A DNA stretch of 64,000 bases from Pseudomonadota bacterium (GCA_021325135.1 JAJPHT010000004.1:18527-82526), one strand, 5' to 3'. Shown: positions 1-64,000, counted from the stretch's first letter. The notes: generated by a model not told the origin, from the sequence alone. A program made the numbers and translations.

Positions 1-339
1 GGTGTCCAGGCGGACGTGGAAGCCGGTGTCGGTGTCGCCCGTCCCCTGGTCGGGGCGCAGGTCGAAGGTCGCCTTGAGCGGAGCCCCGCCCAGGGGCTGC
101 GCCATGTCATGCTCGACCGTCAGCCACTCGCCGCAGCAGGGGGGCGCCAGGCGCAGCAGGCAGTCGCCGCTGGAGCAGTCCACCGAGGCGCCGTCGCCCG
201 TGACGTTCCAGTCCTGGAAGCCCTGGTCCCACGTCTCGTGGACGAGGGGGGTCGGGCTGGCGGTCGTGAGCATCGGCACGGCGAGCGCCGTGAGGCTCGC
301 CAGAACTAGGGTGACGGCGTAGAGCCGGCTGCGGGTCAT
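1..339 (-). CDS. Secreted hypothetical protein, runs off the left edge
   Basis: Read manually: MTRSRLYAVTLVLASLTALAVPMLTTASPTPLVHETWDQGFQDW...; signal-peptide-like N-terminus, GGAG upstream, no stop before position 1. Confidence 0.7.
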   Translation of the reverse strand, partial: MTRSRLYAVTLVLASLTALAVPMLTTASPTPLVHETWDQGFQDWNVTGDGASVDCSSGDCLLRLAPPCCGEWLTVEHDMAQPLGGAPLKATFDLRPDQGTGDTDTGFHVRLDT

Positions 340-506
340 GTCTCCTCGCTCCGCCGGGCGGACCCGGCGCATCCGGGACAAGCAAGCGAGCCTTAAACCC
401 GCGCATCCAACTGGTTGCCTGGCGTGGCGGTTGTCACCAAGGGGGACGATCGCCCTGCCCCGTTCGAGGGGGCGGAGCCCGAGGGAAAAGAAAAGAGAGG
501 GGCTTG

Positions 507-923
507 TTACAACGTCGCCCGCTCGGGCACGAACTTGTAGCCGTACTGGATGACGCCGCTCTCGCCCTCGGTGTTGATGCGCCGGAAGACGGCGTGGACG
601 GGCGTGCCGACGCCCACCTGGTCGGGCTTGGCGTCCACGATCTGCGCCGTGACGCGGGGCCCCTCCTCCAGGCGCACGAGGGCCAGGAGGTAGGGCGCTT
701 GGAGCTCGAAGCCGGCGGGGGGCGCGTGGACGGTGGTGACCGCCTCGACGGCGCCCTTGCCGCTGAGCTTGAACGGCGTGAGCTTGCCGTAGCTGGCGTG
801 GCGGCACTTGGGGCAGAGCGTCCGGCTGGGGAAGAGGACGCTGCCGCAGTTGCCGCACTTGACGCCCTTCATGGCGTAGCGCTCGTCGATCTCGCGCCAG
901 AAGCGTGGGGTCTGCATGCTCAC
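507..923 (-). CDS. DUF35 Zn-ribbon/OB-fold protein (thiolase partner)
   Basis: CGNC...CPKC zinc ribbon, OB-fold, C-terminal YGYKF; GTGA overlap with the thiolase stop. Confidence 0.92.
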   Translation of the reverse strand: MSMQTPRFWREIDERYAMKGVKCGNCGSVLFPSRTLCPKCRHASYGKLTPFKLSGKGAVEAVTTVHAPPAGFELQAPYLLALVRLEEGPRVTAQIVDAKPDQVGVGTPVHAVFRRINTEGESGVIQYGYKFVPERATL

Positions 924-2101
924 TCCCTCCCGAAGATGGACACGACGGCGGTGGCGCCGCTGCCGCCCACGTTGTGCGCGAGGCCGATGCGCGCGTCGCG
1001 CACCTGGCGCTCGCCCGCGGCGCCGCGAAGCTGGGCCACGATCTCGGCGACCTGCGCGAGGCCCGTGGCGCCCGGCGGGTGGCCGCGCGCCTTGAGGCCG
1101 CCGCTGGTGTTGACGGGCATCTCGCCCGAGAGCGAGGTGAGGCCGTTCTGCGCGGCCTTGCCGCCCGCGCCCTTCTCGTAGAGGCCCAGGTCCTCCAGCG
1201 CCATGATCTCCGCGATGGTGAACGCGTCGTGGACCTCCGCGACGTCCACGTCCGCGGGCGCGACGCCCGCCTTGCGGTAGGCGAGGTCGGCCGCGGCGCG
1301 CGTCGCCGCGAAGCTCGTGATGTCAGCCCGGTCCGCCAGGGCGAAGCGGTCCGAGGCCTGCGCGCTGGCGAGGATGCGCACGGGCTTCGCGCTGGAGGAG
1401 GCCGCGATCTCGTCGCTGCAAAGCACGACCGCGGCCGCGCCGTCGACGTTCGCCGCGCAGTCGAGCATGCGCAGCGGGTCCGCCACCATGGGGCTGCGGA
1501 GCACCTGGTCCATGGTGATGGTGAACGGGTAGGCCGCCTTCTTGTTGCGCGCGCCCGCCTCGTGGTTCTTCACGGCGACGGCCGCGAGCATCTCCCGCGT
1601 GGTGCCGTGGCGGCGCATGTGCTCCTGCGCCATGAGGGCGTGGACGCCGGGGAAGGTCGCGCCGTAGAAGGCCTCCCACTCCTGGTCCAGCGCCGCCGCG
1701 AGGGTGTTGGTCTGCTCCTGGTCCATGACGTCGGTCATCTTCTCGACGCCGCCCACCACGACCACGTCCGCCTCGCCGCTGCGGATGGCGAGGTAGCCCT
1801 GCCGGAGCGCCACCGCGCCGGAGGCGTCGGCCGCCTCGATGCGCGTGGCCGGGATGCGGTTGTCCGCGAGGCCCGCCTCGTCCACCACCAGCGCGCCCAC
1901 GTGCTCCTGCCCGATGAAGCGGCCCGCGCTCATGGAGCCCACGTAGAGGCAGTCGATGTCGTCGCCCGCGATGCCCGCGTCCTTCACGGCCGCGAGGCCC
2001 GCCTGGCCGATGAGCGTGCGGAAGGAGTCCTCCCAGAGCTCGCCGAACTTCGTGACGCCCGCCCCGAGGACGTGGACGCCGCGGCCCTTGTGCGTGCTCA
2101 C
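920..2101 (-). CDS. Archaeal/SCP2-type thiolase-family protein lacking the catalytic cysteines
   Basis: Thiolase motifs (GVEKM, SGGLKARGHP, HNVGG) but EAADASG and HDAF instead of EAACASG and HDCF. Confidence 0.9.
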   Translation of the reverse strand: MSTHKGRGVHVLGAGVTKFGELWEDSFRTLIGQAGLAAVKDAGIAGDDIDCLYVGSMSAGRFIGQEHVGALVVDEAGLADNRIPATRIEAADASGAVALRQGYLAIRSGEADVVVVGGVEKMTDVMDQEQTNTLAAALDQEWEAFYGATFPGVHALMAQEHMRRHGTTREMLAAVAVKNHEAGARNKKAAYPFTITMDQVLRSPMVADPLRMLDCAANVDGAAAVVLCSDEIAASSSAKPVRILASAQASDRFALADRADITSFAATRAAADLAYRKAGVAPADVDVAEVHDAFTIAEIMALEDLGLYEKGAGGKAAQNGLTSLSGEMPVNTSGGLKARGHPPGATGLAQVAEIVAQLRGAAGERQVRDARIGLAHNVGGSGATAVVSIFGRE

Positions 2102-2409
2102 TTGTCGTCACCGATATCAAAATCCACGCCCGCGAGCGGCGGGAGCTTCCTGGGCGCGGCGTTGTTCGGCTCGGGGATGGCGTCCGCGTGGACGGGCGGC
2201 GCGGCGACGCGCTCGGGCTGCGGCATCTGGAGCGCGCTCACGTGGCGCGGGTCCATGCCCATCCGGGCGAGGTGCTCGCGGCGCGCGTCCACCATGGCGC
2301 GGCCTTCCGCGAAGAAGGCGCCCTTGGAGAGGACGGCGTCGTGGGGCTCGGGAGTCTTGGGGCCCTTCTTGGGGGCCGGGAACGGGACGTTGGGAGTGAA
2401 CTCGGTCAG
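2098..2409 (-). CDS. Small Pro-rich hypothetical protein between HMG-CoA synthase and thiolase
   Basis: Open frame fills the gap; its TGA overlaps the thiolase GTG; start is either CTG at 2409 (overlapping the HMGS stop) or ATG at 2295. Confidence 0.5.
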
Positions 2410-3470
2410 GCGGAGGCCCCCTTCTGGATCTTTCCACGGTACTTGGCGTAGGTGGCGTAGTCGACGTACTCCTTGTCGGCCACGAGGTCCTGCACGGTGG
2501 GCGTGCGGGCGCGGTCGAGGCGCGAGATGGCGTCGGTGACGGTGATGTCGAAGGCGTCGGCGCCGGCGCCGCTGCCGTAGGCGCACAGGAAGATGCGGTC
2601 GCCCGGCGCGGCCTCGTCGAGGATGGCGCACAGGCCCAGCACGCTGGAGCCCGAGTAGGTGTTGCCGATGATGGGCGTCAGCAGGCCGGTCTTGTACTGC
2701 TCGCTGGTGAAGCCCATCTTCTCGCAGATGCGCACGGGGAACTTGCCGTTGGGCTGGTGGACCACCGCGTAGCGGTAGTCCTTCGCGCTGGTGCCAGCCT
2801 TCCGAAAGAGCCCCTCGCTGGCCTCGCGGACGTGGCGGAAGTAGGCGGGCTCGCCGGTGAAGCGGCCGCCGTGCGTGGGGTAGCGCTGCCCCTCGCGGCG
2901 CCAGAAGTCGGGCGTGTCGGTGGTGTACGAGGTCGTGTGGTCGATGCGCGCGACGACGTCCTTGGTGCCGATGACGAAGGCGGCCGCGCCCGCGCTGGCG
3001 GAGTACTCCAGCGCGTCGCCGGGCGCCCCCTGGGAGGTGTCCGCGCCGATGGCCAGCGCGTTCTGGATGTAGCCCGCCTTCACGAGCCCCATGGCGGCCT
3101 GCATCGCGGCGGTGCCCGCCTTGCAGGCGAACTCGAAGTCCGCGGCCGTCATGCGCGGGTCGCAGTCGATGGCCTCGCTCACGATGGTGGCCGTGGGCTT
3201 CACCGCGTAGACGTGGCTCTCGGAGCCCACGTAGATGGCGCCGATGGTGGCGGGGTCGACGCGCCCGCGCGCGAGGGCCTGCCGCGCGGCGTCCACCGAG
3301 AGGGTGGTGGTGTCCTGGTCGGGCGAGGGGACGGACTTCTCGAAGACGCCCAGCCCCTTCTTGATGCTCTCGGGATCCTCGCCCCACACCCGCGCGATCT
3401 CCTCGCTGCGGATGCGGTAGCGGGGGATCGACGCTCCGTAGGAGACGATCCCCACCACGGGGTCCGACAT
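2406..3470 (-). CDS. Archaeal hydroxymethylglutaryl-CoA synthase
   Basis: [33 protein letters not shown] (catalytic Cys), [15 protein letters not shown]; clustered with thiolase and DUF35. Confidence 0.95.
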
Positions 3471-3493
3471 GCGCGGCGCTACGCCCGTCCCGG

Positions 3494-3500
3494 TATTATA
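3494..3500 (-). promoter_or_regulatory. TATA-box-like element for the HMG-CoA synthase operon
   Basis: TATAATA on the minus strand about 24-30 bp upstream of the ATG, in a very GC-rich background. Confidence 0.6.
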
Positions 3501-3548
3501 GATGACGGGACCGATGTCGCGTTGCATCGGCAAGCGTCGACATCCAGC

Positions 3549-4295
3549 CTACGGGGGCGGCTTGAGCGACATGCGCCCCGGGGGGCTCTCCGGGAGGGGC
3601 GCGCGGACGCCCTCCGCGGGGGGCTGCCCGGGGGGCGCGGCGCGCCGCCGCAGGAGGGCCCACGCGCCGGCCGCGCCCGCCGCGACCAGGAGGGCGCCGC
3701 CCGCCACGTAGGGGAGCGCGTGCGCGAGGGCGGGAGGGAGGAGGGCCCGCTGCACCGCGTAGCCGTCCAGCGCGCGGGTGCCGTCCGCCTCCTTCCAGCC
3801 GTTGCCGGGCGTGTAGACGATGGTGGAGGCGCCCACGTTCTGGAGCACCGAGCCGGGGCCAAGCCCGGGGACGCTGGCGTAGGGGATGCGCGCGGTGTAG
3901 GAGCCGGGCTTTCCGGTCTTCGCCGAGACGCGGTCGAGGCCGCCCTGCATCTTCTCGGGGGAGTTGCTGGCCGCGAACTGCTGCGTGGTGCGCAGGCTCG
4001 TCGCGAGCTTGCCCGACGAGGTGACGGCGACCATGGCGATCCAGCGCGCGCCGTTGAAGTCGAACCCGATGGCCATGCCGTGGTCGGGCGTGAGGTTGTC
4101 CATCTCGCGGACCTTGAACGTGAAGACGACGCCCGAGGGGTCGGGCTCGAACCAGGCGGCGAGGAAGTCCAGGTCGGGGCTGGACGTGGCGTCCGCCGTG
4201 TCCGTGATGTCGGGGTTCGCCTCGTCGCCCGCCTGCGCGAGGGGCAGCAGGAGCGCGCTCGCGAGGACGATGGCCCAAGCCGTCTGAAGCCTCAC
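3549..4295 (-). CDS. Secreted, C-terminally membrane-anchored hypothetical protein
   Basis: Signal peptide (AWAIVLASALLLPLAQAG), beta-rich middle, C-terminal TM helix followed by RRR. Confidence 0.7.
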   Translation of the reverse strand: MRLQTAWAIVLASALLLPLAQAGDEANPDITDTADATSSPDLDFLAAWFEPDPSGVVFTFKVREMDNLTPDHGMAIGFDFNGARWIAMVAVTSSGKLATSLRTTQQFAASNSPEKMQGGLDRVSAKTGKPGSYTARIPYASVPGLGPGSVLQNVGASTIVYTPGNGWKEADGTRALDGYAVQRALLPPALAHALPYVAGGALLVAAGAAGAWALLRRRAAPPGQPPAEGVRAPLPESPPGRMSLKPPP

Positions 4296-4342
4296 GAGGG
4301 CCGGAGGCGCCCGGCCCGGAGAAAAGCGTTGTGGAGCCGGGG

Positions 4343-5035
4343 TCACCCGATGTCGCGCAGCACTTCGATCATCTTGTCCAGCGGCATGCGCGTGACCACC
4401 AGGGGGATCGTCTCGGTCTTGGCGAGGCGCAGGGCGAGGTCGTCCATCTTCTCGGGGCGGTGGTAGACGATGAGGGCCGGCTTCATGGGGTGGACGCGGA
4501 TGGCGACCATGGGGCTGCGGCCGGTGCTGATGCCGGTGAAGATGAGCGCGCGCTCGCTGGTCCACCCGTAGATCTTCATGTACTCGAAGGCGGTGAGCGA
4601 GGTGATCGCCTTCACGGAGTCGATGATGGTGTAGCCCTTGAGCTCGTGGTGGAGGTTCTCCTCGTTGGCCAGCGTCTCGCCCTCGATGGCCTGGACGAAC
4701 TTCGTCATGGGCACGGGGATGAGAAGCTCGCGGATGTCCAGGATCGCCTCGTTGGTCTCCATCATCGACTGGTAGTTGCGCAGGACGCGGTTGCCTCGCT
4801 CCTCGTCGATGGCCAGCAGCCCCTTGACGATGCGCTGGACGGTCAAGGTGCCCGGGCTCTTGCGGCGGCCGGACTCGTAGTCGCTGATGACCGAGGGGGA
4901 GACGCCCAGGAACTCGGCGAGCTCCGTCTGGGAGGCCTGGAAGATCTCCCGCCACTTGCGGATGGTGGGGCCGGGCTCGCGCGAGAGGGTGATCTCGCCG
5001 GCCATCTTCTCGGCCATCCTGTCCTTGATCGTCAC
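4343..5035 (-). CDS. XRE-family HTH transcriptional regulator (archaeal COG1709-like)
   Basis: IRKWREIFQASQTELAEFLGVSPSVISDYESGRRKSPG, STGRSPMVAIRV; CTTTTATC TATA-like box upstream. Confidence 0.9.
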   Translation of the reverse strand: MTIKDRMAEKMAGEITLSREPGPTIRKWREIFQASQTELAEFLGVSPSVISDYESGRRKSPGTLTVQRIVKGLLAIDEERGNRVLRNYQSMMETNEAILDIRELLIPVPMTKFVQAIEGETLANEENLHHELKGYTIIDSVKAITSLTAFEYMKIYGWTSERALIFTGISTGRSPMVAIRVHPMKPALIVYHRPEKMDDLALRLAKTETIPLVVTRMPLDKMIEVLRDIG

Positions 5036-5203
5036 GCGCGCCCATCGGCGCGTGCCGATAAAAAGCTGCCGTGAGTGGCTTCGGGGGTTGCCGTAGGCGC
5101 GGTGGTCGCGCGCGTGGTGCGCGGGGGCGCGCCCCCGCGCACCACACGCGCGCGACCACCAAGGAAGCGAACGTTGAAGCGAGACCCAGGGTTCGGCGTG
5201 CCC

Positions 5204-6469
5204 ATGCCGGTGGCGATGGGGCGTGGCGCCTACGTGCGCATGCTCGCCGCCGTCTACGCCGCGCTCTTCCTTATCCGCATCGCGTTCGGCGTCGTTCTGG
5301 TCACGTTCCCCAAGTACGTGCCCGGCGGCTCCGACACGCTGGGCTGGCTCTCCGCGGCCTCGCCCCTGCTGGAGCTGATCACCATCTTCTTCGCGCCCGT
5401 GTTCATCGCGCGCTACGGCCGCAAGGGCATCCTCCTCACCGGCCTCGCCCTGGGCGCCGTCGCGCTCTACGGGCTCGCCCTCACGCGCGCGCCGCTCCTC
5501 CTGGGCGCCATCTACGCGGTGCACGGCGTCGCGTCGGGATTCATCCTCGTCACGACGCTGGCCGTCATCGCGAAGTACGCGCAGCCCCAGCACCGCGGCC
5601 GCGAGATGGGCATCTTCAACTTCGTCAACATCTTTGGCCTCGTGGGCGGCATCGTCGTGGGCTTCCTCCTCTCGGAGGCGTTCCGCGACGACCTGGAGTA
5701 CACGTTCGTCATCGCGGGCGCCCTGGCCACGCTGGGGCTCCTCTACGCGAACCGCGTCATCCAGCTCCCCCCCGACGAGGAGGACGTCGCCGCGCGGGAG
5801 CGCCCCCGCTTCCGCGCCGCGGTGCGCAGCATGACCAACGGCCGCATCCTCCTCCTCACGCTGCCCTGGCTCATCGTGTGGACCCTCGTCGCGGCGTTCC
5901 TCACCTTCTTCCCGCGCATCACCGACACGCTCCAGATCGGCGGCGTGCGCACCGCGCTCTCCGTCCTCGCCGTGGGTGCGCTCCTCGTCTTCGCGATGCT
6001 CCTGTGGGGCTGGCTCGCGGACCGCTTGGGCCACGACGTCGTCATGCTCGTGGGCGCTGTCGGGCTGGCGCTCCTCATGGGCACCGTCGTCTACGCCTTC
6101 TTCGCCACGCAGAGCACCGATCCCAAGGTGGTCTTCGACGCCGTGATGGGGCACCGCGTCCTCATCGCCGTCTTCCTCTTCGCCGCCCTCGCGTTCGCGC
6201 CCGCGGGGCTCGCCGCCATCGCGGACCAGGCGCAGGGCGAGGCGCAGGGCGGCGCCATGAGCGCCTACGCCCTCACGCTCTCCCTGGGCTTCATCGTCGG
6301 GCCCCCCGTCGTGGGCGAGATCGCGACGCTGGACGCGAGCTACTCCATGGGGGGCCGCCTCATCGTCCTCTTCTACGCCGCGCTCGCGCTGGCCATCCTG
6401 GCGCTGGTCGCGGCCCACTACGCGCGCCGCCGCGGCGCGCCCGCGACGCCCGAGGTCGTGCACCCATGA
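5204..6469 (+). CDS. MFS transporter
   Basis: About 12 hydrophobic helices; motif-A-like ARYGRK and GWLADRLG. Confidence 0.88.
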   Translation: MPVAMGRGAYVRMLAAVYAALFLIRIAFGVVLVTFPKYVPGGSDTLGWLSAASPLLELITIFFAPVFIARYGRKGILLTGLALGAVALYGLALTRAPLLLGAIYAVHGVASGFILVTTLAVIAKYAQPQHRGREMGIFNFVNIFGLVGGIVVGFLLSEAFRDDLEYTFVIAGALATLGLLYANRVIQLPPDEEDVAARERPRFRAAVRSMTNGRILLLTLPWLIVWTLVAAFLTFFPRITDTLQIGGVRTALSVLAVGALLVFAMLLWGWLADRLGHDVVMLVGAVGLALLMGTVVYAFFATQSTDPKVVFDAVMGHRVLIAVFLFAALAFAPAGLAAIADQAQGEAQGGAMSAYALTLSLGFIVGPPVVGEIATLDASYSMGGRLIVLFYAALALAILALVAAHYARRRGAPATPEVVHP

Positions 6470-7476
6470 GCGCCATCATCGAGGCCAAGGACCTGCGCAT
6501 GTGGTTCGGCAAGCCCGAGCAGAAGGACTCCAAGGGGAAGCCCAAAGGGGTCAAGGCCGTCGACGGCATCGACCTCTCCATCCGCAAGGGCGAGATCTTC
6601 GGCCTCCTGGGCCCCAACGGCGCGGGGAAGACGACCACGCTCTCGATGCTCGTCACCATCAAGCGCCCCACGGGCGGCTGGGCGCGCGTCGCGGGCTTCG
6701 ACGTCGCCAAGGACCCCGACGAGGTGCGGCGCCACGTGGGCATCGTCTTCCAGGAGCCCAGCCTCGACACGCTCCTCTCCGCCCGCGAGAACCTCCTCCT
6801 CCACGGCCGCCTCTACGGCGTCCCGCCCCGCGAGCTTCCCGGCCGCGCCAAGGAGATGCTGGAGCTGGTCGGCCTCGCGGACCGCGCGGACGACCTCGTG
6901 AAGAAGTACAGCGGCGGCATGAAGCGCCGCCTGGAGATCGCGCGCGGCCTCTTCCACCGCCCCGAGGTGATCTTCCTCGACGAGCCCACCCTGGGCCTCG
7001 ATCCCGCGACGCGCGAGCACATCTGGGACTACATCCGCAAGCTGCGCGACACGATGGGCACCACCGTCGTCCTCACGACGCACTACATGGAGGAGGCGGA
7101 CTCGCTCTGCGACCGCATCGCCATCATCGACAAGGGGAAGATCGCGACCCTGGGCACGCCCCGCGAGCTGAAGGCGGAGCTTGGCGGCGACCTCGTGACG
7201 CTCCAGGGCGCGCGCAAGGCGCGCAAGGCCGTGGAGGCGCTCCCCTTCGTGAAGAAGGTCGAGGAGAAGGGCGACGCCCTCATCCTCACCGTGGAGAACG
7301 CGGGGCACAACCTCCCCAAGATCCTCGCCGCCGCGGGCCAGGTGGAGAGCGTCGAGGTGCGCACGCCGCGCCTGGAGGACGTGTTCCTCCACCACACCGG
7401 CCGCGGCCTGCGCGAGGAGGGGGGCGAGGACTGGTTCGACCAGTACGCCAACATGGCGTCCCGGGGGCAGGGCTGA
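6466..7476 (+). CDS. ABC-2/DrrA-type exporter ATP-binding subunit
   Basis: GPNGAGKT, YSGGMKRR, FLDEPT, LTTHYMEE; ATGA overlap with the MFS gene. Confidence 0.95.
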   Translation: MSAIIEAKDLRMWFGKPEQKDSKGKPKGVKAVDGIDLSIRKGEIFGLLGPNGAGKTTTLSMLVTIKRPTGGWARVAGFDVAKDPDEVRRHVGIVFQEPSLDTLLSARENLLLHGRLYGVPPRELPGRAKEMLELVGLADRADDLVKKYSGGMKRRLEIARGLFHRPEVIFLDEPTLGLDPATREHIWDYIRKLRDTMGTTVVLTTHYMEEADSLCDRIAIIDKGKIATLGTPRELKAELGGDLVTLQGARKARKAVEALPFVKKVEEKGDALILTVENAGHNLPKILAAAGQVESVEVRTPRLEDVFLHHTGRGLREEGGEDWFDQYANMASRGQG

Positions 7477-7540
7477 CCGACGACGTGAATCCGTTTGGAC
7501 AGGGGAAACTTTTTCACCCCGGGTCGCGTCGGAGGCGCCG

Positions 7541-9271
7541 ATGGTTGTGCGAGTCCCAGCCCTGCTTATCCTGGCCTCTTTGCTTCTCCTCAACGTCGTC
7601 GTCGCCACCCCGGATGGCCCCGCCGACGCCACCCTGACCATCGTCTCGGGCACAAGCGGCGGCTACGGCTGGTACCGCACGCCCGTCGGGATGGACTTCA
7701 ACGCCCACGGCCGCGTCGCCAACGGATCGTACGCTCCCATCCAGTCCCTGGACGTCGTGCGCGACGGCGCCGCGCATGGCCACGCCACGTACGTGGACGA
7801 GTTCGAGACGGCGGCCGCCTGGAACGGCTCCAGCCTCCAGGGCGCTGCGGACCCCACGCTTCACGCGGACGGCACGCTCGTCCAGCAGGGCTTCGCCTCC
7901 CTCAACGTGACCGCCGTGCAGCCCGCCGACGCTCACGACCACCAGGCGAAGGTCACCCGGGCCGCGAGCCTCAACCTCTCTGCCTACGACACTGCCAAGC
8001 TGGCCATCCGCTACGACACGTCCCACTCGGGCTACCTCGTGGGCGGCGTCTACGTCGGCCGCGACGGCAACGTGACCCTGAAGCTCTTCGACGGCGCGCA
8101 GACCACGCTCAGCCAGACCATCGAGCTCTCGCCGGGCGTCTGGAACCAGGTCACGCTGAACCTCTCGGCCATGACCTCGCCCAACGTGACCGCCATCGAG
8201 GTGGACATCGACTCCCCCCGCGCCACCTACGCGCTCACCTCCTCCGAGACGCAGTGGTTCAACCTCGACGGCTTCCGCGCCTTCGCCAAGGCGGACCTCG
8301 TGGAGTCCTCCGAGGGCGACCACCTCTGGCACGTCCGCGTGAACGACTCCGCGGGCTCCACCGACGCGGCGGACGTCCACGTCCGCGTCGACATGACGGC
8401 CCCCACCACCAATGCCAGCATCAACGGCACGCTGGGCCAGAACGGCTGGTACGTCAGCTCCACCAAGGTCCTCTTCAACGGCTCCGACGCCCTCAGCGGC
8501 TACCAGAGCACCCGCTGCACGATCAATGGCGGCTCGCTCATGAACTGCCCCGGCTACGTCCTCATCCCCGCCTCCGACGGCGCCTACACCGTTTCGTACT
8601 GGGGCTACGACTACGCGGGCAACCAGGAAACGCACCAGTCCATCGTCGTGCGCCAAGACCGGAACGCGCCCAACTTCGGCTACACGCGCACCTCCACGGG
8701 CACGTGCTTCCCCAACGGCTGGTGCAACGGCAACGTCACCCTGGCCATCAGCGCGAGCGACGGAGCCAGCGGCCTCGCGAACGTTTCGTACCGCGTCAAT
8801 GGAGGCGCCTGGACGACCACCGCCAACGGCACCACCACCCTCTCGTTCGCCACCGACGGCTGGTACAACGTCGAAGGATACGCCGTGGACAACGCGGGGA
8901 ACGCGCTTTCCACGCGCACGTACAGCTTCGGCGTCGACAAGACGCGCCCGGTGGTCGACTCGTACTCGCCCAACGCCACGGCGTGCCCCTCGGACATCGT
9001 CGCGGCGCTCTACCACGACGCGACGAGCGGCGTCGACGCGAACGGCACGACCCTGCGCGTCGAGCAGCACGTCGGCACCGCGCCGGCGGACCGCTGGGTC
9101 GACGTGACCTCCGCGGGAACGATCCACAAGGACGGATCGTCGATTACGTGGACCTCCACCGGGCCCATGGCCGTGGGCGACTACCGCGCGACGGTCAACG
9201 TGCAGGACAACGCGGCGAACGTCGCGGCGCTCCAGTGGGGCTTCACCGTCGGGCTCTACTCGTACTGCTGA
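7541..9271 (+). CDS. Secreted protein with tandem Ig-like/OmpL47-like beta modules
   Basis: Signal peptide; repeated D-x-x-x-P, D-x-x-SG and D-x-AGN modules. Confidence 0.75.
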   Translation: MVVRVPALLILASLLLLNVVVATPDGPADATLTIVSGTSGGYGWYRTPVGMDFNAHGRVANGSYAPIQSLDVVRDGAAHGHATYVDEFETAAAWNGSSLQGAADPTLHADGTLVQQGFASLNVTAVQPADAHDHQAKVTRAASLNLSAYDTAKLAIRYDTSHSGYLVGGVYVGRDGNVTLKLFDGAQTTLSQTIELSPGVWNQVTLNLSAMTSPNVTAIEVDIDSPRATYALTSSETQWFNLDGFRAFAKADLVESSEGDHLWHVRVNDSAGSTDAADVHVRVDMTAPTTNASINGTLGQNGWYVSSTKVLFNGSDALSGYQSTRCTINGGSLMNCPGYVLIPASDGAYTVSYWGYDYAGNQETHQSIVVRQDRNAPNFGYTRTSTGTCFPNGWCNGNVTLAISASDGASGLANVSYRVNGGAWTTTANGTTTLSFATDGWYNVEGYAVDNAGNALSTRTYSFGVDKTRPVVDSYSPNATACPSDIVAALYHDATSGVDANGTTLRVEQHVGTAPADRWVDVTSAGTIHKDGSSITWTSTGPMAVGDYRATVNVQDNAANVAALQWGFTVGLYSYC

Positions 9272-9332
9272 ACCGGGCCACGGGGGGCGGGGACCCGCGA
9301 CCTTCATAGGCCGCCCCCGCCTCCCCTGGCCA

Positions 9333-10094
9333 ATGGGCCACGAAGGGCAGGCGATGTACGCGCTCTGGCTGCGCGAGATGAAGGTCTTCCTGCGGGAGAA
9401 GCCGCGCATCGTGAGCGCCATCGTCACGCCGCTCCTGCTCATCGGCGCCATCGGCACGGGCTTCGCCGCCACGACGCAGTTCATCGACCCGCGCTATCAG
9501 GGCATCTCCTACGAGTCGTTCATGTTCCCCGGCGTCCTCGCCATGGGCGTCCTCTTCGGCACCGTGTTCTACGGGCTCAACATCGTCTGGGACAAGCGCC
9601 TCGACGTGCTCAAGGAGGTGCTCGTGGCGCCCGTCTCGCGCACGACGATCTTCTTCGGCAAGGTCATCGGCGGCAGCACGCAGGCCGTCGCGCAGAGCGC
9701 CATCCTCCTCGTGGCGGGCCTCTTCCTGTTCCACACCTCGCTCGCGGGCTCGCTCCTCGCCCTCCTCTTCGCGCTGCTCCTGGCCATCCTCTTCGTGAGC
9801 ATCGGCCTCTTCCTGGGCAGCTTCTTCGAGAGCTTCGAAGGCTTCCAGCTCATCGTGAGCTTCGTCGTCTTCCCGCTCTTCTTCCTCTCGGGCGCGCTCT
9901 ACCCCGTGGAGAACCTGCCCACCTGGCTCACGGTCGTCACGCGGCTCAACCCCGCGACCTACGCCGTGGACGGCCTGCGCGGCGCGCTCCTGGGCCCCAC
10001 CGCGTTCGGCTACGCCACCGACGCGGCCGTGCTCCTGGGCTTCGGGCTCGCCTTCCTCGCGGCGGGCACGTGGGCGTTCAAGCGCATGACCTGA
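9333..10094 (+). CDS. ABC-2 type exporter permease
   Basis: Six TM helices; LVAPVSR, FLSGALYP, NPATYAVDGLR. Confidence 0.93.
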   Translation: MGHEGQAMYALWLREMKVFLREKPRIVSAIVTPLLLIGAIGTGFAATTQFIDPRYQGISYESFMFPGVLAMGVLFGTVFYGLNIVWDKRLDVLKEVLVAPVSRTTIFFGKVIGGSTQAVAQSAILLVAGLFLFHTSLAGSLLALLFALLLAILFVSIGLFLGSFFESFEGFQLIVSFVVFPLFFLSGALYPVENLPTWLTVVTRLNPATYAVDGLRGALLGPTAFGYATDAAVLLGFGLAFLAAGTWAFKRMT

Positions 10095-10196
10095 TCCGCC
10101 GCGCGTGCCCTCCTGGGCCGGCTCGCCGAACGCCGGCATCCAGCCGTTCGTCGAATGGGCGGCAACCGGGAAACGCGGCTTCGGCCACGGAAGCGC

Positions 10197-10418
10197 ATGG
10201 TCCGCCGCGAGCCCCGACCGTTCGCGACCCTCGGCATGGTCCTCCTCGTGGCGATCCTCGTCGCGGGGTGCGCCTCCACGCAGGAGAGCGTCGCGCCCAA
10301 CACGACCGCGAACGGATCGGGCAACCTCAGCAATTCGACGAACGAGACGCCCACGTCGCCCTTCCCGGGGTTCAACACGACGGCGGGAAGCGGCCAGACG
10401 CCGGTCGTGGGGCCCTGA
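10197..10418 (+). CDS. Small Ser/Thr-rich lipoprotein
   Basis: Lipobox LVAGC followed by a low-complexity tail. Confidence 0.6.
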   Translation: MVRREPRPFATLGMVLLVAILVAGCASTQESVAPNTTANGSGNLSNSTNETPTSPFPGFNTTAGSGQTPVVGP

Positions 10419-10781
10419 TCAGCGCCGCGCGGCGTACGCCTTCCGGATGAACTCCTGCACGTGCCCGTCCAGGGCGTCGGAGGAGTCCAGCGCCACGTAG
10501 CGGTCGACGCCGCGGCGCAGCAGGCGTCCCATGGGGTCCTCCAGCGGCACGTCCTCGGGGAACGCCAACGTGGGCGGCCCGCGCGCCGAGCGCACCGACA
10601 CGAAGGGGCGGGTCCGGCGAAGGTACGCGACCTCGCCGCTCTCCACCCGCTCGACGACGTCGGGGCCCAGCGAAAGCGCCAGCGCGCGCACGGCGAGGAA
10701 CGCCATGCGCGGCTCGGGGCGCATCCGCTGGAGGAATCCCGTGAGGCGCGCATGCTCCGCGCGCACGTCCTGCTCGCTCAC
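10419..10781 (-). CDS. Hypothetical protein (possibly DUF5655/DUF1801-like)
   Basis: Plausible globular ORF ending FIRKAYAARR; family assignment is tentative. Confidence 0.6.
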   Translation of the reverse strand: MSEQDVRAEHARLTGFLQRMRPEPRMAFLAVRALALSLGPDVVERVESGEVAYLRRTRPFVSVRSARGPPTLAFPEDVPLEDPMGRLLRRGVDRYVALDSSDALDGHVQEFIRKAYAARR

Positions 10782-10850
10782 CGGGCGCAGGATATGGGAC
10801 GTTCCTGCGGTGAAGGCTTGTGGTACGGGAATGAGGGGGAAATGGGAGGT

Positions 10851-10880
10851 TCAGGAGGGGCTCGCCCCCCGAACCCCCCG
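10851..10880. repeat. REP-like palindromic repeat copy
   Basis: TCAGGAGGGGCTCGCCCCCCGAACCCCCCG resembles the copies at 18438 and 51814. Confidence 0.7.
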
Positions 10881-10883
10881 CTT

Positions 10884-12695
10884 TCACCTGCACGATTGCC
10901 GGATGAGCGCCCCGCAGGGCGGCTCGGGTGCCTGGGCGCGCGCCCCGGGCAGCACGGGCAGCGTGAGGACGCTGGGGTGCTGCGCGTCGTGGAGCACCGT
11001 GTCCACCGCGGGGAGGGGCGTGGGGGCCAGGGCCCACAGCTCGGGGATCGTGGTGGGGGCCTCGATGGCGAGGCGGATCTGCGTGCCAGCGCGGAAGGCC
11101 TGCCCGAGCGGGAAGACCTCGACGCTGAATTCCTCCGGGGCGCCCGGCGTGAGCAGGCGCTGGTCCGCCTGCTGGTGCGTCTGGTAGGGGCGGTAGAGGG
11201 TGCTCTGCGCGGGGTCCAGCGCGCGGTGGCTCGCGCGCAGCCAGCCCTTCTGGACGTAGGTCTCGTGCCCGTCCGACCCGCCAGGGGAGGATAGGTCGGA
11301 CCGGGGTCCGGCCGTGTCGGGCGTGAGATAGCTCACCGTGACCTGGAAGTCGGTGTCGGGCGCGGTGCTGCTGGCCCAGAAGGTGAGGTTCGCGGGGCCC
11401 AGGGCGACCACGTCGTGGTCCAGCGGCGCGGTGTCGTAGACGAGGCGCGTGGGGCCGGGCGTGGCGAGGTTGGTGGGCGGGCTGCTGGTGGGCCAGTAGC
11501 CGTACCCCGCGTCGTTGGAGGAGGAGCCGCCGTAGGCGTAGCTGTCCGCGGGCTCGGCGCCCTGGGGCGGCTCCGGGGAGAGGGCGCCGCCCTGGTGGAG
11601 GTAGAGGCGCAGCGGCGTGACGTTCTCCACGGGCCACGAGGGGTACGTCGTCGTCCACGAGGGCGCGCGCGTCGCGGCGAGGGCGTCCCACCACACGGTG
11701 ACGCGGGGCTCGCGCTCGAAGCCGTTGTCCTCGCCCTTGACGTAGTGGTCGAAGAAGCGCGCCAGCCGGTCGAGGCTCTGCGGCGTGCGGTACATGCCGT
11801 GGTCGCCGTTGCTCAGCGTCAGGAAGTACGTGGTGTTCAGCCGCTCGACCACGTCCACGCCCCGCACGCCCACCTGCTCGTCCTGCCAGCTCTGGAAGAG
11901 ATAGAGGGGCACGGTGATGTTGCTCACGAGGTAGAGCGGGCTCCGCTCCTTGATGAGGTCGTCGTCCCACATGTGCTCCTGCGCCTGCACGAAGGGGTTG
12001 TAGCGCGCGTTGAGCGCCTGCCGCTGGGCGACGTTTTGCGCGCAGAGGGTGTCGCCCGCCGCGATCTGCCGCCCCTCGGCCTCGTAGCCGGGCTCGGGCT
12101 GGGCGAGGAAGCTCCAGAGGCCCGCGAAGCCGTCGTTGAAGATGCCGCCCGGGTAGGCCACGTCGCGGTAGATGTCGCCATAGACATGCCCCGGCGCGGC
12201 GGCCAGGAGGTGCGGAGGACGCTTGGCGGCGACGAAGAGCTGCGTGATGCCCGGGTAGGACTTGCCGATCATGCCCACCTTGCCGTCGCTCCACGTCTGG
12301 TTCGCCACCCACTCGACGGCGTCGTAGCCGTCGTCGGCCTGCACGGGCGCGAAGAAGTCGAACACGCCGCCGCTGCACCCGGTCCCGCGCACGTTCACGC
12401 CGATGAGCGCGTACCCCTTGGCGAGGTACGTGGGCGCGTAGCCCGCGCCGGGGCCCGAGTCGAATTGATAGCCCGGGCTGTAGCCGCTGTACTCCATGAG
12501 CGTGGGGAAGCGGCCCGAGCCGTCGCCGGGCAGGAGGAGATCGTAGGCGAGGAGCGTGCCGTCGCGCGTCGCGAGGTAGCCACGCTTCTCCACGTAGCCC
12601 GAGGGCGCGGAAGGGGTCGAGGAGGCGGCGCCGGAGAGGCACCCGGCCACCAGGAGGAGGGCCACGAGGGCGACCGCGCGGAGACGAAGCGGCAT
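10884..12695 (-). CDS. CocE/NonD family (S15-like) hydrolase, lipoprotein
   Basis: Lipobox VAGC; VNVRGTGCSGG, nucleophile elbow GKSYPG, C-terminal PepX-like domain. Confidence 0.92.
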   Translation of the reverse strand: MPLRLRAVALVALLLVAGCLSGAASSTPSAPSGYVEKRGYLATRDGTLLAYDLLLPGDGSGRFPTLMEYSGYSPGYQFDSGPGAGYAPTYLAKGYALIGVNVRGTGCSGGVFDFFAPVQADDGYDAVEWVANQTWSDGKVGMIGKSYPGITQLFVAAKRPPHLLAAAPGHVYGDIYRDVAYPGGIFNDGFAGLWSFLAQPEPGYEAEGRQIAAGDTLCAQNVAQRQALNARYNPFVQAQEHMWDDDLIKERSPLYLVSNITVPLYLFQSWQDEQVGVRGVDVVERLNTTYFLTLSNGDHGMYRTPQSLDRLARFFDHYVKGEDNGFEREPRVTVWWDALAATRAPSWTTTYPSWPVENVTPLRLYLHQGGALSPEPPQGAEPADSYAYGGSSSNDAGYGYWPTSSPPTNLATPGPTRLVYDTAPLDHDVVALGPANLTFWASSTAPDTDFQVTVSYLTPDTAGPRSDLSSPGGSDGHETYVQKGWLRASHRALDPAQSTLYRPYQTHQQADQRLLTPGAPEEFSVEVFPLGQAFRAGTQIRLAIEAPTTIPELWALAPTPLPAVDTVLHDAQHPSVLTLPVLPGARAQAPEPPCGALIRQSCR

Positions 12696-12800
12696 CGCGC
12701 GCCGACCCCTCCCCGCCGGCTTGAACGCTTTGGTGAGCCCGGCTCTCCTTCCCTGGAAAGCGGCCGGAAGCCGGATGCAGCCCGCGCGCCAAGAGGGCCC

Positions 12801-13001
12801 ATGCGGTCCCTTCTGCTGCTGGGGCTCTGCGTCGCGCTCCTGTCCGGCTGCTTCGCCCCCGAGGGGAGCGAGTCGACGGCGCCCAGCAGCCCGACCGTCG
12901 CGCAGCCCCCCGCGGGGACCCCCACGGGCTGCGCGGGCCCCGGCCCTGCCGCGACGAGCCGCGTCTGCAACGACACGGACCTCGCCAACGCGTCCATCTG
13001 A
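12801..13001 (+). CDS. Small lipoprotein
   Basis: MRSLLLLGLCVALLSGC lipobox; GAGGG upstream. Confidence 0.6.
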   Translation: MRSLLLLGLCVALLSGCFAPEGSESTAPSSPTVAQPPAGTPTGCAGPGPAATSRVCNDTDLANASI

Positions 13002-13042
13002 AGCGCGAAATCCTCATGCCGGGCGCCCGCCTCGGCCCTCCC

Positions 13043-13726
13043 ATGACGCGCGCCGTCGTGCTCCTCTCGGGCGGCCTCGACTCCACCGTCGCCTGCGCCA
13101 TGGCCAAGGCCGCGGGCCACGAGGTCCACGCCGTGTCGTTCGACTACGGGCAGCGCCACAGGCGCGAGCTGGAGAGCGCGAAGGCCGTCGCCAAGGCGCT
13201 GGGCGCGCGCTCGCACTCCGTCCTCAAGGTGCCCGTGGGAGACTACGGCGGCAGCGCGCTGACCGACCACGGGATCGCCGTGCCCACCGGGCGCTCCGAG
13301 AAGGACATGGGCGCCGACATCCCGGTGACCTACGTCCCCGCGCGCAACATCGTCTTCCTCTCGCTGGCGCTGGGCGTCGCGGAGGTCAAGGACGCGGAGG
13401 CCATCTACATCGGCGCGAACGCCCTGGACTACTCGGGCTACCCCGACTGCCGGCCCGAGTTCTTCGCGGCCTTCGAGGAGATGGCCCGCCGCGGCACGAA
13501 GCGCGGCGTCGAGGGGCGCCCCGTGCGCATCGAGGTGCCCCTCCAGAGCATGACCAAGGCGGACATCGTGCGCGAGGGCCTCCGCCTCAAGGCCCCTCTG
13601 GACCTGACGTGGTCGTGCTATCAGGGGGGCGAGGTCGCCTGCGGGGTCTGCGACTCGTGCGTCCTGCGCCTGAAGGGCTTCCGCGAGGCGGGGGCCGCGG
13701 ACCCGGTCCCCTACGCGCGGCGTTAG
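13043..13726 (+). CDS. queC: 7-cyano-7-deazaguanine synthase
   Basis: LLSGGLDS, YGQRH, YVPARN, YPDCR, SCY...CGVCDSC. Confidence 0.97.
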   Translation: MTRAVVLLSGGLDSTVACAMAKAAGHEVHAVSFDYGQRHRRELESAKAVAKALGARSHSVLKVPVGDYGGSALTDHGIAVPTGRSEKDMGADIPVTYVPARNIVFLSLALGVAEVKDAEAIYIGANALDYSGYPDCRPEFFAAFEEMARRGTKRGVEGRPVRIEVPLQSMTKADIVREGLRLKAPLDLTWSCYQGGEVACGVCDSCVLRLKGFREAGAADPVPYARR

Positions 13727-13847
13727 GGGATTTTCACAGGACGGTTTCCCGGGTCAAGACCGGTCCAGGCAGCGGGGTTTCCGCAACCGTTAAAGCCGAC
13801 GCCCCCTAAGCGCGCGTCCGTTGCAGCCCGGCCACGAGAGCGTCCCT

Positions 13848-14534
13848 ATGGTGGAGGCGCGGGGCGTCGTCAAGGTCTACCGCACCGGCGCGCTGGAGGT
13901 GCCCGCGCTCCAGGGCGTGGACCTCGTCATCCACCGCGGCGAGATGGTCGCCGTCATGGGCCCCTCCGGCTGCGGGAAGACGACGCTCCTCAACTGCCTC
14001 TCGGGGCTCGACGACATCGACCGGGGGAGCGTCCACGTCGCGGGGCGCGAGATCACCTCCATGAAGGACGCCGAGCGCACCGCGTTCCGCGCCCGCAGCA
14101 TGGGCTTCATCTTCCAGTCCTACAACCTGCTCCCCGTGCTCACCGCGGCGGAGAACGTCGAGCTTCCCCTCCTCGTGGGCGGCGTCGACCCGCGCAGCGC
14201 CCGCAAGCGCGCGCTGGAGGCGTTGGCCTCCGTGGGCCTGCGCGAGCGCGCGGACCACAAGCCCACGGAGCTTTCCGGCGGCCAGCAGCAGCGCGTCACC
14301 ATCGCGCGCTCGCTGGTGAACGATCCCGCCATCGTGTGGGCCGACGAGCCCACGGGCAACCTCGACACCAAGACCGGCCGCGAGGTCCTCGACATCATGC
14401 ACCGGCTCAACCGCGAGCGCGGGCAGACCTACGTCATCGTCACGCACGACCCAGCGCTCGCCGCGACGTGCGACCGCATCATCCACATGGAGAGCGGCCT
14501 CATGGAGCGCGAGGAGATCCCCGCGAAGGCGTGA
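13848..14534 (+). CDS. ABC transporter ATP-binding protein (LolD/MacB-like)
   Basis: [29 protein letters not shown]. Confidence 0.95.
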
Positions 14535-14537
14535 GCC

Positions 14538-17500
14538 ATGGACCCCTACGTCGCGTGGCCGCTGGCGATCGTGGGCGTCGTGCTGCTGGGGTTCGGCGCG
14601 CTGGCGTGGCGCCACCAGGTGCTCGCGCGCATGGGCGTGCGCAACGCGATGCGCCGCAAGTGGCAGAGCGCGGTCGTCGTCGCGGGCCTCATGGTGGGCA
14701 CCGCCATCATCGCGGGCAGCTTCGCCTCGGGCGACTCCCTCTCCTTCGGCATCCGCAAGGGCGCCTACGACGCGCTGGGCCCCGCGGACGTCTTCCTCCA
14801 GACGGAGGGGCAGCTCCACTACCCCGCGGCGCTGCTGGACGACATCCGCGCGAACGCCACCGCGATGAAGGACGTGAAGGCCCTGGCGCCGCTTCTCTAC
14901 GAGGAGGCCGCGCTCTCGGCGCCCGCGACGCACCAGAGCGAGCCGCGCGTGTCGCTCATCGGCCTCGACCCCGCGACGCAGCGGCCCTTCGGCGCGCTCC
15001 ACCTGAGGGGCGGCGGCGTCTTCGACCCCGCGACCCTGGGGCCGGACGACGTGGCGCTCCAGGACGAGGTCGCCGACAAGCTGGGCGTCAAGGCGGGCGA
15101 CTCCGTCTCGCTCCACTACGCCCCGGCCCCCGTGCCGCGCATCCCCAAGCTGTTCCTCTTCAACGGCAGCGTCACCGCTTCCGCGGGCGCGTGCCCCGTC
15201 CCCGGCACGCCCGCGTGCGCGTTCGTCTCGCCGCCCACGGACGCCACCTCCTTCCAGGTGCCCGTGCAGCCCGGCGCCGTGGGGCTGACCACCCTCGTCG
15301 CGTGGCAGGGGGGCGCGGACCTCGACCAGATCGTCAAGGCCCCTGACGGGACCACGTACGCCAACACCAACGGCACGCCCGCGGCTCCCGACGACCCCAG
15401 CGTGCTCAACGTCACGGGAAAGCTCGCGCCGGGCAACTGGACGCTCCAGGTGGGCGCCAAGGCCGCCGCGCAGCAGCCCTTCCGCGCGGTCGCCATGGTG
15501 TTCTACGAGGAGTACAACCTCACCGCGCTCCAGCAGTTCGCGAAGCAGGCGCAGGCCGCCGGCTTCGACCCCGCGCAATTGGGCGCCTCCACCGCGCCGG
15601 GCGAGGGGCAGAGCGCGAGCCTCACCGTGAAGGCCGTCGTGACCAAGGAGGGGTTCGGCGGCTTCCTCCTGGGGGAGAACGCCTTCGCGCGCCTCGACAC
15701 CGTGGGCCGCCTCTACGGCGTCGAGGGGAAGACGAACCTCGCCCTGGCCAGCGCGGACCTCGATCCCGTGAAGGGCCCCCAGCGGACGGCGCTCCTCCTC
15801 GACGCGCTGCCCAAGGCCGTGAACGCCAGCGCCGCGCTCCACCCCGACCAGCCCGCCATCCGCAGCGTGCACGTGACGCCCGTGAAGGAGCGCTTCCTGG
15901 ACGCCGCGGACCGCGCCGGCACGCTGTTCAAGGAGTTCCTCACCAGCATCGGCTCCTTCACCGTGATCGCGGGGATCATGCTCATCGTCAACATCTTCGT
16001 CATGCTCGCCGAGGAGCGCAAGAGCGAGCTTGGCATGGCGCGCGCCGTGGGCCTCTCGCGCCGGCAGCTGGTCTACCTCTTCGGGTTCGAGGGCATGCTC
16101 TACGCGCTCCTCGCGACCGCGGTGGGCGTGCTCCTGGGCGTGGCGCTCGCCTACGGCCTCATCTTCGGCTTCAACGGCATCCTCGCCAACCGCACCGACA
16201 ACGGGCCCGCGTTCACCATCCCCTTCCACGTCGAGCCTTCGAGCCTCGCCATCTCCGGCGCGGCGGGCTTCCTCATCACGCTGGTCACCGTCGCCGTCGC
16301 CTCGTGGCGGGTGAGCCGGCTCAACGTCGTGCGCGCCATCCGCCACGTCGAGGAGCCCCCGAAGACGCCCGGCCGCGCGGCGCTCCTCGTGGGCGCGCTC
16401 CTCGCCCTGGGCGGCGTCGCCTACGCGGCCGAAGGCTGGCTCTCCAACGACTTCCCCGGCAAGATCCTCGGCCCCTGCCTCGCCATGCTGGGTGCGGGGC
16501 TCCTGGCCAGCCGCCTCGTGCGGCCGCGCCTCGCCTATCCCATCGCCGGCGCGGGCATCGCGGCCTTCTGCCTCTACACCATCTTCACCTACGGCAACCC
16601 GCAAGGGCTCGTGAACGCCGTCATGGGGCCCGTCCGCGGCCTCTTCATCGTGCTGGCGGTCGTGCTCATCGTCGTCCACCTCCCGCAGATGGTGAGCCTC
16701 ACCGCGGCGCTCCTGCTGCGCTTCCGGCGCCTCGTGCCCGCCGTGCGGCCGGGCGTCGCGTATCCCCTGGGGAAGAAGACGCGCACGGGCCTGACCATCA
16801 CGATGTTCGCGCTGGTCATGCTGGTCGTCGTGGCGTTCAGCATCTTCGGCTCCACGTTCAACGTCGACCTCCGCAAGCAGAGCGGCGGCTACGACGTGGA
16901 GGGCGACACCACGGTCCCCGTCTCGGGCGATCTCCACGCCTTCGCGCTGGCCAACAAGGACGCCTCGCTCCCCGACCCGTTCCAGCGCGTGGCGCGCTAC
17001 GACGCGCTGCAATACGCCATCGCCTACGGCGGAGGGCTCCTCAAGATCAACGGGCAGCCCATCAACTACCAGGGCCCGCCCGTGGACTACGTCTACGCCT
17101 ACGACGAGGCGTTCGCCCAGAACAACCGCTACGAGCTGCAAAGCGTGGACCCGAGCTATCATTCCCCCCGGGAGGCCTACGAGGCCGTGCTGAAGGACCC
17201 CACGCTGGTCATCGTGAGCGTCGCGGACAACCTCGACTCGCAGGGCCAGCCGGGCGCGCACCACGTCGGGGACACGCTCACCATGGAGACGCCCTCGGGC
17301 ACCGTCTCCTTCCGCATCATCGCGTTCCAGAAGCAGCTCTACCTGGGCGGCGTGTTCGTCAACCCGCAGGTGCTCAAGGCCAACTTCCCCGTCATCCGCG
17401 GCGACTACCTCTTCCAGCTGAAGCCCGGCGAGGACGCGGGCGTCGCGGCGAAGGAGTTGGAGGCCGCCTTCGAGAAGGCCGGCATGGACGCGCAGAGCAT

Positions 17501-17945
17501 CCAGGAGATCGCCCAGAAGCAGGCGCAGCAGACCAAGCAGTTCCTGACGCTCTTCCAGCTCTTCCTGGGCTTCGGCCTCGTCGTGGGCATCGCGAGCCTG
17601 GGCATCGTGACCGCGCGCAGCGTCCTGGAGCGCCGGCAGGAGATCGGCATGCTTCGCGCCGTCGGTTACGGCAAGGCCGACGTGCTGCGCATGCTCTACA
17701 TCGAGATCTACTTCACCACCACGCTGGGCGTCCTCGTGGGGGGCCTCATCGGCGTCCTCACCAGCTACGGCGTCGTCGCCAGCACGCCGGGCCTCAGCGA
17801 GCTTGGCGTCAAGTTCACCATCCCCTGGCTGGACCTCGCTGAGATCCTCCTCCTCGTGTACGCGGCGGTGTTCCTGGCCACCATCGTCCCCGCGCGCCAG
17901 GGCAGCCGCGTGCCGCCCGCGGAGGCCGTGCGCTACGTCGAATGA
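14538..17945 (+). CDS. Large duplicated FtsX/MacB-type ABC permease
   Basis: Two FtsX signatures (ERKSELGMARAVG, ERRQEIGMLRAVG) and two extracellular domains. Confidence 0.92.
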   Translation: MDPYVAWPLAIVGVVLLGFGALAWRHQVLARMGVRNAMRRKWQSAVVVAGLMVGTAIIAGSFASGDSLSFGIRKGAYDALGPADVFLQTEGQLHYPAALLDDIRANATAMKDVKALAPLLYEEAALSAPATHQSEPRVSLIGLDPATQRPFGALHLRGGGVFDPATLGPDDVALQDEVADKLGVKAGDSVSLHYAPAPVPRIPKLFLFNGSVTASAGACPVPGTPACAFVSPPTDATSFQVPVQPGAVGLTTLVAWQGGADLDQIVKAPDGTTYANTNGTPAAPDDPSVLNVTGKLAPGNWTLQVGAKAAAQQPFRAVAMVFYEEYNLTALQQFAKQAQAAGFDPAQLGASTAPGEGQSASLTVKAVVTKEGFGGFLLGENAFARLDTVGRLYGVEGKTNLALASADLDPVKGPQRTALLLDALPKAVNASAALHPDQPAIRSVHVTPVKERFLDAADRAGTLFKEFLTSIGSFTVIAGIMLIVNIFVMLAEERKSELGMARAVGLSRRQLVYLFGFEGMLYALLATAVGVLLGVALAYGLIFGFNGILANRTDNGPAFTIPFHVEPSSLAISGAAGFLITLVTVAVASWRVSRLNVVRAIRHVEEPPKTPGRAALLVGALLALGGVAYAAEGWLSNDFPGKILGPCLAMLGAGLLASRLVRPRLAYPIAGAGIAAFCLYTIFTYGNPQGLVNAVMGPVRGLFIVLAVVLIVVHLPQMVSLTAALLLRFRRLVPAVRPGVAYPLGKKTRTGLTITMFALVMLVVVAFSIFGSTFNVDLRKQSGGYDVEGDTTVPVSGDLHAFALANKDASLPDPFQRVARYDALQYAIAYGGGLLKINGQPINYQGPPVDYVYAYDEAFAQNNRYELQSVDPSYHSPREAYEAVLKDPTLVIVSVADNLDSQGQPGAHHVGDTLTMETPSGTVSFRIIAFQKQLYLGGVFVNPQVLKANFPVIRGDYLFQLKPGEDAGVAAKELEAAFEKAGMDAQSIQEIAQKQAQQTKQFLTLFQLFLGFGLVVGIASLGIVTARSVLERRQEIGMLRAVGYGKADVLRMLYIEIYFTTTLGVLVGGLIGVLTSYGVVASTPGLSELGVKFTIPWLDLAEILLLVYAAVFLATIVPARQGSRVPPAEAVRYVE

Positions 17946-18077
17946 TCGCAAATGAGCAGTCCGGCCCCCCGAGCGGCGTGCTAACGCGTGGACTGCTTCG
18001 CCGTGCCCTGCAGCGAGCGCATTGCAGCTTGCAAGCGCGACACGTTCAAGTTGGCGAGCAGGAGCATACGGTGTCCG

Positions 18078-18305
18078 ATGTCGCGCGAGGCCCTGGACGC
18101 CGCCCTGGAGGCCCAGCCCGCGCTTCGCGTGGAGGCCGCCGACGCCCACGCCCGCATTCAGCGCCTCATCGGCGTCCTGAGGCCGCTGGCCGACGAGGCC
18201 GTCCGGCGCGCGCCGGGCGATCCCGACCTCCTCTACCGCGTGCGGATGCTGGAGCACGCGGCCCGCGAGCTGGAGGACATCCTGGGCTCGCGGACCTGGG
18301 AGTAA
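18078..18305 (+). CDS. Small helical hypothetical protein
   Basis: 75-aa ORF MSREALDAALEAQ... with typical GC3 codon use. Confidence 0.5.
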   Translation: MSREALDAALEAQPALRVEAADAHARIQRLIGVLRPLADEAVRRAPGDPDLLYRVRMLEHAARELEDILGSRTWE

Positions 18306-18309
18306 GTGC

Positions 18310-18465
18310 GGGGGGTTCGGGGGGCGCAGCCCCCCGGAGTCGTTCGTCGTCTCCGCCGCGCCGCAGCGCGGCGACCCAAGGGGGTTTCAGGGGGCGCAGC
18401 CCCCTGAAGTGAAATCAAATCGGTGTGGGCGAAAACGTCAGGGGGCTTCGCCCCCCGAACCCCCC
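18310..18465. repeat. Cluster of three REP-like palindromes (REPIN-like)
   Basis: Copies at 18310-18336, 18380-18407 and 18438-18465 (the last inverted); 18380-18407 is identical over 28 bp to 51752-51779. Confidence 0.85.
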
Positions 18466-19343
18466 AGCGCCGCCCGCGTCGTCGCGAAGTGGACCTTGGC
18501 GACCTCCCGAAGGAGGGGCGGCCCCCCGCGGGCGACGACCTCGCGCGCTGCCTTCACGACCTGCGGCCCCGCCCCCTTGGGCAGGCGCACGCCGTGGCGC
18601 ACCTCCAAGGCTGCAAGGCCCGCCAGGAACTCCGCGCGCGCGACCAGCGAGGCCGCCGCGACCGCCACGTCCGACTCGGCGTGGGTGGCCTGCCGCACCG
18701 TCGCCTGCACGCCGCGGTCGCGAAGCTGCCGCTCCAGGACGCCCGGGTGCGCGAACTGGTCCACCAGCACGTCGGCGGGCCCGGCCTGGTCGAGGAGCCG
18801 CTCCAGCGCGGCGGCGTGCATGGACGCCAGTAGCACGTTGAGGTTGCCCACCCGCTCGTAGGCCTCGTTGTAAGCGGGGGGCGCCAGCGCCTCCGCGACG
18901 TGGGGGCAGCGCGCGCGGACGAGGCTCGCCAGGAGGGCCGCCTCGGCGTCGGCCACGAGCTTGGAGTCGCGCACGCCCTTCTCCACCAGCAGGCGCGCGG
19001 TGGCCGCGTCGGGCACGAGGACCGCGGCGACGCAGAGGGGCCCGAAGTAGTCGCCCTTCCCCGACTCGTCCGCGCCGGCGTGGGGCGCGAAGCTCGCGAG
19101 GGCCGGGCGCGCCGCCGTCTCCTCGCGCTGCGCCAGGCGATTGCCCGCGAGGACGCCCGCGTACTCCTCCGCCTGCTCCCCGTTGACGAGGAGCTTCCCG
19201 CTGGCGTAGGCCGTGAGGCTGACGCCAGGGCGCTGCGCAAAGAGGAGGGCGTGCGGGCGGCTGCCCACCTCGAACCCGCCGCGGCGCAGGAAGGCGCGAA
19301 GCTCCTCCGCGCGCTCGGGCTCGAAGCGCAGGACGACGTTCAC
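18438..19343 (-). CDS. rnhC: Ribonuclease HIII
   Basis: N-terminal TBP-like domain (LTAYASGKLLVNG), GADESGKGDYFGP, GVRDSK, VAAASLVAR, LPKGA, AKVHF. Confidence 0.9.
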   Translation of the reverse strand: MNVVLRFEPERAEELRAFLRRGGFEVGSRPHALLFAQRPGVSLTAYASGKLLVNGEQAEEYAGVLAGNRLAQREETAARPALASFAPHAGADESGKGDYFGPLCVAAVLVPDAATARLLVEKGVRDSKLVADAEAALLASLVRARCPHVAEALAPPAYNEAYERVGNLNVLLASMHAAALERLLDQAGPADVLVDQFAHPGVLERQLRDRGVQATVRQATHAESDVAVAAASLVARAEFLAGLAALEVRHGVRLPKGAGPQVVKAAREVVARGGPPLLREVAKVHFATTRAALGGSGGEAP

Positions 19344-19429
19344 GCATAAGCGACGCAAGGATCGGGCAAGAGAGCTTCGATCCTTGAACCACAAACGGTG
19401 TCCGGGTGCGCGAAGAGGATATGGGTTCC

Positions 19430-20152
19430 ATGCGGCGAGGGCTCGCTTCGATTCTCGCTGCGGCGCTCCTCCTGGCGGCGGCAAGCCCGGTGGCGCTCGC
19501 CGCGAAGGGGCAGCCCTCCAGGCTCCCCGCCCTGCCGCCCAAGCTCCCTCTGCAACCGGCCCCCGCCGTGCCCGGCCAGTCGGTGTCACCCACGACCCCG
19601 GCCCCCGGGGCCCCGGGAGGGACCGCAGGCGACTGGGTGGGGCTCATGGGGATCGGGGCCGCGTCGCTGGGACTCCTGGCCCTGGGGCTCGTGGTGGCGT
19701 CCCGGGCGCGCCGCGCCAAGCCCGTCCGCGCGCCCAAGCGCACGCGGGAAGGGGGGCGCATGAAGGCCCGGGCGCTGGCCCCCCGCACCGTCGACCAGGC
19801 GTTCGTGCAGCTGGCCGAGGCGCGCCTGGGCGCGCTGCTGGAGGCTGCGCCCATCGCGGGCGGCGCGCGCATCCTCGTCGAGCGCACGCGCGGCCACCCT
19901 TGCGAGCAGGTGTCCGGCTTCCTGGCGGGCCTCTTCGAGTCCGTGTGGGCCATCGACGTGCGCGTGGAGCACGCGCAGTGCGCGGGCCGCTCGGGACCTT
20001 GCCGCTACCTCGTGATGCGGGCCGACGCGCCTCCGGTGCGCGTGGAGCCCGCGCGCCTCAGCGGTGCCGCTGCTCCAAGGGAAGCAGCATCGACTCCAGG
20101 ATGGCCAGGCGCGGCTCGTCGATCGCCTCGAGCTCGCGGTGGTGCCGGCTGA
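19430..20152 (+). CDS. Membrane protein with C-terminal V4R-like domain
   Basis: Signal peptide, Pro-rich linker, TM helix, then CEQVSGFLAGLFE...VEHAQC...C. Confidence 0.6.
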   Translation: MRRGLASILAAALLLAAASPVALAAKGQPSRLPALPPKLPLQPAPAVPGQSVSPTTPAPGAPGGTAGDWVGLMGIGAASLGLLALGLVVASRARRAKPVRAPKRTREGGRMKARALAPRTVDQAFVQLAEARLGALLEAAPIAGGARILVERTRGHPCEQVSGFLAGLFESVWAIDVRVEHAQCAGRSGPCRYLVMRADAPPVRVEPARLSGAAAPREAASTPGWPGAARRSPRARGGAG

Positions 20153-20270
20153 GGAGCCGGGTGCGATCCTCCACGCTCACGTCGCGGAACGCGCTCAGGA
20201 GCACGGGCTCGCTGCTGTCGCCCTTGACGTAGGCGAGCGCCGCGTCGAGGCGGATCGACTCCTTGTCCAT
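20058..20270 (-). CDS. Small hypothetical protein
   Basis: MDKESIRLDAALAYV..., GGAGG RBS; overlaps the 3' end of the opposite gene. Confidence 0.55.
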   Translation of the reverse strand: MDKESIRLDAALAYVKGDSSEPVLLSAFRDVSVEDRTRLLSRHHRELEAIDEPRLAILESMLLPLEQRHR

Positions 20271-20357
20271 GGGGCCATTCCTCCACCCTGCGCATGCAAG
20301 AACCTTGCGAGGGAGTCGCACGGGGTCCCGGACAGGTGACGGAACGGAGGAACGCTC

Positions 20358-20696
20358 TTGCCCCAGCCGCGCCCTGCGCGGCGCGTGCCCGCCCCCAAGC
20401 GCGGCCCGCGCAAGGCGCCCCGCGCCAAGTCGGAGCCCCAGCCCAAGTTCCCCATCGTCTACGTGAAGTACCACGACCACTGCTGGCTGGAGGCGAGGGA
20501 GCTCAAGAAGATCGAGGTCGCCAAGCCCTTCGTCGTCGAGGAGACGGGCTTCCTCCTCACCGAGACGGAGAAGTTCATCACCCTCGCCAAGGAGCGCAGC
20601 ACGGACGGCGAGAAGGGGAAGGTCCAGTACGACGACGTGACCATCATCATGAAGTCGGACATCCTGGAATTGGAGCGCTACGCGAGGGGGCGATAG
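20358..20696 (+). CDS. Small hypothetical protein (basic N-tail, beta-rich domain)
   Basis: GGAGG RBS plus TTG start; IVYVKYHDH...ETGFLL...ITLA. Confidence 0.7.
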
Positions 20697-20709
20697 CATC
20701 CCCTTCGAC

Positions 20710-22386
20710 GTGGGCGAGCCCAGCCCGCTGTGGACCGACGAGTTCGGCCAGGCCGCGCCCACGGGCAAGCGCCTCCGCTGCAAGGGGTGGCGCCAGGAGG
20801 CCGCGCTGCGCCTGCTGAACAACAACCTCGACCCCGCCGTCGCGGAGCGCCCCGAGGAGCTCGTCGTCTACGGCGGCATCGGCCGCGCGGCGCGGACGTG
20901 GAAGGACTACGAGCGCATCGTCGAGACGCTCCAGCGCCTGGGCAACGACGAGACGATGCTCGTCCAGAGCGGGCGGCCCGTCGCCGTGTTCCGCACCCAC
21001 GAGCGCGCGCCGCGCGTGCTCATCGCCAACAGCAACCTCGTGCCCCGCTGGGCGACGTGGGAGGAGTTCCGCCGCCTGGAGGCCGAGGGGCTCATGATGT
21101 ACGGCCAGATGACCGCGGGAAGCTGGGCCTACATCGGCACGCAGGGCATCATCCAGGGGACCTACGAGACGTTCGCCGAGTGCGCGCGCCAGCACTTCGG
21201 GGGCTCGCTGAAGGGCCGCGTCGTCCTCACCGCGGGCCTGGGCGGCATGGGCGGCGCGCAGCCCCTGGCCGTCACCATGAACGAGGGCGTCTGCCTCGCC
21301 GTCGAGGTCGACCCCACGCGCATCCAGAAGCGGCTGGAGACGCGCTACCTCATGGAGAAGGCGCGCGACCTGGACGACGCCCTGGAGCGCGTCGCGCGGG
21401 CGAAGAAGGAGGGGCGCGCCCTGAGCGTCGGCCTCGAAGGCAACGCCAGCGACGTCCTGCCCGACCTCGTGCGTCGCGGCTGGACGCCCGACGTCGTCAC
21501 GGACCAGACCAGCGCCCACGACGAGTACAACGGCTACGTGCCCGGCGGCATGGGCCTCGCCAGCGCGCTCGCGCTGCGCGCCCGCGACCCCAAGGAACAC
21601 GCCGTCGCCGCGATCCGCAGCATGGGGCGCCACATGAGCGCGATCCTGGAGATGCAGCGCCGCGGCGCCCGCGCGTTCGACTACGGCAACAACCTCCGCG
21701 GGCAGGCCGTGAAGGCGGGCGTCTCCGAGGCCTTCGCCGTGGGCGGCTTCGTGCCCCTCTACATCCGCCCGCAGTTCTGCGAAGGCCGCGGCCCCTTCCG
21801 CTGGCTTGCCCTCAGCGGCGACAAGGAGGACATCTACAAGACCGACGCCGCGCTGCTGGAGCTTTTCCCCCACGACGAAGGGCTGCGCCGCTGGCTCACC
21901 CTCGCGCAGCGCGACGTCGCGTTCCAGGGGCTCCCCGCCCGCGTGTGCTGGCTGGGCTACGGCGAGCGCGACCGCGCCGCGCTGCGGTTCAACGAGATGG
22001 TGCGCTCCGGCGAGCTCTCCGCCCCCATCGTCATCACGCGCGACCACCTGGACGCGGGCAGCGTCGCCTCGCCCTACCGCGAGACGGAGGCCATGCAGGA
22101 CGGCAGCGACGCCGTGGCCGACTGGCCCATCCTCAACGCGCTGGTGAACGTCGCCGCGGGTGCCGACATCGTATCCTTCCACCACGGGGGCGGCGTCGGC
22201 ATGGGGCTCTCGCTCCACGCCAACATGCACGTCGTCCTCGACGGGAGCAAGCTCGCCGAGGAGAAGGCGCGCGCCGCGTTCCTCACCGACCCGGGCATGG
22301 GCGTCGTGCGCCACGCCGACGCGGGCTACGAGATCGCCAAGCGCGTCGCCCGCGAGCGGGGGCTCGACATGCCCTCCATCGAGTGA
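20710..22386 (+). CDS. hutU: Urocanate hydratase
   Basis: [43 protein letters not shown]. Confidence 0.98.
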
Positions 22387-22425
22387 TTCCCGGAGGAGCT
22401 TTAAGCCAACCTATATGCTCATGGG

Positions 22426-22448
22426 GTATCTACCATGCTTGTAGATAC
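22426..22448. promoter_or_regulatory. Palindromic operator upstream of the antitoxin
   Basis: GTATCTAC-N7-GTAGATAC perfect inverted repeat immediately before the ATG; TATA-like CTATATG at 22411. Confidence 0.7.
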
Positions 22449-22449
22449 A

Positions 22450-22677
22450 ATGAACTCCGAGATCAGGAAGTGGGGCAACAGCTACGCCATCCGGGTCCCC
22501 AAGCCGGAGATCGAACGCCTGGGCCTGCACGAGGGGGACCGCGTCGAGGTCGAGCTTCGCAAGGCCGCGGGCCGCCGCAGCCCGAAGGTCTCCCTCGCGG
22601 GCCTTCCCGTGTTCCACGACACGGCCACGGACGTCAGCGCGCGGCACGACGACTACCTCTACGGTGGCCGCGAATGA
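22450..22677 (+). CDS. vapB: AbrB/MazE-fold antitoxin (VapB)
   Basis: IRKWGNSYAIRVPK...GDRVEV; ATGA coupling to the PIN gene. Confidence 0.9.
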   Translation: MNSEIRKWGNSYAIRVPKPEIERLGLHEGDRVEVELRKAAGRRSPKVSLAGLPVFHDTATDVSARHDDYLYGGRE

Positions 22678-23048
22678 GGATCGGCGACACCTCCGCCCTC
22701 TACGCCGCCTTCGTCGCCGAGGACGCGCACCACGCGCGCTCGCGCGCCGCGCTGGAGGACCCGGAGCCCGTGCTCGTGCCCACGGAGATCCTCGCCGAGA
22801 CCATCGCCCTGCTGCAGCGGCGCCTGGGGTTCGAGCCCGCGCGCCAGGCCGGCGCCGCGCTGCGCGCGCTCCCCCACGTCCGCCTCGATGGCGCCTCCCC
22901 CAGCCTCGCCAACGCGGCGTGGGCCGAGTTCGAGCGCGCGGGCGGCCGCCTGAGCCTGCCCGACGCGTTCGTCGTCGCCTGGTGCCGCGCCGAGGGCGCC
23001 TCCCCCCTCTCGTTCGACCAGGGCGTCGTGCGCGCGGCGCGCCGGTAG
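22674..23048 (+). CDS. vapC: PIN-domain toxin (VapC)
   Basis: DTSALYA, ILAE, LSLPDA, SFD acidic PIN residues. Confidence 0.9.
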   Translation: MRIGDTSALYAAFVAEDAHHARSRAALEDPEPVLVPTEILAETIALLQRRLGFEPARQAGAALRALPHVRLDGASPSLANAAWAEFERAGGRLSLPDAFVVAWCRAEGASPLSFDQGVVRAARR

Positions 23049-23049
23049 C

Positions 23050-23289
23050 TCAGTTCAGGCGCGGCCCGCTCCACGCCTTGGGCGTCCGCGCGTGCTCCAG
23101 GACGCGGCTGTGGATCTCCGCCTCCAAGGCCTTCATGCGCGTCTCCAGCTCGCGGGCCAGGAGGCCGTAGTGCTCGGGCTTGAGCCGGCCGCTGGCGAGG
23201 TTCACCCTCGCGCGCTGGAGATCGTTCGACAGGGTCCGCATGCGGACGCCCAGGTCGGCGGGCATCGGGAACGTTCGACGTGCATCCAT
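23050..23289 (-). CDS. Small coiled-coil hypothetical protein
   Basis: 79-aa ORF MDARRTFPM...ELETRMKALEAEI. Confidence 0.55.
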   Translation of the reverse strand: MDARRTFPMPADLGVRMRTLSNDLQRARVNLASGRLKPEHYGLLARELETRMKALEAEIHSRVLEHARTPKAWSGPRLN

Positions 23290-23397
23290 CGGGACGAGGC
23301 CTCGGCCGCCCCTCCCGTTAGGGGCATCGGTCCGGCTCGCCGGCAACGAGGCATGTCGAAACCCTTTCCCGCTGGGGCCTCGGTGGCGGCTCCGCGC

Positions 23398-24339
23398 ATG
23401 CCGGGCGACCTCTTCGCGAGCACCGCGGCGGCCTGGTCGGCCCGCCCCTCCGATCCCCACGACGTGTTCTTCGCCCAGGTCGTCGAGAAGGGCCCCGCAC
23501 GGCCGGACGCCCCGCCCGCGGTCGCCCTTTTCGGCGTCCCCTTCGACGGCGCGGTGCTGGGACGCCCCGGCGCGCGGGAGGGGCCCGACGCGATCCGTCA
23601 CCACATGGCGCGCCTCAAGCCGTGGACCCTAGACGGCGGCGCCATGGACCGCACGATCTACGACTTCGGCAACGTGCGCGTCCCCCACGGCGACGTCGCG
23701 GCGGCGCACCAGGCGACGGAGAGCGCGGCGCTCGCCATCCTCCAGGGGGGCCACTTCCCCGTCGCGCTGGGGGGCGACCACTCGCTGACGTTCCCCCTGG
23801 CGAAGGCCCACGAGGGGCGCGTCCGCAAGCTGGGCGTCATCAACCTGGACGCGCACCTCGACGTGCGGGACGTCTCGGGCGTCCCCAACAGCGGCACCTC
23901 CTTCGGCCGCCTGCTGGACCTGGGCCTCGTGCCCGGCCCGAACCTCGTGGAGGTCGGCCTGAGGGACTTCGCCAACGCGGACGCCTACGCGCGGAAGGCG
24001 CGCAAGGCGGGCGCCACGCTCTTCGGCGCGCAGGAGTGGATCGAGGACCCGCGCGGCGTCCTGCTGCACGCCATCGAGATCGCCAGCCGCGACGCGGAGG
24101 GCGTCTACCTCAGCGTGGACCTCGACGTGCTCGACCAGGCGGAGGCGCCCGGCGTCAGCGCGCCCACCCCCGGCGGCGTCAGCAGCGCGCAGCTCAACGC
24201 CGCCATCCGCCTCATCGCGCAGCGCGCGCCCCTCATAGGCGCCGACTTCATGGAGGTGGCGCCGCCCCTGGACCGCGACGGGACGACCTCCCGCGCGGCG
24301 GCGTTCGCGGTGATGACGCTGCTGGGGGCGATGAAGTGA
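23398..24339 (+). CDS. hutG: Formimidoylglutamase (arginase family)
   Basis: GGDHS, DAHLD, SVDLDVLD, PGVSAP; lies between hutU and hutI. Confidence 0.9.
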   Translation: MPGDLFASTAAAWSARPSDPHDVFFAQVVEKGPARPDAPPAVALFGVPFDGAVLGRPGAREGPDAIRHHMARLKPWTLDGGAMDRTIYDFGNVRVPHGDVAAAHQATESAALAILQGGHFPVALGGDHSLTFPLAKAHEGRVRKLGVINLDAHLDVRDVSGVPNSGTSFGRLLDLGLVPGPNLVEVGLRDFANADAYARKARKAGATLFGAQEWIEDPRGVLLHAIEIASRDAEGVYLSVDLDVLDQAEAPGVSAPTPGGVSSAQLNAAIRLIAQRAPLIGADFMEVAPPLDRDGTTSRAAAFAVMTLLGAMK

Positions 24340-25583
24340 CCGACACCCTCCTGCTCCACCACATCGGGGAGTTGGTCACCCTCGAAGGCGGCGCGCGCCG
24401 CGGCCGCCAGGAGATGAACGACCTGGGCATCGTGAAGGACGCCGCGGTGCTCGTGGAGGACGGCGTCGTCGAGGAGGTGGGCCCCAGCGAGAAGATGCTG
24501 CGCGCCGCGCCCACCGGCGCGGGGAAGATCCACTGCGGGGGGCGCGCCGTCGTGCCCGGCTTCGTGGACGCGCACACGCACGCCGTGTTCGCGGGCGACC
24601 GCGTCGACGAGTTCGAGATGAAGCTCCAGGGCGCGTCCTACGCCGACATCCTGGCGCGGGGCGGCGGCATCCTCCACACGGTGCGCCTGACGCGCGAGGC
24701 GAGCCGCGCCGAGCTTCTCAAGGGCCTGCTCTCGCGCCTCTCCAGCATGATGGAGTACGGCACGACCACCGTCGAGGTGAAGAGCGGCTACGGCCTCGAC
24801 CTGGAGACGGAGAAGCGCCTGCTGGAGGTCTGCCGCGCCGCGGACGAGCGCCACCCCATGGACGTCATCCCCACCTTCCTGGGCGCGCACGCGGTCCCGC
24901 CCGAGTTCTCCAGCAGCCACGAGTACGCGCGCCACGTCGCGGAGAAGATGGTGCCCGAGGTCTCCGACCTCGCGGAGTTCGTGGACGTCTTCTGCGAGAA
25001 GGGCGTCTTCGACCCCGACGACTCGCGCCTCGTGCTGGAGGCCGGCGCGCAGCAGGGCATGCGCGTGAAGGTGCACGCGGACGAGCTTGCCACCTCGGGC
25101 GGCTCGCTCCTGGCCGCGGACCTGGGCGCCGTGAGCGCGGACCACCTCCTGCACGCGGGCCCCAAGGAGCGCGAGGCGCTGGCCGACGCGGACGTGGCGT
25201 GCGTGCTGCTTCCCGCCACCGCGCTCTCCCTCAACGCCCCCTACGCCAACGCGCGGGCGCTCATCGACTCGGGCGCCCTCGTGGCGCTGGGCACCGACAA
25301 CAACCCCAACTGCTACACCGAGAGCATGCCCTTCGTCATGGCGCTCGCATGCCACGGCATGCGCATGAGCCCCGCCGAGGCGCTGGTGGCCGCCACCGTG
25401 AACGCCGCCGCCGCCGTGGGGCGCGAGGACCGCGGCACCATCGAGGAGGGCTCGCTCGCGGACCTCGTGATCCTGGACGCGCCCTCCCATCGCTATCTTC
25501 CGTACCGCTTCGGCATGAACCCGGTCTGGCGCGTGCTCAAGCTGGGCGAGGTCGTCGTGGACTGGTCGAACCGGCGACGGTGA
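24336..25583 (+). CDS. hutI: Imidazolonepropionase
   Basis: PGFVDAHTH, EVKSGYG, FLGAH, KVHADE, ADHL, GTDNNP. Confidence 0.96.
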   Translation: MTDTLLLHHIGELVTLEGGARRGRQEMNDLGIVKDAAVLVEDGVVEEVGPSEKMLRAAPTGAGKIHCGGRAVVPGFVDAHTHAVFAGDRVDEFEMKLQGASYADILARGGGILHTVRLTREASRAELLKGLLSRLSSMMEYGTTTVEVKSGYGLDLETEKRLLEVCRAADERHPMDVIPTFLGAHAVPPEFSSSHEYARHVAEKMVPEVSDLAEFVDVFCEKGVFDPDDSRLVLEAGAQQGMRVKVHADELATSGGSLLAADLGAVSADHLLHAGPKEREALADADVACVLLPATALSLNAPYANARALIDSGALVALGTDNNPNCYTESMPFVMALACHGMRMSPAEALVAATVNAAAAVGREDRGTIEEGSLADLVILDAPSHRYLPYRFGMNPVWRVLKLGEVVVDWSNRRR

Positions 25584-25589
25584 CGGCTC

Positions 25590-25709
25590 CCTTGGTCAGG
25601 GGTCCAAAGAACGCGACGAGCGCGAAGAGCGCCAAGGAGGCGAAGTCTCCTTTCGTCGCGTCCTTGGCGCTCTTCGCGCTCATCGCGTTCTCTGGACCCT
25701 TGACCAGGG
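25590..25709. repeat. ~120-bp near-perfect palindrome (MITE/REPIN-like)
   Basis: Two ~54-bp inverted arms (CCTTGGTCAGGGGTCCAAAGAACGCG.../...CGCGTTCTCTGGACCCTTGACCAGGG) with about 5 mismatches. Confidence 0.85.
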
Positions 25710-25745
25710 AGAGGCCTATCCGCGAGGCGCGCAGGCTCATCTGCC

Positions 25746-26777
25746 ATGGGGCCCCATAGGGAGCGCGTGAAGGTCGAGACCCGCGGCCGCGGCGTGCTGC
25801 TCCCCGACCTCAAGCTCGCGCTGGACACCTCGGCCCCTGGCTTCGAGAGCGTCGTGAGCCACGCCCACGGCGACCACATCCCGTGGGACGCGCGCCACGC
25901 GTGGGCCTCGCCCGAGACAGCCGACCTGCTCGCGATCCGCAAGCCCGACCTGCGCGTGACGACGCTCCCCTGGCGCGAGCCCGCGAAGGTGGGCCGCGCG
26001 AAGGTGACGCTCCTCCCGGCGGGCCACATCCTGGGCTCCGCGCTCACGCTGGTGGAGTCGCCCGAGGGGGAGCGCCTCCTCTACACGGCCGACACCAAGA
26101 CGCGCCCCGCGCTCACGACGCCCACCGCGGAGTTCCCCGAGGCGGACGCGCTCGTGGTGGAGTCCACCTTCGGGCTTCCCATCTATCATTTCCCGCCCAC
26201 GGAGGCGCTGCGCGCGACCGCGGCGCGCTGGGCGAAGGAGACGATCGCCGCGGGCGAGGTGCCCGTCTTCCTGGGCTACGCGCTGGGCAAGGGGCAGGAG
26301 CTTCTCGCGATCCTCCACGAGGGGGGCGTCCCCACCGTCGCGCACGGCGCGGTGTGGGCCATGTGCCAGGCCTACGAGCGCCACGGCGTGAGCTTCCCCA
26401 CGACGCGCCCCTACGAGCCGGGCAAGGTCGAAGGCGCCGCGCTGGTCGTGCCCGGCAGCTTCCGCGAGCACCCCATGGTGACGAAGCTCGACGCGCGCCT
26501 CGCCTACTGCTCCGGCTGGGCGATGCTATCGAAATCGCGCGTCCAGATGGATGCCGACCTCCTGCTGCCGCTCTCGGACCACGCCGACTATCCGGGCCTC
26601 CTGGAGATCGTGGAGAAGGTGCGGCCGCGGAAGGTCTACGCGAACCACGGCTACGCCGACGTGCTGGCCCACCTCCTGCGCAAGCGCGGCCTCGACGCGG
26701 CGCCCCTGAGCGTCGGGCACGTGGACGAGGACGAGGGCGGGACGGGGCAGACGACGCTGGAGGGGCGCTCCGCGTGA
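25746..26777 (+). CDS. Ligase-associated metallo-beta-lactamase/beta-CASP exonuclease
   Basis: SHAHGDH, AGHILG, ESTFG, YALGKGQ, LSDHAD, HG; coupled to the ligase. Confidence 0.9.
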   Translation: MGPHRERVKVETRGRGVLLPDLKLALDTSAPGFESVVSHAHGDHIPWDARHAWASPETADLLAIRKPDLRVTTLPWREPAKVGRAKVTLLPAGHILGSALTLVESPEGERLLYTADTKTRPALTTPTAEFPEADALVVESTFGLPIYHFPPTEALRATAARWAKETIAAGEVPVFLGYALGKGQELLAILHEGGVPTVAHGAVWAMCQAYERHGVSFPTTRPYEPGKVEGAALVVPGSFREHPMVTKLDARLAYCSGWAMLSKSRVQMDADLLLPLSDHADYPGLLEIVEKVRPRKVYANHGYADVLAHLLRKRGLDAAPLSVGHVDEDEGGTGQTTLEGRSA

Positions 26778-28459
26778 GGTTCCGCGACGTGGCGGAGGCC
26801 GCGGAGGCGGTGGGCAACGTCCGCGGCACGCACGCCAAGCGGGACGTCGTCGCGGCGCTCCTCGTCCGGGCGGACGACGCGAGCCTGCCCCACGCCGCGC
26901 GCTTCCTCTCCGGCTCGCCCTTCGCGCGGGCCGACGACCGCGTCCTCCAGGTGGGGTGGGCCACGCTCCAGCGCGCGGCCCTGGCGATCGTCCCCTTCGA
27001 CGAGACGGTCTGGCACGCGTGCCACCGCGCGACGGGCGACACGGGCGAGACGCTGGGCCTCCTCGTGGGCGCGTACCCGCCCAAGCGGCAGAGCGCGCAG
27101 CGCACCCTCGTCGACCTGGGCGGCGCGGAGGAGATGAGCGTGGAGGAGGCGGCGCAGACCTACGCGCGCCTCGCCGCCGCGACCGCCGCCGCGAAGCCGA
27201 AGCTGCTGGAGGACGCCTGGCGCCGCATGAGCGCCATCGAGGTGAAGTACTTCACCAAGGTCATGACCGGCGGCATGCGCATCGGCCTCGCGGAATCGCT
27301 CGTGGAGGAGGCCATCGCCAAGGCCTTCGGCCGCGACGTCGCCGCGGTGCGCCAGGCCAACATGATATCAGGCGACGTGGGCGAGACCGCGCTCCAGGCG
27401 AGGCGCGGCCGCCTGGGCGAGGCCGTCTTCCGCATGTTCCACCCCCTGGGCTTCATGCTGGCGAACCCCCTGGACGAGGCGCCGGACGACCCCACACCCT
27501 ACGCGGTGGAGGACAAGCTGGACGGCATCCGCGCGCAGCTCCACGCGACGCCCGGCCGCGCCGAGGTCTACACGCGCACCCTGGAGGAGGCGGGCGAGTT
27601 CCCCGAGATCGTGGACGCCGCGAAGCGCATCGGCCACGAGGTCGTGCTCGACGGCGAGGTGATCGCGGTGAGGGCCGACGGAAGGGTGGCGCCCTTCGCG
27701 CTGCTCCAGAGGAGGCTGGGCCGCAAGCTCGTGAGCGCCGCCCTGCGCGCCGAGGTGCCCGTGCGCTACGTCGCCTACGACGTGCTCTTCCTGGACGGCG
27801 AGCCCATCTACCGCAAGCCGTGGACGGAGCGCCGCGCCGCGCTGGAGTCCCTGGGCCTCTCGGGGCTCCTGGGCGTCTCGCCCTGGCGGCGCCTGGCGAC
27901 GAAGGCCGAGGCCGAGGCAGCCTTCGAGGAGTCGCGCGCCCGCGGCAACGAGGGCCTCATGTTCAAGCGCGTCGAGTCGCCCTACGAGCTGGGCAAGCGC
28001 GGCAACCAGTGGCTGAAGCTGAAGCGCGCCTTCGCGACGCTGGACGTCGTCGTCACGGCCGCCGAGGTGGGGCACGGCAAGCGCGCGGGCCTCCTCAGCG
28101 ACGTGACCTTCGCCGTGCGCGACGAGGGGGGCGGCCTGGCGAACGTGGGCAAGGCGTACACGGGCCTCACCGACGAGGAGATCCGCCGCATGACCGCGCT
28201 CCTCAAGCAGATCACGCTGGAGCGCTACGGGAGCGTCCACGTCGTGCGCCCCGAGATCGTCCTGGAGGTCGCCTTCGACAGCGTGACGCGCAGCAGGCGC
28301 CACAAGTCGGGCTACGCGCTGCGCTTCCCCCGCATCGCGCGCTGGCGCACCGACAAGCCCCCCTCCGAGATCGATACCGTGGCGCGCGTCGAGGAGCTTT
28401 GGAGGCTCTCGGGCGGGGCCGAAACGAGCGAAGCGAGCGAGGCGCGGTCGAGGCGCTAG
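26774..28459 (+). CDS. lig: ATP-dependent DNA ligase
   Basis: EDKLDG (KxDG), LDGE, YD, EGLMFK, WLKLK, LRFPR. Confidence 0.95.
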   Translation: MRFRDVAEAAEAVGNVRGTHAKRDVVAALLVRADDASLPHAARFLSGSPFARADDRVLQVGWATLQRAALAIVPFDETVWHACHRATGDTGETLGLLVGAYPPKRQSAQRTLVDLGGAEEMSVEEAAQTYARLAAATAAAKPKLLEDAWRRMSAIEVKYFTKVMTGGMRIGLAESLVEEAIAKAFGRDVAAVRQANMISGDVGETALQARRGRLGEAVFRMFHPLGFMLANPLDEAPDDPTPYAVEDKLDGIRAQLHATPGRAEVYTRTLEEAGEFPEIVDAAKRIGHEVVLDGEVIAVRADGRVAPFALLQRRLGRKLVSAALRAEVPVRYVAYDVLFLDGEPIYRKPWTERRAALESLGLSGLLGVSPWRRLATKAEAEAAFEESRARGNEGLMFKRVESPYELGKRGNQWLKLKRAFATLDVVVTAAEVGHGKRAGLLSDVTFAVRDEGGGLANVGKAYTGLTDEEIRRMTALLKQITLERYGSVHVVRPEIVLEVAFDSVTRSRRHKSGYALRFPRIARWRTDKPPSEIDTVARVEELWRLSGGAETSEASEARSRR

Positions 28460-28548
28460 CTTCGGCCAGCGGCGGCGCCCTTGGATAACAACCGAACCAC
28501 AACGGGCATCCCGGGCCTGACGGGTCATCCCCAACGAGGTCTGGTTCG

Positions 28549-29127
28549 ATGGTGGCCCTTGCTTCCGGCCCGATCCTGACGCCCGCTCCCCGCACCCGGC
28601 GCGCCGGGCTTGCCCAGCAGGAGCGCATCGTCGCCATCGTGCGCGCGGCCCCCGGGCTCCTCGTGGGCGAGCTGCAGCAGCGCGCCCAGATCGGGTGGGG
28701 CACGCTCTGCCACCACCTCCCGCGCCTCGTCGAGGCGGGCCGCATCCGCGTCGTCCGCGTCGGGCGCCGCCGCCTGGTCTACCCCATCGAGGCCCGCGGC
28801 GCCGCGGAAGCCAGCTGCGCCGACGCGATCCTGCGCGGCAAGACGGCGCGCCGCATCGCCGAGGCCATCCACGCGCGCCCCGGCTCCTCCGTCTCCGGCG
28901 TCGCGTTCGAGGCCGGCGAGTCCGAGCGCGCGACCTACTACCACGTCCGGCGCCTCATCCAGGTGGGGCTCGTGACCTCCGGCTCCGCGACGCGCCTGAA
29001 GGACCTGCGCCCCGCGCCCGGCCTCGCGGCCCGCCTTGAGGCCGAGGCCGCTGCCGCCGCGCCCGCGTCCGCGCCCCTGGCGGCTCCGCAAGCTATTCAA
29101 CCACGCCTCGCCGTCGGCGCCTCGTGA
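28549..29127 (+). CDS. Double winged-HTH transcriptional regulator
   Basis: Two ArsR-like HTHs (GTLCHHLPRL; RATYYHVRRL). Confidence 0.75.
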   Translation: MVALASGPILTPAPRTRRAGLAQQERIVAIVRAAPGLLVGELQQRAQIGWGTLCHHLPRLVEAGRIRVVRVGRRRLVYPIEARGAAEASCADAILRGKTARRIAEAIHARPGSSVSGVAFEAGESERATYYHVRRLIQVGLVTSGSATRLKDLRPAPGLAARLEAEAAAAAPASAPLAAPQAIQPRLAVGAS

Positions 29128-29813
29128 TCCGGCGCAGCGGCGGCGACTGGGACTCCGTGGGCATCAACCACAAGACGCTCCACGTCCTGGCCTACTCGTG
29201 GCACAACAAGCTGCTCGCGCGCACCAAGGGACTGGAGCACCTGCCGCGCACGGGCGGCTTCCTCTACGCCGGCAACCACACCTCGTGGTGGGACCCCATC
29301 CTCATGTCCGCCACGTTCGAGCGCCCCGTGCACTACCTGGCCAAGCACAGCGTCGCCAAGGGCCCCATCTCCAAGTGGTTCTTCTTCCAGAGCGGCGGCG
29401 CCATCCCCGTGGACCGCAACGCGCGCAACCCCGAGGCCTACCGCGCCGCGGTCACCGCGCTGAAGAACGGCCAGATCGTGGGCATCTTCCCCGAGGCCAC
29501 GCGCTACGTGGGCCAGCTCGGCCCCGCGAAGACGGGCGTCGCGCGCCTCGCGCTGGAGGCCGGCGTCCCCGTCATCCCCGCCGCCTTCGCGACGGACCGG
29601 TTCTGGCCCCCGAAGAAGACGCTCCCCGATTTGCGCGAGACGGTCTACATCCACATCGGCGCGCCCATGCGCTTCAGCGGCGACGCGCAGGACGAGGCCG
29701 TCGCGCGCAAGGTCACCGACGAGATCATGGCCGAGATCGGACGCCTGCTGCGAGAGGCCAAGGCGGCGCGCGACGCCAAGGAGCCCTGGCCGAAGGTGCG
29801 GGGGATGCAGTAG
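29124..29813 (+). CDS. plsC: PlsC-family lysophospholipid acyltransferase
   Basis: NHTSWWD (HxxxxD), IPVDR, FPEATR, GVARLA, PVIP. Confidence 0.9.
   Translation: MIRRSGGDWDSVGINHKTLHVLAYSWHNKLLARTKGLEHLPRTGGFLYAGNHTSWWDPILMSATFERPVHYLAKHSVAKGPISKWFFFQSGGAIPVDRNARNPEAYRAAVTALKNGQIVGIFPEATRYVGQLGPAKTGVARLALEAGVPVIPAAFATDRFWPPKKTLPDLRETVYIHIGAPMRFSGDAQDEAVARKVTDEIMAEIGRLLREAKAARDAKEPWPKVRGMQ
29765..29808 (+). repeat. 44-bp direct repeat, copy 1 (3' end of plsC)
   Basis: Identical to 30960-31003. Confidence 0.9.
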
Positions 29814-29873
29814 AGAGGATCGAAAGAAGAAGCGCGCCTCCCGTGCGGGCGGTCATCGGCGCTTTGGCGGGGC

Positions 29874-30710
29874 TTAGGAGTTCGCCGCGAGGGTGCCGAT
29901 GGTGGCCGCCTGGGACATCGCGCCGCCGCTGTCCTCGGAGACGCCGCTCTGGAGGAAGAGCCAGTAGCCGTCGTCGCCGCCGTGGCCGATGGCGCAGACG
30001 GGGTCCGGGCCAGGGCTCCAGGTGTCGACCCACACGTGCAGGCAGTCGTGGGCATCCGTGTCGGGCGTGATGCTGCCGTCGGTCTCGCACACCGCGCCGT
30101 CGGGGCCGTCGGTGATGGGGTCGAGCGCGTCCTCGACCGCGGGCGCCTGGGTCTCGACGATGCCTTCGGCCGCGTCCAGCGCGTCATCGGCCGTGGAGCC
30201 CGCCGGCGCCGGCAGGAGGGCACCGACCGCGTCCGAGATGTCCCCCTTGACGGGGACGACGATGGGACCGCCGGTGTCGTCGACGCCCCAGGTACCGCCC
30301 ACGTGCAGGACCACCGTGTCCGTGGCGACGCCGGAGGTCGAGTGGACGTTGAGGTCGTAGCCGCAGTTGTCCGCCAGGTCCCACTCGGTGGACGAGCCGA
30401 AGAAGCCGCCGCCGACGCCCGCGTCAAGGTCGCCGTCGAAGTCGCCGGGGACGTGATCGCCGTTGCAGTCCACCGTGTTCGTGTCCTGGACGGTCACGAA
30501 GCCCGCGCTGGCGCCGCCAACGGAGCCCGTGGGGGCGCCGGAAGTCTGCTCGGAGAGCGTGTTGGAGTTCGCGCCCAGCGAGCCGGCCACGTTGTACGTG
30601 TGCACCGGCTGGTTCGCGCCAACGCACACGCTGTTCGCGTTCACGACGACGACGGCGTGCGCCATCGCCACGGCGACAAGAGCGCCGAGAAGAATCGAAG
30701 TCTTGTTCAT
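29874..30710 (-). CDS. Secreted Asp/Gly/Thr-rich protein, paralog A
   Basis: MNKTSILLGAL signal peptide; DCNGDHVPGDFDGDLD; closely similar to 31077-31778. Confidence 0.85.
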   Translation of the reverse strand: MNKTSILLGALVAVAMAHAVVVVNANSVCVGANQPVHTYNVAGSLGANSNTLSEQTSGAPTGSVGGASAGFVTVQDTNTVDCNGDHVPGDFDGDLDAGVGGGFFGSSTEWDLADNCGYDLNVHSTSGVATDTVVLHVGGTWGVDDTGGPIVVPVKGDISDAVGALLPAPAGSTADDALDAAEGIVETQAPAVEDALDPITDGPDGAVCETDGSITPDTDAHDCLHVWVDTWSPGPDPVCAIGHGGDDGYWLFLQSGVSEDSGGAMSQAATIGTLAANS

Positions 30711-30809
30711 GGGTTTAGCCTTCCGCCAGCCCAACAGGCCAGCGGGGTGTAACAAGCGACGTCGTGCAAGCCAATTGCGGAGGATTGCTGTGAGGATAAC
30801 AATTCAACC

Positions 30810-30959
30810 CTAAGGCCGCTTCGATCCTAACTCCGCGCGCCGTTTCTGGAGGAAGAAGTCAGGCTCGCCGGGCCTCGGCTGCGGTTCCTGGAGACGCCAC
30901 AGGCGTAGTCCCTCCGACTCCTGCGAGGCCTCGACGCCTGCCTCCCTCGTGGGGGCCAT
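30810..30959 (-). pseudogene. Duplicated 3' fragment of the 31871-32455 gene (still an open 49-aa frame)
   Basis: MAPTREAGVEASQESEGLRLWRLQEPQPRPGEPDFFLQKRRAELGSKRP matches the C-terminus of the 31871-32455 product. Confidence 0.75.
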
Positions 30960-31003
30960 GGCGCGCGACGCCAAGGAGCCCTGGCCGAAGGTGCGGGGGA
31001 TGC
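30960..31003 (+). repeat. 44-bp direct repeat, copy 2 (duplication junction)
   Basis: Identical to 29765-29808. Confidence 0.9.
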
Positions 31004-31076
31004 CGCAAGGGGGGCCTGAGCGATAGAAAAGATTGGTGTGCCTCGCGAGCGTGCGGTCATCGGCACATTGGATTTC

Positions 31077-31778
31077 TTAGGAGTCCGCCGCGAGGGTGCC
31101 GGTCGTGGCCGTGGCCGCGGTGGCCGCGCCGCCGGTCTCGGTGACGCCCGTGTTCAGGAAGAGCCAGTAGCCGTCGTCGCCGCCGTGGCCGTTGTGGTAG
31201 CCGATGAGGCAGACATCGCCAGCCCAGGTGTGAACCCAGCCCACTTCGCAGTCGGTCGAGTCCGTGTCGGGCGTAATCGAGCCGTCGGTCTGGCAGCCCA
31301 CGACCGCGCCGGTGGTCGGATCCGTGATCACGACGGGGCCCGCGGTGTCGTCGACGCCCCAAACGCCGCTGACGGGCAGACCCGTGACGTCGGTCGCGAC
31401 GCCGCTGGTGGCGTGGACGTTGAGGTCGTAGCCGCAGTTGTCGGTGACGTCCCACTCGTTGGACGAGCCGAAGAAGGCGCCGCCGACGCCGACGTCGAGG
31501 TCGCCGTCGAAGTCGCCGGGCACGCCGTCGCCGTTGCAGTCCGCCGTGTTGGTGTCCTGGACGGTCGTCAGGCCCGCGCCCGCGCCGCCGACGGGGCCCG
31601 CGGGGCTGCCGGAGGTCTGCTCGGAGAGCGTGTTGGAGTTCGCGCCGATGGAGCCGGCCACTCCGTAGGTGTGAACGGGCTGGTTGGCGCCGGGGCAGAC
31701 GCTGTTCGCGCTCACGACGACGACGTGCGCCATCGCGATCGCCAGCAGTGCCCCGATCAGGATCGAAGTCTTGTTCAT
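31077..31778 (-). CDS. Secreted Asp/Gly/Thr-rich protein, paralog B
   Basis: MNKTSILIGAL signal peptide; DCNGDGVPGDFDGDLD, GHGGDDGYWLFL shared with paralog A. Confidence 0.85.
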   Translation of the reverse strand: MNKTSILIGALLAIAMAHVVVVSANSVCPGANQPVHTYGVAGSIGANSNTLSEQTSGSPAGPVGGAGAGLTTVQDTNTADCNGDGVPGDFDGDLDVGVGGAFFGSSNEWDVTDNCGYDLNVHATSGVATDVTGLPVSGVWGVDDTAGPVVITDPTTGAVVGCQTDGSITPDTDSTDCEVGWVHTWAGDVCLIGYHNGHGGDDGYWLFLNTGVTETGGAATAATATTGTLAADS

Positions 31779-31870
31779 CGTAACATGCCTCTGCTAGCTA
31801 TCATGCCAGCGATCCAGCCAGGGGCTACACGAGCATGTTAGTTCCGGGGGATAATTGTGAAAATAACAAC

Positions 31871-32455
31871 TTAACCCTTGGGCCTCTTCGCCTGCCACTC
31901 TGCTTTCCTTTTCTGCAGGAAGAAGTCGGGCTCGCCGGGCCTCGGCTGCGGCTCCTGGAGACGCCAGAGGCGCAGCGCCTCCGACTCCTGCGCGGCCTCC
32001 TGCTTCGCCGCGGCCTCGGCGCCCGCCTCCTTCGCGGCGGCCATGGCGCGCGAGCCCAGGATGCCGCGCCACGCGGCGAGGAGCTTCTTCGCCTCGTCGT
32101 GGTTCTGGCCGCGCAGCGTGTAGTGCACGCCGTCGTCCTTGAAGTGGGCGAAGACGTTGAGGTCGTCGCGCCGGTAGATGCCCTTCTTGCCCTCGGTGTC
32201 CTCGCCCAGGTAGGACCACTTCATGCCGAGGTCCTTGATGGGCGCCTTGATGGCGTCCTTGTTGGGCTCGTAGACGTCCATGGGGATGACGATGCTCTCC
32301 ACGGGAAAGGAGGGGCCTTTGGCGGCGGCCTTCTGCGCAGGCGCCTTCTTCGCCGGGGCGGCGGCCTTCTTGGGGGCGGCCTGCTTCGCGGGCGCTTTTT
32401 TCGCGGGGGCCTTCTTCGCCGGCTCTTTTTTCACCGGTGCCTTCTTCGTGGCCAT
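31871..32455 (-). CDS. Hypothetical protein with histone-H1-like PAKK-repeat N-terminus
   Basis: MATKKAPVKKEPAKKAPAKKAPAKQAAPKKAAAPAKK followed by a globular domain. Confidence 0.8.
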   Translation of the reverse strand: MATKKAPVKKEPAKKAPAKKAPAKQAAPKKAAAPAKKAPAQKAAAKGPSFPVESIVIPMDVYEPNKDAIKAPIKDLGMKWSYLGEDTEGKKGIYRRDDLNVFAHFKDDGVHYTLRGQNHDEAKKLLAAWRGILGSRAMAAAKEAGAEAAAKQEAAQESEALRLWRLQEPQPRPGEPDFFLQKRKAEWQAKRPKG

Positions 32456-32545
32456 CGCGCGGGGAGCGGGCGCGGGAGGAAAGACCCTTTCGAGCCCGGC
32501 GCACGCCGGCCCAACCCTTTTCGTGGCCCGGGCGCTGGGGCCCGC

Positions 32546-33694
32546 GTGAGCGACCGGCCCCTGAGCCTGGAGCAGGTCCGGCGCATGGCCATCGCCGCGC
32601 AGGGCTACGCCGCGCGCTTCCGCCGCGCCTCCGCGGACGAGGTCGCGGCCGCGGCGCGGCGCCTCTCGTGCGTGCAGCTTGACAGCATCGCGACCGTGGA
32701 GCGCAGCCACCGCATCGTGCTATCATCCCGCGCGGGCGCGCACGACGCGGCCACGCTCACGCGCCTGCTGGAGCGCGGCGAGGTCTTCGAGCACTGGGGC
32801 CACGAGGCGTCGATCCTGCCCGTGGAGGACTGGCCCCTCTTCCGCCGCCGGATGCGCGAGCGGCGGATCCACCACTGGTGGGGCGACGTCATCGGGAGCG
32901 ACCCCGCCCTCGCGCGCTCCGTGCTGCGCGCCATCGAGCGGAACGGCCCCATGGGCTCCGCGGACTTCGAAGGCCGGGGCGGGGGAGGCATGTGGAACCT
33001 CAAGCCCGAGAAGCGCATGCTCGACGCCCTCTGGACCGCGGGGAGGCTCGTCGTGAGCGGCCGGGACGGCTTCCAGCGCCGCTACGACCTCCCCGAGCGC
33101 GTCATCCCCGCCAGGTGGCGCGAGGCGCCCGTGCCCACGGAGGCCGAGGCGACGCGGGCGCTGGCGCTCAAGGCCATCCGCGCGCGGGGCGCCCTCACCG
33201 AGCGCGGCGTCGTGGAGCACTGGCGCATGGCCGGCGGCGTCAAGGCCGTGCAGCCCGCGCTGCGGCGGCTGGAGCGCGAGGGGGAGATCGTCCGCCTCGC
33301 GGTCGAGGACGGAGGGCCCGACGTGCTGGCGCCCGCGGAGGCGGACCTCGACCCGCCAGCCCCGCGCGCCGCCGTGCTGCTATCACCCTTCGACAACCTG
33401 CTCTGGGACCGGCCCTTCGCGCGGCGCGCGCTGGGGTTCGACCACCTCATCGAGGTCTACAAGAAGGGGCACCAGAGGCGATACGGCTACTACGTGCTGC
33501 CGCTGGTGGTGGGCGACCGGCTCGTGGGCCGCGCCGACGTGAAGTCCGACCGCGAGGCGGGCGCGCTTTGGGTGAAGGCGGTCCACCGCGAGCCCGGCGC
33601 GCGCTGGACCTCCGCGACGGAAGACGGCCTCGCCAGGGCGGCGGACCGTCTTGCGCGCAGCATCGGCCTCGCGGAGGTGCGGGGCCTCAGCTGA
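32546..33694 (+). CDS. ycaQ: YcaQ/AlkZ-family DNA crosslink repair glycosylase
   Basis: VQLDSI (QxD), RSH, FEHWGHEAS, LLSPFDNLLWDR, RYGYYVLP. Confidence 0.88.
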   Translation: MSDRPLSLEQVRRMAIAAQGYAARFRRASADEVAAAARRLSCVQLDSIATVERSHRIVLSSRAGAHDAATLTRLLERGEVFEHWGHEASILPVEDWPLFRRRMRERRIHHWWGDVIGSDPALARSVLRAIERNGPMGSADFEGRGGGGMWNLKPEKRMLDALWTAGRLVVSGRDGFQRRYDLPERVIPARWREAPVPTEAEATRALALKAIRARGALTERGVVEHWRMAGGVKAVQPALRRLEREGEIVRLAVEDGGPDVLAPAEADLDPPAPRAAVLLSPFDNLLWDRPFARRALGFDHLIEVYKKGHQRRYGYYVLPLVVGDRLVGRADVKSDREAGALWVKAVHREPGARWTSATEDGLARAADRLARSIGLAEVRGLS

Positions 33695-33977
33695 TGTCGG
33701 GCACGCAGGCGATGGACCCGGCCGCGTCGTAGACGCACGCCAGCTGGTCCCACTCGCAGGGCGGGTGGTTCTCGATGCACACGCCGATGGCCGTCTCGAC
33801 GCAGACGGAGTCCGCCGACGAGGGGAGCGCGCAGACGACGCCCGCGCACCGGCTGGTCGCGTTGGTGCACGCCAGCGGCGGGATGGCCCCCGACGCCGCG
33901 ACAACGGGGAGCAGCGCGGTGGTGAGAGCCAGGGAAGCGGCGACGAGGAACAGCGTGGATCGCAAGGTGATCTCCAC
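33687..33977 (-). CDS. Small secreted Cys-rich protein
   Basis: Signal peptide followed by a ~65-aa mature region with 8 Cys. Confidence 0.6.
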   Translation of the reverse strand: MEITLRSTLFLVAASLALTTALLPVVAASGAIPPLACTNATSRCAGVVCALPSSADSVCVETAIGVCIENHPPCEWDQLACVYDAAGSIACVPDIS

Positions 33978-34217
33978 GGCGGGACGGCCCCCACCCCAGA
34001 TGAGCCCCGTGCCCGCGCAACCGATGGGCTCTCTCGCGCGGACTCGCTCACCGGTCCAACGCGAGCGAAGGGGGAAAGGGGAATGGCGCGTCCGTGGTGA
34101 GGATGCCCGCTCCCGGGTTCGCCCCTCCATGGGATTCTCCCGCCAGAAGGCCCGCCCGCGCGCGCCGAGGGCCACGCCACCGGGCAGGAACCCCGGGGAA
34201 AAATCCCTTGGGCGGGC

Positions 34218-34366
34218 GATGCCGGGCCGGGTCCCGGCGGAGATGTGCAGGAGGGATGCTCGTGAAGGCGCTCCGCAAGGGCATTCCTCGTCATCGGCCC
34301 GGTAACGGGGCCTGAGTGACCCTCTTCCGGTCATCGCGCCGTGGCGGGGACGGCGGGCCTGGCATT
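34218..34366 (+). ncRNA. Candidate structured non-coding RNA (family unassigned)
   Basis: Terminal helix GATGCCGGGCC/GGCCTGGCATT enclosing three hairpins, one with a GUAA tetraloop; lies in a ~440-bp intergenic gap. Confidence 0.55.
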
Positions 34367-34422
34367 TCAACCAATGCGGCCCAGCGTGGGGCGTATATAG
34401 GAGGTGGAGGGAGGCCCTTGCG

Positions 34423-35283
34423 ATGCTCAGCGCGCTCCAGGGCGTGACGGCGGCGCTCTACGTCGCGGTGGCCCCGTTGTGCGCCGCGGTGGGCGTGGCG
34501 CTGGCGCGGCGCCGGATGGCGGACGCCGCCTCGCGGCGCGCGGTGCGGCTCTTCGCGGTCTTCTGGCTGGCCCTGGCGGCGGACGCGCTGCTGGGTGCCC
34601 TGGAGCTTGCGCTGGTGGGCGCGGGCTTCGCGTCGGCGGGGCTTGCCCTGGGCTTCAGCGTCGTGGCGTTCCTGGCGGTGTCGCTCATGATGTGGGGCCT
34701 GCTCCACTACCTGCTGTTCCTCTTCACGGGGCGCCCTGGGTGGCTCTGGCCGCTGGCGGCGTTCTACGCGCTGGCGTTCGCGACCAGCGTCGTCCTCGTC
34801 GCCTCCTGGGAGCCCACCGGCCTGGAGCCCACGCGCTGGGGCGTGGAGGTGGACTACGCCGCGCAGCCGACGCCGGCCGCGGGCCTCTTCCTCTCCCTGG
34901 CGTTCCTGCTGCCGCCCATCCTGGGCGCCCTGGCCTACGGGAGCTTCCTGCCCCGCGTCGGCGACGCCACGCGGCGCTATCGCATCGCCCTCGTCTCGGG
35001 CGGCATCTTCCTCTGGTTCGCGACGTCGGTCGTGCTGGGGGCCCGCCCGCTGGCGGACGACGACGCCGTGCAGGGGATCGGGCGCCTGGTCACCCTCGTC
35101 TCCATCCTGGCCGTGGCCGCGGCCTACTTCCCGCCCCCCTTCGCGCGCCGCCGCTGGGGCATCGAGAGCCTCGCGGACGAGGGGGGCCACGCGCCGCGGC
35201 CGGGCCTCGACGGCCCCGAGGAGCAGAAGCGCAAGGCCGCGCGGGCCGCCCACCTCCAGAACCGCGTCCGCGACCTCATCTGA
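34423..35283 (+). CDS. Multi-pass (about 7 TM) membrane protein
   Basis: Seven hydrophobic segments; TATATA and GGAGG upstream. Confidence 0.8.
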   Translation: MLSALQGVTAALYVAVAPLCAAVGVALARRRMADAASRRAVRLFAVFWLALAADALLGALELALVGAGFASAGLALGFSVVAFLAVSLMMWGLLHYLLFLFTGRPGWLWPLAAFYALAFATSVVLVASWEPTGLEPTRWGVEVDYAAQPTPAAGLFLSLAFLLPPILGALAYGSFLPRVGDATRRYRIALVSGGIFLWFATSVVLGARPLADDDAVQGIGRLVTLVSILAVAAAYFPPPFARRRWGIESLADEGGHAPRPGLDGPEEQKRKAARAAHLQNRVRDLI

Positions 35284-35325
35284 GCGCGGCAAACCCTTAA
35301 CTTGGGGACCCGGCTTGGGCGCACC

Positions 35326-36252
35326 ATGCCCCTTCCCACGGCCCCGGCGCGCGGCGGCTCGCTTCCCGTCCAGACCGCGGGGCAGGCGCAGGCGGCCAAC
35401 CTCCAGCAGGACCGCATGGCGCAGCAGTTCCGTCTCCGCATGGCCATCGCGGACAACCTGAAGCGCATCAAGCACACGATCATCGTGATGTCGGGCAAGG
35501 GCGGCGTGGGCAAGACCACCGTCGCCGTCAACGTCGCGGCGGCCTTCGCGGCGAAGGGGTGGAAGGTCGGTCTCCTCGACCTCGACCTCACCAACCCCAA
35601 CGTGCCCATCATGCTGGACCTGGAGGGGGCGAAGCCCGGCGGCCACAGCGAGGACATCAAGCCCGTGGACGTGCCCGCGCCCAATGGCAGCGGCGGCTTC
35701 CTGCGGGTGATGAGCACTGAGTTCTTCCTCCAGGGCAAGGAGAGCGCGATCATCTGGCGCGGCCCCATCAAGATGAACGTCATCAACCAGCTCCTGGGCA
35801 ACGTCGACTGGGGCGAGCTGGACCTCCTGGTGTGCGACCTGCCTCCGGGCACCAGCGACGAGCCGCTCACCATCGCGCAGCTTCTGCGCGACGCGGATGG
35901 CGTGGTGCTGGTCACGACGCCCCAGGCGGTCGCCATCCTGGACGTGACCAAGAGCCTGCAGTTCGCGCGCAGCATGGAGCTGCCCGTGCTGGGGATCGTG
36001 GAGAACATGGGCACCTTCGTGTGCCCGCACTGCGGCGAGCCGACGCCCATCTTCGGCGAGGGCGGCGCAGCGGCGCTCGCGCAGAAGGCCGGCGTCGACC
36101 TCCTGGGCAGCATCCCCCTGGAGCCCAGCGTGCAGCAGAGCGCGCAGAAGGGCGTCCCCTACGTCTGGAGCGACGCGTCCAGCGCCACGGGCAAGGCGTT
36201 CGCGGCGACCCTCGCGGCGCTGGAGACGAAGCTGGCCCGCCCGGAGCCCTAA
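35326..36252 (+). CDS. mrp: Mrp/NBP35 (ApbC) Fe-S cluster carrier ATPase
   Basis: SGKGGVGKT, IWRGP, DLPPGTSD, ENM..FVCPHC. Confidence 0.95.
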   Translation: MPLPTAPARGGSLPVQTAGQAQAANLQQDRMAQQFRLRMAIADNLKRIKHTIIVMSGKGGVGKTTVAVNVAAAFAAKGWKVGLLDLDLTNPNVPIMLDLEGAKPGGHSEDIKPVDVPAPNGSGGFLRVMSTEFFLQGKESAIIWRGPIKMNVINQLLGNVDWGELDLLVCDLPPGTSDEPLTIAQLLRDADGVVLVTTPQAVAILDVTKSLQFARSMELPVLGIVENMGTFVCPHCGEPTPIFGEGGAAALAQKAGVDLLGSIPLEPSVQQSAQKGVPYVWSDASSATGKAFAATLAALETKLARPEP

Positions 36253-36318
36253 GGCGGGCCGCGGCGAGCCCCCGCGTAGCCGCAAACGCCATCCGTCCAG
36301 CAGCGGGCGAAGGGGGGC

Positions 36319-37362
36319 GTGGCCGACGACGGCGAGCGAAACCGCAGGCGCTCCTCGCGCTTCCTCGTCGCGCTGGTGGCGCTCATCGGCGTCGCGGGGT
36401 TCGTGCTCCTGAAGCCCATCGTCTCGGGCGTCACGTTCGGCCTCGTCGTCGGCTTCCTCCTCCAGCGCCCCTACCAGCGCGTCTCGCGGCGGCTTCGCGC
36501 GCCCCGGCTGGTGGCTGTGGGGTTCGTCGCGCTGCTTTGCATCGCCCTCGACGTGCCCCTCTTCGTGCTGGGCTGGCGGCTCGTGACCGAGATCCGCGGC
36601 TTCGTGGACGCGGCGCGCGACCCCGGCTTCGGGCCCTCCCTCGCGCACGGCCTCGTGCGGCTGGGCGTGCCGCCCGATGCAGCGGGCGCCTTCGTGCAGC
36701 AGGCCAGCGCCGACGCCATGGCCTGGCTGCACGGCGCGACGCTCCCCACGCTGGGCTTCGTGGGCGCGCTGCTCATGAACGCGGGCGTGTTCCTTTTCGT
36801 CCTCTACTACACGCTCGTGAGCGGGCCCCGCTTCGTCAAGTGGGTCCTCGACGCCCTGCCCCTTCCCGAGCGGCACGCGAGGCATCTCGTGGAGGCGGTG
36901 GCCGACCGCATGCGGAACCTCTTCCTGGGCACGTTCCTCGTCGCGACCTGCCTGGGCATCCTCTCGGGGGTCGCCTGGTGGCTGGCGGGCTTCCCCGACC
37001 CCGTCTTCTGGGGCGCGGTCATGACCGTGCTCAACCTCATCCCCGCGCTGGGCATGGGCCTCGTCGCCATCCCCGCCGGCGCCATCGCCATCCTCAACGG
37101 GCGCGTCGTCGCGGGCGTCGCGATCCTCGCATGGGCGTTCCTGCTCTCGCCCCTGGTGGGCAACGCGATCCGCGCCGTCTTCGTGGGGAAGACCGAGGGC
37201 GTCCACCCCATCCTCGTGCTCGTGGGCACCGTCGGCGGAGTCGCGCTCTTCGGGCCGGCGGGCATCCTGCTGGGGCCCCTCGTCCTGAGCATGCTCGACC
37301 CCGTGCTCGCGGAGTGGGAGAGCCTGCGCGAGCCGCGCGAGGGATTCCCCCACGCGGAGTGA
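36319..37362 (+). CDS. AI-2E family transporter
   Basis: Multi-TM; VHPILVLVGTVGG..LFGPAGILLGP. Confidence 0.88.
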   Translation: MADDGERNRRRSSRFLVALVALIGVAGFVLLKPIVSGVTFGLVVGFLLQRPYQRVSRRLRAPRLVAVGFVALLCIALDVPLFVLGWRLVTEIRGFVDAARDPGFGPSLAHGLVRLGVPPDAAGAFVQQASADAMAWLHGATLPTLGFVGALLMNAGVFLFVLYYTLVSGPRFVKWVLDALPLPERHARHLVEAVADRMRNLFLGTFLVATCLGILSGVAWWLAGFPDPVFWGAVMTVLNLIPALGMGLVAIPAGAIAILNGRVVAGVAILAWAFLLSPLVGNAIRAVFVGKTEGVHPILVLVGTVGGVALFGPAGILLGPLVLSMLDPVLAEWESLREPREGFPHAE

Positions 37363-37408
37363 ACCCGGAGGCGCAATCCTCTAAGGGCCCGGGGCCCGTC
37401 TCCGAGGC

Positions 37409-38542
37409 ATGCCCTTCCACCTGACCGCCGACCAGGACCTCATCCGCAAGACGGTCCGCGAGATCGCCGGCGCGTTCGAAGGGAAGCCCGCCGACGACCT
37501 CGACCGCGAGCGCGCGTTCCCCAAGGAGCAGATCAAGGCCCTCGGCCAGCTTGGCCTCGCGGGCATGCTCGTCCCCGCGGAGCTGGGCGGCCCGGGCACC
37601 GACGCGGTGAGCTTCGTCCTCGCGCTGGAGGAGGTGGCCCGCGCCAGCGGCGTCGTGGCGCTCGTCCTCAACAACCTCAACGCGCTGGGCACGTTCCCGC
37701 TGGCCACCAGGGGCACGCAGGAGGCGCGCGACCGCTTCCTCCCCCAGGCCCTTGCCGGCGAGACCTTCCTCGCGTGGGCCCTCACGGAGCCGCAGGCCGG
37801 CACCGACCTGGGCGGCGTCGCGACGCGCGCTGCGAAGAAGGGGGACGCCTACGTGCTCAACGGCCTCAAGAGCTTCGTCGTGGGCGCCTCCGACGCCAGC
37901 GCGATCCTCGTCTTCGCGCGGACCTCGGAGAAGGACGGCCTCACGGCGTTCGTCGTCCCCGCCTCCGCGAAGGGCGTGCGGATCGCGCCCCCCGAGCGCA
38001 CCATGGCGCTGCGCGGCAGCGACATGGCGCAGGTCTTCCTTAAGGACGTGGAGGTCCCCGCCGCGCTCCGCCTGGGCGACGAGGGGAGCGGCACGGCCCT
38101 CGCCGCGCAGTGCAACGAGCTGGCCTCCCTGGGCGCGGCCGCCATCGCGGTGGGCGTCATGCAGGCCTCGCTGGAGGACGCCATCGAGTACGCGGGCCAG
38201 CGCGAGCAGTTCCGCCTTCCGCTCAAGCAGTTCCAGGCCATCCAGTTCCTCGTCTCGCAGCTGGACGTGGAGCTTCGCGCCTCGCGCCTCCTCGCGTGGG
38301 CCGCCGCCGACCTGCGCGACCGCGGCGAGGACGCCTCCGCCGCCATCGCCGCGGCCAAGCTCTACGCCGGCGAGGCCGCCAAGCTCGTGACGCAGAAGAG
38401 CATCCGCATCCACGGCGGCGCGGGCTTCATGCGCGAGCTTCCCGTGGAGCGGTTCAACCGCGACGCGCGGGCCCTCAGCGTCTACGCCGGCACGGCCGAG
38501 GCCGAGCGCGCCATCCTGGCGGCGAAGGCGCTGGGGCTCTGA
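37409..38542 (+). CDS. Acyl-CoA dehydrogenase family protein
   Basis: ALTEPQAGTD, LNGLKSFV, REQF, QFQAIQF, IHGGAGF. Confidence 0.92.
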   Translation: MPFHLTADQDLIRKTVREIAGAFEGKPADDLDRERAFPKEQIKALGQLGLAGMLVPAELGGPGTDAVSFVLALEEVARASGVVALVLNNLNALGTFPLATRGTQEARDRFLPQALAGETFLAWALTEPQAGTDLGGVATRAAKKGDAYVLNGLKSFVVGASDASAILVFARTSEKDGLTAFVVPASAKGVRIAPPERTMALRGSDMAQVFLKDVEVPAALRLGDEGSGTALAAQCNELASLGAAAIAVGVMQASLEDAIEYAGQREQFRLPLKQFQAIQFLVSQLDVELRASRLLAWAAADLRDRGEDASAAIAAAKLYAGEAAKLVTQKSIRIHGGAGFMRELPVERFNRDARALSVYAGTAEAERAILAAKALGL

Positions 38543-38554
38543 GAGAAGGAGCGT

Positions 38555-38647
38555 GACCCGCCCGCCAGCGTCCTGCGCTCATCGGCCAGCGCTCCAGGGT
38601 GAGCCGGAGCGCCGGGTCCTCGCAGGGTGAGGGCGGCGGGCGGGGTC
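38555..38647. other. Long imperfect hairpin between convergent genes
   Basis: Nested pairings GACCCGCCCGCC/GGCGGGCGGGGTC, CCTGCG/CGCAGG, GCGCTCC/GGAGCGC. Confidence 0.55.
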
Positions 38648-38655
38648 GGATGATC

Positions 38656-39408
38656 TCAATCCTTGCGGCGGACGAGCACGGCCAGCGCGACCGCGGCGGC
38701 GACCACGAGGGGGATCTCGGGGCCGGGCACGCCCAGGAACTTCCCCTTGGAGGCCTCGGTGGGCGTGGGGTTCTCGTCGCCCACGGTGGTGGAGACGGGC
38801 GTGGACGTGACGGGGGTCGACGTCTCGGGCGTCGTGTTCACGGGCGTCGAGGAGACGGGGGTCGTGGGCGTGGGGGTGACGTTGCCGGTCGACGCGGTGA
38901 GGGCCTGCGTCGAGACGTTGACGACGCCCGTCGCGGTGTCGAACGTACCCTGGGGGTTGTTGGCGTCAGGAGTCGGCTGGCAGCCGGTGTTCCCATCGAA
39001 GGTGGCGGTGACCTTCGCCGTGCCGTTGCCCAGGCCGCTGCTCACGAGGGTGAGGTTCACGGGGGCCTGGCCGCTCCACGCCGCGGTGGCGTGGTTGTTG
39101 GTGGCGCCCGTGGGGTTGTTGGGGTCCACGTCGGCGGGGATGGTGAACTTCACGCTGGTGACGTTCAGGCTCGCCGTGATGGGGCCATCGGGCGTCACCG
39201 CGAGCGCCACGGTGGCCGTCCCGGGGGCCTGGCAGAAGAAGCCCGAGTCGATCTGGAGGTTGATGGTGATGGGGACGGACTGCGTGGTGGAGTCCGTGAA
39301 GTAGACGATGGCGTTGGGACCCGACAGGCTGAGGTGGGTCGTGACGGCAGCGGCGGTCGGGAGGACGAGCAGAGCCGCGATGAGCAGCCCAGCAGCCAGG
39401 AGGCGCAT
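38656..39408 (-). CDS. Surface protein with Thr-rich linker and PGF-CTERM-like sorting tail
   Basis: Signal peptide, TP-rich repeats, VPGPE + TM helix + RRKD. Confidence 0.8.
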   Translation of the reverse strand: MRLLAAGLLIAALLVLPTAAAVTTHLSLSGPNAIVYFTDSTTQSVPITINLQIDSGFFCQAPGTATVALAVTPDGPITASLNVTSVKFTIPADVDPNNPTGATNNHATAAWSGQAPVNLTLVSSGLGNGTAKVTATFDGNTGCQPTPDANNPQGTFDTATGVVNVSTQALTASTGNVTPTPTTPVSSTPVNTTPETSTPVTSTPVSTTVGDENPTPTEASKGKFLGVPGPEIPLVVAAAVALAVLVRRKD

Positions 39409-39502
39409 GACCGGGGACCATCAACTCCTTCAAAAACCCCTTCGGTGCGGTCGTCAAAGCGATGGCCCAAACGCCCTTGCCAGGCCGCCCCCCTGCCAGG
39501 CC

Positions 39503-40450
39503 GTGCGGATCGCCGTGCTAGGGGCAGGGGCCGTGGGCTGCGCCCTGGGGGCCGGCCTGGCCCGCGTGGCGGAGGTCCGCCTGGTGGCCCGGGGCGATCA
39601 CCTGGCGGCGCTCCAGCGGGACGGCCTCCTCCTGGACGGCCGGAGGGTGCGCCTCCCGGCCGCGGAGCGCCTGGAGCCGGGGGCCAACCTGGTGATCGCG
39701 GCCGTGAAGACCCAGGACCTGGACGGTGCCCTGGCGGCCTCCCGGGGGGCGCTGGGCCAGGCGCGCGTCCTCACGATCCAGAACGGCCTGGCCGCCGAGG
39801 GGATCGCCGCCCGGCACGTCCCCGCGGAGCGCGTGGTGGGGTGCGTCACGGCCCTGGACGCCGAGATGCTGGAGCCGGGGGTCGTGACCGTGGGGCGCGT
39901 GGGCGGGCTCGTGCTCTCCGGCGCGCCCGACGTGGCGGCGCTCCTCTCCCAAGCTGGCTTCCCCACGAGGGTCAGCGCCAACTTCGCGGGCGCGCGCTGG
40001 ACGAAGCTCCTGGTCAACCTCAACAACGCCCTCCTGGCCGCCACGGGCCTCACGGCGCAGGAGGCCTACGCGCGGCGCGACCTGCCGCGGCTCTCGGTGC
40101 GGCTGGTCAGGGAGGGGCTCGCCGTCGCGCGGGCCGAGGGGGTCCGCCTGGAGCGCATCCCGTGGGCGGACCCGCGGCAGGTGGCGCTCCTCGCGCGGCT
40201 CCCCGAGGAGTGGGCCGCCCGCCTCCTGGCCGCGCGGGTGCGGCGCGACGCGGGGAGCGTCCCCCTGCGCGGCTCGACCCAGCAGAGCCTCCTGAGGGGC
40301 CGCAGCGTGGAGGTCGCGTGGCTCAACGGGGAGGTGGTCGCGCGGGGGCGGCGTCTCGGGGTCCCGACGCCGGCCAACGAGGCCATGGTCGCCGCGGTGG
40401 AGCGGGTCGCGGCCTCAGGGGAGCCCGTCCCGCCCGCGGCGCTCGCCTAG
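39503..40450 (+). CDS. panE: 2-dehydropantoate 2-reductase (ApbA/PanE family)
   Basis: GAGAVG, AVKTQD, IQNGL, WTKLLVN, STQQS, E...LNG. Confidence 0.88.
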   Translation: MRIAVLGAGAVGCALGAGLARVAEVRLVARGDHLAALQRDGLLLDGRRVRLPAAERLEPGANLVIAAVKTQDLDGALAASRGALGQARVLTIQNGLAAEGIAARHVPAERVVGCVTALDAEMLEPGVVTVGRVGGLVLSGAPDVAALLSQAGFPTRVSANFAGARWTKLLVNLNNALLAATGLTAQEAYARRDLPRLSVRLVREGLAVARAEGVRLERIPWADPRQVALLARLPEEWAARLLAARVRRDAGSVPLRGSTQQSLLRGRSVEVAWLNGEVVARGRRLGVPTPANEAMVAAVERVAASGEPVPPAALA

Positions 40451-41029
40451 CCGCCCGACCACGAAGAAGAGGGTCGCCACGACGCCCCCGCCCAGCGCGA
40501 TGGCCAGGAGGCCTGGAGCGCCGTGGCGCGCGGGGGGCTCCGCCGAGGCCGTCGCGTCGGGCGCGGGCGGGGCGGGCTCCGGGGCGGGTGCGTCGCCCGC
40601 GACGTAGCGCACGCCCAGCGACGCCTCCGCGCTGGGGTCGCCCGACGTCACGCACGAGGAGGGCAGGTCGTAGCCCGCCGCGACCATGACCTGCCCCTGC
40701 GTGCCCGCGGCGGGCGCCAGCACGAGGAGCGCGTCCGCGTCCGCCTCGAAGGGGCGCCCCACGTAGCCGCCCGCGGGGACGCGGACGACGACCTCCGCGG
40801 GGACCTGCGCCTGGGCGTCGGAGGGGCCGTAGGCCGCGAGCCGCACGCGCAGCTCCTCGTCCTGGCTGCACACGGCGTCCGCGAGGACGACGTGCACGCG
40901 CAGCGGGACGCGCGTCTCGCCCTGCGCGTGGACGAGCGCGTCGGGCCCCTCCAGCGAGAGCCCCGCTCCCGAGGCCGCGGCCACGGGGAGGAGCGAGAGC
41001 GCGAGGAGGGCGGCGAGGACGCGGATCAA
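40415..41029 (-). CDS. Secreted, membrane-anchored hypothetical protein
   Basis: Signal peptide, Pro/Ala linker, C-terminal TM helix. Confidence 0.65.
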   Translation of the reverse strand: MIRVLAALLALSLLPVAAASGAGLSLEGPDALVHAQGETRVPLRVHVVLADAVCSQDEELRVRLAAYGPSDAQAQVPAEVVVRVPAGGYVGRPFEADADALLVLAPAAGTQGQVMVAAGYDLPSSCVTSGDPSAEASLGVRYVAGDAPAPEPAPPAPDATASAEPPARHGAPGLLAIALGGGVVATLFFVVGRLGERRGRDGLP

Positions 41030-41092
41030 TCGTCTAGGCGTCGGCGCGCGGGGACGATGCCGCTTGTGGAGCGGTGGGCGAAGGCCCGCATC

Positions 41093-42745
41093 TCACGCGT
41101 CCGCGGGCGGGCGGTACTCGCCCCACTCGGCGCGCAGCGCGTGGCAGATCTCGCCCACCGTCGCGTGGGCCTTCACGGCGTCGACGATCACGGGCACGAG
41201 GTTCTCCTCGCCCCGCGCGGCCTCGCGCACGCGCGCGAGGGCCTTCTGCACGGCGGCCGCGTCGCGGCGCGCCTTGAACGCCTTGAGGCGCTGGACCTGC
41301 TCGCGCTCCACGGCGGCGTTGACCTTGAGGATCTCCACGTCCGTCTCGTCGTTGCCCTGCGTGAAGTCGTTCACGCCCACGACGACGCTCTCGCGCGACT
41401 CCAGCGCCTTCTGCGCGCGGTACGCGCTCTCGTGGATCTCCCGCTGGACCCAGCCGCGCTCGATGGCGCGCAGCATGCCGCCCATGCGCTCGATCTCCTC
41501 GATGAGCCGCCACGCCTCCTGCTCCAGCTTGTCGGTGAGCCACTCGACGTAGTAGGAGCCCGCGAAGGGGTCCACGGTGTTGGCGACGCCGCTCTCCTCG
41601 GCGAGGATCTGCTGCGTGCGCAGGGCAATCCGCGCGGCCTTCTCGGTGGGCAGGCCCAGCGCCTCGTCCATGCTGTTGGTGTGGAGGCTCTGCGTGCCGC
41701 CCAGCACGGCGGCCATGGCCTGCACCGCGACGCGCACGACGTTGTTCTCGGGCTGCTGCGCCGTGAGCGTGCTGCCGCCGGTCTGCGTGTGGAAGCGCAG
41801 CATCCAGCTTCGCGGGTCCTTGGCGTGGAAGCGGTCGCGCATGATCTTCGTCCACATGCGGCGCGCCGCGCGGAACTTCGCGACCTCCTCCAGGAGGTCG
41901 TTGTGCGCGTTGAAGAAGAAGGAGAGCTGCCCGGCGAACTCGTCCACGTCCAGGCCGCGCCGCCGCGCCGCCTCCACGTAGGTGATGCCGTCCATGAGCG
42001 TGAAGGCCAATTCCTGCGCCGCGGTGGCGCCGGCCTCGCGGATGTGGTAGCCCGAGATGGAGATGGTGTTCCAGCGCGGCACCTCCTTCGCGCAGAACTC
42101 GAAGACGTCGGTGATGAGGCGCATCGACTGCTCGGGCGGGAAGATGTAGGTGCCCCGCGCGACGTACTCCTTCAGGATGTCGTTCTGCACGGTGCCGCCC
42201 AGCTTCGCGCGGGGGATGCCGTTCTTCTCCGCCACCGCGACGTAGAGCGCCAGGAGCACCGCCGCGGGCGCGTTGATGGTCATGGAGGTCGTGACCTTGT
42301 CCAGCGGGATGCCGCCGAAGAGCGTCTCCATGTCCTCCAGGCTGCTCACCGCGACGCCCACCTTGCCCACCTCGCCCTCCGCGATGGGGTCGTCGGAGTC
42401 GTAGCCGATCTGCGTGGGCAGGTCGAACGCCACCGAGAGGCCCGTCGTGCCGTGGGCGAGGAGGTAGCGGTAGCGCTTGTTGGACTCCGCCGCGCTGCCG
42501 AACCCCGCGTACTGGCGCATCGTCCAGAGGCGGCCGCGGTACATGGTGGGCTGCACGCCGCGCGTGAACGGGGGCTCGCCGGGGAAGCCCACGTCGCGCA
42601 GTTGGTCCTCGCCCTTCACGTCCTCGGGCGTGGCCAGGGGCGGGACGGGGATGCCGCCGCCCGTGCGGAACTCGGGCTGACGCTCGGGGACCTTGCGCTT
42701 GGCGGGCCCGTAGGTCTTCTCCTCCCAGCGCTTCTTGCCGCTCAT
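41093..42745 (-). CDS. mcmA: Methylmalonyl-CoA mutase large (substrate-binding) subunit
   Basis: [36 protein letters not shown]; no fused B12-binding domain. Confidence 0.95.
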
Positions 42746-42788
42746 GAGGGCCGGACTCTGCGGCCCCCACATGAAGCTGCCCTCTCCC

Positions 42789-44615
42789 TTAGGTCTCCGC
42801 CGCGTGCGCGTCCTCGCGCGCCTTCGCGTCGGTCCAGGCGGAGAGGCGCGAGCGGAACGCGTACCAGGGCGCCGCGCCGAACGCGCCGCCGTAGAAGGCG
42901 ATCCACGCGGCCAGGAGCGCGCGCGCCGCGGCGAGCTTGCCCGTCTGCGCGAACTCCAGCCACTCGTCCCAGGCGAGGCCGCACGCGACGGCGAGGAGCG
43001 CCCCGCTCGCCAGCGTCTCGAAGACGGGCCACGAGCCCGCGCGGGCGCCGCGGCGCTTCTCGGTGCGCGTGAACGCCATGGGGATGCGCAGGACGCCCTT
43101 GGTGGCGCCCCACGCGTTGCTCAGCTTCACCGACATCCAGAGGCCCAGGACGCCCAGCGTGGCGCGGGCCGTGCGGTCCACCGAGCGGCGCAGCGCGACG
43201 TGGAGGCGCACGACGCCGTCGAAGAGCAGGAAGAACGGCACGAGCGCGAGGAGCAGCACCTCGTCGGCGTGCTGCGTCATGAGGTGCATGCCCAGGAGGT
43301 CCGCGACGCCCAGGATGAGGAGCATCGCGGCCATGAGGAGCATGACCGCGCCGTCGAACCAGTGCAGGCTCCCCACGAGGAAGTCCGCCTTCTGGCGGAA
43401 CGTCATCTTGGAGCGCGTCATGCGCTTCGCGTGCCCGCGGAGGATCTGCCCGCCACCGTAGGCCCAGCGGTGGTGCTGCTTGCGGAACGACTCGTAGCTC
43501 GCGGGGATGAGGCCGCGGCCGTAGGTGCGGTTGACGTAGAGGGAATGATAGCTGATGCCGATGACGCGGATGGAGAGCTCCGAGTCCTCGCAGAGGTACG
43601 CCTCGCCCCAGGCGCCGGCCTCCTCCAGCGCGGCGCGGCGCAGGATGCCCATGGTGCCGCAGAAGATGATGGCGCCCTCCTCGTTGCGGCTGGGCATGAC
43701 GGCGCGGTAGAAGAACGCGTCCGCGACGTGATATCTCCGGGTGATGAACGACTCGTCCGCGTTGCGGTAGTCCTGGGGCGTCTGGAGGAAGCCCAGCTTG
43801 GGGTCGACGAAGTAGCCCACCGTCTCGCGCAGGTACGCCGGGTCCACCTGGTAGTCCGCGTCCACGACGGCGATGAGCTCCACCTCGGGGGGCGTCGCCT
43901 TGAGCGCGTCGTTGAGCGCGCCGGCCTTGAAGCCGCGGCGGTCCGTGCGGTGGAGGTGCTGGACGCCGTGCTGCGCGCAGAAGCCCGCAAGGCGCGCGAC
44001 GGCGGCCTCGTCCGTGGAGTCGTCCAGGAGCATGATCGTCAGCCGCTCGCGCGGGTAGTCCACCGCGAGGATGCTGCGCAGCGTGTCCTCCACGAGCTCG
44101 GGGGGCTCGTTGAACGCCGCGACGTGGAACGCGACGCGGGGCACGTAGTAGGAGGAGAAAGGCTGGTCGTCGCTGCGCCGCGACCAGCGCTTGCGCGACG
44201 CGATGTCCAGCGCGTAGAAGGCGTGCACCGCGGCGAGGGCGAGGCTCGCCGTCTCCGCGACGAAGAGGAGGACCGAGAAGGGGAGCCCCTGGGCCGGCAC
44301 GCGGGGGAGCGCCACCGTCGCCTCGTGGAGGACGTAGCCCGCGACGACGGAGACGACGGCCACGTAGGAGGCGACGCCGTAGGAGCGCCACGAGCAGCGC
44401 GCGAGGAGGAGGCCCGCGCACGCGCCCAGCGTGATGCATGCGAACTCCGCGAAGCTCAGGGACGCCAGCGCGCGCGAGGCCAGCAGGGCGACGGCGTGGC
44501 GGTTGAGCGCCGTCGCGGGCCAGCTGGCCATGATGTAGCCCAGCACGAACACGCAGAGGCCCATGAGGGCGCCTGCGATGGAGCCGAACAGGATTTGGAA
44601 GGCGCGGCGGAGCAT
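42789..44615 (-). CDS. Processive GT2 glycosyltransferase (cellulose synthase/NdvB-like)
   Basis: [30 protein letters not shown] with N- and C-terminal TM helices. Confidence 0.92.
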
Positions 44616-45277
44616 CAGAACCAGACCTCGAACTCGCATGCTGGCGCGCCGGACGTGCGGCAGTGGACCTCGTGCGCGATGGCGGTGCGCCCCAGCGCGC
44701 GCGTGAACGCGGTCTCGATGAAGCCGCACTCGAACGCGCACCCTTCGACGCCTTGCGTCGAGGGGCCCTCGCGCCCGCAGCCGCGGCAGGAGTAGAGGTT
44801 GACCTTGAGGAAGCCGGGGAGCGCGCGCACGATGCGCGGATCGCCCATCTCGGTCTCCACCATGCGGTCGAGGACGTGGTCGAGCGTCTCGGCCCCCGCC
44901 CGCGCGCCCGCGGCGCGCCCGCGCTCGAACTCCAGGTCGCGCGGCCCGCGGTACGCGTCGCGGGGCGCCGCGTCCTCCATGCGGACGCGCGTGTGGACGC
45001 TGCGCGCCTTGGGCGGGTCGGGGGCGGGCGCCTCCAGGGCCGAGCCGAAGAGGGCGACGAGCCCCACGGCGGTCATGACCAGCACTCCGCCAAGCACCAG
45101 CAGGAGGCCGGGGCTCACGCCGCCGGGCAGGAGCTGGCGCTGGAGCAGCCACGCGAGCGCGCGCAGCGAGAGCCTGACGACGCCCGCCAGCGCGACGCGC
45201 CCCGAGGCGGTCGCGAGCAAGGGGAGGCCCAGGGCGAGGACGATGAGCAGGAGCGCGAGGCGGAGTTGCCGTCCCAT
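44615..45277 (-). CDS. Membrane protein with V4R domain
   Basis: N-terminal TMs, then CRGC...CAFECGFIE...EVHC......CEF; TGATG coupling to the GT2 gene. Confidence 0.8.
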   Translation of the reverse strand: MGRQLRLALLLIVLALGLPLLATASGRVALAGVVRLSLRALAWLLQRQLLPGGVSPGLLLVLGGVLVMTAVGLVALFGSALEAPAPDPPKARSVHTRVRMEDAAPRDAYRGPRDLEFERGRAAGARAGAETLDHVLDRMVETEMGDPRIVRALPGFLKVNLYSCRGCGREGPSTQGVEGCAFECGFIETAFTRALGRTAIAHEVHCRTSGAPACEFEVWF

Positions 45278-45382
45278 CCGGCGCCGCGGCCTCCCTGTCA
45301 TTCGACCTACGTTATGGATCGGACGTCGAAGGAACGGCGGGAGCCCGAAAGCGATTTGAGGGATCAGCCGTCATCGGCAGGC

Positions 45383-45847
45383 ATGCGACCCACGCCCCTC
45401 CTTGCTCTTCTGGTGGCGGCCATGGCGCTCGCCGGCTGCGCCTCGTCGCCGGCCGCTCCCGCGCCGGGCCAGGAGGCCAGCGGCGGCGTGCCCACGACGA
45501 GCCCCGCGAAGCCCACGACCGGCGCTCCGCCGGAGGGATCGCCCGAGACCCCCGTCTTCCTCCTCAACCGTTCGTTCGACTCCGCCTCGGCGCCTTTCGC
45601 GCAGGACTTCCAGGTGCCCAAGGCGGGCTGGCTCTGCATCGACGCCAACATCACGCGCGCGGCGGGCGACGCGGCGGTCACCATCGTCGACCCCTCGGGG
45701 AACCCCACCACCATCGCGTCCACGCGCGACGGCACGCTGAACAACGAGACCATCCTGGCCAACGACTTCGCCAGCACCTGGCACGTCCGCCTCGACCTGT
45801 CGGGCTTCAGCGGCTCCATCGAGGTCAACGTCACGCAGATGGGATAG
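45383..45847 (+). CDS. Lipoprotein with small beta-sandwich domain
   Basis: Lipobox LAGC; IVDPSG...TWHV; its 3' end overlaps the lanC 3' end. Confidence 0.8.
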   Translation: MRPTPLLALLVAAMALAGCASSPAAPAPGQEASGGVPTTSPAKPTTGAPPEGSPETPVFLLNRSFDSASAPFAQDFQVPKAGWLCIDANITRAAGDAAVTIVDPSGNPTTIASTRDGTLNNETILANDFASTWHVRLDLSGFSGSIEVNVTQMG

Positions 45848-46922
45848 GCGCCAGCGCGGAGGGCACGCGGCCCGGCTGCGCCAACTCCAGGAGCCAGTGG
45901 CCGATCCCCGCGACGCCCTGCATGAGGCCCGGGTGCGCGTCCACGAGCGCGCCCGTGGGCCAGCCGCGCCACGGCTCGCCCGCCTGATATCGTTCCATCC
46001 CCCAGCGCGCGACGGCGCGGGAGCGCGCGAGGGCGCCCGGCTCGCCCAGGGCGTCGTCCATGGCGTGGAGGCAGGCGGCCACGCCCGCGACGCCGCAGCA
46101 GAGGTGGAACAGCTCGCCGGGCCGCTCCAGCAGCCAGTCGAGCCGCGCCTGGGCCTGCGCGCGCAGCGCGCGGGAGGGCTCGCCGGCCAGCGCCCGCGCG
46201 AGGCCCATGCCCGGCGCGCCGTGGCACCACGTCTCGCGCTCGCGGGGGAGTGCCTCCTCGCGAAGGAACGCCTCGCGCGCCGCCTCGCGCGTCTCGGGGA
46301 AGAGGGAGAGCGCCCACGCGGCGCCCGAGAGCCCGTGGCTGAACCCCGCGGCCTCGACCTCCGGAGCGCGGCGCGCCACCTCGCGCGCCAGCGAGAAGGC
46401 GACGTCGGGCTCGGAGCGCGCGAGGAGGCCGGCCGCGCCCGCGCTCCCCTGCATGAGGTCCCAGCCGTGGGCGCGCCGGCGCGTCGCCAGCACGGAGCGG
46501 CGCAGCGCGCGGCCGCGGGAGGGCTCGCCCAGCGCGAGGGCGACCTCGTCGGCGGCCCACGCGACGCCCAGGGCGCCCAGGTAGGGGCCCAGGCGCCACG
46601 CGCCGCCCGTCTGCGCGGCCACGAGGGTCTTCGCGCGGTCCTCGTGCCACGCGTGCTTCAGCGCGTGCGCGAGGGCGCCCTTCGCCGCGCGCCGGTGGCG
46701 CCGCTCGCCGGTTGCGCGGGCGAGGCGCGCAAGGAACATGGCGACGCCCGCCGTCCCCGAGTGGACGCTGGACTCCAGCGTGAAGGCGAAGGGGCCGCCG
46801 TGGGGACCGGGCTCGCGGTGCGCCGCGATCCAGGTGCAGCGCTCTGCGTGCCAGATCGCGCGCTCCGCGAGCCAATCGCCAATGGCGCTGGCTTCCGCGA
46901 GGAGCGTCTCCTCCTCGCCCAT
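45831..46922 (-). CDS. lanC: Stand-alone LanC-like lanthionine cyclase
   Basis: Seven GxxG barrel repeats including GFSHGLSG (His), WCHGAPG and LCCGVAG (Zn ligands). Confidence 0.9.
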   Translation of the reverse strand: MGEEETLLAEASAIGDWLAERAIWHAERCTWIAAHREPGPHGGPFAFTLESSVHSGTAGVAMFLARLARATGERRHRRAAKGALAHALKHAWHEDRAKTLVAAQTGGAWRLGPYLGALGVAWAADEVALALGEPSRGRALRRSVLATRRRAHGWDLMQGSAGAAGLLARSEPDVAFSLAREVARRAPEVEAAGFSHGLSGAAWALSLFPETREAAREAFLREEALPRERETWCHGAPGMGLARALAGEPSRALRAQAQARLDWLLERPGELFHLCCGVAGVAACLHAMDDALGEPGALARSRAVARWGMERYQAGEPWRGWPTGALVDAHPGLMQGVAGIGHWLLELAQPGRVPSALAPIPSA

Positions 46923-47671
46923 CAGGCGCCACCCCAGGGGATCTCGCTCCGGCCGGGCGCAAGGTGCGGCGCGTCGAGGCCGGCCTTGCGGAGCTCCTCC
47001 TCCATGGCGGCGAGGCGGTCGCGCCCGTCGCGCTGCGCCGCGAGAAGGCCCTGCGCCGCGAGGCGGCAGCGGTGGAGGCCGAAGCTCTCGCCGCCGCCCG
47101 GGTCGTCCGCCAGCGCGACGCCCTTGGCCACGGGGCGCGCGAAGGCCGGCGTCCCGGGGCGCAGCCAGGGGGCGAGCGCGCGGCAGAACGCGGCCAGCGC
47201 GGGGTCGCCCATGGACTCGCGCGGCGCGTAGAGCACGGCCGCGTCGCAGCGCACGAACTGGCCCGGGTCGTTGAGCACCTTGAAATGATAGCTCAAGCCC
47301 TGCTCGTCGAGAAGGCGCAGCGCGCGCACGGCTGGCAGCGCGCCCTCGCGGCAGAGGTGCCAGTAGGCGCGCGCGGTGCCGGGCGTCGAGGGCGCGTGGG
47401 GCTTCGCCCCCGGCGCGTGGTGCCAGCCCAGGTCCGGGTCCTGCCGCGGCGCGGGGCGCGCCTGCGCCAGCGCGCGGGCCATGGCGTGGGAGAGGAGGCG
47501 CTCGCGCGCGGGCGCGCCCTCCTTCGCGGGCGCGCCGCCGCGCACGTAGAAGCGGTCGTAGAGGAGGCGCGCCGCGCCCGCGACGTCCAGGGGAATGCGC
47601 TCGTCGAGCCAGCGGAACGTCGTCGCGTCCTCGAAGGCCGCGGCCTGGGCCAGCGCGGCGAGCGCGCTCAC
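46922..47671 (-). CDS. HopA1-like phospho-Ser/Thr lyase (class V LanY/TvaD-like)
   Basis: RAYWHL, FKVL, RCDAAVLY, ESFGLHRC; GTGA and TGATG coupling to both neighbours. Confidence 0.85.
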   Translation of the reverse strand: MSALAALAQAAAFEDATTFRWLDERIPLDVAGAARLLYDRFYVRGGAPAKEGAPARERLLSHAMARALAQARPAPRQDPDLGWHHAPGAKPHAPSTPGTARAYWHLCREGALPAVRALRLLDEQGLSYHFKVLNDPGQFVRCDAAVLYAPRESMGDPALAAFCRALAPWLRPGTPAFARPVAKGVALADDPGGGESFGLHRCRLAAQGLLAAQRDGRDRLAAMEEELRKAGLDAPHLAPGRSEIPWGGA

Positions 47672-48759
47672 GCGTCCCACCCCAGGAGGCGCGCCGCGGA
47701 GGCCTGCGGGTCGCGGTGGGCCTCCGACGCGAGGCGCGCGGCCAGGAGGGGCAGGCGCGGCCGCTGCGCCGCCGCGGGGAGCGCCTCGTAGGCGTGGACT
47801 GCCAGGAGGAGCGGCAGGAGGCGCAGCACCGCGGGGCGGAGGTCGTCCACCGGCACGCGGGCGCGGGTGGCGTAGGCGCGCTCCATCTCCGCCGCGGCGG
47901 CGCGCCAGGTCTCGGGGCCGAAGCGCGCGGTGGCGGCGAAGCGCGCGGGGTCGTCCGCGTCCTCCGCCGCGCCTTCCACGAGCCAGAAGCGGACGTGCTC
48001 CGCCAGGGCGTAGCCGAGGTCCCACGCGGGGTCGCCGCGGCGCGCCATCTCCCAGTCCACGAGGCGCACGTTGAGGTCGCCCCCCGGGCCCGCGCCCGCG
48101 GTGAGGAGGAAGTTGTCCCAGCGCGCGTCGCCGTGGACCAGCGCGTTGCCCGCGGGCAGCGCGTGGGTCCAGAGGGCTTCGCCCTTCAGGGCGTCGCGCA
48201 GGGCGGCCGCGTGGGGGTCGGCCTTCGCGCGGCGCTCCAGGGCGGCGGGGATGCCCAGCGCCGCGGGCCCTTCGCGCGGCAGGAAGCGCAGGCGGCCCTC
48301 CCGCGCGGCGCGCTCGCCGGCCACGCGCACGCGGGCGAGGACGTGGCCCACGGTGCGGGCGGGCTCCAGGGGGAAGACGCCCGGCTCGCGCGTCTGGGCG
48401 TAGCGCAGCAGCGTCGTCGCGGGGTGGACGAGCCCCGTGGCGAGGAGCGCGTGGCGGCGCTCGAAGCGGAGGAAGCGCGGCGTGACGCGGCGCAGCGGGG
48501 CCAGCGTCGGCTCGCGCGCGATGGCGCGCAGCACGGCGGCCTCGCGGGCGAGCCCGTCCGCCAGCTCCGGGCTCGCGGGGTCCATGGCTTGCTTGAGGAG
48601 GACCCCCTCGCGGCCGGGCACGAGGACCTTCACGTTGCGGTTGCGGCGCGTGTAGTCCCTCGCCTCGACGCGGTCGCCCTGCGCGTCCACCACGGCGCGC
48701 GCCGGCACGAGCTTCCGGCCGATGAGCCAGGGCACGGCGCCGGAGAGCGTCAGCTCCAC
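47668..48759 (-). CDS. APH-family peptide Ser/Thr kinase (class V LanK/TvaC-like)
   Basis: RRNRN, LLKQ, LVHGDARWDN, VDWE, GDPAWD; start may extend to 48798. Confidence 0.88.
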   Translation of the reverse strand: MELTLSGAVPWLIGRKLVPARAVVDAQGDRVEARDYTRRNRNVKVLVPGREGVLLKQAMDPASPELADGLAREAAVLRAIAREPTLAPLRRVTPRFLRFERRHALLATGLVHPATTLLRYAQTREPGVFPLEPARTVGHVLARVRVAGERAAREGRLRFLPREGPAALGIPAALERRAKADPHAAALRDALKGEALWTHALPAGNALVHGDARWDNFLLTAGAGPGGDLNVRLVDWEMARRGDPAWDLGYALAEHVRFWLVEGAAEDADDPARFAATARFGPETWRAAAAEMERAYATRARVPVDDLRPAVLRLLPLLLAVHAYEALPAAAQRPRLPLLAARLASEAHRDPQASAARLLGWDA

Positions 48760-48866
48760 GGGCGCGCGAGGGCGGGGGCGGGAGATGAACCCATCCACGA
48801 GGAAACCGCGGTGAAGCGGAAGCCTTGATGCTCCGCCCTGGTCATCTTGGCGTGGAGGCCTGAGAC

Positions 48867-48986
48867 GTGAAGCTCACCACCCAGGACATCGACGCCATCG
48901 AGAACCGCGCCCCCCGCCCGAGCCAGGCGACGCCCACCGGCTGCTACTTCGGCACCGGCTGCTTCCTCTACTCGCTGAGCAAGTAG
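48867..48986 (+). CDS. Putative lanthipeptide precursor A1 (39 aa)
   Basis: GGAGG RBS 8 nt before GTG; MKLTTQDIDAIENRAPRPSQATPTGCYFGTGCFLYSLSK; homologous to A2. Confidence 0.85.
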   Translation: MKLTTQDIDAIENRAPRPSQATPTGCYFGTGCFLYSLSK

Positions 48987-49023
48987 GCAAAAACGCCGGG
49001 GGCCGGCGCCCCCCATTTTTTTC
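48987..49023. terminator. Bidirectional terminator-like element between the two precursor genes
   Basis: AAAAA, then GGGGGC-CGGC-GCCCCC hairpin, then T7 tract. Confidence 0.7.
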
Positions 49024-49146
49024 TTAGTGCAGGCTGTAGGTGAAGCACGCGCTGCCGAAGTAGCAGCCCGTGAGGGGCGGGATCGCCCGGTTGACGGGCA
49101 TGGTCTCGATGCTCTCGATCTCGGAAGCCTTCAGCGTCTTGGGCAT
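49024..49146 (-). CDS. Putative lanthipeptide precursor A2 (40 aa)
   Basis: GGAG RBS; MPKTLKASEIESIETMPVNRAIPPLTGCYFGSACFTYSLH; homologous to A1. Confidence 0.85.
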   Translation of the reverse strand: MPKTLKASEIESIETMPVNRAIPPLTGCYFGSACFTYSLH

Positions 49147-49317
49147 GTCCTGCACTCCAAGCCGGCGGGGGCCGGCGGCGAGGGAACGGGAGGAGCGCCC
49201 ATGAAGGCGTCGCCTTCCCCGCCGGGAGGGACCGGACCCGTCCAGGCGGCCGTTTCTTCCCCGGAAAGTGAAACGGGAGCCCAAACCTTCTTTTCGAGGC
49301 CGCCCGGTGGGACGACC

Positions 49318-50478
49318 ATGCGCGACGCGTACGTCGTCGGCGTGGGCGCCACGCCCTTCGGCAAGCTCGACACCACCCTGCGCGAGTCCGCGGTGCTCGC
49401 CGCCCTGGAGGCCATCGACCAGGCGGGGATCGATCCGGGCCTGCTGGAGGGCGCGTTCGTGGCCAACGCCCTGGGCATGGCCGAGCGGCAGGGCCACCTG
49501 GGCCCCCTGGTCATGACGAGCCTGGGCATCCCCGAGAAGCCGGCCTCCACCATCGAGGCGGCGTGCGCGTCGGGCGCGTCGGCCTTCCGCGAGGCCTACG
49601 TCAACGTCGCGGGCGGCTTCGCCGACGCCTACCTCGCCGTGGGCGTGGAGAAGGTCAGCGGCATCGACAGCATCACCGCGACGGGCTACTTCGCCTACGC
49701 GTCCGACTACGTGTACGAGGGAAGCTGCGGCGCCTCCTTCCCGGGCCTCTACGCCACCATCGCGCGGGCGCACATGAAGCGCTTCGGCACGACGGAGGAG
49801 GACCTGGCCCGCGTCGCGGTGAAGAACCACGAGAACGCGCTCCTGAACCCCAAGGCGCACCTCAAGAAGAAGATCAGCGTGGAGGACGTGCTCAAGAGCA
49901 CCGTCGTCTCGACGCCGCTGAAGATGTTCGACGCGTGCCCGTTCAGCGACGGCGCGGCGGCAGCCATCGTCACAACCAAGGAGATCGCGCAGCGCCTGGG
50001 CGGCCCCATGGTCCGCGTCGCGGGCGTCGGCCGCGCGGGCAGCCTCGCGGCGCTCCCCGACCGCAGCGACCTCACGAGCCTCACGGGCACCAAGGTTGCC
50101 GCGGCGCAGGCGCTCAAGCAGGCCAAGCTGGGCGTCGCCGACGTGGACTTCTTCGAGCTGCACGACTGCTTCACCATCGCGGAGCTGGTCGCCATGGAGG
50201 ACCTGGGCCTCGCGGCGCCGGGCAAGGCGGCCGCCATGGTGCGCGACGGGCAGACCGCGCGCCACGGCGACGTCCCCATCAACGCCTCCGGCGGCCTCAA
50301 GGCCAAGGGGCACCCCGTCGCGGCCACGGGCCTCGGGCAGGTCTACGAGCTCTACAACCAGATCACGGGCAAGGTCGGGGGCGAGCGCCAGCTTCGCGGC
50401 GTGAAGACCGGCCTCTCCCACAACGTGGGCGCCACAGGCGGCAGCGTCGCGGTCACGATCCTCCAGGGGGAGAACTGA
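49318..50478 (+). CDS. Archaeal/SCP2-type thiolase with intact catalytic motifs
   Basis: EAACASG, HDCF, GHP, HNVG. Confidence 0.93.
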   Translation: MRDAYVVGVGATPFGKLDTTLRESAVLAALEAIDQAGIDPGLLEGAFVANALGMAERQGHLGPLVMTSLGIPEKPASTIEAACASGASAFREAYVNVAGGFADAYLAVGVEKVSGIDSITATGYFAYASDYVYEGSCGASFPGLYATIARAHMKRFGTTEEDLARVAVKNHENALLNPKAHLKKKISVEDVLKSTVVSTPLKMFDACPFSDGAAAAIVTTKEIAQRLGGPMVRVAGVGRAGSLAALPDRSDLTSLTGTKVAAAQALKQAKLGVADVDFFELHDCFTIAELVAMEDLGLAAPGKAAAMVRDGQTARHGDVPINASGGLKAKGHPVAATGLGQVYELYNQITGKVGGERQLRGVKTGLSHNVGATGGSVAVTILQGEN

Positions 50479-50868
50479 ATGGCGGAGGCGGCGACGCGCC
50501 ACGTCATGACGCAGAAGGAGCAGAAGGACGCCGCCAAGGAGGGCAGGCTCCTGGCGTGGCAGTGCGCCCGGTGCGGCCACAAGAGCATCACGCCCATGTA
50601 CGTCTGCCCCCTGGACAAGGGCCGCGACATCACCACCGCGCAGCTTCCCAGCACGGGCGTCGTCGAGGCGTACACCATCCAGAAGCTCATCGCGCCCGAG
50701 GAGTTCCTCAACGACATCCCCTTCGCGTTCGTCGTGGTGCGCCTGGACGACGGCACGCACGTCTCCGGCATGGTGCTGGACGTGAACTCGGAGCGCGACC
50801 TGCCCCCCGGCAGCAAGGTCAAGCACGCGCCGTCGTACAAATCGGTCTACCTCTTCGAGAAGGCGTAG
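50479..50868 (+). CDS. DUF35 Zn-ribbon/OB-fold protein
   Basis: CARC...CPLD ribbon plus OB-fold; directly after the thiolase. Confidence 0.88.
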   Translation: MAEAATRHVMTQKEQKDAAKEGRLLAWQCARCGHKSITPMYVCPLDKGRDITTAQLPSTGVVEAYTIQKLIAPEEFLNDIPFAFVVVRLDDGTHVSGMVLDVNSERDLPPGSKVKHAPSYKSVYLFEKA

Positions 50869-50870
50869 CG

Positions 50871-51716
50871 ATGGCCGCGCCCAACACGTTCAACCTGCCC
50901 GCCGAGACCCTCGCCTCGTGGGCGTCGCGCGTCGCGGGCTTCCGCGGCCAGAAGTCCGTGGACGAGGTGCTCCGCGAGATGGAGGGCGCCGCGCAGAAGG
51001 CCGGCCCCGACGGGAAGGTCGCCCTCTCGCGCCACCAGCTCTGGACGTGGGGCGAGTCGCTCCAGGGGCTCAGCGCGAAGCTGCCCCTTGCTGGCGCCGA
51101 CGCCGCGCGCGGCCTCGCCGCCGAGATCCGCGGCATCCTCTCCGGGCAGCCCGTCGCCGCGCCCGCGCCGACGCCGCAGGCACCCTCCCTCGCGACGGGC
51201 CTCTCGTGGGAGACGCCCAAGGCGCCCGCCGCCGCGGCGCCCCCGCCCGTCACCTACGTCAAGCCCGCGCCCGCGGCCAGCGACCTCGTGCGCCTCGTGG
51301 CGGACCGCGACCTGGGCTCCGCCGTGCAGGGCATGATCCGCGGCGCCAAGCAGGAGATCCTCGTCCTCTCGCCCTGGCGCGGCGGCATGGACACGCTGCT
51401 CAACGACCTCGTGGCCGTCCCGCCCGCGGTCGCCATCCGGCTCATCACGCGCGCGCCGCAGCCCGACGACCCCGCGTACCACCGCGCGCTGGCGGACCTG
51501 CGCCGCCGCGGCGTGGACGTCGCCGTCTCGCCCTACGTCCACACGCGCATGGTCATCGTCGACGCGCAGACGCTCCTCCTGGGCGCCGCCAGCATCCCGG
51601 GCCCCACGGTGGGCTACTCGCGCGAGGTGGCCATCCTCACCACGGACCCCCGATCGGTGGCGGATGCGCGGCTGCACTTCGCCAACGTGCAGCGCGACGT
51701 GCGCGGGCCCGTGTAG
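50871..51716 (+). CDS. Protein with C-terminal degenerate phospholipase D-like domain
   Basis: AKQEILVLSPW, VHTRMVIVD, LGAAS, SRE. Confidence 0.75.
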   Translation: MAAPNTFNLPAETLASWASRVAGFRGQKSVDEVLREMEGAAQKAGPDGKVALSRHQLWTWGESLQGLSAKLPLAGADAARGLAAEIRGILSGQPVAAPAPTPQAPSLATGLSWETPKAPAAAAPPPVTYVKPAPAASDLVRLVADRDLGSAVQGMIRGAKQEILVLSPWRGGMDTLLNDLVAVPPAVAIRLITRAPQPDDPAYHRALADLRRRGVDVAVSPYVHTRMVIVDAQTLLLGAASIPGPTVGYSREVAILTTDPRSVADARLHFANVQRDVRGPV

Positions 51717-51719
51717 CAG

Positions 51720-51842
51720 GTCGTCGGCGGCGCCGCAGCGCCGCTACCCGAGGGGGTTTCAGGGGGCGCAGCCCCCTGACGTGAACGCCCCGTCCCAGCA
51801 GACGACCGAGACGTCAGGGGGCTGCGCCCCTCGAACCCCCCG
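51720..51842. repeat. REPIN-like element (inverted REP pair)
   Basis: Homologous to 18345-18465, including the upstream GCGCCGCAGCGC segment. Confidence 0.85.
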
Positions 51843-51865
51843 CTTTTGGCGCGGCCGCCGAAACG

Positions 51866-52819
51866 CTAACCCGGCCCCGCCCCAAGGAGCAGCGCCGAGA
51901 GGACCGTTCCGCGGTCCAGATGCACGGTGGACTGGTCGGTGCGGGCCACCGTCGTGCGCTCGTCCACGTCCAGGACGTCCTCCGCCCGCGTGGGCATGCC
52001 GTTGTCCTTCATGGCGATGGCCAGCAGGGCGTGGTCCACGGGCAGGCGCACGTCGCGGGAGTCGGAGCCGCTGTCGCTGGAGCGCAGCGTCGAGTTGGCG
52101 AGGTCTCCCACGGACGCGCTGCCGTTGGCGCGGAGCAGGGGCAGGGCGGCCTTCGCGGTCGCCGGGGTGAGGGAGACCGACTGGACGACGCGCGGGTCCG
52201 GGTGCGCGGCGGCGAGGTCCCGCGTCGCGCTGCTCCCGGTCGCCACGTCCCGGTACGAGACGAGGGCGTGGGGATCGAGGGCGAAGCCGTTGGCCAGGAG
52301 CGCGAGGCCGCCCGCGGCCGTCTCGTCGGGGAGCGACGCGCGGCGCGAGAGCGCGTCGGAGGTCGTGTACGTCACGTCGCGCGTGAGCAGGTCCGAAAGC
52401 GCGCCCTGCGTCGGCGCGACGCCCAGCGTGAGCGCGCTCAGGACGTTCTCCACCGGCACGTCGACGCGCTGCGACGAGACGGTCGTGCGCGCCCGCGAGG
52501 AGTCGCTCTGCGCGAGGTCGCTCACGTTGAAGGGGACCCCGCTGGCGCGGGAGAGCGCGAGGGCGTTCTCCACCGTGGTCTGGTCCAGGGACACGTTCTG
52601 GGCCGAGGTGGCGTCCCGCGAGTAGGCGCGATGCGCGTCGGAGAGCGCGTCAAGGGCGCCTCCCGCAGGGATGCCGGTGGGCTCGTGAGCGCGGACCTCG
52701 GTGGCCAGCGGGTCCGCGGGGAGCGCCAGCGGGGAGGCGAGGGACGCGGGCGCCAGGAGCAGGAGAAGGAAGGCCAGCCCGCTCGCCCATGCGGGTGCGA
52801 CGCGCGCGGCGCTGGCCAT
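51866..52819 (-). CDS. Secreted hypothetical protein with internal duplication
   Basis: Signal peptide; QNVSLDQ...PVENVL repeated as QSVSLTP...PVDHAL. Confidence 0.7.
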   Translation of the reverse strand: MASAARVAPAWASGLAFLLLLLAPASLASPLALPADPLATEVRAHEPTGIPAGGALDALSDAHRAYSRDATSAQNVSLDQTTVENALALSRASGVPFNVSDLAQSDSSRARTTVSSQRVDVPVENVLSALTLGVAPTQGALSDLLTRDVTYTTSDALSRRASLPDETAAGGLALLANGFALDPHALVSYRDVATGSSATRDLAAAHPDPRVVQSVSLTPATAKAALPLLRANGSASVGDLANSTLRSSDSGSDSRDVRLPVDHALLAIAMKDNGMPTRAEDVLDVDERTTVARTDQSTVHLDRGTVLSALLLGAGPG

Positions 52820-52869
52820 GGGACCCCCCGTGCGGGGGCGGCAACGGAAGAAGCTTCTCGCCCGATGGC

Positions 52870-53745
52870 TCAGGAGCGGAGCTCGTCCAGCGTCGTCGTG
52901 CGCTCCGCGAAGGCGTTGTGCTTGTGGATGCTCTCCTCGGCCTCGCTGCGGGCGACGACCAGCGTGTCGCCGGGCAGGCGGGCGTACCGCGTCGTCACGG
53001 CGTGCAGCATCTCGCGCACCACGTCCTCCACGAATCGCGGGTTCTCGTGGGCGTGCATCACGAGGGCGGTCTCGTCGCCGCGCTTGAGAAGCTCGTAGGT
53101 GGGCGCGGAGAGCGAGGCCTCGGCGATGTCGATGAGCTCGTCCGCCTCCACGCTGTGGCCCGCGGGCGTCTCCACGATGAGCGTCGCCACGTTGCGCTGG
53201 TTGTGCGTGATGGTGGGGAAGCCCTCGACCGCGTGCCCCTTGCTGGCGAGGATGGCGCGGCTGCCCTCCATCGCGCACGGGCAGGCGCTCATGCCGATGA
53301 CCTCCACGCCGATGGTGCGACGCTCGGCGCCCTCGCGCGTCGCGGTGGCGCTGGCGACCAGCTGATAGCGCTCCAGCGTGGGGGCCTGGTTCTGCGGCGT
53401 GCGGCGCTCGCGGAAGTAGTCCGCGCTGACGTGCGCCTCGGCCTCGGCGGCGTACTCGTGGCGCTCCAGGAGGGCGTGCACGATGCCGCTGGCCAGGTCC
53501 TCCAGGGAGGCCGTCTCCTTGCGGACGTGCTCGTCGATGACGCGGTTCACGACCTCGATGTTGCGGCTCATGTGCGTGCCGCGCTGCTCGGCGGGGAGGT
53601 CCACGAAGACGTCGAACGTGCCCACGAGGTGGTTGGCGCGGCCGTGGCGCGCCACGCGCAGGGGCTTCACGACGCCCGTCACGCCCACGCGGGTGAGGCG
53701 GAAGGGTCGCGGCGCCCGGTGGGCCTGCACGTCGGGGAGCTTCAT
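52870..53745 (-). CDS. mptA: GTP cyclohydrolase MptA/FolE2 family
   Basis: LPDVQ, RGTHMSR, ACPC, THNQR, LKRGDE, FVED, ESIHKHNA. Confidence 0.93.
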   Translation of the reverse strand: MKLPDVQAHRAPRPFRLTRVGVTGVVKPLRVARHGRANHLVGTFDVFVDLPAEQRGTHMSRNIEVVNRVIDEHVRKETASLEDLASGIVHALLERHEYAAEAEAHVSADYFRERRTPQNQAPTLERYQLVASATATREGAERRTIGVEVIGMSACPCAMEGSRAILASKGHAVEGFPTITHNQRNVATLIVETPAGHSVEADELIDIAEASLSAPTYELLKRGDETALVMHAHENPRFVEDVVREMLHAVTTRYARLPGDTLVVARSEAEESIHKHNAFAERTTTLDELRS

Positions 53746-53828
53746 CGGCTTCGCCTATGGGGCGTCCCATGATGAAGGTGACTCACCTCCTTGCGCGCCC
53801 TTTTCCGCCATCCCCCCTTTCGCGCCGC

Positions 53829-55046
53829 GTGGACGTGGTGGTCATCGGCGGCGGCGCGGCGGGCTTCTTCGGCGCCCTGCGCGCCGCGGAGGGGGGAGCG
53901 CGCGTCGTCCTGCTGGAGGCCACGCAGTCGCCGCTCCAGAAGGTGCGCATCTCCGGGGGAGGACGCTGCAACGTGACCAACGCCGCGACGGACCCCGCCG
54001 TGCTGGCCACGAAGTACCCGCGCGGGGGCAAGGAGATGCGCGGCGCGCTCTCGCGCTTCGGGCCGCGGGAGACCATGGCGTGGTTCGAGGCGCGGGGCGT
54101 CAGGCTCAAGGCCGAGCCCGACGGGCGCGTGTTCCCGACGACGGACGACTCGGCGACCATCGTGGACTGCCTCCTCTCGGAGGCGCGGCGCCTGGGCGTC
54201 GAGGTGCGCACCGGCGCGCGGCCCTCGGGGATCGCGCGCACGCAGGAGGGCTACCGGCTCGCGTTGAAGGAGGGCCCCCTGGACGCGCGCGCCGTGCTCC
54301 TCGCCAGCGGCAGCAACCCCAACGGCCTCGCCCTCGCGGCGAGCCTGGGGCACAAGCTCGTGCCGCCCGTGCCCAGCCTCTTCACGTTCGAGGTGAAGGA
54401 CCCTCGCCTCGACGGGCTCGCGGGCGTCTCGGTGGAGCGCGTGCGAGCGAAGGCCCTCGTGGGGAGCGAGACGTTCGAGCAGGAGGGGCCGCTCCTCGTC
54501 ACGCACTGGGGGCTCTCCGCGCACGCGGTGCTGAGGCTCTCGGCGTGGGGCGCGCGGGCGTTCCACGACGCGGGCTATCGCGCGAAGCTCGTCGTCGACT
54601 GGCTGCCGGACCTGCCGGAGCCGGCGCTGCGCGACCGCGTCCTGAGGCTGCGCGAGCACGAGGCGCGCGGCACGCTGGGCGCGCACCCGGTGGCGACGGA
54701 GATCCCGCGCCGCCTGTGGGATCGCCTCGTCGAGGCGGCCGGAGGGGACCCGTCGCTGCGCTGGGGCGAGGTGCCCAACCGCGGCGTGCAGGCGCTCCTG
54801 GACCAGCTCAAGCGGAGCGCCTTCGAGGTGACCGGCAAGGGGCCCTTCCGCGAGGAGTTCGTCACCGCGGGCGGCGTCGACCGGCGCGAGGTGGACTGGC
54901 GCACGATGGAGAGCCGCGTGGCGCCGGGCTTCCACGTCGCGGGCGAGGCGCTGGACGTGGACGCGCTGACGGGGGGCTACAACCTCCAGTGCGCGTGGAC
55001 CACGGGCTGGATCGCGGGATCGCACCTCGCGCAGGCCCGCTCGTGA
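53829..55046 (+). CDS. HI0933/BaiN-family flavoprotein oxidoreductase
   Basis: IGGGAAG, SGGGRCNVTN, GRVFP, THWGLS, VTAGGV, TGGYNLQ. Confidence 0.93.
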   Translation: MDVVVIGGGAAGFFGALRAAEGGARVVLLEATQSPLQKVRISGGGRCNVTNAATDPAVLATKYPRGGKEMRGALSRFGPRETMAWFEARGVRLKAEPDGRVFPTTDDSATIVDCLLSEARRLGVEVRTGARPSGIARTQEGYRLALKEGPLDARAVLLASGSNPNGLALAASLGHKLVPPVPSLFTFEVKDPRLDGLAGVSVERVRAKALVGSETFEQEGPLLVTHWGLSAHAVLRLSAWGARAFHDAGYRAKLVVDWLPDLPEPALRDRVLRLREHEARGTLGAHPVATEIPRRLWDRLVEAAGGDPSLRWGEVPNRGVQALLDQLKRSAFEVTGKGPFREEFVTAGGVDRREVDWRTMESRVAPGFHVAGEALDVDALTGGYNLQCAWTTGWIAGSHLAQARS

Positions 55047-55326
55047 CACGGATTGTCACTGTTAGTCTTGGCTTTGTTCGATCTCACAACACGTTGAGGA
55101 GGCCTCTACGGATCGTGGCTCGTCTTGACGAGTCCGATTGGGGCGGAATGTCCGATTCTCCTCGACTCGACTGGACCCGCCAGAAGCTATCGTTCGGAAG
55201 TGTGCATCAGATCAGGGATTGGATGCCTGCCCACTCGTCTTATGCACTTGGAGCGGATTGCGAGGGCACCTGGAGGCTGGACCCTTCGCGACCGTGGGCG
55301 AAGGGTCCCCAGGGGAGTGTTAGAGA

Positions 55327-56949
55327 ATGAATCTGAGAATCGTCTTCCCGATCGGGATCGTAGCTGCGCTCGTGCTCTCCTCGCTGGGAGGCGCCGCGCC
55401 CTCCGCGACCGTCACGCTCAACGGAAACCTCTCGCCGCTGCTCGCAAGCGCGGTCGACCTTGGCCCCGCGCCTGGCGCCGGCGTCATCGAGATCGTCTGG
55501 TCGCTCCAGCTGCGCGACCAGGCCGGCCTGGACCAGTTCCTCGCGGACGTCCAGAACCCCGAGAGCCCCGTCTACCACCAGTTCCTCACCCAGGACCAGT
55601 TCAACGCGCGCTTCGCGCCCGCAGCGGACACGGAGCAGGCCGTCATCGCCTACCTCCAGGCCCAGGGCTTCACCATCACGCAGACGTTCTCCAACCACCT
55701 GCTGGTGGCCGCCCAGGCGCCCGTCGCCACGGTGGAGAAGACGTTCAACGTGCAGATCGACTCGGTGCTCCTCAACGGCGAGCTGGGCTACGCGGCCCTC
55801 AACGAGCCCACCGTCCCCGGCGACCTCGCCGCGGCCACCGTGGGCATCCTCGGCCTTGACAACCTCGGCCGCGTCCACCACATGGACAACCTCGGCACCA
55901 ACTGCTGCTACTTCTCGCCCCGCGACCTGAACAACTTCTACAACGAGGACCACAACGGCGCCCACACGGGCTCCGGCCAGACGGTGGTCATCGTCGGCGC
56001 GTACGACTTCAAGACCACGGACTTCTCCGCGTTCAACACGCAGATGGCCCTCTCGAACCCCTCCGTCACCCGCGTCTGCGCGGGCGGCACGCTGGGCGTC
56101 TCGGCCGGCTGCAAGTTCAGCAGCGTCGGCTCGAACTCCATCGAGATCAGCCTCGACATCGAGTACGCCCACGGCACGGCGCCCAGCGCGGGCCTCGTCT
56201 CCGTCATGGCGAAGTCCACGGCCCTCACCGACTTCACGACGGCGTACAACAACGTCGTGACGAACAACTACGGCCACTCGGTCTCCACGAGCTGGGGCCT
56301 CTGCGAGCAGTCCATGGCCGCGGCGACCCGCTCCTCGGACGACAGCATCTTCGCCAACGCCGTCTCCATCGGCCAGTCCTGGTTCTCCGCCTCGGGCGAC
56401 TCGGGCTCGACGGACTGCAGCGGCGCGACGGGCGTCGACTACCCCGCGTCCACGACCAACGTCATGGGCGTCGGCGGCACGCACCCCACCTGCCCCTCGG
56501 GCAGCTTCATCGCCAGCAACCCCGTCTGCAGCGGCTACGGCAGCGAGACGGGCTGGAGCGGCTCGGGCGGCGGCGACTCCGTCTACTACGCGAAGCCCTC
56601 CTGGCAGACGGGCTGCAGCGTCCCCTCGGGCAACCGCCACGTCCCCGACGTGAGCCTGGAGGCCGACACGACCCCCGGCAACCTCGTCGCCTACAACGGC
56701 GGCTGGTACGCGGTGGGCGGCACCTCCGACGCCGCGCCCCAGATGGCGGGCATCTTCGCGGCCCTCAACGCCGCGAAGGGCGGCAGCGGCCTGGGCAACC
56801 CCGGCACGCGCCTCTACGCGCTCTGCGCCGGCAACTCGTTCCACGACGTGACGTCGGGCTCCAACGGCGGCTTCTCGGCCGGCGCGGGCTACGACCGCGT
56901 CACCGGCATCGGCTCCATCAACGAGGGCAACCTCATCACGAACTACTGA
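55327..56949 (+). CDS. Secreted S53 (sedolisin/kumamolisin) peptidase
   Basis: Signal peptide and prodomain; EISLD, SGDSG, VPDVS, GGTS, YDRVTGIG. Confidence 0.93.
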   Translation: MNLRIVFPIGIVAALVLSSLGGAAPSATVTLNGNLSPLLASAVDLGPAPGAGVIEIVWSLQLRDQAGLDQFLADVQNPESPVYHQFLTQDQFNARFAPAADTEQAVIAYLQAQGFTITQTFSNHLLVAAQAPVATVEKTFNVQIDSVLLNGELGYAALNEPTVPGDLAAATVGILGLDNLGRVHHMDNLGTNCCYFSPRDLNNFYNEDHNGAHTGSGQTVVIVGAYDFKTTDFSAFNTQMALSNPSVTRVCAGGTLGVSAGCKFSSVGSNSIEISLDIEYAHGTAPSAGLVSVMAKSTALTDFTTAYNNVVTNNYGHSVSTSWGLCEQSMAAATRSSDDSIFANAVSIGQSWFSASGDSGSTDCSGATGVDYPASTTNVMGVGGTHPTCPSGSFIASNPVCSGYGSETGWSGSGGGDSVYYAKPSWQTGCSVPSGNRHVPDVSLEADTTPGNLVAYNGGWYAVGGTSDAAPQMAGIFAALNAAKGGSGLGNPGTRLYALCAGNSFHDVTSGSNGGFSAGAGYDRVTGIGSINEGNLITNY

Positions 56950-57006
56950 GCCCCGTCCGCGGGCTGCGGCCCGCTCTCTTTTTTCTTCTTTTCTTGCCCC
57001 AGCCCG

Positions 57007-57069
57007 GGGGCTGCCGCTCCCAGGCCCCCCGCGAGTCCTCGCGGGGGGATGGACGAACGCGGCAGCCCC
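57007..57069. repeat. GC-rich hairpin after a T-tract (REP-related or terminator)
   Basis: GGGGCTGCCGC/GCGGCAGCCCC enclosing CCCCCCGCGAG/CTCGCGGGGGG. Confidence 0.6.
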
Positions 57070-57166
57070 GGAGAGCCTCTCGGCGCCGCGCTCCACAAGT
57101 CTACGTCGCGCCCAGAACGGTTAAGTCCGGCTCACGGGCATCTGGCCGGCAGGAGGCTCGAAGTCC

Positions 57167-58333
57167 TTGTCCACGCCCCGGGGCGCCCGCCTTGCGCCCG
57201 TCCTTCTTCTCGCCCTCGCCGTCGTGCTCGGCGGATGCATCGGCAAGCCGGGGGGCGGCCAGAAGCCCGTCGCCACGACGCCCACCACCGTGAACCAGAC
57301 CAGCTTCGACCTCCCCGACCAGCGCGGCAAGTCCAACGCGGCGACCGAGACGAACATCACGGAGAAGGGCGCGGGCGGCGTCGAGCACAAGCACGACTAC
57401 TGGAAGGGGCGCGAGCAGGTCGTCGTCTTCCAGGGCGACGTCGTCCCCGAGATCTTCCCCTTCTTCCCCGAGGGGCAGGGCTCCACCCCCAAGGGCGTCT
57501 CCTACGTCATCCTCCCCAACACGTCGCTGGTCTACGAGGGCGCGACGAAGGTCTCCATCCTCGCCAAGACGCCCACCGTGAAGGGCACCGCGGAGCCTTC
57601 GCCCCCCAAGCTCACCTTCTCCTACCGCACCGCGGCGGACAACGCGTGGCGCTCCGGGGGCGAGCTGACCTACGACAAGGCCATCGACATCCCCGTGAAG
57701 GCGGCCGAGACGGACATGCCGCACTCCACCCAGAGCCTCTGGAACTTCCGCATCCTCTTCGACCGCCCCGCCTTCGACGAGGCCGTGAACGTCACCGTCA
57801 CCGCGTACCGCGGCGGCGACATCGTCAACTGGCCCGGCCACCCCGACTTCTACCCCGACAACAAGACCGAGCGCGTCGTGTACGACGGCGACATGAAGAC
57901 GCACGTCTACGGCTTCCCCCAGGACGGCTTCTACGAAGGGACCGAGGCGTGGTTCGCCCCCAGCAAGCTCATCAGCTACGGCACGGGCAGCCTCGACGTG
58001 TTCGTGAACGTCTCCTCGTTCAGCTCGACGCCCCCCATCCCCGCGACGCTCTACGAGCTCTACTTCCACAACGCGACGCGGCTGGGCATCGGGTGCTGCG
58101 ACGGCGACCTCGCGCAGGACGCCGAGGGGAAGAACGACCTCAAGACGTACCACTTCCACCTCAACGTGACGCCCGACGGCATGGACGGCCCCTACCAGCC
58201 CGCGAGCCGCTGGGGCTTACACCTGGCGGCCGTGACGGGCGCGTTCAGCGACAGCACGTCCTACGACATCGAGTACCACATCAAGATCATCGCCCACAAG
58301 GGCGCGGACTCGATGCTGGGCATGACGATGTGA
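57167..58333 (+). CDS. Lipoprotein of unknown function
   Basis: Lipobox LGGC; beta-rich body. Confidence 0.8.
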   Translation: MSTPRGARLAPVLLLALAVVLGGCIGKPGGGQKPVATTPTTVNQTSFDLPDQRGKSNAATETNITEKGAGGVEHKHDYWKGREQVVVFQGDVVPEIFPFFPEGQGSTPKGVSYVILPNTSLVYEGATKVSILAKTPTVKGTAEPSPPKLTFSYRTAADNAWRSGGELTYDKAIDIPVKAAETDMPHSTQSLWNFRILFDRPAFDEAVNVTVTAYRGGDIVNWPGHPDFYPDNKTERVVYDGDMKTHVYGFPQDGFYEGTEAWFAPSKLISYGTGSLDVFVNVSSFSSTPPIPATLYELYFHNATRLGIGCCDGDLAQDAEGKNDLKTYHFHLNVTPDGMDGPYQPASRWGLHLAAVTGAFSDSTSYDIEYHIKIIAHKGADSMLGMTM

Positions 58334-58492
58334 GGGGCGGTTGGGGTTCCCGTCTTTTTTTCTCTTGTCTTTCCAGGGGCTCCGCCCCGGGGAGACCCGA
58401 ATCTCCGAATCACGAGGGGATTCATGGGCGGAGCCCGGGGGTGGTGGCAAAGCGGCCGCAAGCGCCTTGCAGGGGGCCGCGAAGGGTCCGGC

Positions 58493-58624
58493 ATGGTCAT
58501 CCGGCACGAAGCGAGCGAGTGGGTGCTCTACAGCCACGACGGGAAGAAGGTGCTCGGCCGCCACGCGACGAAGACGGAGGCCGAGGCCCATGAGAGGGCC
58601 ATTCAGGTGCACAAGCGCGGCTGA
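58493..58624 (+). CDS. Small basic protein (43 aa)
   Basis: MVIRHEASEWVLYSHDGKKVLGRHATKTEAEAHERAIQVHKRG; beta-hairpin plus helix pattern. Confidence 0.55.
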   Translation: MVIRHEASEWVLYSHDGKKVLGRHATKTEAEAHERAIQVHKRG

Positions 58625-58633
58625 AGGGGCCCC

Positions 58634-60247
58634 TCAGCCGTAGGGGAACGGCGGTGCGGGCGGGGCGGGGTCGCTGGCGTCGAAGCGCAGGGTGTAGAGG
58701 CCCGTCGTGTCCTCGTTCACCACGAGGGTCCCGTCGGGGAGCGCGTCCACCTGCTCGTCGAAGGGCAGGGTGTCCGTCTTCTCGGGCATGACGGGGCCGG
58801 GGATCGCGGGGAGGAAGACGCCGATGCTCGGGGGCGACTTGAGGAGCGAGGCGTTGCTCACGTCCGCGGCCCAGATGCCGGCATGATAGTCGCTGATGAA
58901 GAGGGTGCGGTTCACCAGCGCGAGGTAGTGGGGGCTGGCCTGGTACTCCACGGTCCAGACGCCGGTGTCCTCGGGGAGGTGCCACTCGCCCACCATCTTC
59001 AGCGACGCGACGTCGGTGTCGTCCAGGACGAACACCTGGCCGCCGGGCGTCTTGGTGTCGGTCTTCATGGGGCACTCCTGGCCCGCGAAGAGGTAGTGAT
59101 GGCCGTCCCAGAGCGTCGGCGCGGGGAGCACCTCGTGGACCGCGCTGTGATAGCAGGGTCCATCGCCGTTGGGGTTCACGCCGAAGGGGTGCGGTGGCGT
59201 CCACTGGGCGACGAGCTGCGGCATCTGCGGGTCGCTCATGTCGAGGACGAGCACGCCGCCCTCCCAGTCCGCGACGTAGGCGTAGGTCTTGCCGTCCTTG
59301 GGGTGCTTCATCACGGCGACGTCGGTGTGGCCGTTGCGCACGGGGACCGTGGCGTTGCCGTCGGGGCCCATGCTGGCGGGCGGCGTGAAGTAGGTGGACA
59401 TGCGCACGAGCTTGGCGCCCAGCGGCGTGTCCTCGATCTGGTCGAAGGCGAAGTAGCCCAGCGCGTGGACGCTGGTGGAGACGGGGGAGCCGGGCGGGCG
59501 CGGGGGGCCGCCAAGCTCGGAGCCGATGACCCACGTCACGTTGTCGACGCGGGCCGTGCTGACGCTGTGCAGGTTGCGCTCGGGCATGGGGTCCCAGTCG
59601 GCGAACTGCGGGTGCGCGGGGTCGCTCACGTCGATGAGGACGATGCCCGGCGCGAGCACGGCCTCCTCGGGGAGCGCGAAGCGCGTGGTCGCCTTGTCCG
59701 CGCAGAGGCTCCGGAAGCCCACCTCGGGCAGGTCGAGGGAGGCCACGGGCGTGCGCGTCTGCTGGTCGAAGGCGAGCACGACGTACTTGCCGTCGGGCGT
59801 GATGTCCGCGTCGTAGGAGCCCATCCCCTTGGCGTAGAACTCGCCCACCTTCTGCGGGTGCGCCGGGTCGGTCACGTCCACGAGCGCGAAGGTGAGGTCG
59901 TTCTGGAAGGCGTTCACGACGTCCAGCACGCGCCCGTCCGCGCGCTGCGCCCAGCCGCCGCAGCCGTAGCCGTAGGCAGGCTTGCCGCCGTAGTGGTCCG
60001 TGAGCAGCGGATCGTGCCCCAGCACGTGGAAGTTGGGCGTCGAGACGTTCTGGTGCTGCGCGATGTCGTGGTGGTCGTGCCCCTCATCGTGCTCCAGCGC
60101 CTTGGCGTACCAGTCCTGCGGCAGGCCCGCGGAGGGCGTCGACACCGTCTGGACCGAGCCGGCGGGCGCGCCGAGGCATCCGGCCAGCACGGCGGGCGCG
60201 GCGACGAGGAGGGCGATGGCGAGGACCCTGCGGGAGACGGGGAGCAC
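58634..60247 (-). CDS. LVIVD-repeat beta-propeller lipoprotein
   Basis: Lipobox LAGC; LVDVTDP, LIDVSDP, VLDMSDP repeats. Confidence 0.85.
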   Translation of the reverse strand: MLPVSRRVLAIALLVAAPAVLAGCLGAPAGSVQTVSTPSAGLPQDWYAKALEHDEGHDHHDIAQHQNVSTPNFHVLGHDPLLTDHYGGKPAYGYGCGGWAQRADGRVLDVVNAFQNDLTFALVDVTDPAHPQKVGEFYAKGMGSYDADITPDGKYVVLAFDQQTRTPVASLDLPEVGFRSLCADKATTRFALPEEAVLAPGIVLIDVSDPAHPQFADWDPMPERNLHSVSTARVDNVTWVIGSELGGPPRPPGSPVSTSVHALGYFAFDQIEDTPLGAKLVRMSTYFTPPASMGPDGNATVPVRNGHTDVAVMKHPKDGKTYAYVADWEGGVLVLDMSDPQMPQLVAQWTPPHPFGVNPNGDGPCYHSAVHEVLPAPTLWDGHHYLFAGQECPMKTDTKTPGGQVFVLDDTDVASLKMVGEWHLPEDTGVWTVEYQASPHYLALVNRTLFISDYHAGIWAADVSNASLLKSPPSIGVFLPAIPGPVMPEKTDTLPFDEQVDALPDGTLVVNEDTTGLYTLRFDASDPAPPAPPFPYG

Positions 60248-60348
60248 GGGGGCAGCCTCGGCCGCGAGCACCCGAGGGAGGTCTTAACCGTTCTTGCAGA
60301 CCCTTTCCTCCGGAGGCCTGATGCGGCCCGGGAGCCTCCGCGTCCCCC

Positions 60349-61143
60349 ATGCGTGAGAGCGCGGGACCCCTCGGGCTCGAGGGGCAGGTCGTCATCGTCA
60401 CCGGCGGCACGGGGGGCATCGGACGCGCGTGCGCCGACGCCCTCGCCCGCCAAGGTGCCCGCGTCGTCGTCACCAGCCGCCGCCAGGAGCACGTCGCGAA
60501 GACCGCCGAGGAGCTGCGCCAGGCGCACGGCGTCGAGGCCCTGGGCGTCGCGGCCGACGTCACCCGCATGGAGGACGCGCTGCGCGTCGTCGACGAGGCC
60601 CACCGCTGGGGCGGCCGCGTCGACGCCGTCGCCAACATCGCCGGCTACCCCTTCTCCCGCGAGATGTGGGACACGCCCCTCCACAGCGTGAGCCCCGAGA
60701 ACGTCACGCGCTGGTTCGAGGAGGTCTGGCACGCCGACTTCCTCGGCGGCGTCCACACCACCCGCGCCGCGCTGCCCCACATGATGCGCCAGAAGCGCGG
60801 CGCCCTCGTCTTCACCAGCAGCACGCCCGCCATCACCGGCTACCGCGGCGCGCCCTACACCAGCGCCAAGGCCGCCATCCTCGGCTTCATGCGCGACATC
60901 GTCGTGGAGTACGGCCCCCACGGCATCCGCGCCAACGCCATCGCCCCCGGCAACATCCGCACGCCCGCCACGTACGAGAGCATGACCGAGGACGAGCGCT
61001 CCGCCGCCGCGGCCGAGGCGCCCCTCCAGCGCTGGGGCGAGCCGGAGGAGGTCGCCAACGCCGTCGCGTTCCTCCTGAGCGACCTCGCCAGCTTCGTCAC
61101 CGGCCAGGTGCTCGTCGTGGACGGCGGCACCGTCAGGCGCTGA
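60349..61143 (+). CDS. Short-chain dehydrogenase/reductase
   Basis: TGGTGGIG, YTSAK, NAIAPG, VDGG. Confidence 0.94.
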   Translation: MRESAGPLGLEGQVVIVTGGTGGIGRACADALARQGARVVVTSRRQEHVAKTAEELRQAHGVEALGVAADVTRMEDALRVVDEAHRWGGRVDAVANIAGYPFSREMWDTPLHSVSPENVTRWFEEVWHADFLGGVHTTRAALPHMMRQKRGALVFTSSTPAITGYRGAPYTSAKAAILGFMRDIVVEYGPHGIRANAIAPGNIRTPATYESMTEDERSAAAAEAPLQRWGEPEEVANAVAFLLSDLASFVTGQVLVVDGGTVRR

Positions 61144-61212
61144 CCCCAGGACGCGTCCGGCGCGCCGGGAGTCCTGGCCCCTCAAATACGTCCTCCGGGC
61201 AGAAGGGGGAGC

Positions 61213-61617
61213 ATGGCGGCGCCGCGGATCCTGGTCGTGGAAGACGAACGAGTCCTGGCGGAAGGGCTCCGCTACCTCCTGGAGACCCAGATGCCCGGAG
61301 CGAAGGTCGACGTCGCGACGAGCGCCCACGAAGCGCTGGAGACCTTGCGCGCCGAGGCCGCCCGCGGACGCCCCTTCGATCTCGTCATCACCGATGAGCG
61401 CATGCCCCGCATGAGCGGCGTCCAGCTCCTCGCGCAGCTCCACGAGATCGCCCCTGGCGCCTCGGGCATGATGTTCACCGCCTACCCCGAGACCGTGGAG
61501 CGCGCGATGAAGGAAGGGCGCGCCGTGGCCGTCGTCATCAAGCCCGACTTCTCCACGCTCCTGGGCACGACGCGGGCGCTCCTCACCGCGCGTGCCGGAA
61601 AGGGCTCCGCCGCCTGA
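61213..61617 (+). CDS. Stand-alone response regulator receiver (CheY-like)
   Basis: ILVVEDE, VITDERMP, MFTA, KP. Confidence 0.92.
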   Translation: MAAPRILVVEDERVLAEGLRYLLETQMPGAKVDVATSAHEALETLRAEAARGRPFDLVITDERMPRMSGVQLLAQLHEIAPGASGMMFTAYPETVERAMKEGRAVAVVIKPDFSTLLGTTRALLTARAGKGSAA

Positions 61618-61628
61618 GGCCTCGCGCT

Positions 61629-61772
61629 TCAACGGTCCAGGAGCGCCGCGCCCACGCCGAGGACGCCGAACGCAAGCGCGTCCCAGGCATCGCCCAGCAT
61701 CGCCAGGAGGACCGCGACGGTGCCCAGCACGATGAGGGCCGTGTGAAGCAGGGGGAGGACGGCGGGGTCCAC
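61629..61772 (-). CDS. Possible small 2-TM membrane protein
   Basis: Hydrophobic 47-aa ORF; start uncertain. Confidence 0.35.
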   Translation of the reverse strand: MDPAVLPLLHTALIVLGTVAVLLAMLGDAWDALAFGVLGVGAALLDR

Positions 61773-61909
61773 GAGGGCATGGTTTGGCCTTCCGGGTGCG
61801 TCAAGGTTCGCAGATTCCGCAGGAAGATCGGATACGGGGCCCCCTCGACCGGCAGGGTGAAATCGCGCCAGCCGGGGCGGTCCTTCGGGGCCGCCCCGCG
61901 GCTTGTTTC

Positions 61910-63019
61910 TCACCCGCAGCCCGGCAGCGCGATGGGCTCCAGGCCCGCCTGCCCGGCGTACCCCAGGTGGGCGAGCCCGTGGAGGTCCTCCAGCGTGCGC
62001 AGGAGCGAGTAGTGGTTGTGGGGCGTGTCGTCGACGCCCGGCGCGAGGCAGGGCGCGAGGAGCACCGCGCCGACGCGGCCGCCGCCGGGGCCTGCGAGGC
62101 CCGGCGCGGGCGTGTTGAAGCCGGCCGGCTCGTTGCAGCACGCGGTGGCGTCGCTCACGCCGGCCTCGTCGAAGTTGATCACCAGGAGCCCGTCCTGCTG
62201 GTAGGCGGGCGAGGCGACGATGCGCGGGACCCACTCGCGAAGGAACGCCTCGATGCCCGCGTAGCCGCCGGGGCGCGAGGCGTTGGCGCAAACCGCGTCG
62301 TGGCCATCGCTGCACACGTCGGGCGTGATGAACGCGAGGCTGGGCGTCGTGGCCACGCTCTGGAGGTCGGTGGCGAGGAGGCCGAGGTCGACCACGTGCT
62401 GCGAGCAGGAGGCCTCGTCGTCGATGACGCTGTGGAAGTAGACGAACGGCTCGTGGCGCGTCGCGTACTGGTCGCTCGCGCTCTCGCCCTGCCACGTGTC
62501 CTGGGAGCCCAGCGGCTGGTGGCGGCACGAGGTGGGCGCGCTCCCAGGCGAGGCCGCCATGCTCTCCGCGTAGGCGCGCCACGGGAGGCCCGCGGCCTGC
62601 ATCTGGTCGCCGATGGTCTTGACGCCCGCGGGGTAGACGCACCCCTGCCCGATGGCCTGGCCGTCGGTGGGGCCCGCCGCCAGGGGCGACGCGACGCCGA
62701 CGAACTCGCCGTACACGGGGCAGTCGCCCTGCGTCTGGGGATTCGGCGCCTGGCCGCTCACCATGGAGACGTAGTTGTCCAGGCTCGCGTGGCCCGTGCC
62801 GTAGTACTGCGTGAGCAGCCGGCCCATGCTGGGGAGCGTGTGGGCCAGGTAGGGCGAGCCGGGGCTCGCGCCGAAGCTGTTGTCGTACCCTTCGTTCTCC
62901 AGCACGATGACGAAGACGTGGCCGATGCGCGGCGCCGCCGGCGGCGCGCCCGCGGCGGGGAGCGCGAAGGCGGGGAGGGCCACGAGAAGAGCGAGAAGAA
63001 GAAGGATTTTGCGGGGCAT
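61910..63019 (-). CDS. Secreted phosphoesterase (acid phosphatase/phospholipase C family)
   Basis: HVFVIVLEN, SLDNY, RHEPF, DGHD, FDE, NHYSLLRT; downstream of pstS. Confidence 0.9.
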   Translation of the reverse strand: MPRKILLLLALLVALPAFALPAAGAPPAAPRIGHVFVIVLENEGYDNSFGASPGSPYLAHTLPSMGRLLTQYYGTGHASLDNYVSMVSGQAPNPQTQGDCPVYGEFVGVASPLAAGPTDGQAIGQGCVYPAGVKTIGDQMQAAGLPWRAYAESMAASPGSAPTSCRHQPLGSQDTWQGESASDQYATRHEPFVYFHSVIDDEASCSQHVVDLGLLATDLQSVATTPSLAFITPDVCSDGHDAVCANASRPGGYAGIEAFLREWVPRIVASPAYQQDGLLVINFDEAGVSDATACCNEPAGFNTPAPGLAGPGGGRVGAVLLAPCLAPGVDDTPHNHYSLLRTLEDLHGLAHLGYAGQAGLEPIALPGCG

Positions 63020-63099
63020 CGCCGCGCCCAGCGATGCAGCCCGCGATGACGGCTTCGGAGGGAGTCCTCGGCGCGCTCCGGAGCCCTCGGAAGCTCGCC

Positions 63100-64000
63100 T
63101 CAGCGCAGGGGCTGGCCGTTGGCGTCCATGGCGTTGATGAACGTCTCCTCCTTCTGGACGACGCTGGCCGGGATGGGCACGTAGTTGAGCCCGGCGTTGA
63201 GCTGCTGGCCCTCGTGCACGGCGTACCACAGGAACGCCGCGACGGCCTTGCCCTTGGCGGCGTCGGCCTGGTGCTGGTGGACCAGGAGCCACGAGACGAG
63301 GCTGATGGGGTAGCAGCCGTCGCAGCCCTGGTTGGTCACGCTGCCGCGGAGCTTCGCGTCGAAGGCGCCGGCCGCGACGGCGGTGTCGACGGCCTTGGCG
63401 ACGGCGTCGGCGGTGGGGCCCTCGAAGTTGCCGGCGGAGTTCTTGATGAGGGCCGTCTGGACCTTGCTGATGTTGGCCCACTCGGCGCCCAGGTAGCCCA
63501 CGCTGTAGGGGAGCTGCTGGACCTGGCTGCCCACGCCGTTGTTGCCCGCGGCGCCGGTGCCCACGGGCCAGTTGACGGTGCTGCCCTTGCCGATCGCGGC
63601 GGCCCACGCGGGGCTGACCTTCACGAGGTAGTCGGTGAAGGTGCTCGTCGTGCCGCTGCCGTCGCTGCGGTGGACGATGCTGATGTCCTGGGCGGGCAGG
63701 CTGACGCCGGGGTTGAGCGCCTGGAGCGCAGGGTCGTTCCACTTGGTGATGTTGCCCATGAACATCTTGGCGATGGCGTCACCGTCGAGCTTCAGGGGCG
63801 TGGAGCCCAGCTCGGGGACGTTGTAGGCGATGGTGACGGCGCCCGCGGCGGCGGGGAGCTCGATGACGTCGGTGGCGTTGGCCAGCTCCGCGTCGCTCAT
63901 GGGCGCGTCGCTGCCCGCGAAGTCCACGAGGTTCTTGGTGATGTCGCCGCGGCCCTTGCCCGAGCCGCCGCCGGTGTAGGAGATCGTCACTCCGGAGTTC
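63100..64000 (-). CDS. pstS: Phosphate ABC transporter substrate-binding protein (5' end outside the window)
   Basis: GSGKG, DFAGSD, HRSDGSGTT, YPI. Confidence 0.95.
   Translation of the reverse strand, partial: NSGVTISYTGGGSGKGRGDITKNLVDFAGSDAPMSDAELANATDVIELPAAAGAVTIAYNVPELGSTPLKLDGDAIAKMFMGNITKWNDPALQALNPGVSLPAQDISIVHRSDGSGTTSTFTDYLVKVSPAWAAAIGKGSTVNWPVGTGAAGNNGVGSQVQQLPYSVGYLGAEWANISKVQTALIKNSAGNFEGPTADAVAKAVDTAVAAGAFDAKLRGSVTNQGCDGCYPISLVSWLLVHQHQADAAKGKAVAAFLWYAVHEGQQLNAGLNYVPIPASVVQKEETFINAMDANGQPLR

Follow-up and report, generated by a model that had tools for sequence, protein, structure and literature searches.

Does the chromosome of a soil archaeon encode a lanthipeptide route built from a kinase, a HopA1-type lyase and a separate LanC? 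PMC12328550, PMC12144867 and PMC8153245 describe class V pathways from bacteria only and archaeal lanthipeptides as LanM-type only, in agreement with the premise of a preliminary description of this locus; the characterised archaeal examples all come from halophiles, and the characterised class V examples are all actinobacterial. The genes considered here lie in a 64,000-nt stretch of DNA (the window), and, as far as sequence can tell, they probably form a functional minimal class V-type (class Vb) LanK/LanY/LanC lanthipeptide cluster on the chromosome of a high-GC soil archaeon.

Table 1. Features of the cluster, in window coordinates
Feature	Coordinates	Strand	Evidence
LanK, APH-fold Ser/Thr kinase, 376 aa	47668..48798	(-)	Pfam APH, LxmK matches
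LanY, HopA1-type phosphoSer/phosphoThr lyase, 249 aa	46922..47671	(-)	Pfam HopA1, LxmY matches
LanC, stand-alone lanthionine cyclase, 363 aa	45831..46922	(-)	Pfam LANC_like, fold
Precursor A1, 39 aa	48867..48986	(+)	RBS, GC3, G002 orthologue
Two-way terminator	48990..49023	(.)	terminator scan, both strands
Precursor A2, 40 aa (P0001)	49024..49146	(-)	translation, RBS, leader motif

The preliminary description had proposed three genes coupled by GTGA and TGATG overlaps, and all three were found where it placed them (Table 1). The overlaps were read directly: the kinase stop (TGA, 47670-47668) runs into the lyase start (GTG, 47671-69), while the lyase stop (TGA, 46924-22) and the LanC ATG (46922-20) have an A in common. 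Judged from these overlaps, LanK, LanY and LanC are translationally coupled. They are nonetheless three separate ORFs with their own starts and stops, with no fusion; the GTG start of LanK, placed at 48798, may be off by a few codons. Kinase and lyase adjoin, and both precursor genes lie less than 350 bp away, A1 being divergent from the kinase and convergent with A2. The terminator between A1 and A2 consists of an all-GC 6-bp hairpin (48998-49013), also present in the predicted RNA fold, with an A-run and a T-run on either side; the scan returned 6 sites against 1.0 expected from shuffles. A sigma-70 promoter scan gave no site, as expected for an archaeal host, no TATA/BRE boxes were convincing by eye, and Rfam and tRNA scans across the window gave no match.

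Profile searches placed the three enzymes in the families to which they had been assigned (Pfam APH, E = 5.7e-8; HopA1, PF17914, 3.1e-21; LANC_like, 8.5e-28, covering profile positions 4-349 of 350). In LanK, the catalytic loop (HxDxxxxN) and metal-binding Asp are intact, as the preliminary description had held, in the form of HGDARWDN (H222, D224, N229) and DWE (D248-E250); K69, H222, D224, N229 and D248 are invariant among 8 archaeal paralogues. The best NCBIfam match is the class V kinase LxmK (8.5e-12), at 44.8 bits against an equivalog cut-off of 315 bits, and the best PDB match is again LxmK (9dk1_A, 8.9e-8). By these comparisons LanK is a distant member of the class V kinases and no orthologue of LxmK.

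For LanY, the profile search against the PDB returned LxmY as the best match (9dk1_B, 1.7e-23), and the AF2 model likewise found LxmY of the LxmKY complex as its best Foldseek match (6e-11, 30-32% identity). Residues R101, K131, R141 and Y148 are invariant in the archaeal paralogues (8-9 across the enzymes). The spacing of K131, R141 and Y148 (K+10, R+7) is identical to that of CaoY K219, R229 and Y236, while R101 (CaoY R187) precedes the lysine by 30 residues versus 32 in CaoY. The importance of the CaoY equivalents of K131, R141 and Y148 is known from mutagenesis or conservation (PMC9486802). Lyase-cyclase fusions account for 62 of the best 150 lyase relatives. A lyase search of genome contigs gave one relative only, on a Gemmatimonadota contig that carries kinase and lyase without LanC.

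The cyclase keeps the zinc-site motifs noted earlier, with one substitution. H196 (SHG), C233 (WCHG) and C275 are invariant among 9 paralogues, and the residue at position 276 is Cys in this protein and its orthologue from a congeneric genome (G002), and His in 7 paralogues. The fourth position of a LanC zinc site is usually His; Cys276 (LCCG) aligns with the His of the LicM2 CHG motif, and the site reads as CCG-type, with three Cys. A class I-type (NisC-like) LanC with a Cys-Cys-His set (CHG) is ruled out, as the His position is Cys and there is no LanB dehydratase. In NCBIfam it comes closest to the LanM C-terminal domain (3.2e-34). The protein is without two insertions (~46 aa) that its paralogues have; its AF2 model (pLDDT 87.9, pTM 0.90), which matches LicM2, CuvL, LanCL1/2, MadC and NisC in Foldseek, suggests that LanC keeps a complete, confidently predicted barrel despite the shortening.

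The two Ser/Thr/Cys peptides described beside the enzymes have the marks of real genes. A1 has a GGAGG 9 nt upstream of its GTG start and a GC3 of 1.0, A2 an upstream GGAG and a GC3 of 0.95, values that resemble true genes of this 72% GC genome. Both are conserved in G002, where the A1 orthologue differs in its core at the C-terminus only (dN/dS 0.22) and A2 has one orthologue and two further paralogues. The leader of A1 contains QDIDAIEN and precedes the core TGCYFGTGCFLYSLSK, while that of A2 contains SEIESIET and precedes the core TGCYFGSACFTYSLH, the cores being 15-16 residues long. A leader motif, (D/E)(I/V)(D/E/Q)x(L/I/M)(E/D), is common to all 17 aligned peptides from 9 loci, each with a core containing Cys, Ser and Thr residues, and recurs in peptides at two more loci (L036 and L038) that also have the divergent precursor orientation of A1. 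The motif is rare in public data, with 15 matches in 5.8 billion proteins, gene callers mostly miss such peptides, and NCBIfam holds no precursor model for them. Every core conserves the spacings (S/T)-x-C (twice) and C-x-x-x-(S/T), so ring topology is not fixed by sequence; two Cys are invariant in each long core, at fixed spacing to Ser/Thr.

From these parts a pathway can be proposed. LanK together with LanY would recognise A1 and A2 by the conserved motif in their N-terminal leaders, and LanK would use ATP to phosphorylate Ser and Thr in the cores. LanY would then remove the phosphate to leave Dha or Dhb, with R101, K131, R141 and Y148 as its putative catalytic set, and the zinc-dependent LanC would attach both Cys thiols of a core to dehydro residues, so that each peptide could carry as many as two (methyl)lanthionine rings. 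Co-folding of LanK, LanY and A2 scored 0.58 against 0.00 for the best control, with runs agreeing on at least 35% of contacts and a partner pLDDT of at least 48. Of 80 solved complexes, 58 passed the mark, and so did 2 of 110 mismatched pairs; at scores of 0.60 or less, where this model falls, 7 of the 80 solved complexes pass along with both passing mismatches. The model thus hints weakly that LanK and LanY may bind A2. No leader peptidase, exporter or immunity gene is encoded in the cluster, and processing may rely on M50-type peptidases of paralogous clusters or on housekeeping enzymes.

The neighbourhood offers little else. Pfam at 41.1-50.9 kb, run on the called ORFs except a short one of lipoprotein-like type and the one that follows DUF35, found only a mutase, GT2, V4R, thiolase and DUF35 beside the cluster. 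Decarboxylase, methyltransferase, reductase and YcaO genes, whose absence the preliminary description had reported, are indeed not among these scanned ORFs, nor are LanD decarboxylase and LanX cyclase of the AviCys route. A thioamitide cluster is ruled out, with no YcaO or TfuA among the called neighbours scanned, which reach ~4.7 kb past LanC on its downstream side and 1.7 kb past A2. The three separate ORFs and the HopA1-type, not OspF-type, lyase likewise rule out a class III/IV synthetase (LanKC, LanL).

The reading above depends on the contig being archaeal, as had been claimed, and this is supported by several markers. The MAG (G000; 94% complete, 5.6% estimated contamination) has TBP, three TFB genes and archaellin genes, and DUF5611, which among the controls matched only archaeal genomes, lies on the cluster's own contig (C50). 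Neither S25e nor S26e turned up in the MAG at its 94% completeness, which would fit, without proving, a euryarchaeal-grade lineage such as Thermoplasmatota, the group guessed at in the preliminary description. Pfam on 20 ORFs found no archaea-specific families in the window, the archaeal RNase P model stayed below its cut-off (68.5 vs 84 bits), and an exact-protein look-up with the DUF35 neighbour gave no match. Could the contig or cluster be bacterial DNA that reached an archaeal MAG through mis-binning or chimeric assembly? The estimated contamination, a HopA1 family recorded mostly from Actinomycetota and a high GC that would suit actinobacteria too all lean that way, but the idea is very improbable in light of DUF5611 and of the assembly. 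On either side (up to 45869 and from 49282), the flanking sequence has 77-86% nucleotide identity to five related, independently binned MAGs, and another contig, assembled independently from the source sample, covers 43000-50246 from flank through cluster to flank with zero differences. GC (0.722) and GC3 match the genome, long contigs in G002, G246 and G312 carry orthologous or paralogous clusters, and a 259-kb soil contig has a related cluster flanked by an archaellin gene on one side and, on the other, by genes sharing 76-83% identity with those of another G000 contig (C12). Among a second study's contigs, for which placement is noisy, none bridges the flank-cluster junction; identical flank and cluster fragments are present there at similar low depth. 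Simple insertion of the cluster is ruled out, since the G002 orthologue stands in another context and flanks are rearranged between relatives.

An archaeal cluster may still be idle or make something else. G000 holds four kinase-lyase-cyclase triads, with the K-Y-C order and related precursors at the three other loci, and the triad is present in 5 of 401 sampled genomes of the phylum (four besides G000), a recurrence far beyond chance. The window's cluster is the smallest of the four, without peptidase or exporter, while its three paralogues are richer, with M50 peptidase and luciferase-like reductases. This, the two segments missing from LanC and an enzyme dN/dS of 0.42-0.59, about twice that of housekeeping neighbours, would suit a decaying or silent remnant in which the genes are intact, the product is lost and the richer clusters do the work. 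We consider this unlikely, because the ORFs, overlaps and every catalytic residue are preserved in two species (dS 0.46-0.53 for cluster orthologues of G000 and G002, 0.37-0.51 for flanking housekeeping genes), the precursor cores are nearly unchanged between them and the shortened LanC is modelled as a complete barrel; all dN/dS values, including those of the precursors (0.22-0.60), are below 1. Alternatively, the enzymes may modify the peptides to something other than a strict lanthipeptide, either a dehydrated linear peptide or one to which LanC adds a small-molecule thiol. Eukaryotic LanCL proteins add glutathione, and the LanC model also resembles LanCL1/2 structures. Class Va peptides, moreover, are able to cyclise without LanC (PMC11186320). 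Such a product is quite improbable here, given the two invariant Cys at fixed spacing to Ser/Thr and the coupling of LanC to LanY. A working lanthipeptide cluster thus remains our preferred reading.

The preliminary description went on to call this a probably undescribed archaeal class V-type pathway, which holds for the archaeal host and not for the combination of kinase, HopA1 and LanC, an architecture already described (PMC8153245, PMC11186320). The novelty lies in the host, the precursor family and the shortened CCG-site LanC. The locus brings no new chemistry and answers no long-standing question; it shows, with its relatives, that a soil archaeon outside the halophiles encodes and maintains the kinase/HopA1-lyase/LanC route and has diversified it. 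The leader motif is a simple handle for mining these peptides, a cluster of three enzymes with such short cores is an easy target for heterologous expression, and the stand-alone cyclase would let the role of a three-Cys zinc site be tested. More broadly, and with somewhat less than an even chance of being right, a little-studied lineage of high-GC soil archaea may have evolved its own diversified class V family, with a leader motif (K/R)DIERLEN(T/S) and several clusters per genome at varying chromosomal sites. Its products would be the first non-class II archaeal lanthipeptides, with the minimal three-Cys-zinc LanC here closing (S/T)-x-C rings of unusually small size on an aromatic core of 15 residues.

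How does the cluster compare with known systems? ProcM-type LanM cyclase domains (the CCG group) have three Cys zinc ligands. LanC resembles these in its LanM C-terminal domain match and in the Cys that replaces the usual His ligand, but it is stand-alone and would be partnered with a kinase and lyase instead of a LanM dehydratase domain. Clusters of HopA1, kinase and LanC were mined in bacteria in 2021, in a survey of bacterial phyla only in which 20% of HopA1 proteins were near or fused to LanC and the set was predicted to form a lanthionine synthetase (Eyles et al., 2021, PMC8153245); no archaeal entries were found in the text supplements of that paper. The archaeal proteins comprise the same three domains, here separate and unfused. 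The closest counterpart is SmoKYC from Streptomyces, characterised in 2022 as "class Vb" (Pei et al., 2022, J Am Chem Soc 144:17549) and compared here through its description in PMC11186320 and PMC12328550. By that description, SmoK, SmoY and SmoC are likewise a separate APH-type kinase, HopA1-type lyase and dedicated LanC, with no LanD/LanX, hence no AviCys, and with a short Ser/Thr/Cys core; class Vb is also marked by a stapled, overlapping ring pattern. Unlike the actinobacterial SmoKYC, the present cluster has an archaeal host, and, again by description, its precursors appear unrelated, with a leader motif of their own, and its LanC is shortened with a CCG zinc site. Among the class Va dehydratases LxmK/LxmY (lexapeptide; PDB 9DK1-3) and CaoK/CaoY (cacaoidin; PMC9486802), LxmK and LxmY match the kinase and lyase best in both sequence and structure; the R/K/R/Y set of the lyase is conserved, and kinase and lyase genes are likewise adjacent. 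Lyase identity to LxmY is nevertheless only ~30%, and the kinase falls far under the LxmK equivalog cut-off. The Lxm and Cao pathways, which have no LanC, rely on LanX (a second APH-fold protein), LanD, F420-dependent reductases and methyltransferases; no gene for any of these stands beside this cluster. Like the class II archalans and their relatives in Haloarchaea, the cluster would place lanthionine peptides in archaeal genomes; unlike these, which are made by a single LanM and reported in Haloarchaea only (PMC12144867), it belongs to a soil lineage that is not halophilic and would employ three separate enzymes with another dehydration chemistry.

The GC content of the window is 72%, which produces long spurious open reading frames in every frame, and the real genes were chosen by third-position GC. 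The kinase (LanK), HopA1-type lyase (LanY) and LanC cyclase genes (K-Y-C) form a head-to-tail array on the minus strand, where the kinase stop overlaps the GTG of the lyase in a GTGA, and the lyase stop shares one base with the LanC ATG in a TGATG. The two small genes beside the array, A1 and A2, encode genuine precursors, with a GGAG-type ribosome-binding site ahead of each and GC3 values of 0.95-1.0. They converge on a hairpin called as a two-way terminator, so A1 points away from the kinase operon and A2 cannot share a transcript with it. The Pfam matches, gene overlaps and precursor signals agree with the preliminary description, which had reported a kinase, a HopA1-like lyase, a LanC and two precursors. 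On the other side of the array, the plus strand carries a small lipoprotein-like gene (about 45380-45847) that ends convergently with LanC, the stops overlapping over 17 nt (45831-45847).

Features of the cluster in the window, and related clusters on other contigs of the same genome (G000)
Feature	Position	Strand	Description
Kinase	47668-48798	minus	376 aa; Pfam APH, E 5.7e-8
HopA1-type lyase	46922-47671	minus	249 aa; Pfam HopA1, E 3.1e-21
LanC cyclase	45831-46922	minus	363 aa; Pfam LANC_like, E 8.5e-28
Precursor A1	48867-48986	plus	39 aa; small gene upstream of kinase
Precursor A2	49024-49146	minus	40 aa; small gene upstream of kinase
Terminator hairpin	48998-49013	both	6-bp all-GC stem; A-run on one side, T-run on the other
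K-Y-C cluster, contig C39	L028:4605-13165		two luciferase-like oxidoreductases, M50 peptidase, at least 4 precursors of 68-94 aa
K-Y-C cluster, contig C42	L029:5418-8950		two co-oriented precursors
K-Y-C cluster, contig C7	L030:6314-9662		one 83-aa precursor, repeated core

The best solved matches of the kinase and lyase are the subunits of the class V LxmKY complex, and class V is defined by LanK/LanY dehydration (PMC9486802). The top NCBIfam match of the kinase is the class V subunit LxmK (8.5e-12, far under the equivalog cut-off), and a profile of eight archaeal kinase paralogues finds LxmK in the LxmKY complex as its best solved relative (9dk1_A, 8.9e-8). The ATP-site Lys69, the HGDxRWDN motif (His222, Asp224, Asn229) and the DWE motif (Asp248) are invariant. 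The lyase profile likewise matches LxmY (9dk1_B, 1.7e-23), and the AlphaFold2 model of the lyase (pLDDT 75.7) has LxmY as its top Foldseek match (6e-11, 30-32% identity, rmsd 3.2 Å), with HopA1 and the CuvL and ThurKC lyase domains next. Arg101, Lys131, Arg141 and Tyr148 are invariant in the lyase. The spacing of the last three is exactly that of Lys219, Arg229 and Tyr236 in the characterized lyase CaoY, while Arg101 lies 30 residues ahead of Lys131, compared to 32 between CaoY Arg187 and Lys219. In CaoY, Lys219 and Arg187 are essential and Arg229 is important (PMC9486802).

The LanC model is confident (pLDDT 87.9, pTM 0.90), and its structure matches are LicM2, CuvL, LanCL1/2, MadC and NisC; the top NCBIfam match is the LanM cyclase domain. 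Together with the LxmK and LxmY relationships, these matches bear out the earlier reading of the three proteins as class V-type pathway enzymes. Across nine LanC paralogues, His196, Cys233 (within WCHG) and Cys275 are invariant. The position after Cys275 is a Cys in the window LanC and its sister-species orthologue, giving the window LanC a Cys-Cys-Cys ligand set, whereas the seven other paralogues, like LicM2, have a His there. Two segments totaling ~46 aa are present in the paralogues but absent from the window LanC.

An N-terminal leader motif, (D/E)(I/V)(D/E/Q)x(L/I/M)(E/D), usually followed by N(T/S), is common to every precursor found. Beyond the window, precursors bearing this motif come from three other loci of G000, locus L011 of the sister-species genome G002, one locus of genome G312 and metagenome contigs L031, L032, L036 and L038, while none turned up next to the L012 and L026 clusters. 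No NCBIfam model fits the precursors, and a profile built from 17 of them matched only 15 proteins in 5.8 billion, mostly the queries themselves. The orthologous cluster at L011 has four precursor genes (L011:11649-12103), two with cores nearly identical to those of A1 and A2. In the other two the core is very short and follows the pattern TGCY(V/L)WTR(I/L), namely TGCYVWTRI and TGCYLWTRL, with a single Cys each. Long cores read TGCYFG(T/S)xCF(L/T)YSL with one or two further residues at the C-terminus, and the spacings (S/T)-x-C (twice in long cores) and C-x-x-x-(S/T) are conserved throughout. Up to two thioether rings are possible, with a topology that is not readable from sequence. Folding of the kinase and lyase with A2 gave a score of 0.58, compared to 0.00 for the best control, with contact agreement of at least 35% and partner pLDDT of at least 48 across runs. 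Of 80 solved complexes, 58 attain the folding mark, as do 2 of 110 mismatched pairs; the set that attains it with a score of 0.60 or less consists of 7 of the 80 solved complexes and both passing mismatches. The prediction hints that the kinase and lyase may bind A2.

Could the cluster have been placed in an archaeal genome by mis-binning or chimerism? Contig C50, from which the window is taken, is part of a 3.77-Mb, 51-contig MAG (94% complete, 5.6% contamination) that contains a TBP gene, three TFB genes and archaellin genes; a search of this MAG recovered neither S25e nor S26e. The only DUF5611 gene of the genome lies on C50 itself, and among 14 control genomes DUF5611 occurred only in two archaea. 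The cluster flanks, comprising mutase, GT2, V4R and small lipoprotein genes up to 45869 on one side and thiolase and DUF35 genes from 49282 on the other, are shared, at 77-86% nucleotide identity, with four MAGs of the same genus and one of the same family. Furthermore, a second, independent assembly of the source soil sample yields a contig identical to the window over 43000-50246, and mine metagenomes from another study contain identical fragments of both flank and cluster at similar low depth. Because of the archaeal genes, the DUF5611 gene on C50, the shared flanks, the second assembly and the mine fragments, mis-binning or chimerism is unlikely, and the chromosome is archaeal, as had been proposed. 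The mine sequences are short contigs at 2-5x depth, identical to flank and cluster pieces of window 43000-52000; the identity of the mine and source-soil contigs places the same strain in at least two habitats. Synteny with contig C14 of G002 stops at 45869, within the last LanC codons. A second thiolase adjoins an HMG-CoA-synthase-like gene at 920-3548, 47 kb from the thiolase and DUF35 pair that flanks the cluster (49318-50868).

The genome carries four K-Y-C triads, on contigs C39, C42, C7 and C50, with mutual identities of 30-42%. Of the four clusters, two have V4R proteins as neighbors, the window cluster a membrane V4R protein (44615-45301) and the C42 cluster a PAS-V4R protein (L029:9880-11058); this may be coincidence, since the window copy belongs to the conserved flank. 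HopA1 genes were found in 5 of 401 genomes sampled from the phylum, namely G000 and G002 from this genus and three from another family. The K-Y-C order is kept wherever the contig is long enough (the 2.5-kb contig of G306 yielded Y-C alone). The dS of the G000/G002 cluster orthologues (0.47-0.53) is like that of flanking housekeeping genes (0.37-0.51), which fits vertical descent of the cluster in these two genomes. The dN/dS of the enzymes is 0.42-0.59, compared to 0.20-0.26 for the housekeeping neighbors, and the cluster context in G002 differs from that in G000. Within the lineage, the clusters resemble movable islands. One farmland-soil contig of 259 kb carries, at L031:2959-8225, a precursor, an M50 gene and K-Y-C between adenylosuccinate lyase and aminotransferase genes. 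These two genes match, at 83% and 76% identity respectively, a pair separated by 6 kb on contig C12 of G000 (23058-32741), where the counterpart site has no K-Y-C cluster, indicating that clusters move within the lineage.

A profile search of 1.84 billion representatives gave 3815 lyase relatives, the best 150 of which divide into 88 stand-alone proteins and 62 lyase-LanC fusions. The fusions (e.g., P0021, P0059, P0074) are about 750-800 aa, with a few exceeding 1000 aa and carrying an unassigned C-terminal part, and one (L035:1484-3820) directly follows an APH kinase. The lyase tree gathers every archaeal lyase into a single 44-tip clade (support 0.976). The four further members with a readable gene neighborhood (P0010, P0011, P0013 and P0019) lie on contigs of 70-75% GC in which the same leader motif occurs. 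The window lyase is a long branch, with the G002 orthologue as its sole close relative (64%) and the next at 40-44%.

HopA1 proteins were surveyed by Eyles et al. (2021), who counted 1,340 in multiple bacterial phyla, 96% beside a phosphotransferase and 20% near or fused to a LanC, and predicted the HopA1-LanC fusions (PMC8153245); we encountered no characterization of such fusions in the literature. No archaeal entries were found in the text supplements of that study, and our full-text searches combining archaea with class V or HopA1 returned nothing relevant. In a 2025 survey of 11,644 archaeal genomes, discussion is confined to haloarchaeal LanM clusters and class V goes unmentioned (PMC12144867), while a 2025 review places class V only in actinobacteria (PMC12328550). 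The cluster is easily tested by heterologous expression. The system had been called probably undescribed, and this holds for the archaeal host but not for the enzymes: the kinase/lyase/LanC architecture is already known (PMC8153245), with the Streptomyces LanK/LanY/LanC pathway SmoKYC characterized in 2022 and named class Vb (PMC11186320, PMC12328550). Compared to these systems, the new elements are the archaeal host, the lineage-specific precursor family with its conserved leader, the shortened CCG-type stand-alone LanC and the minimal gene set.
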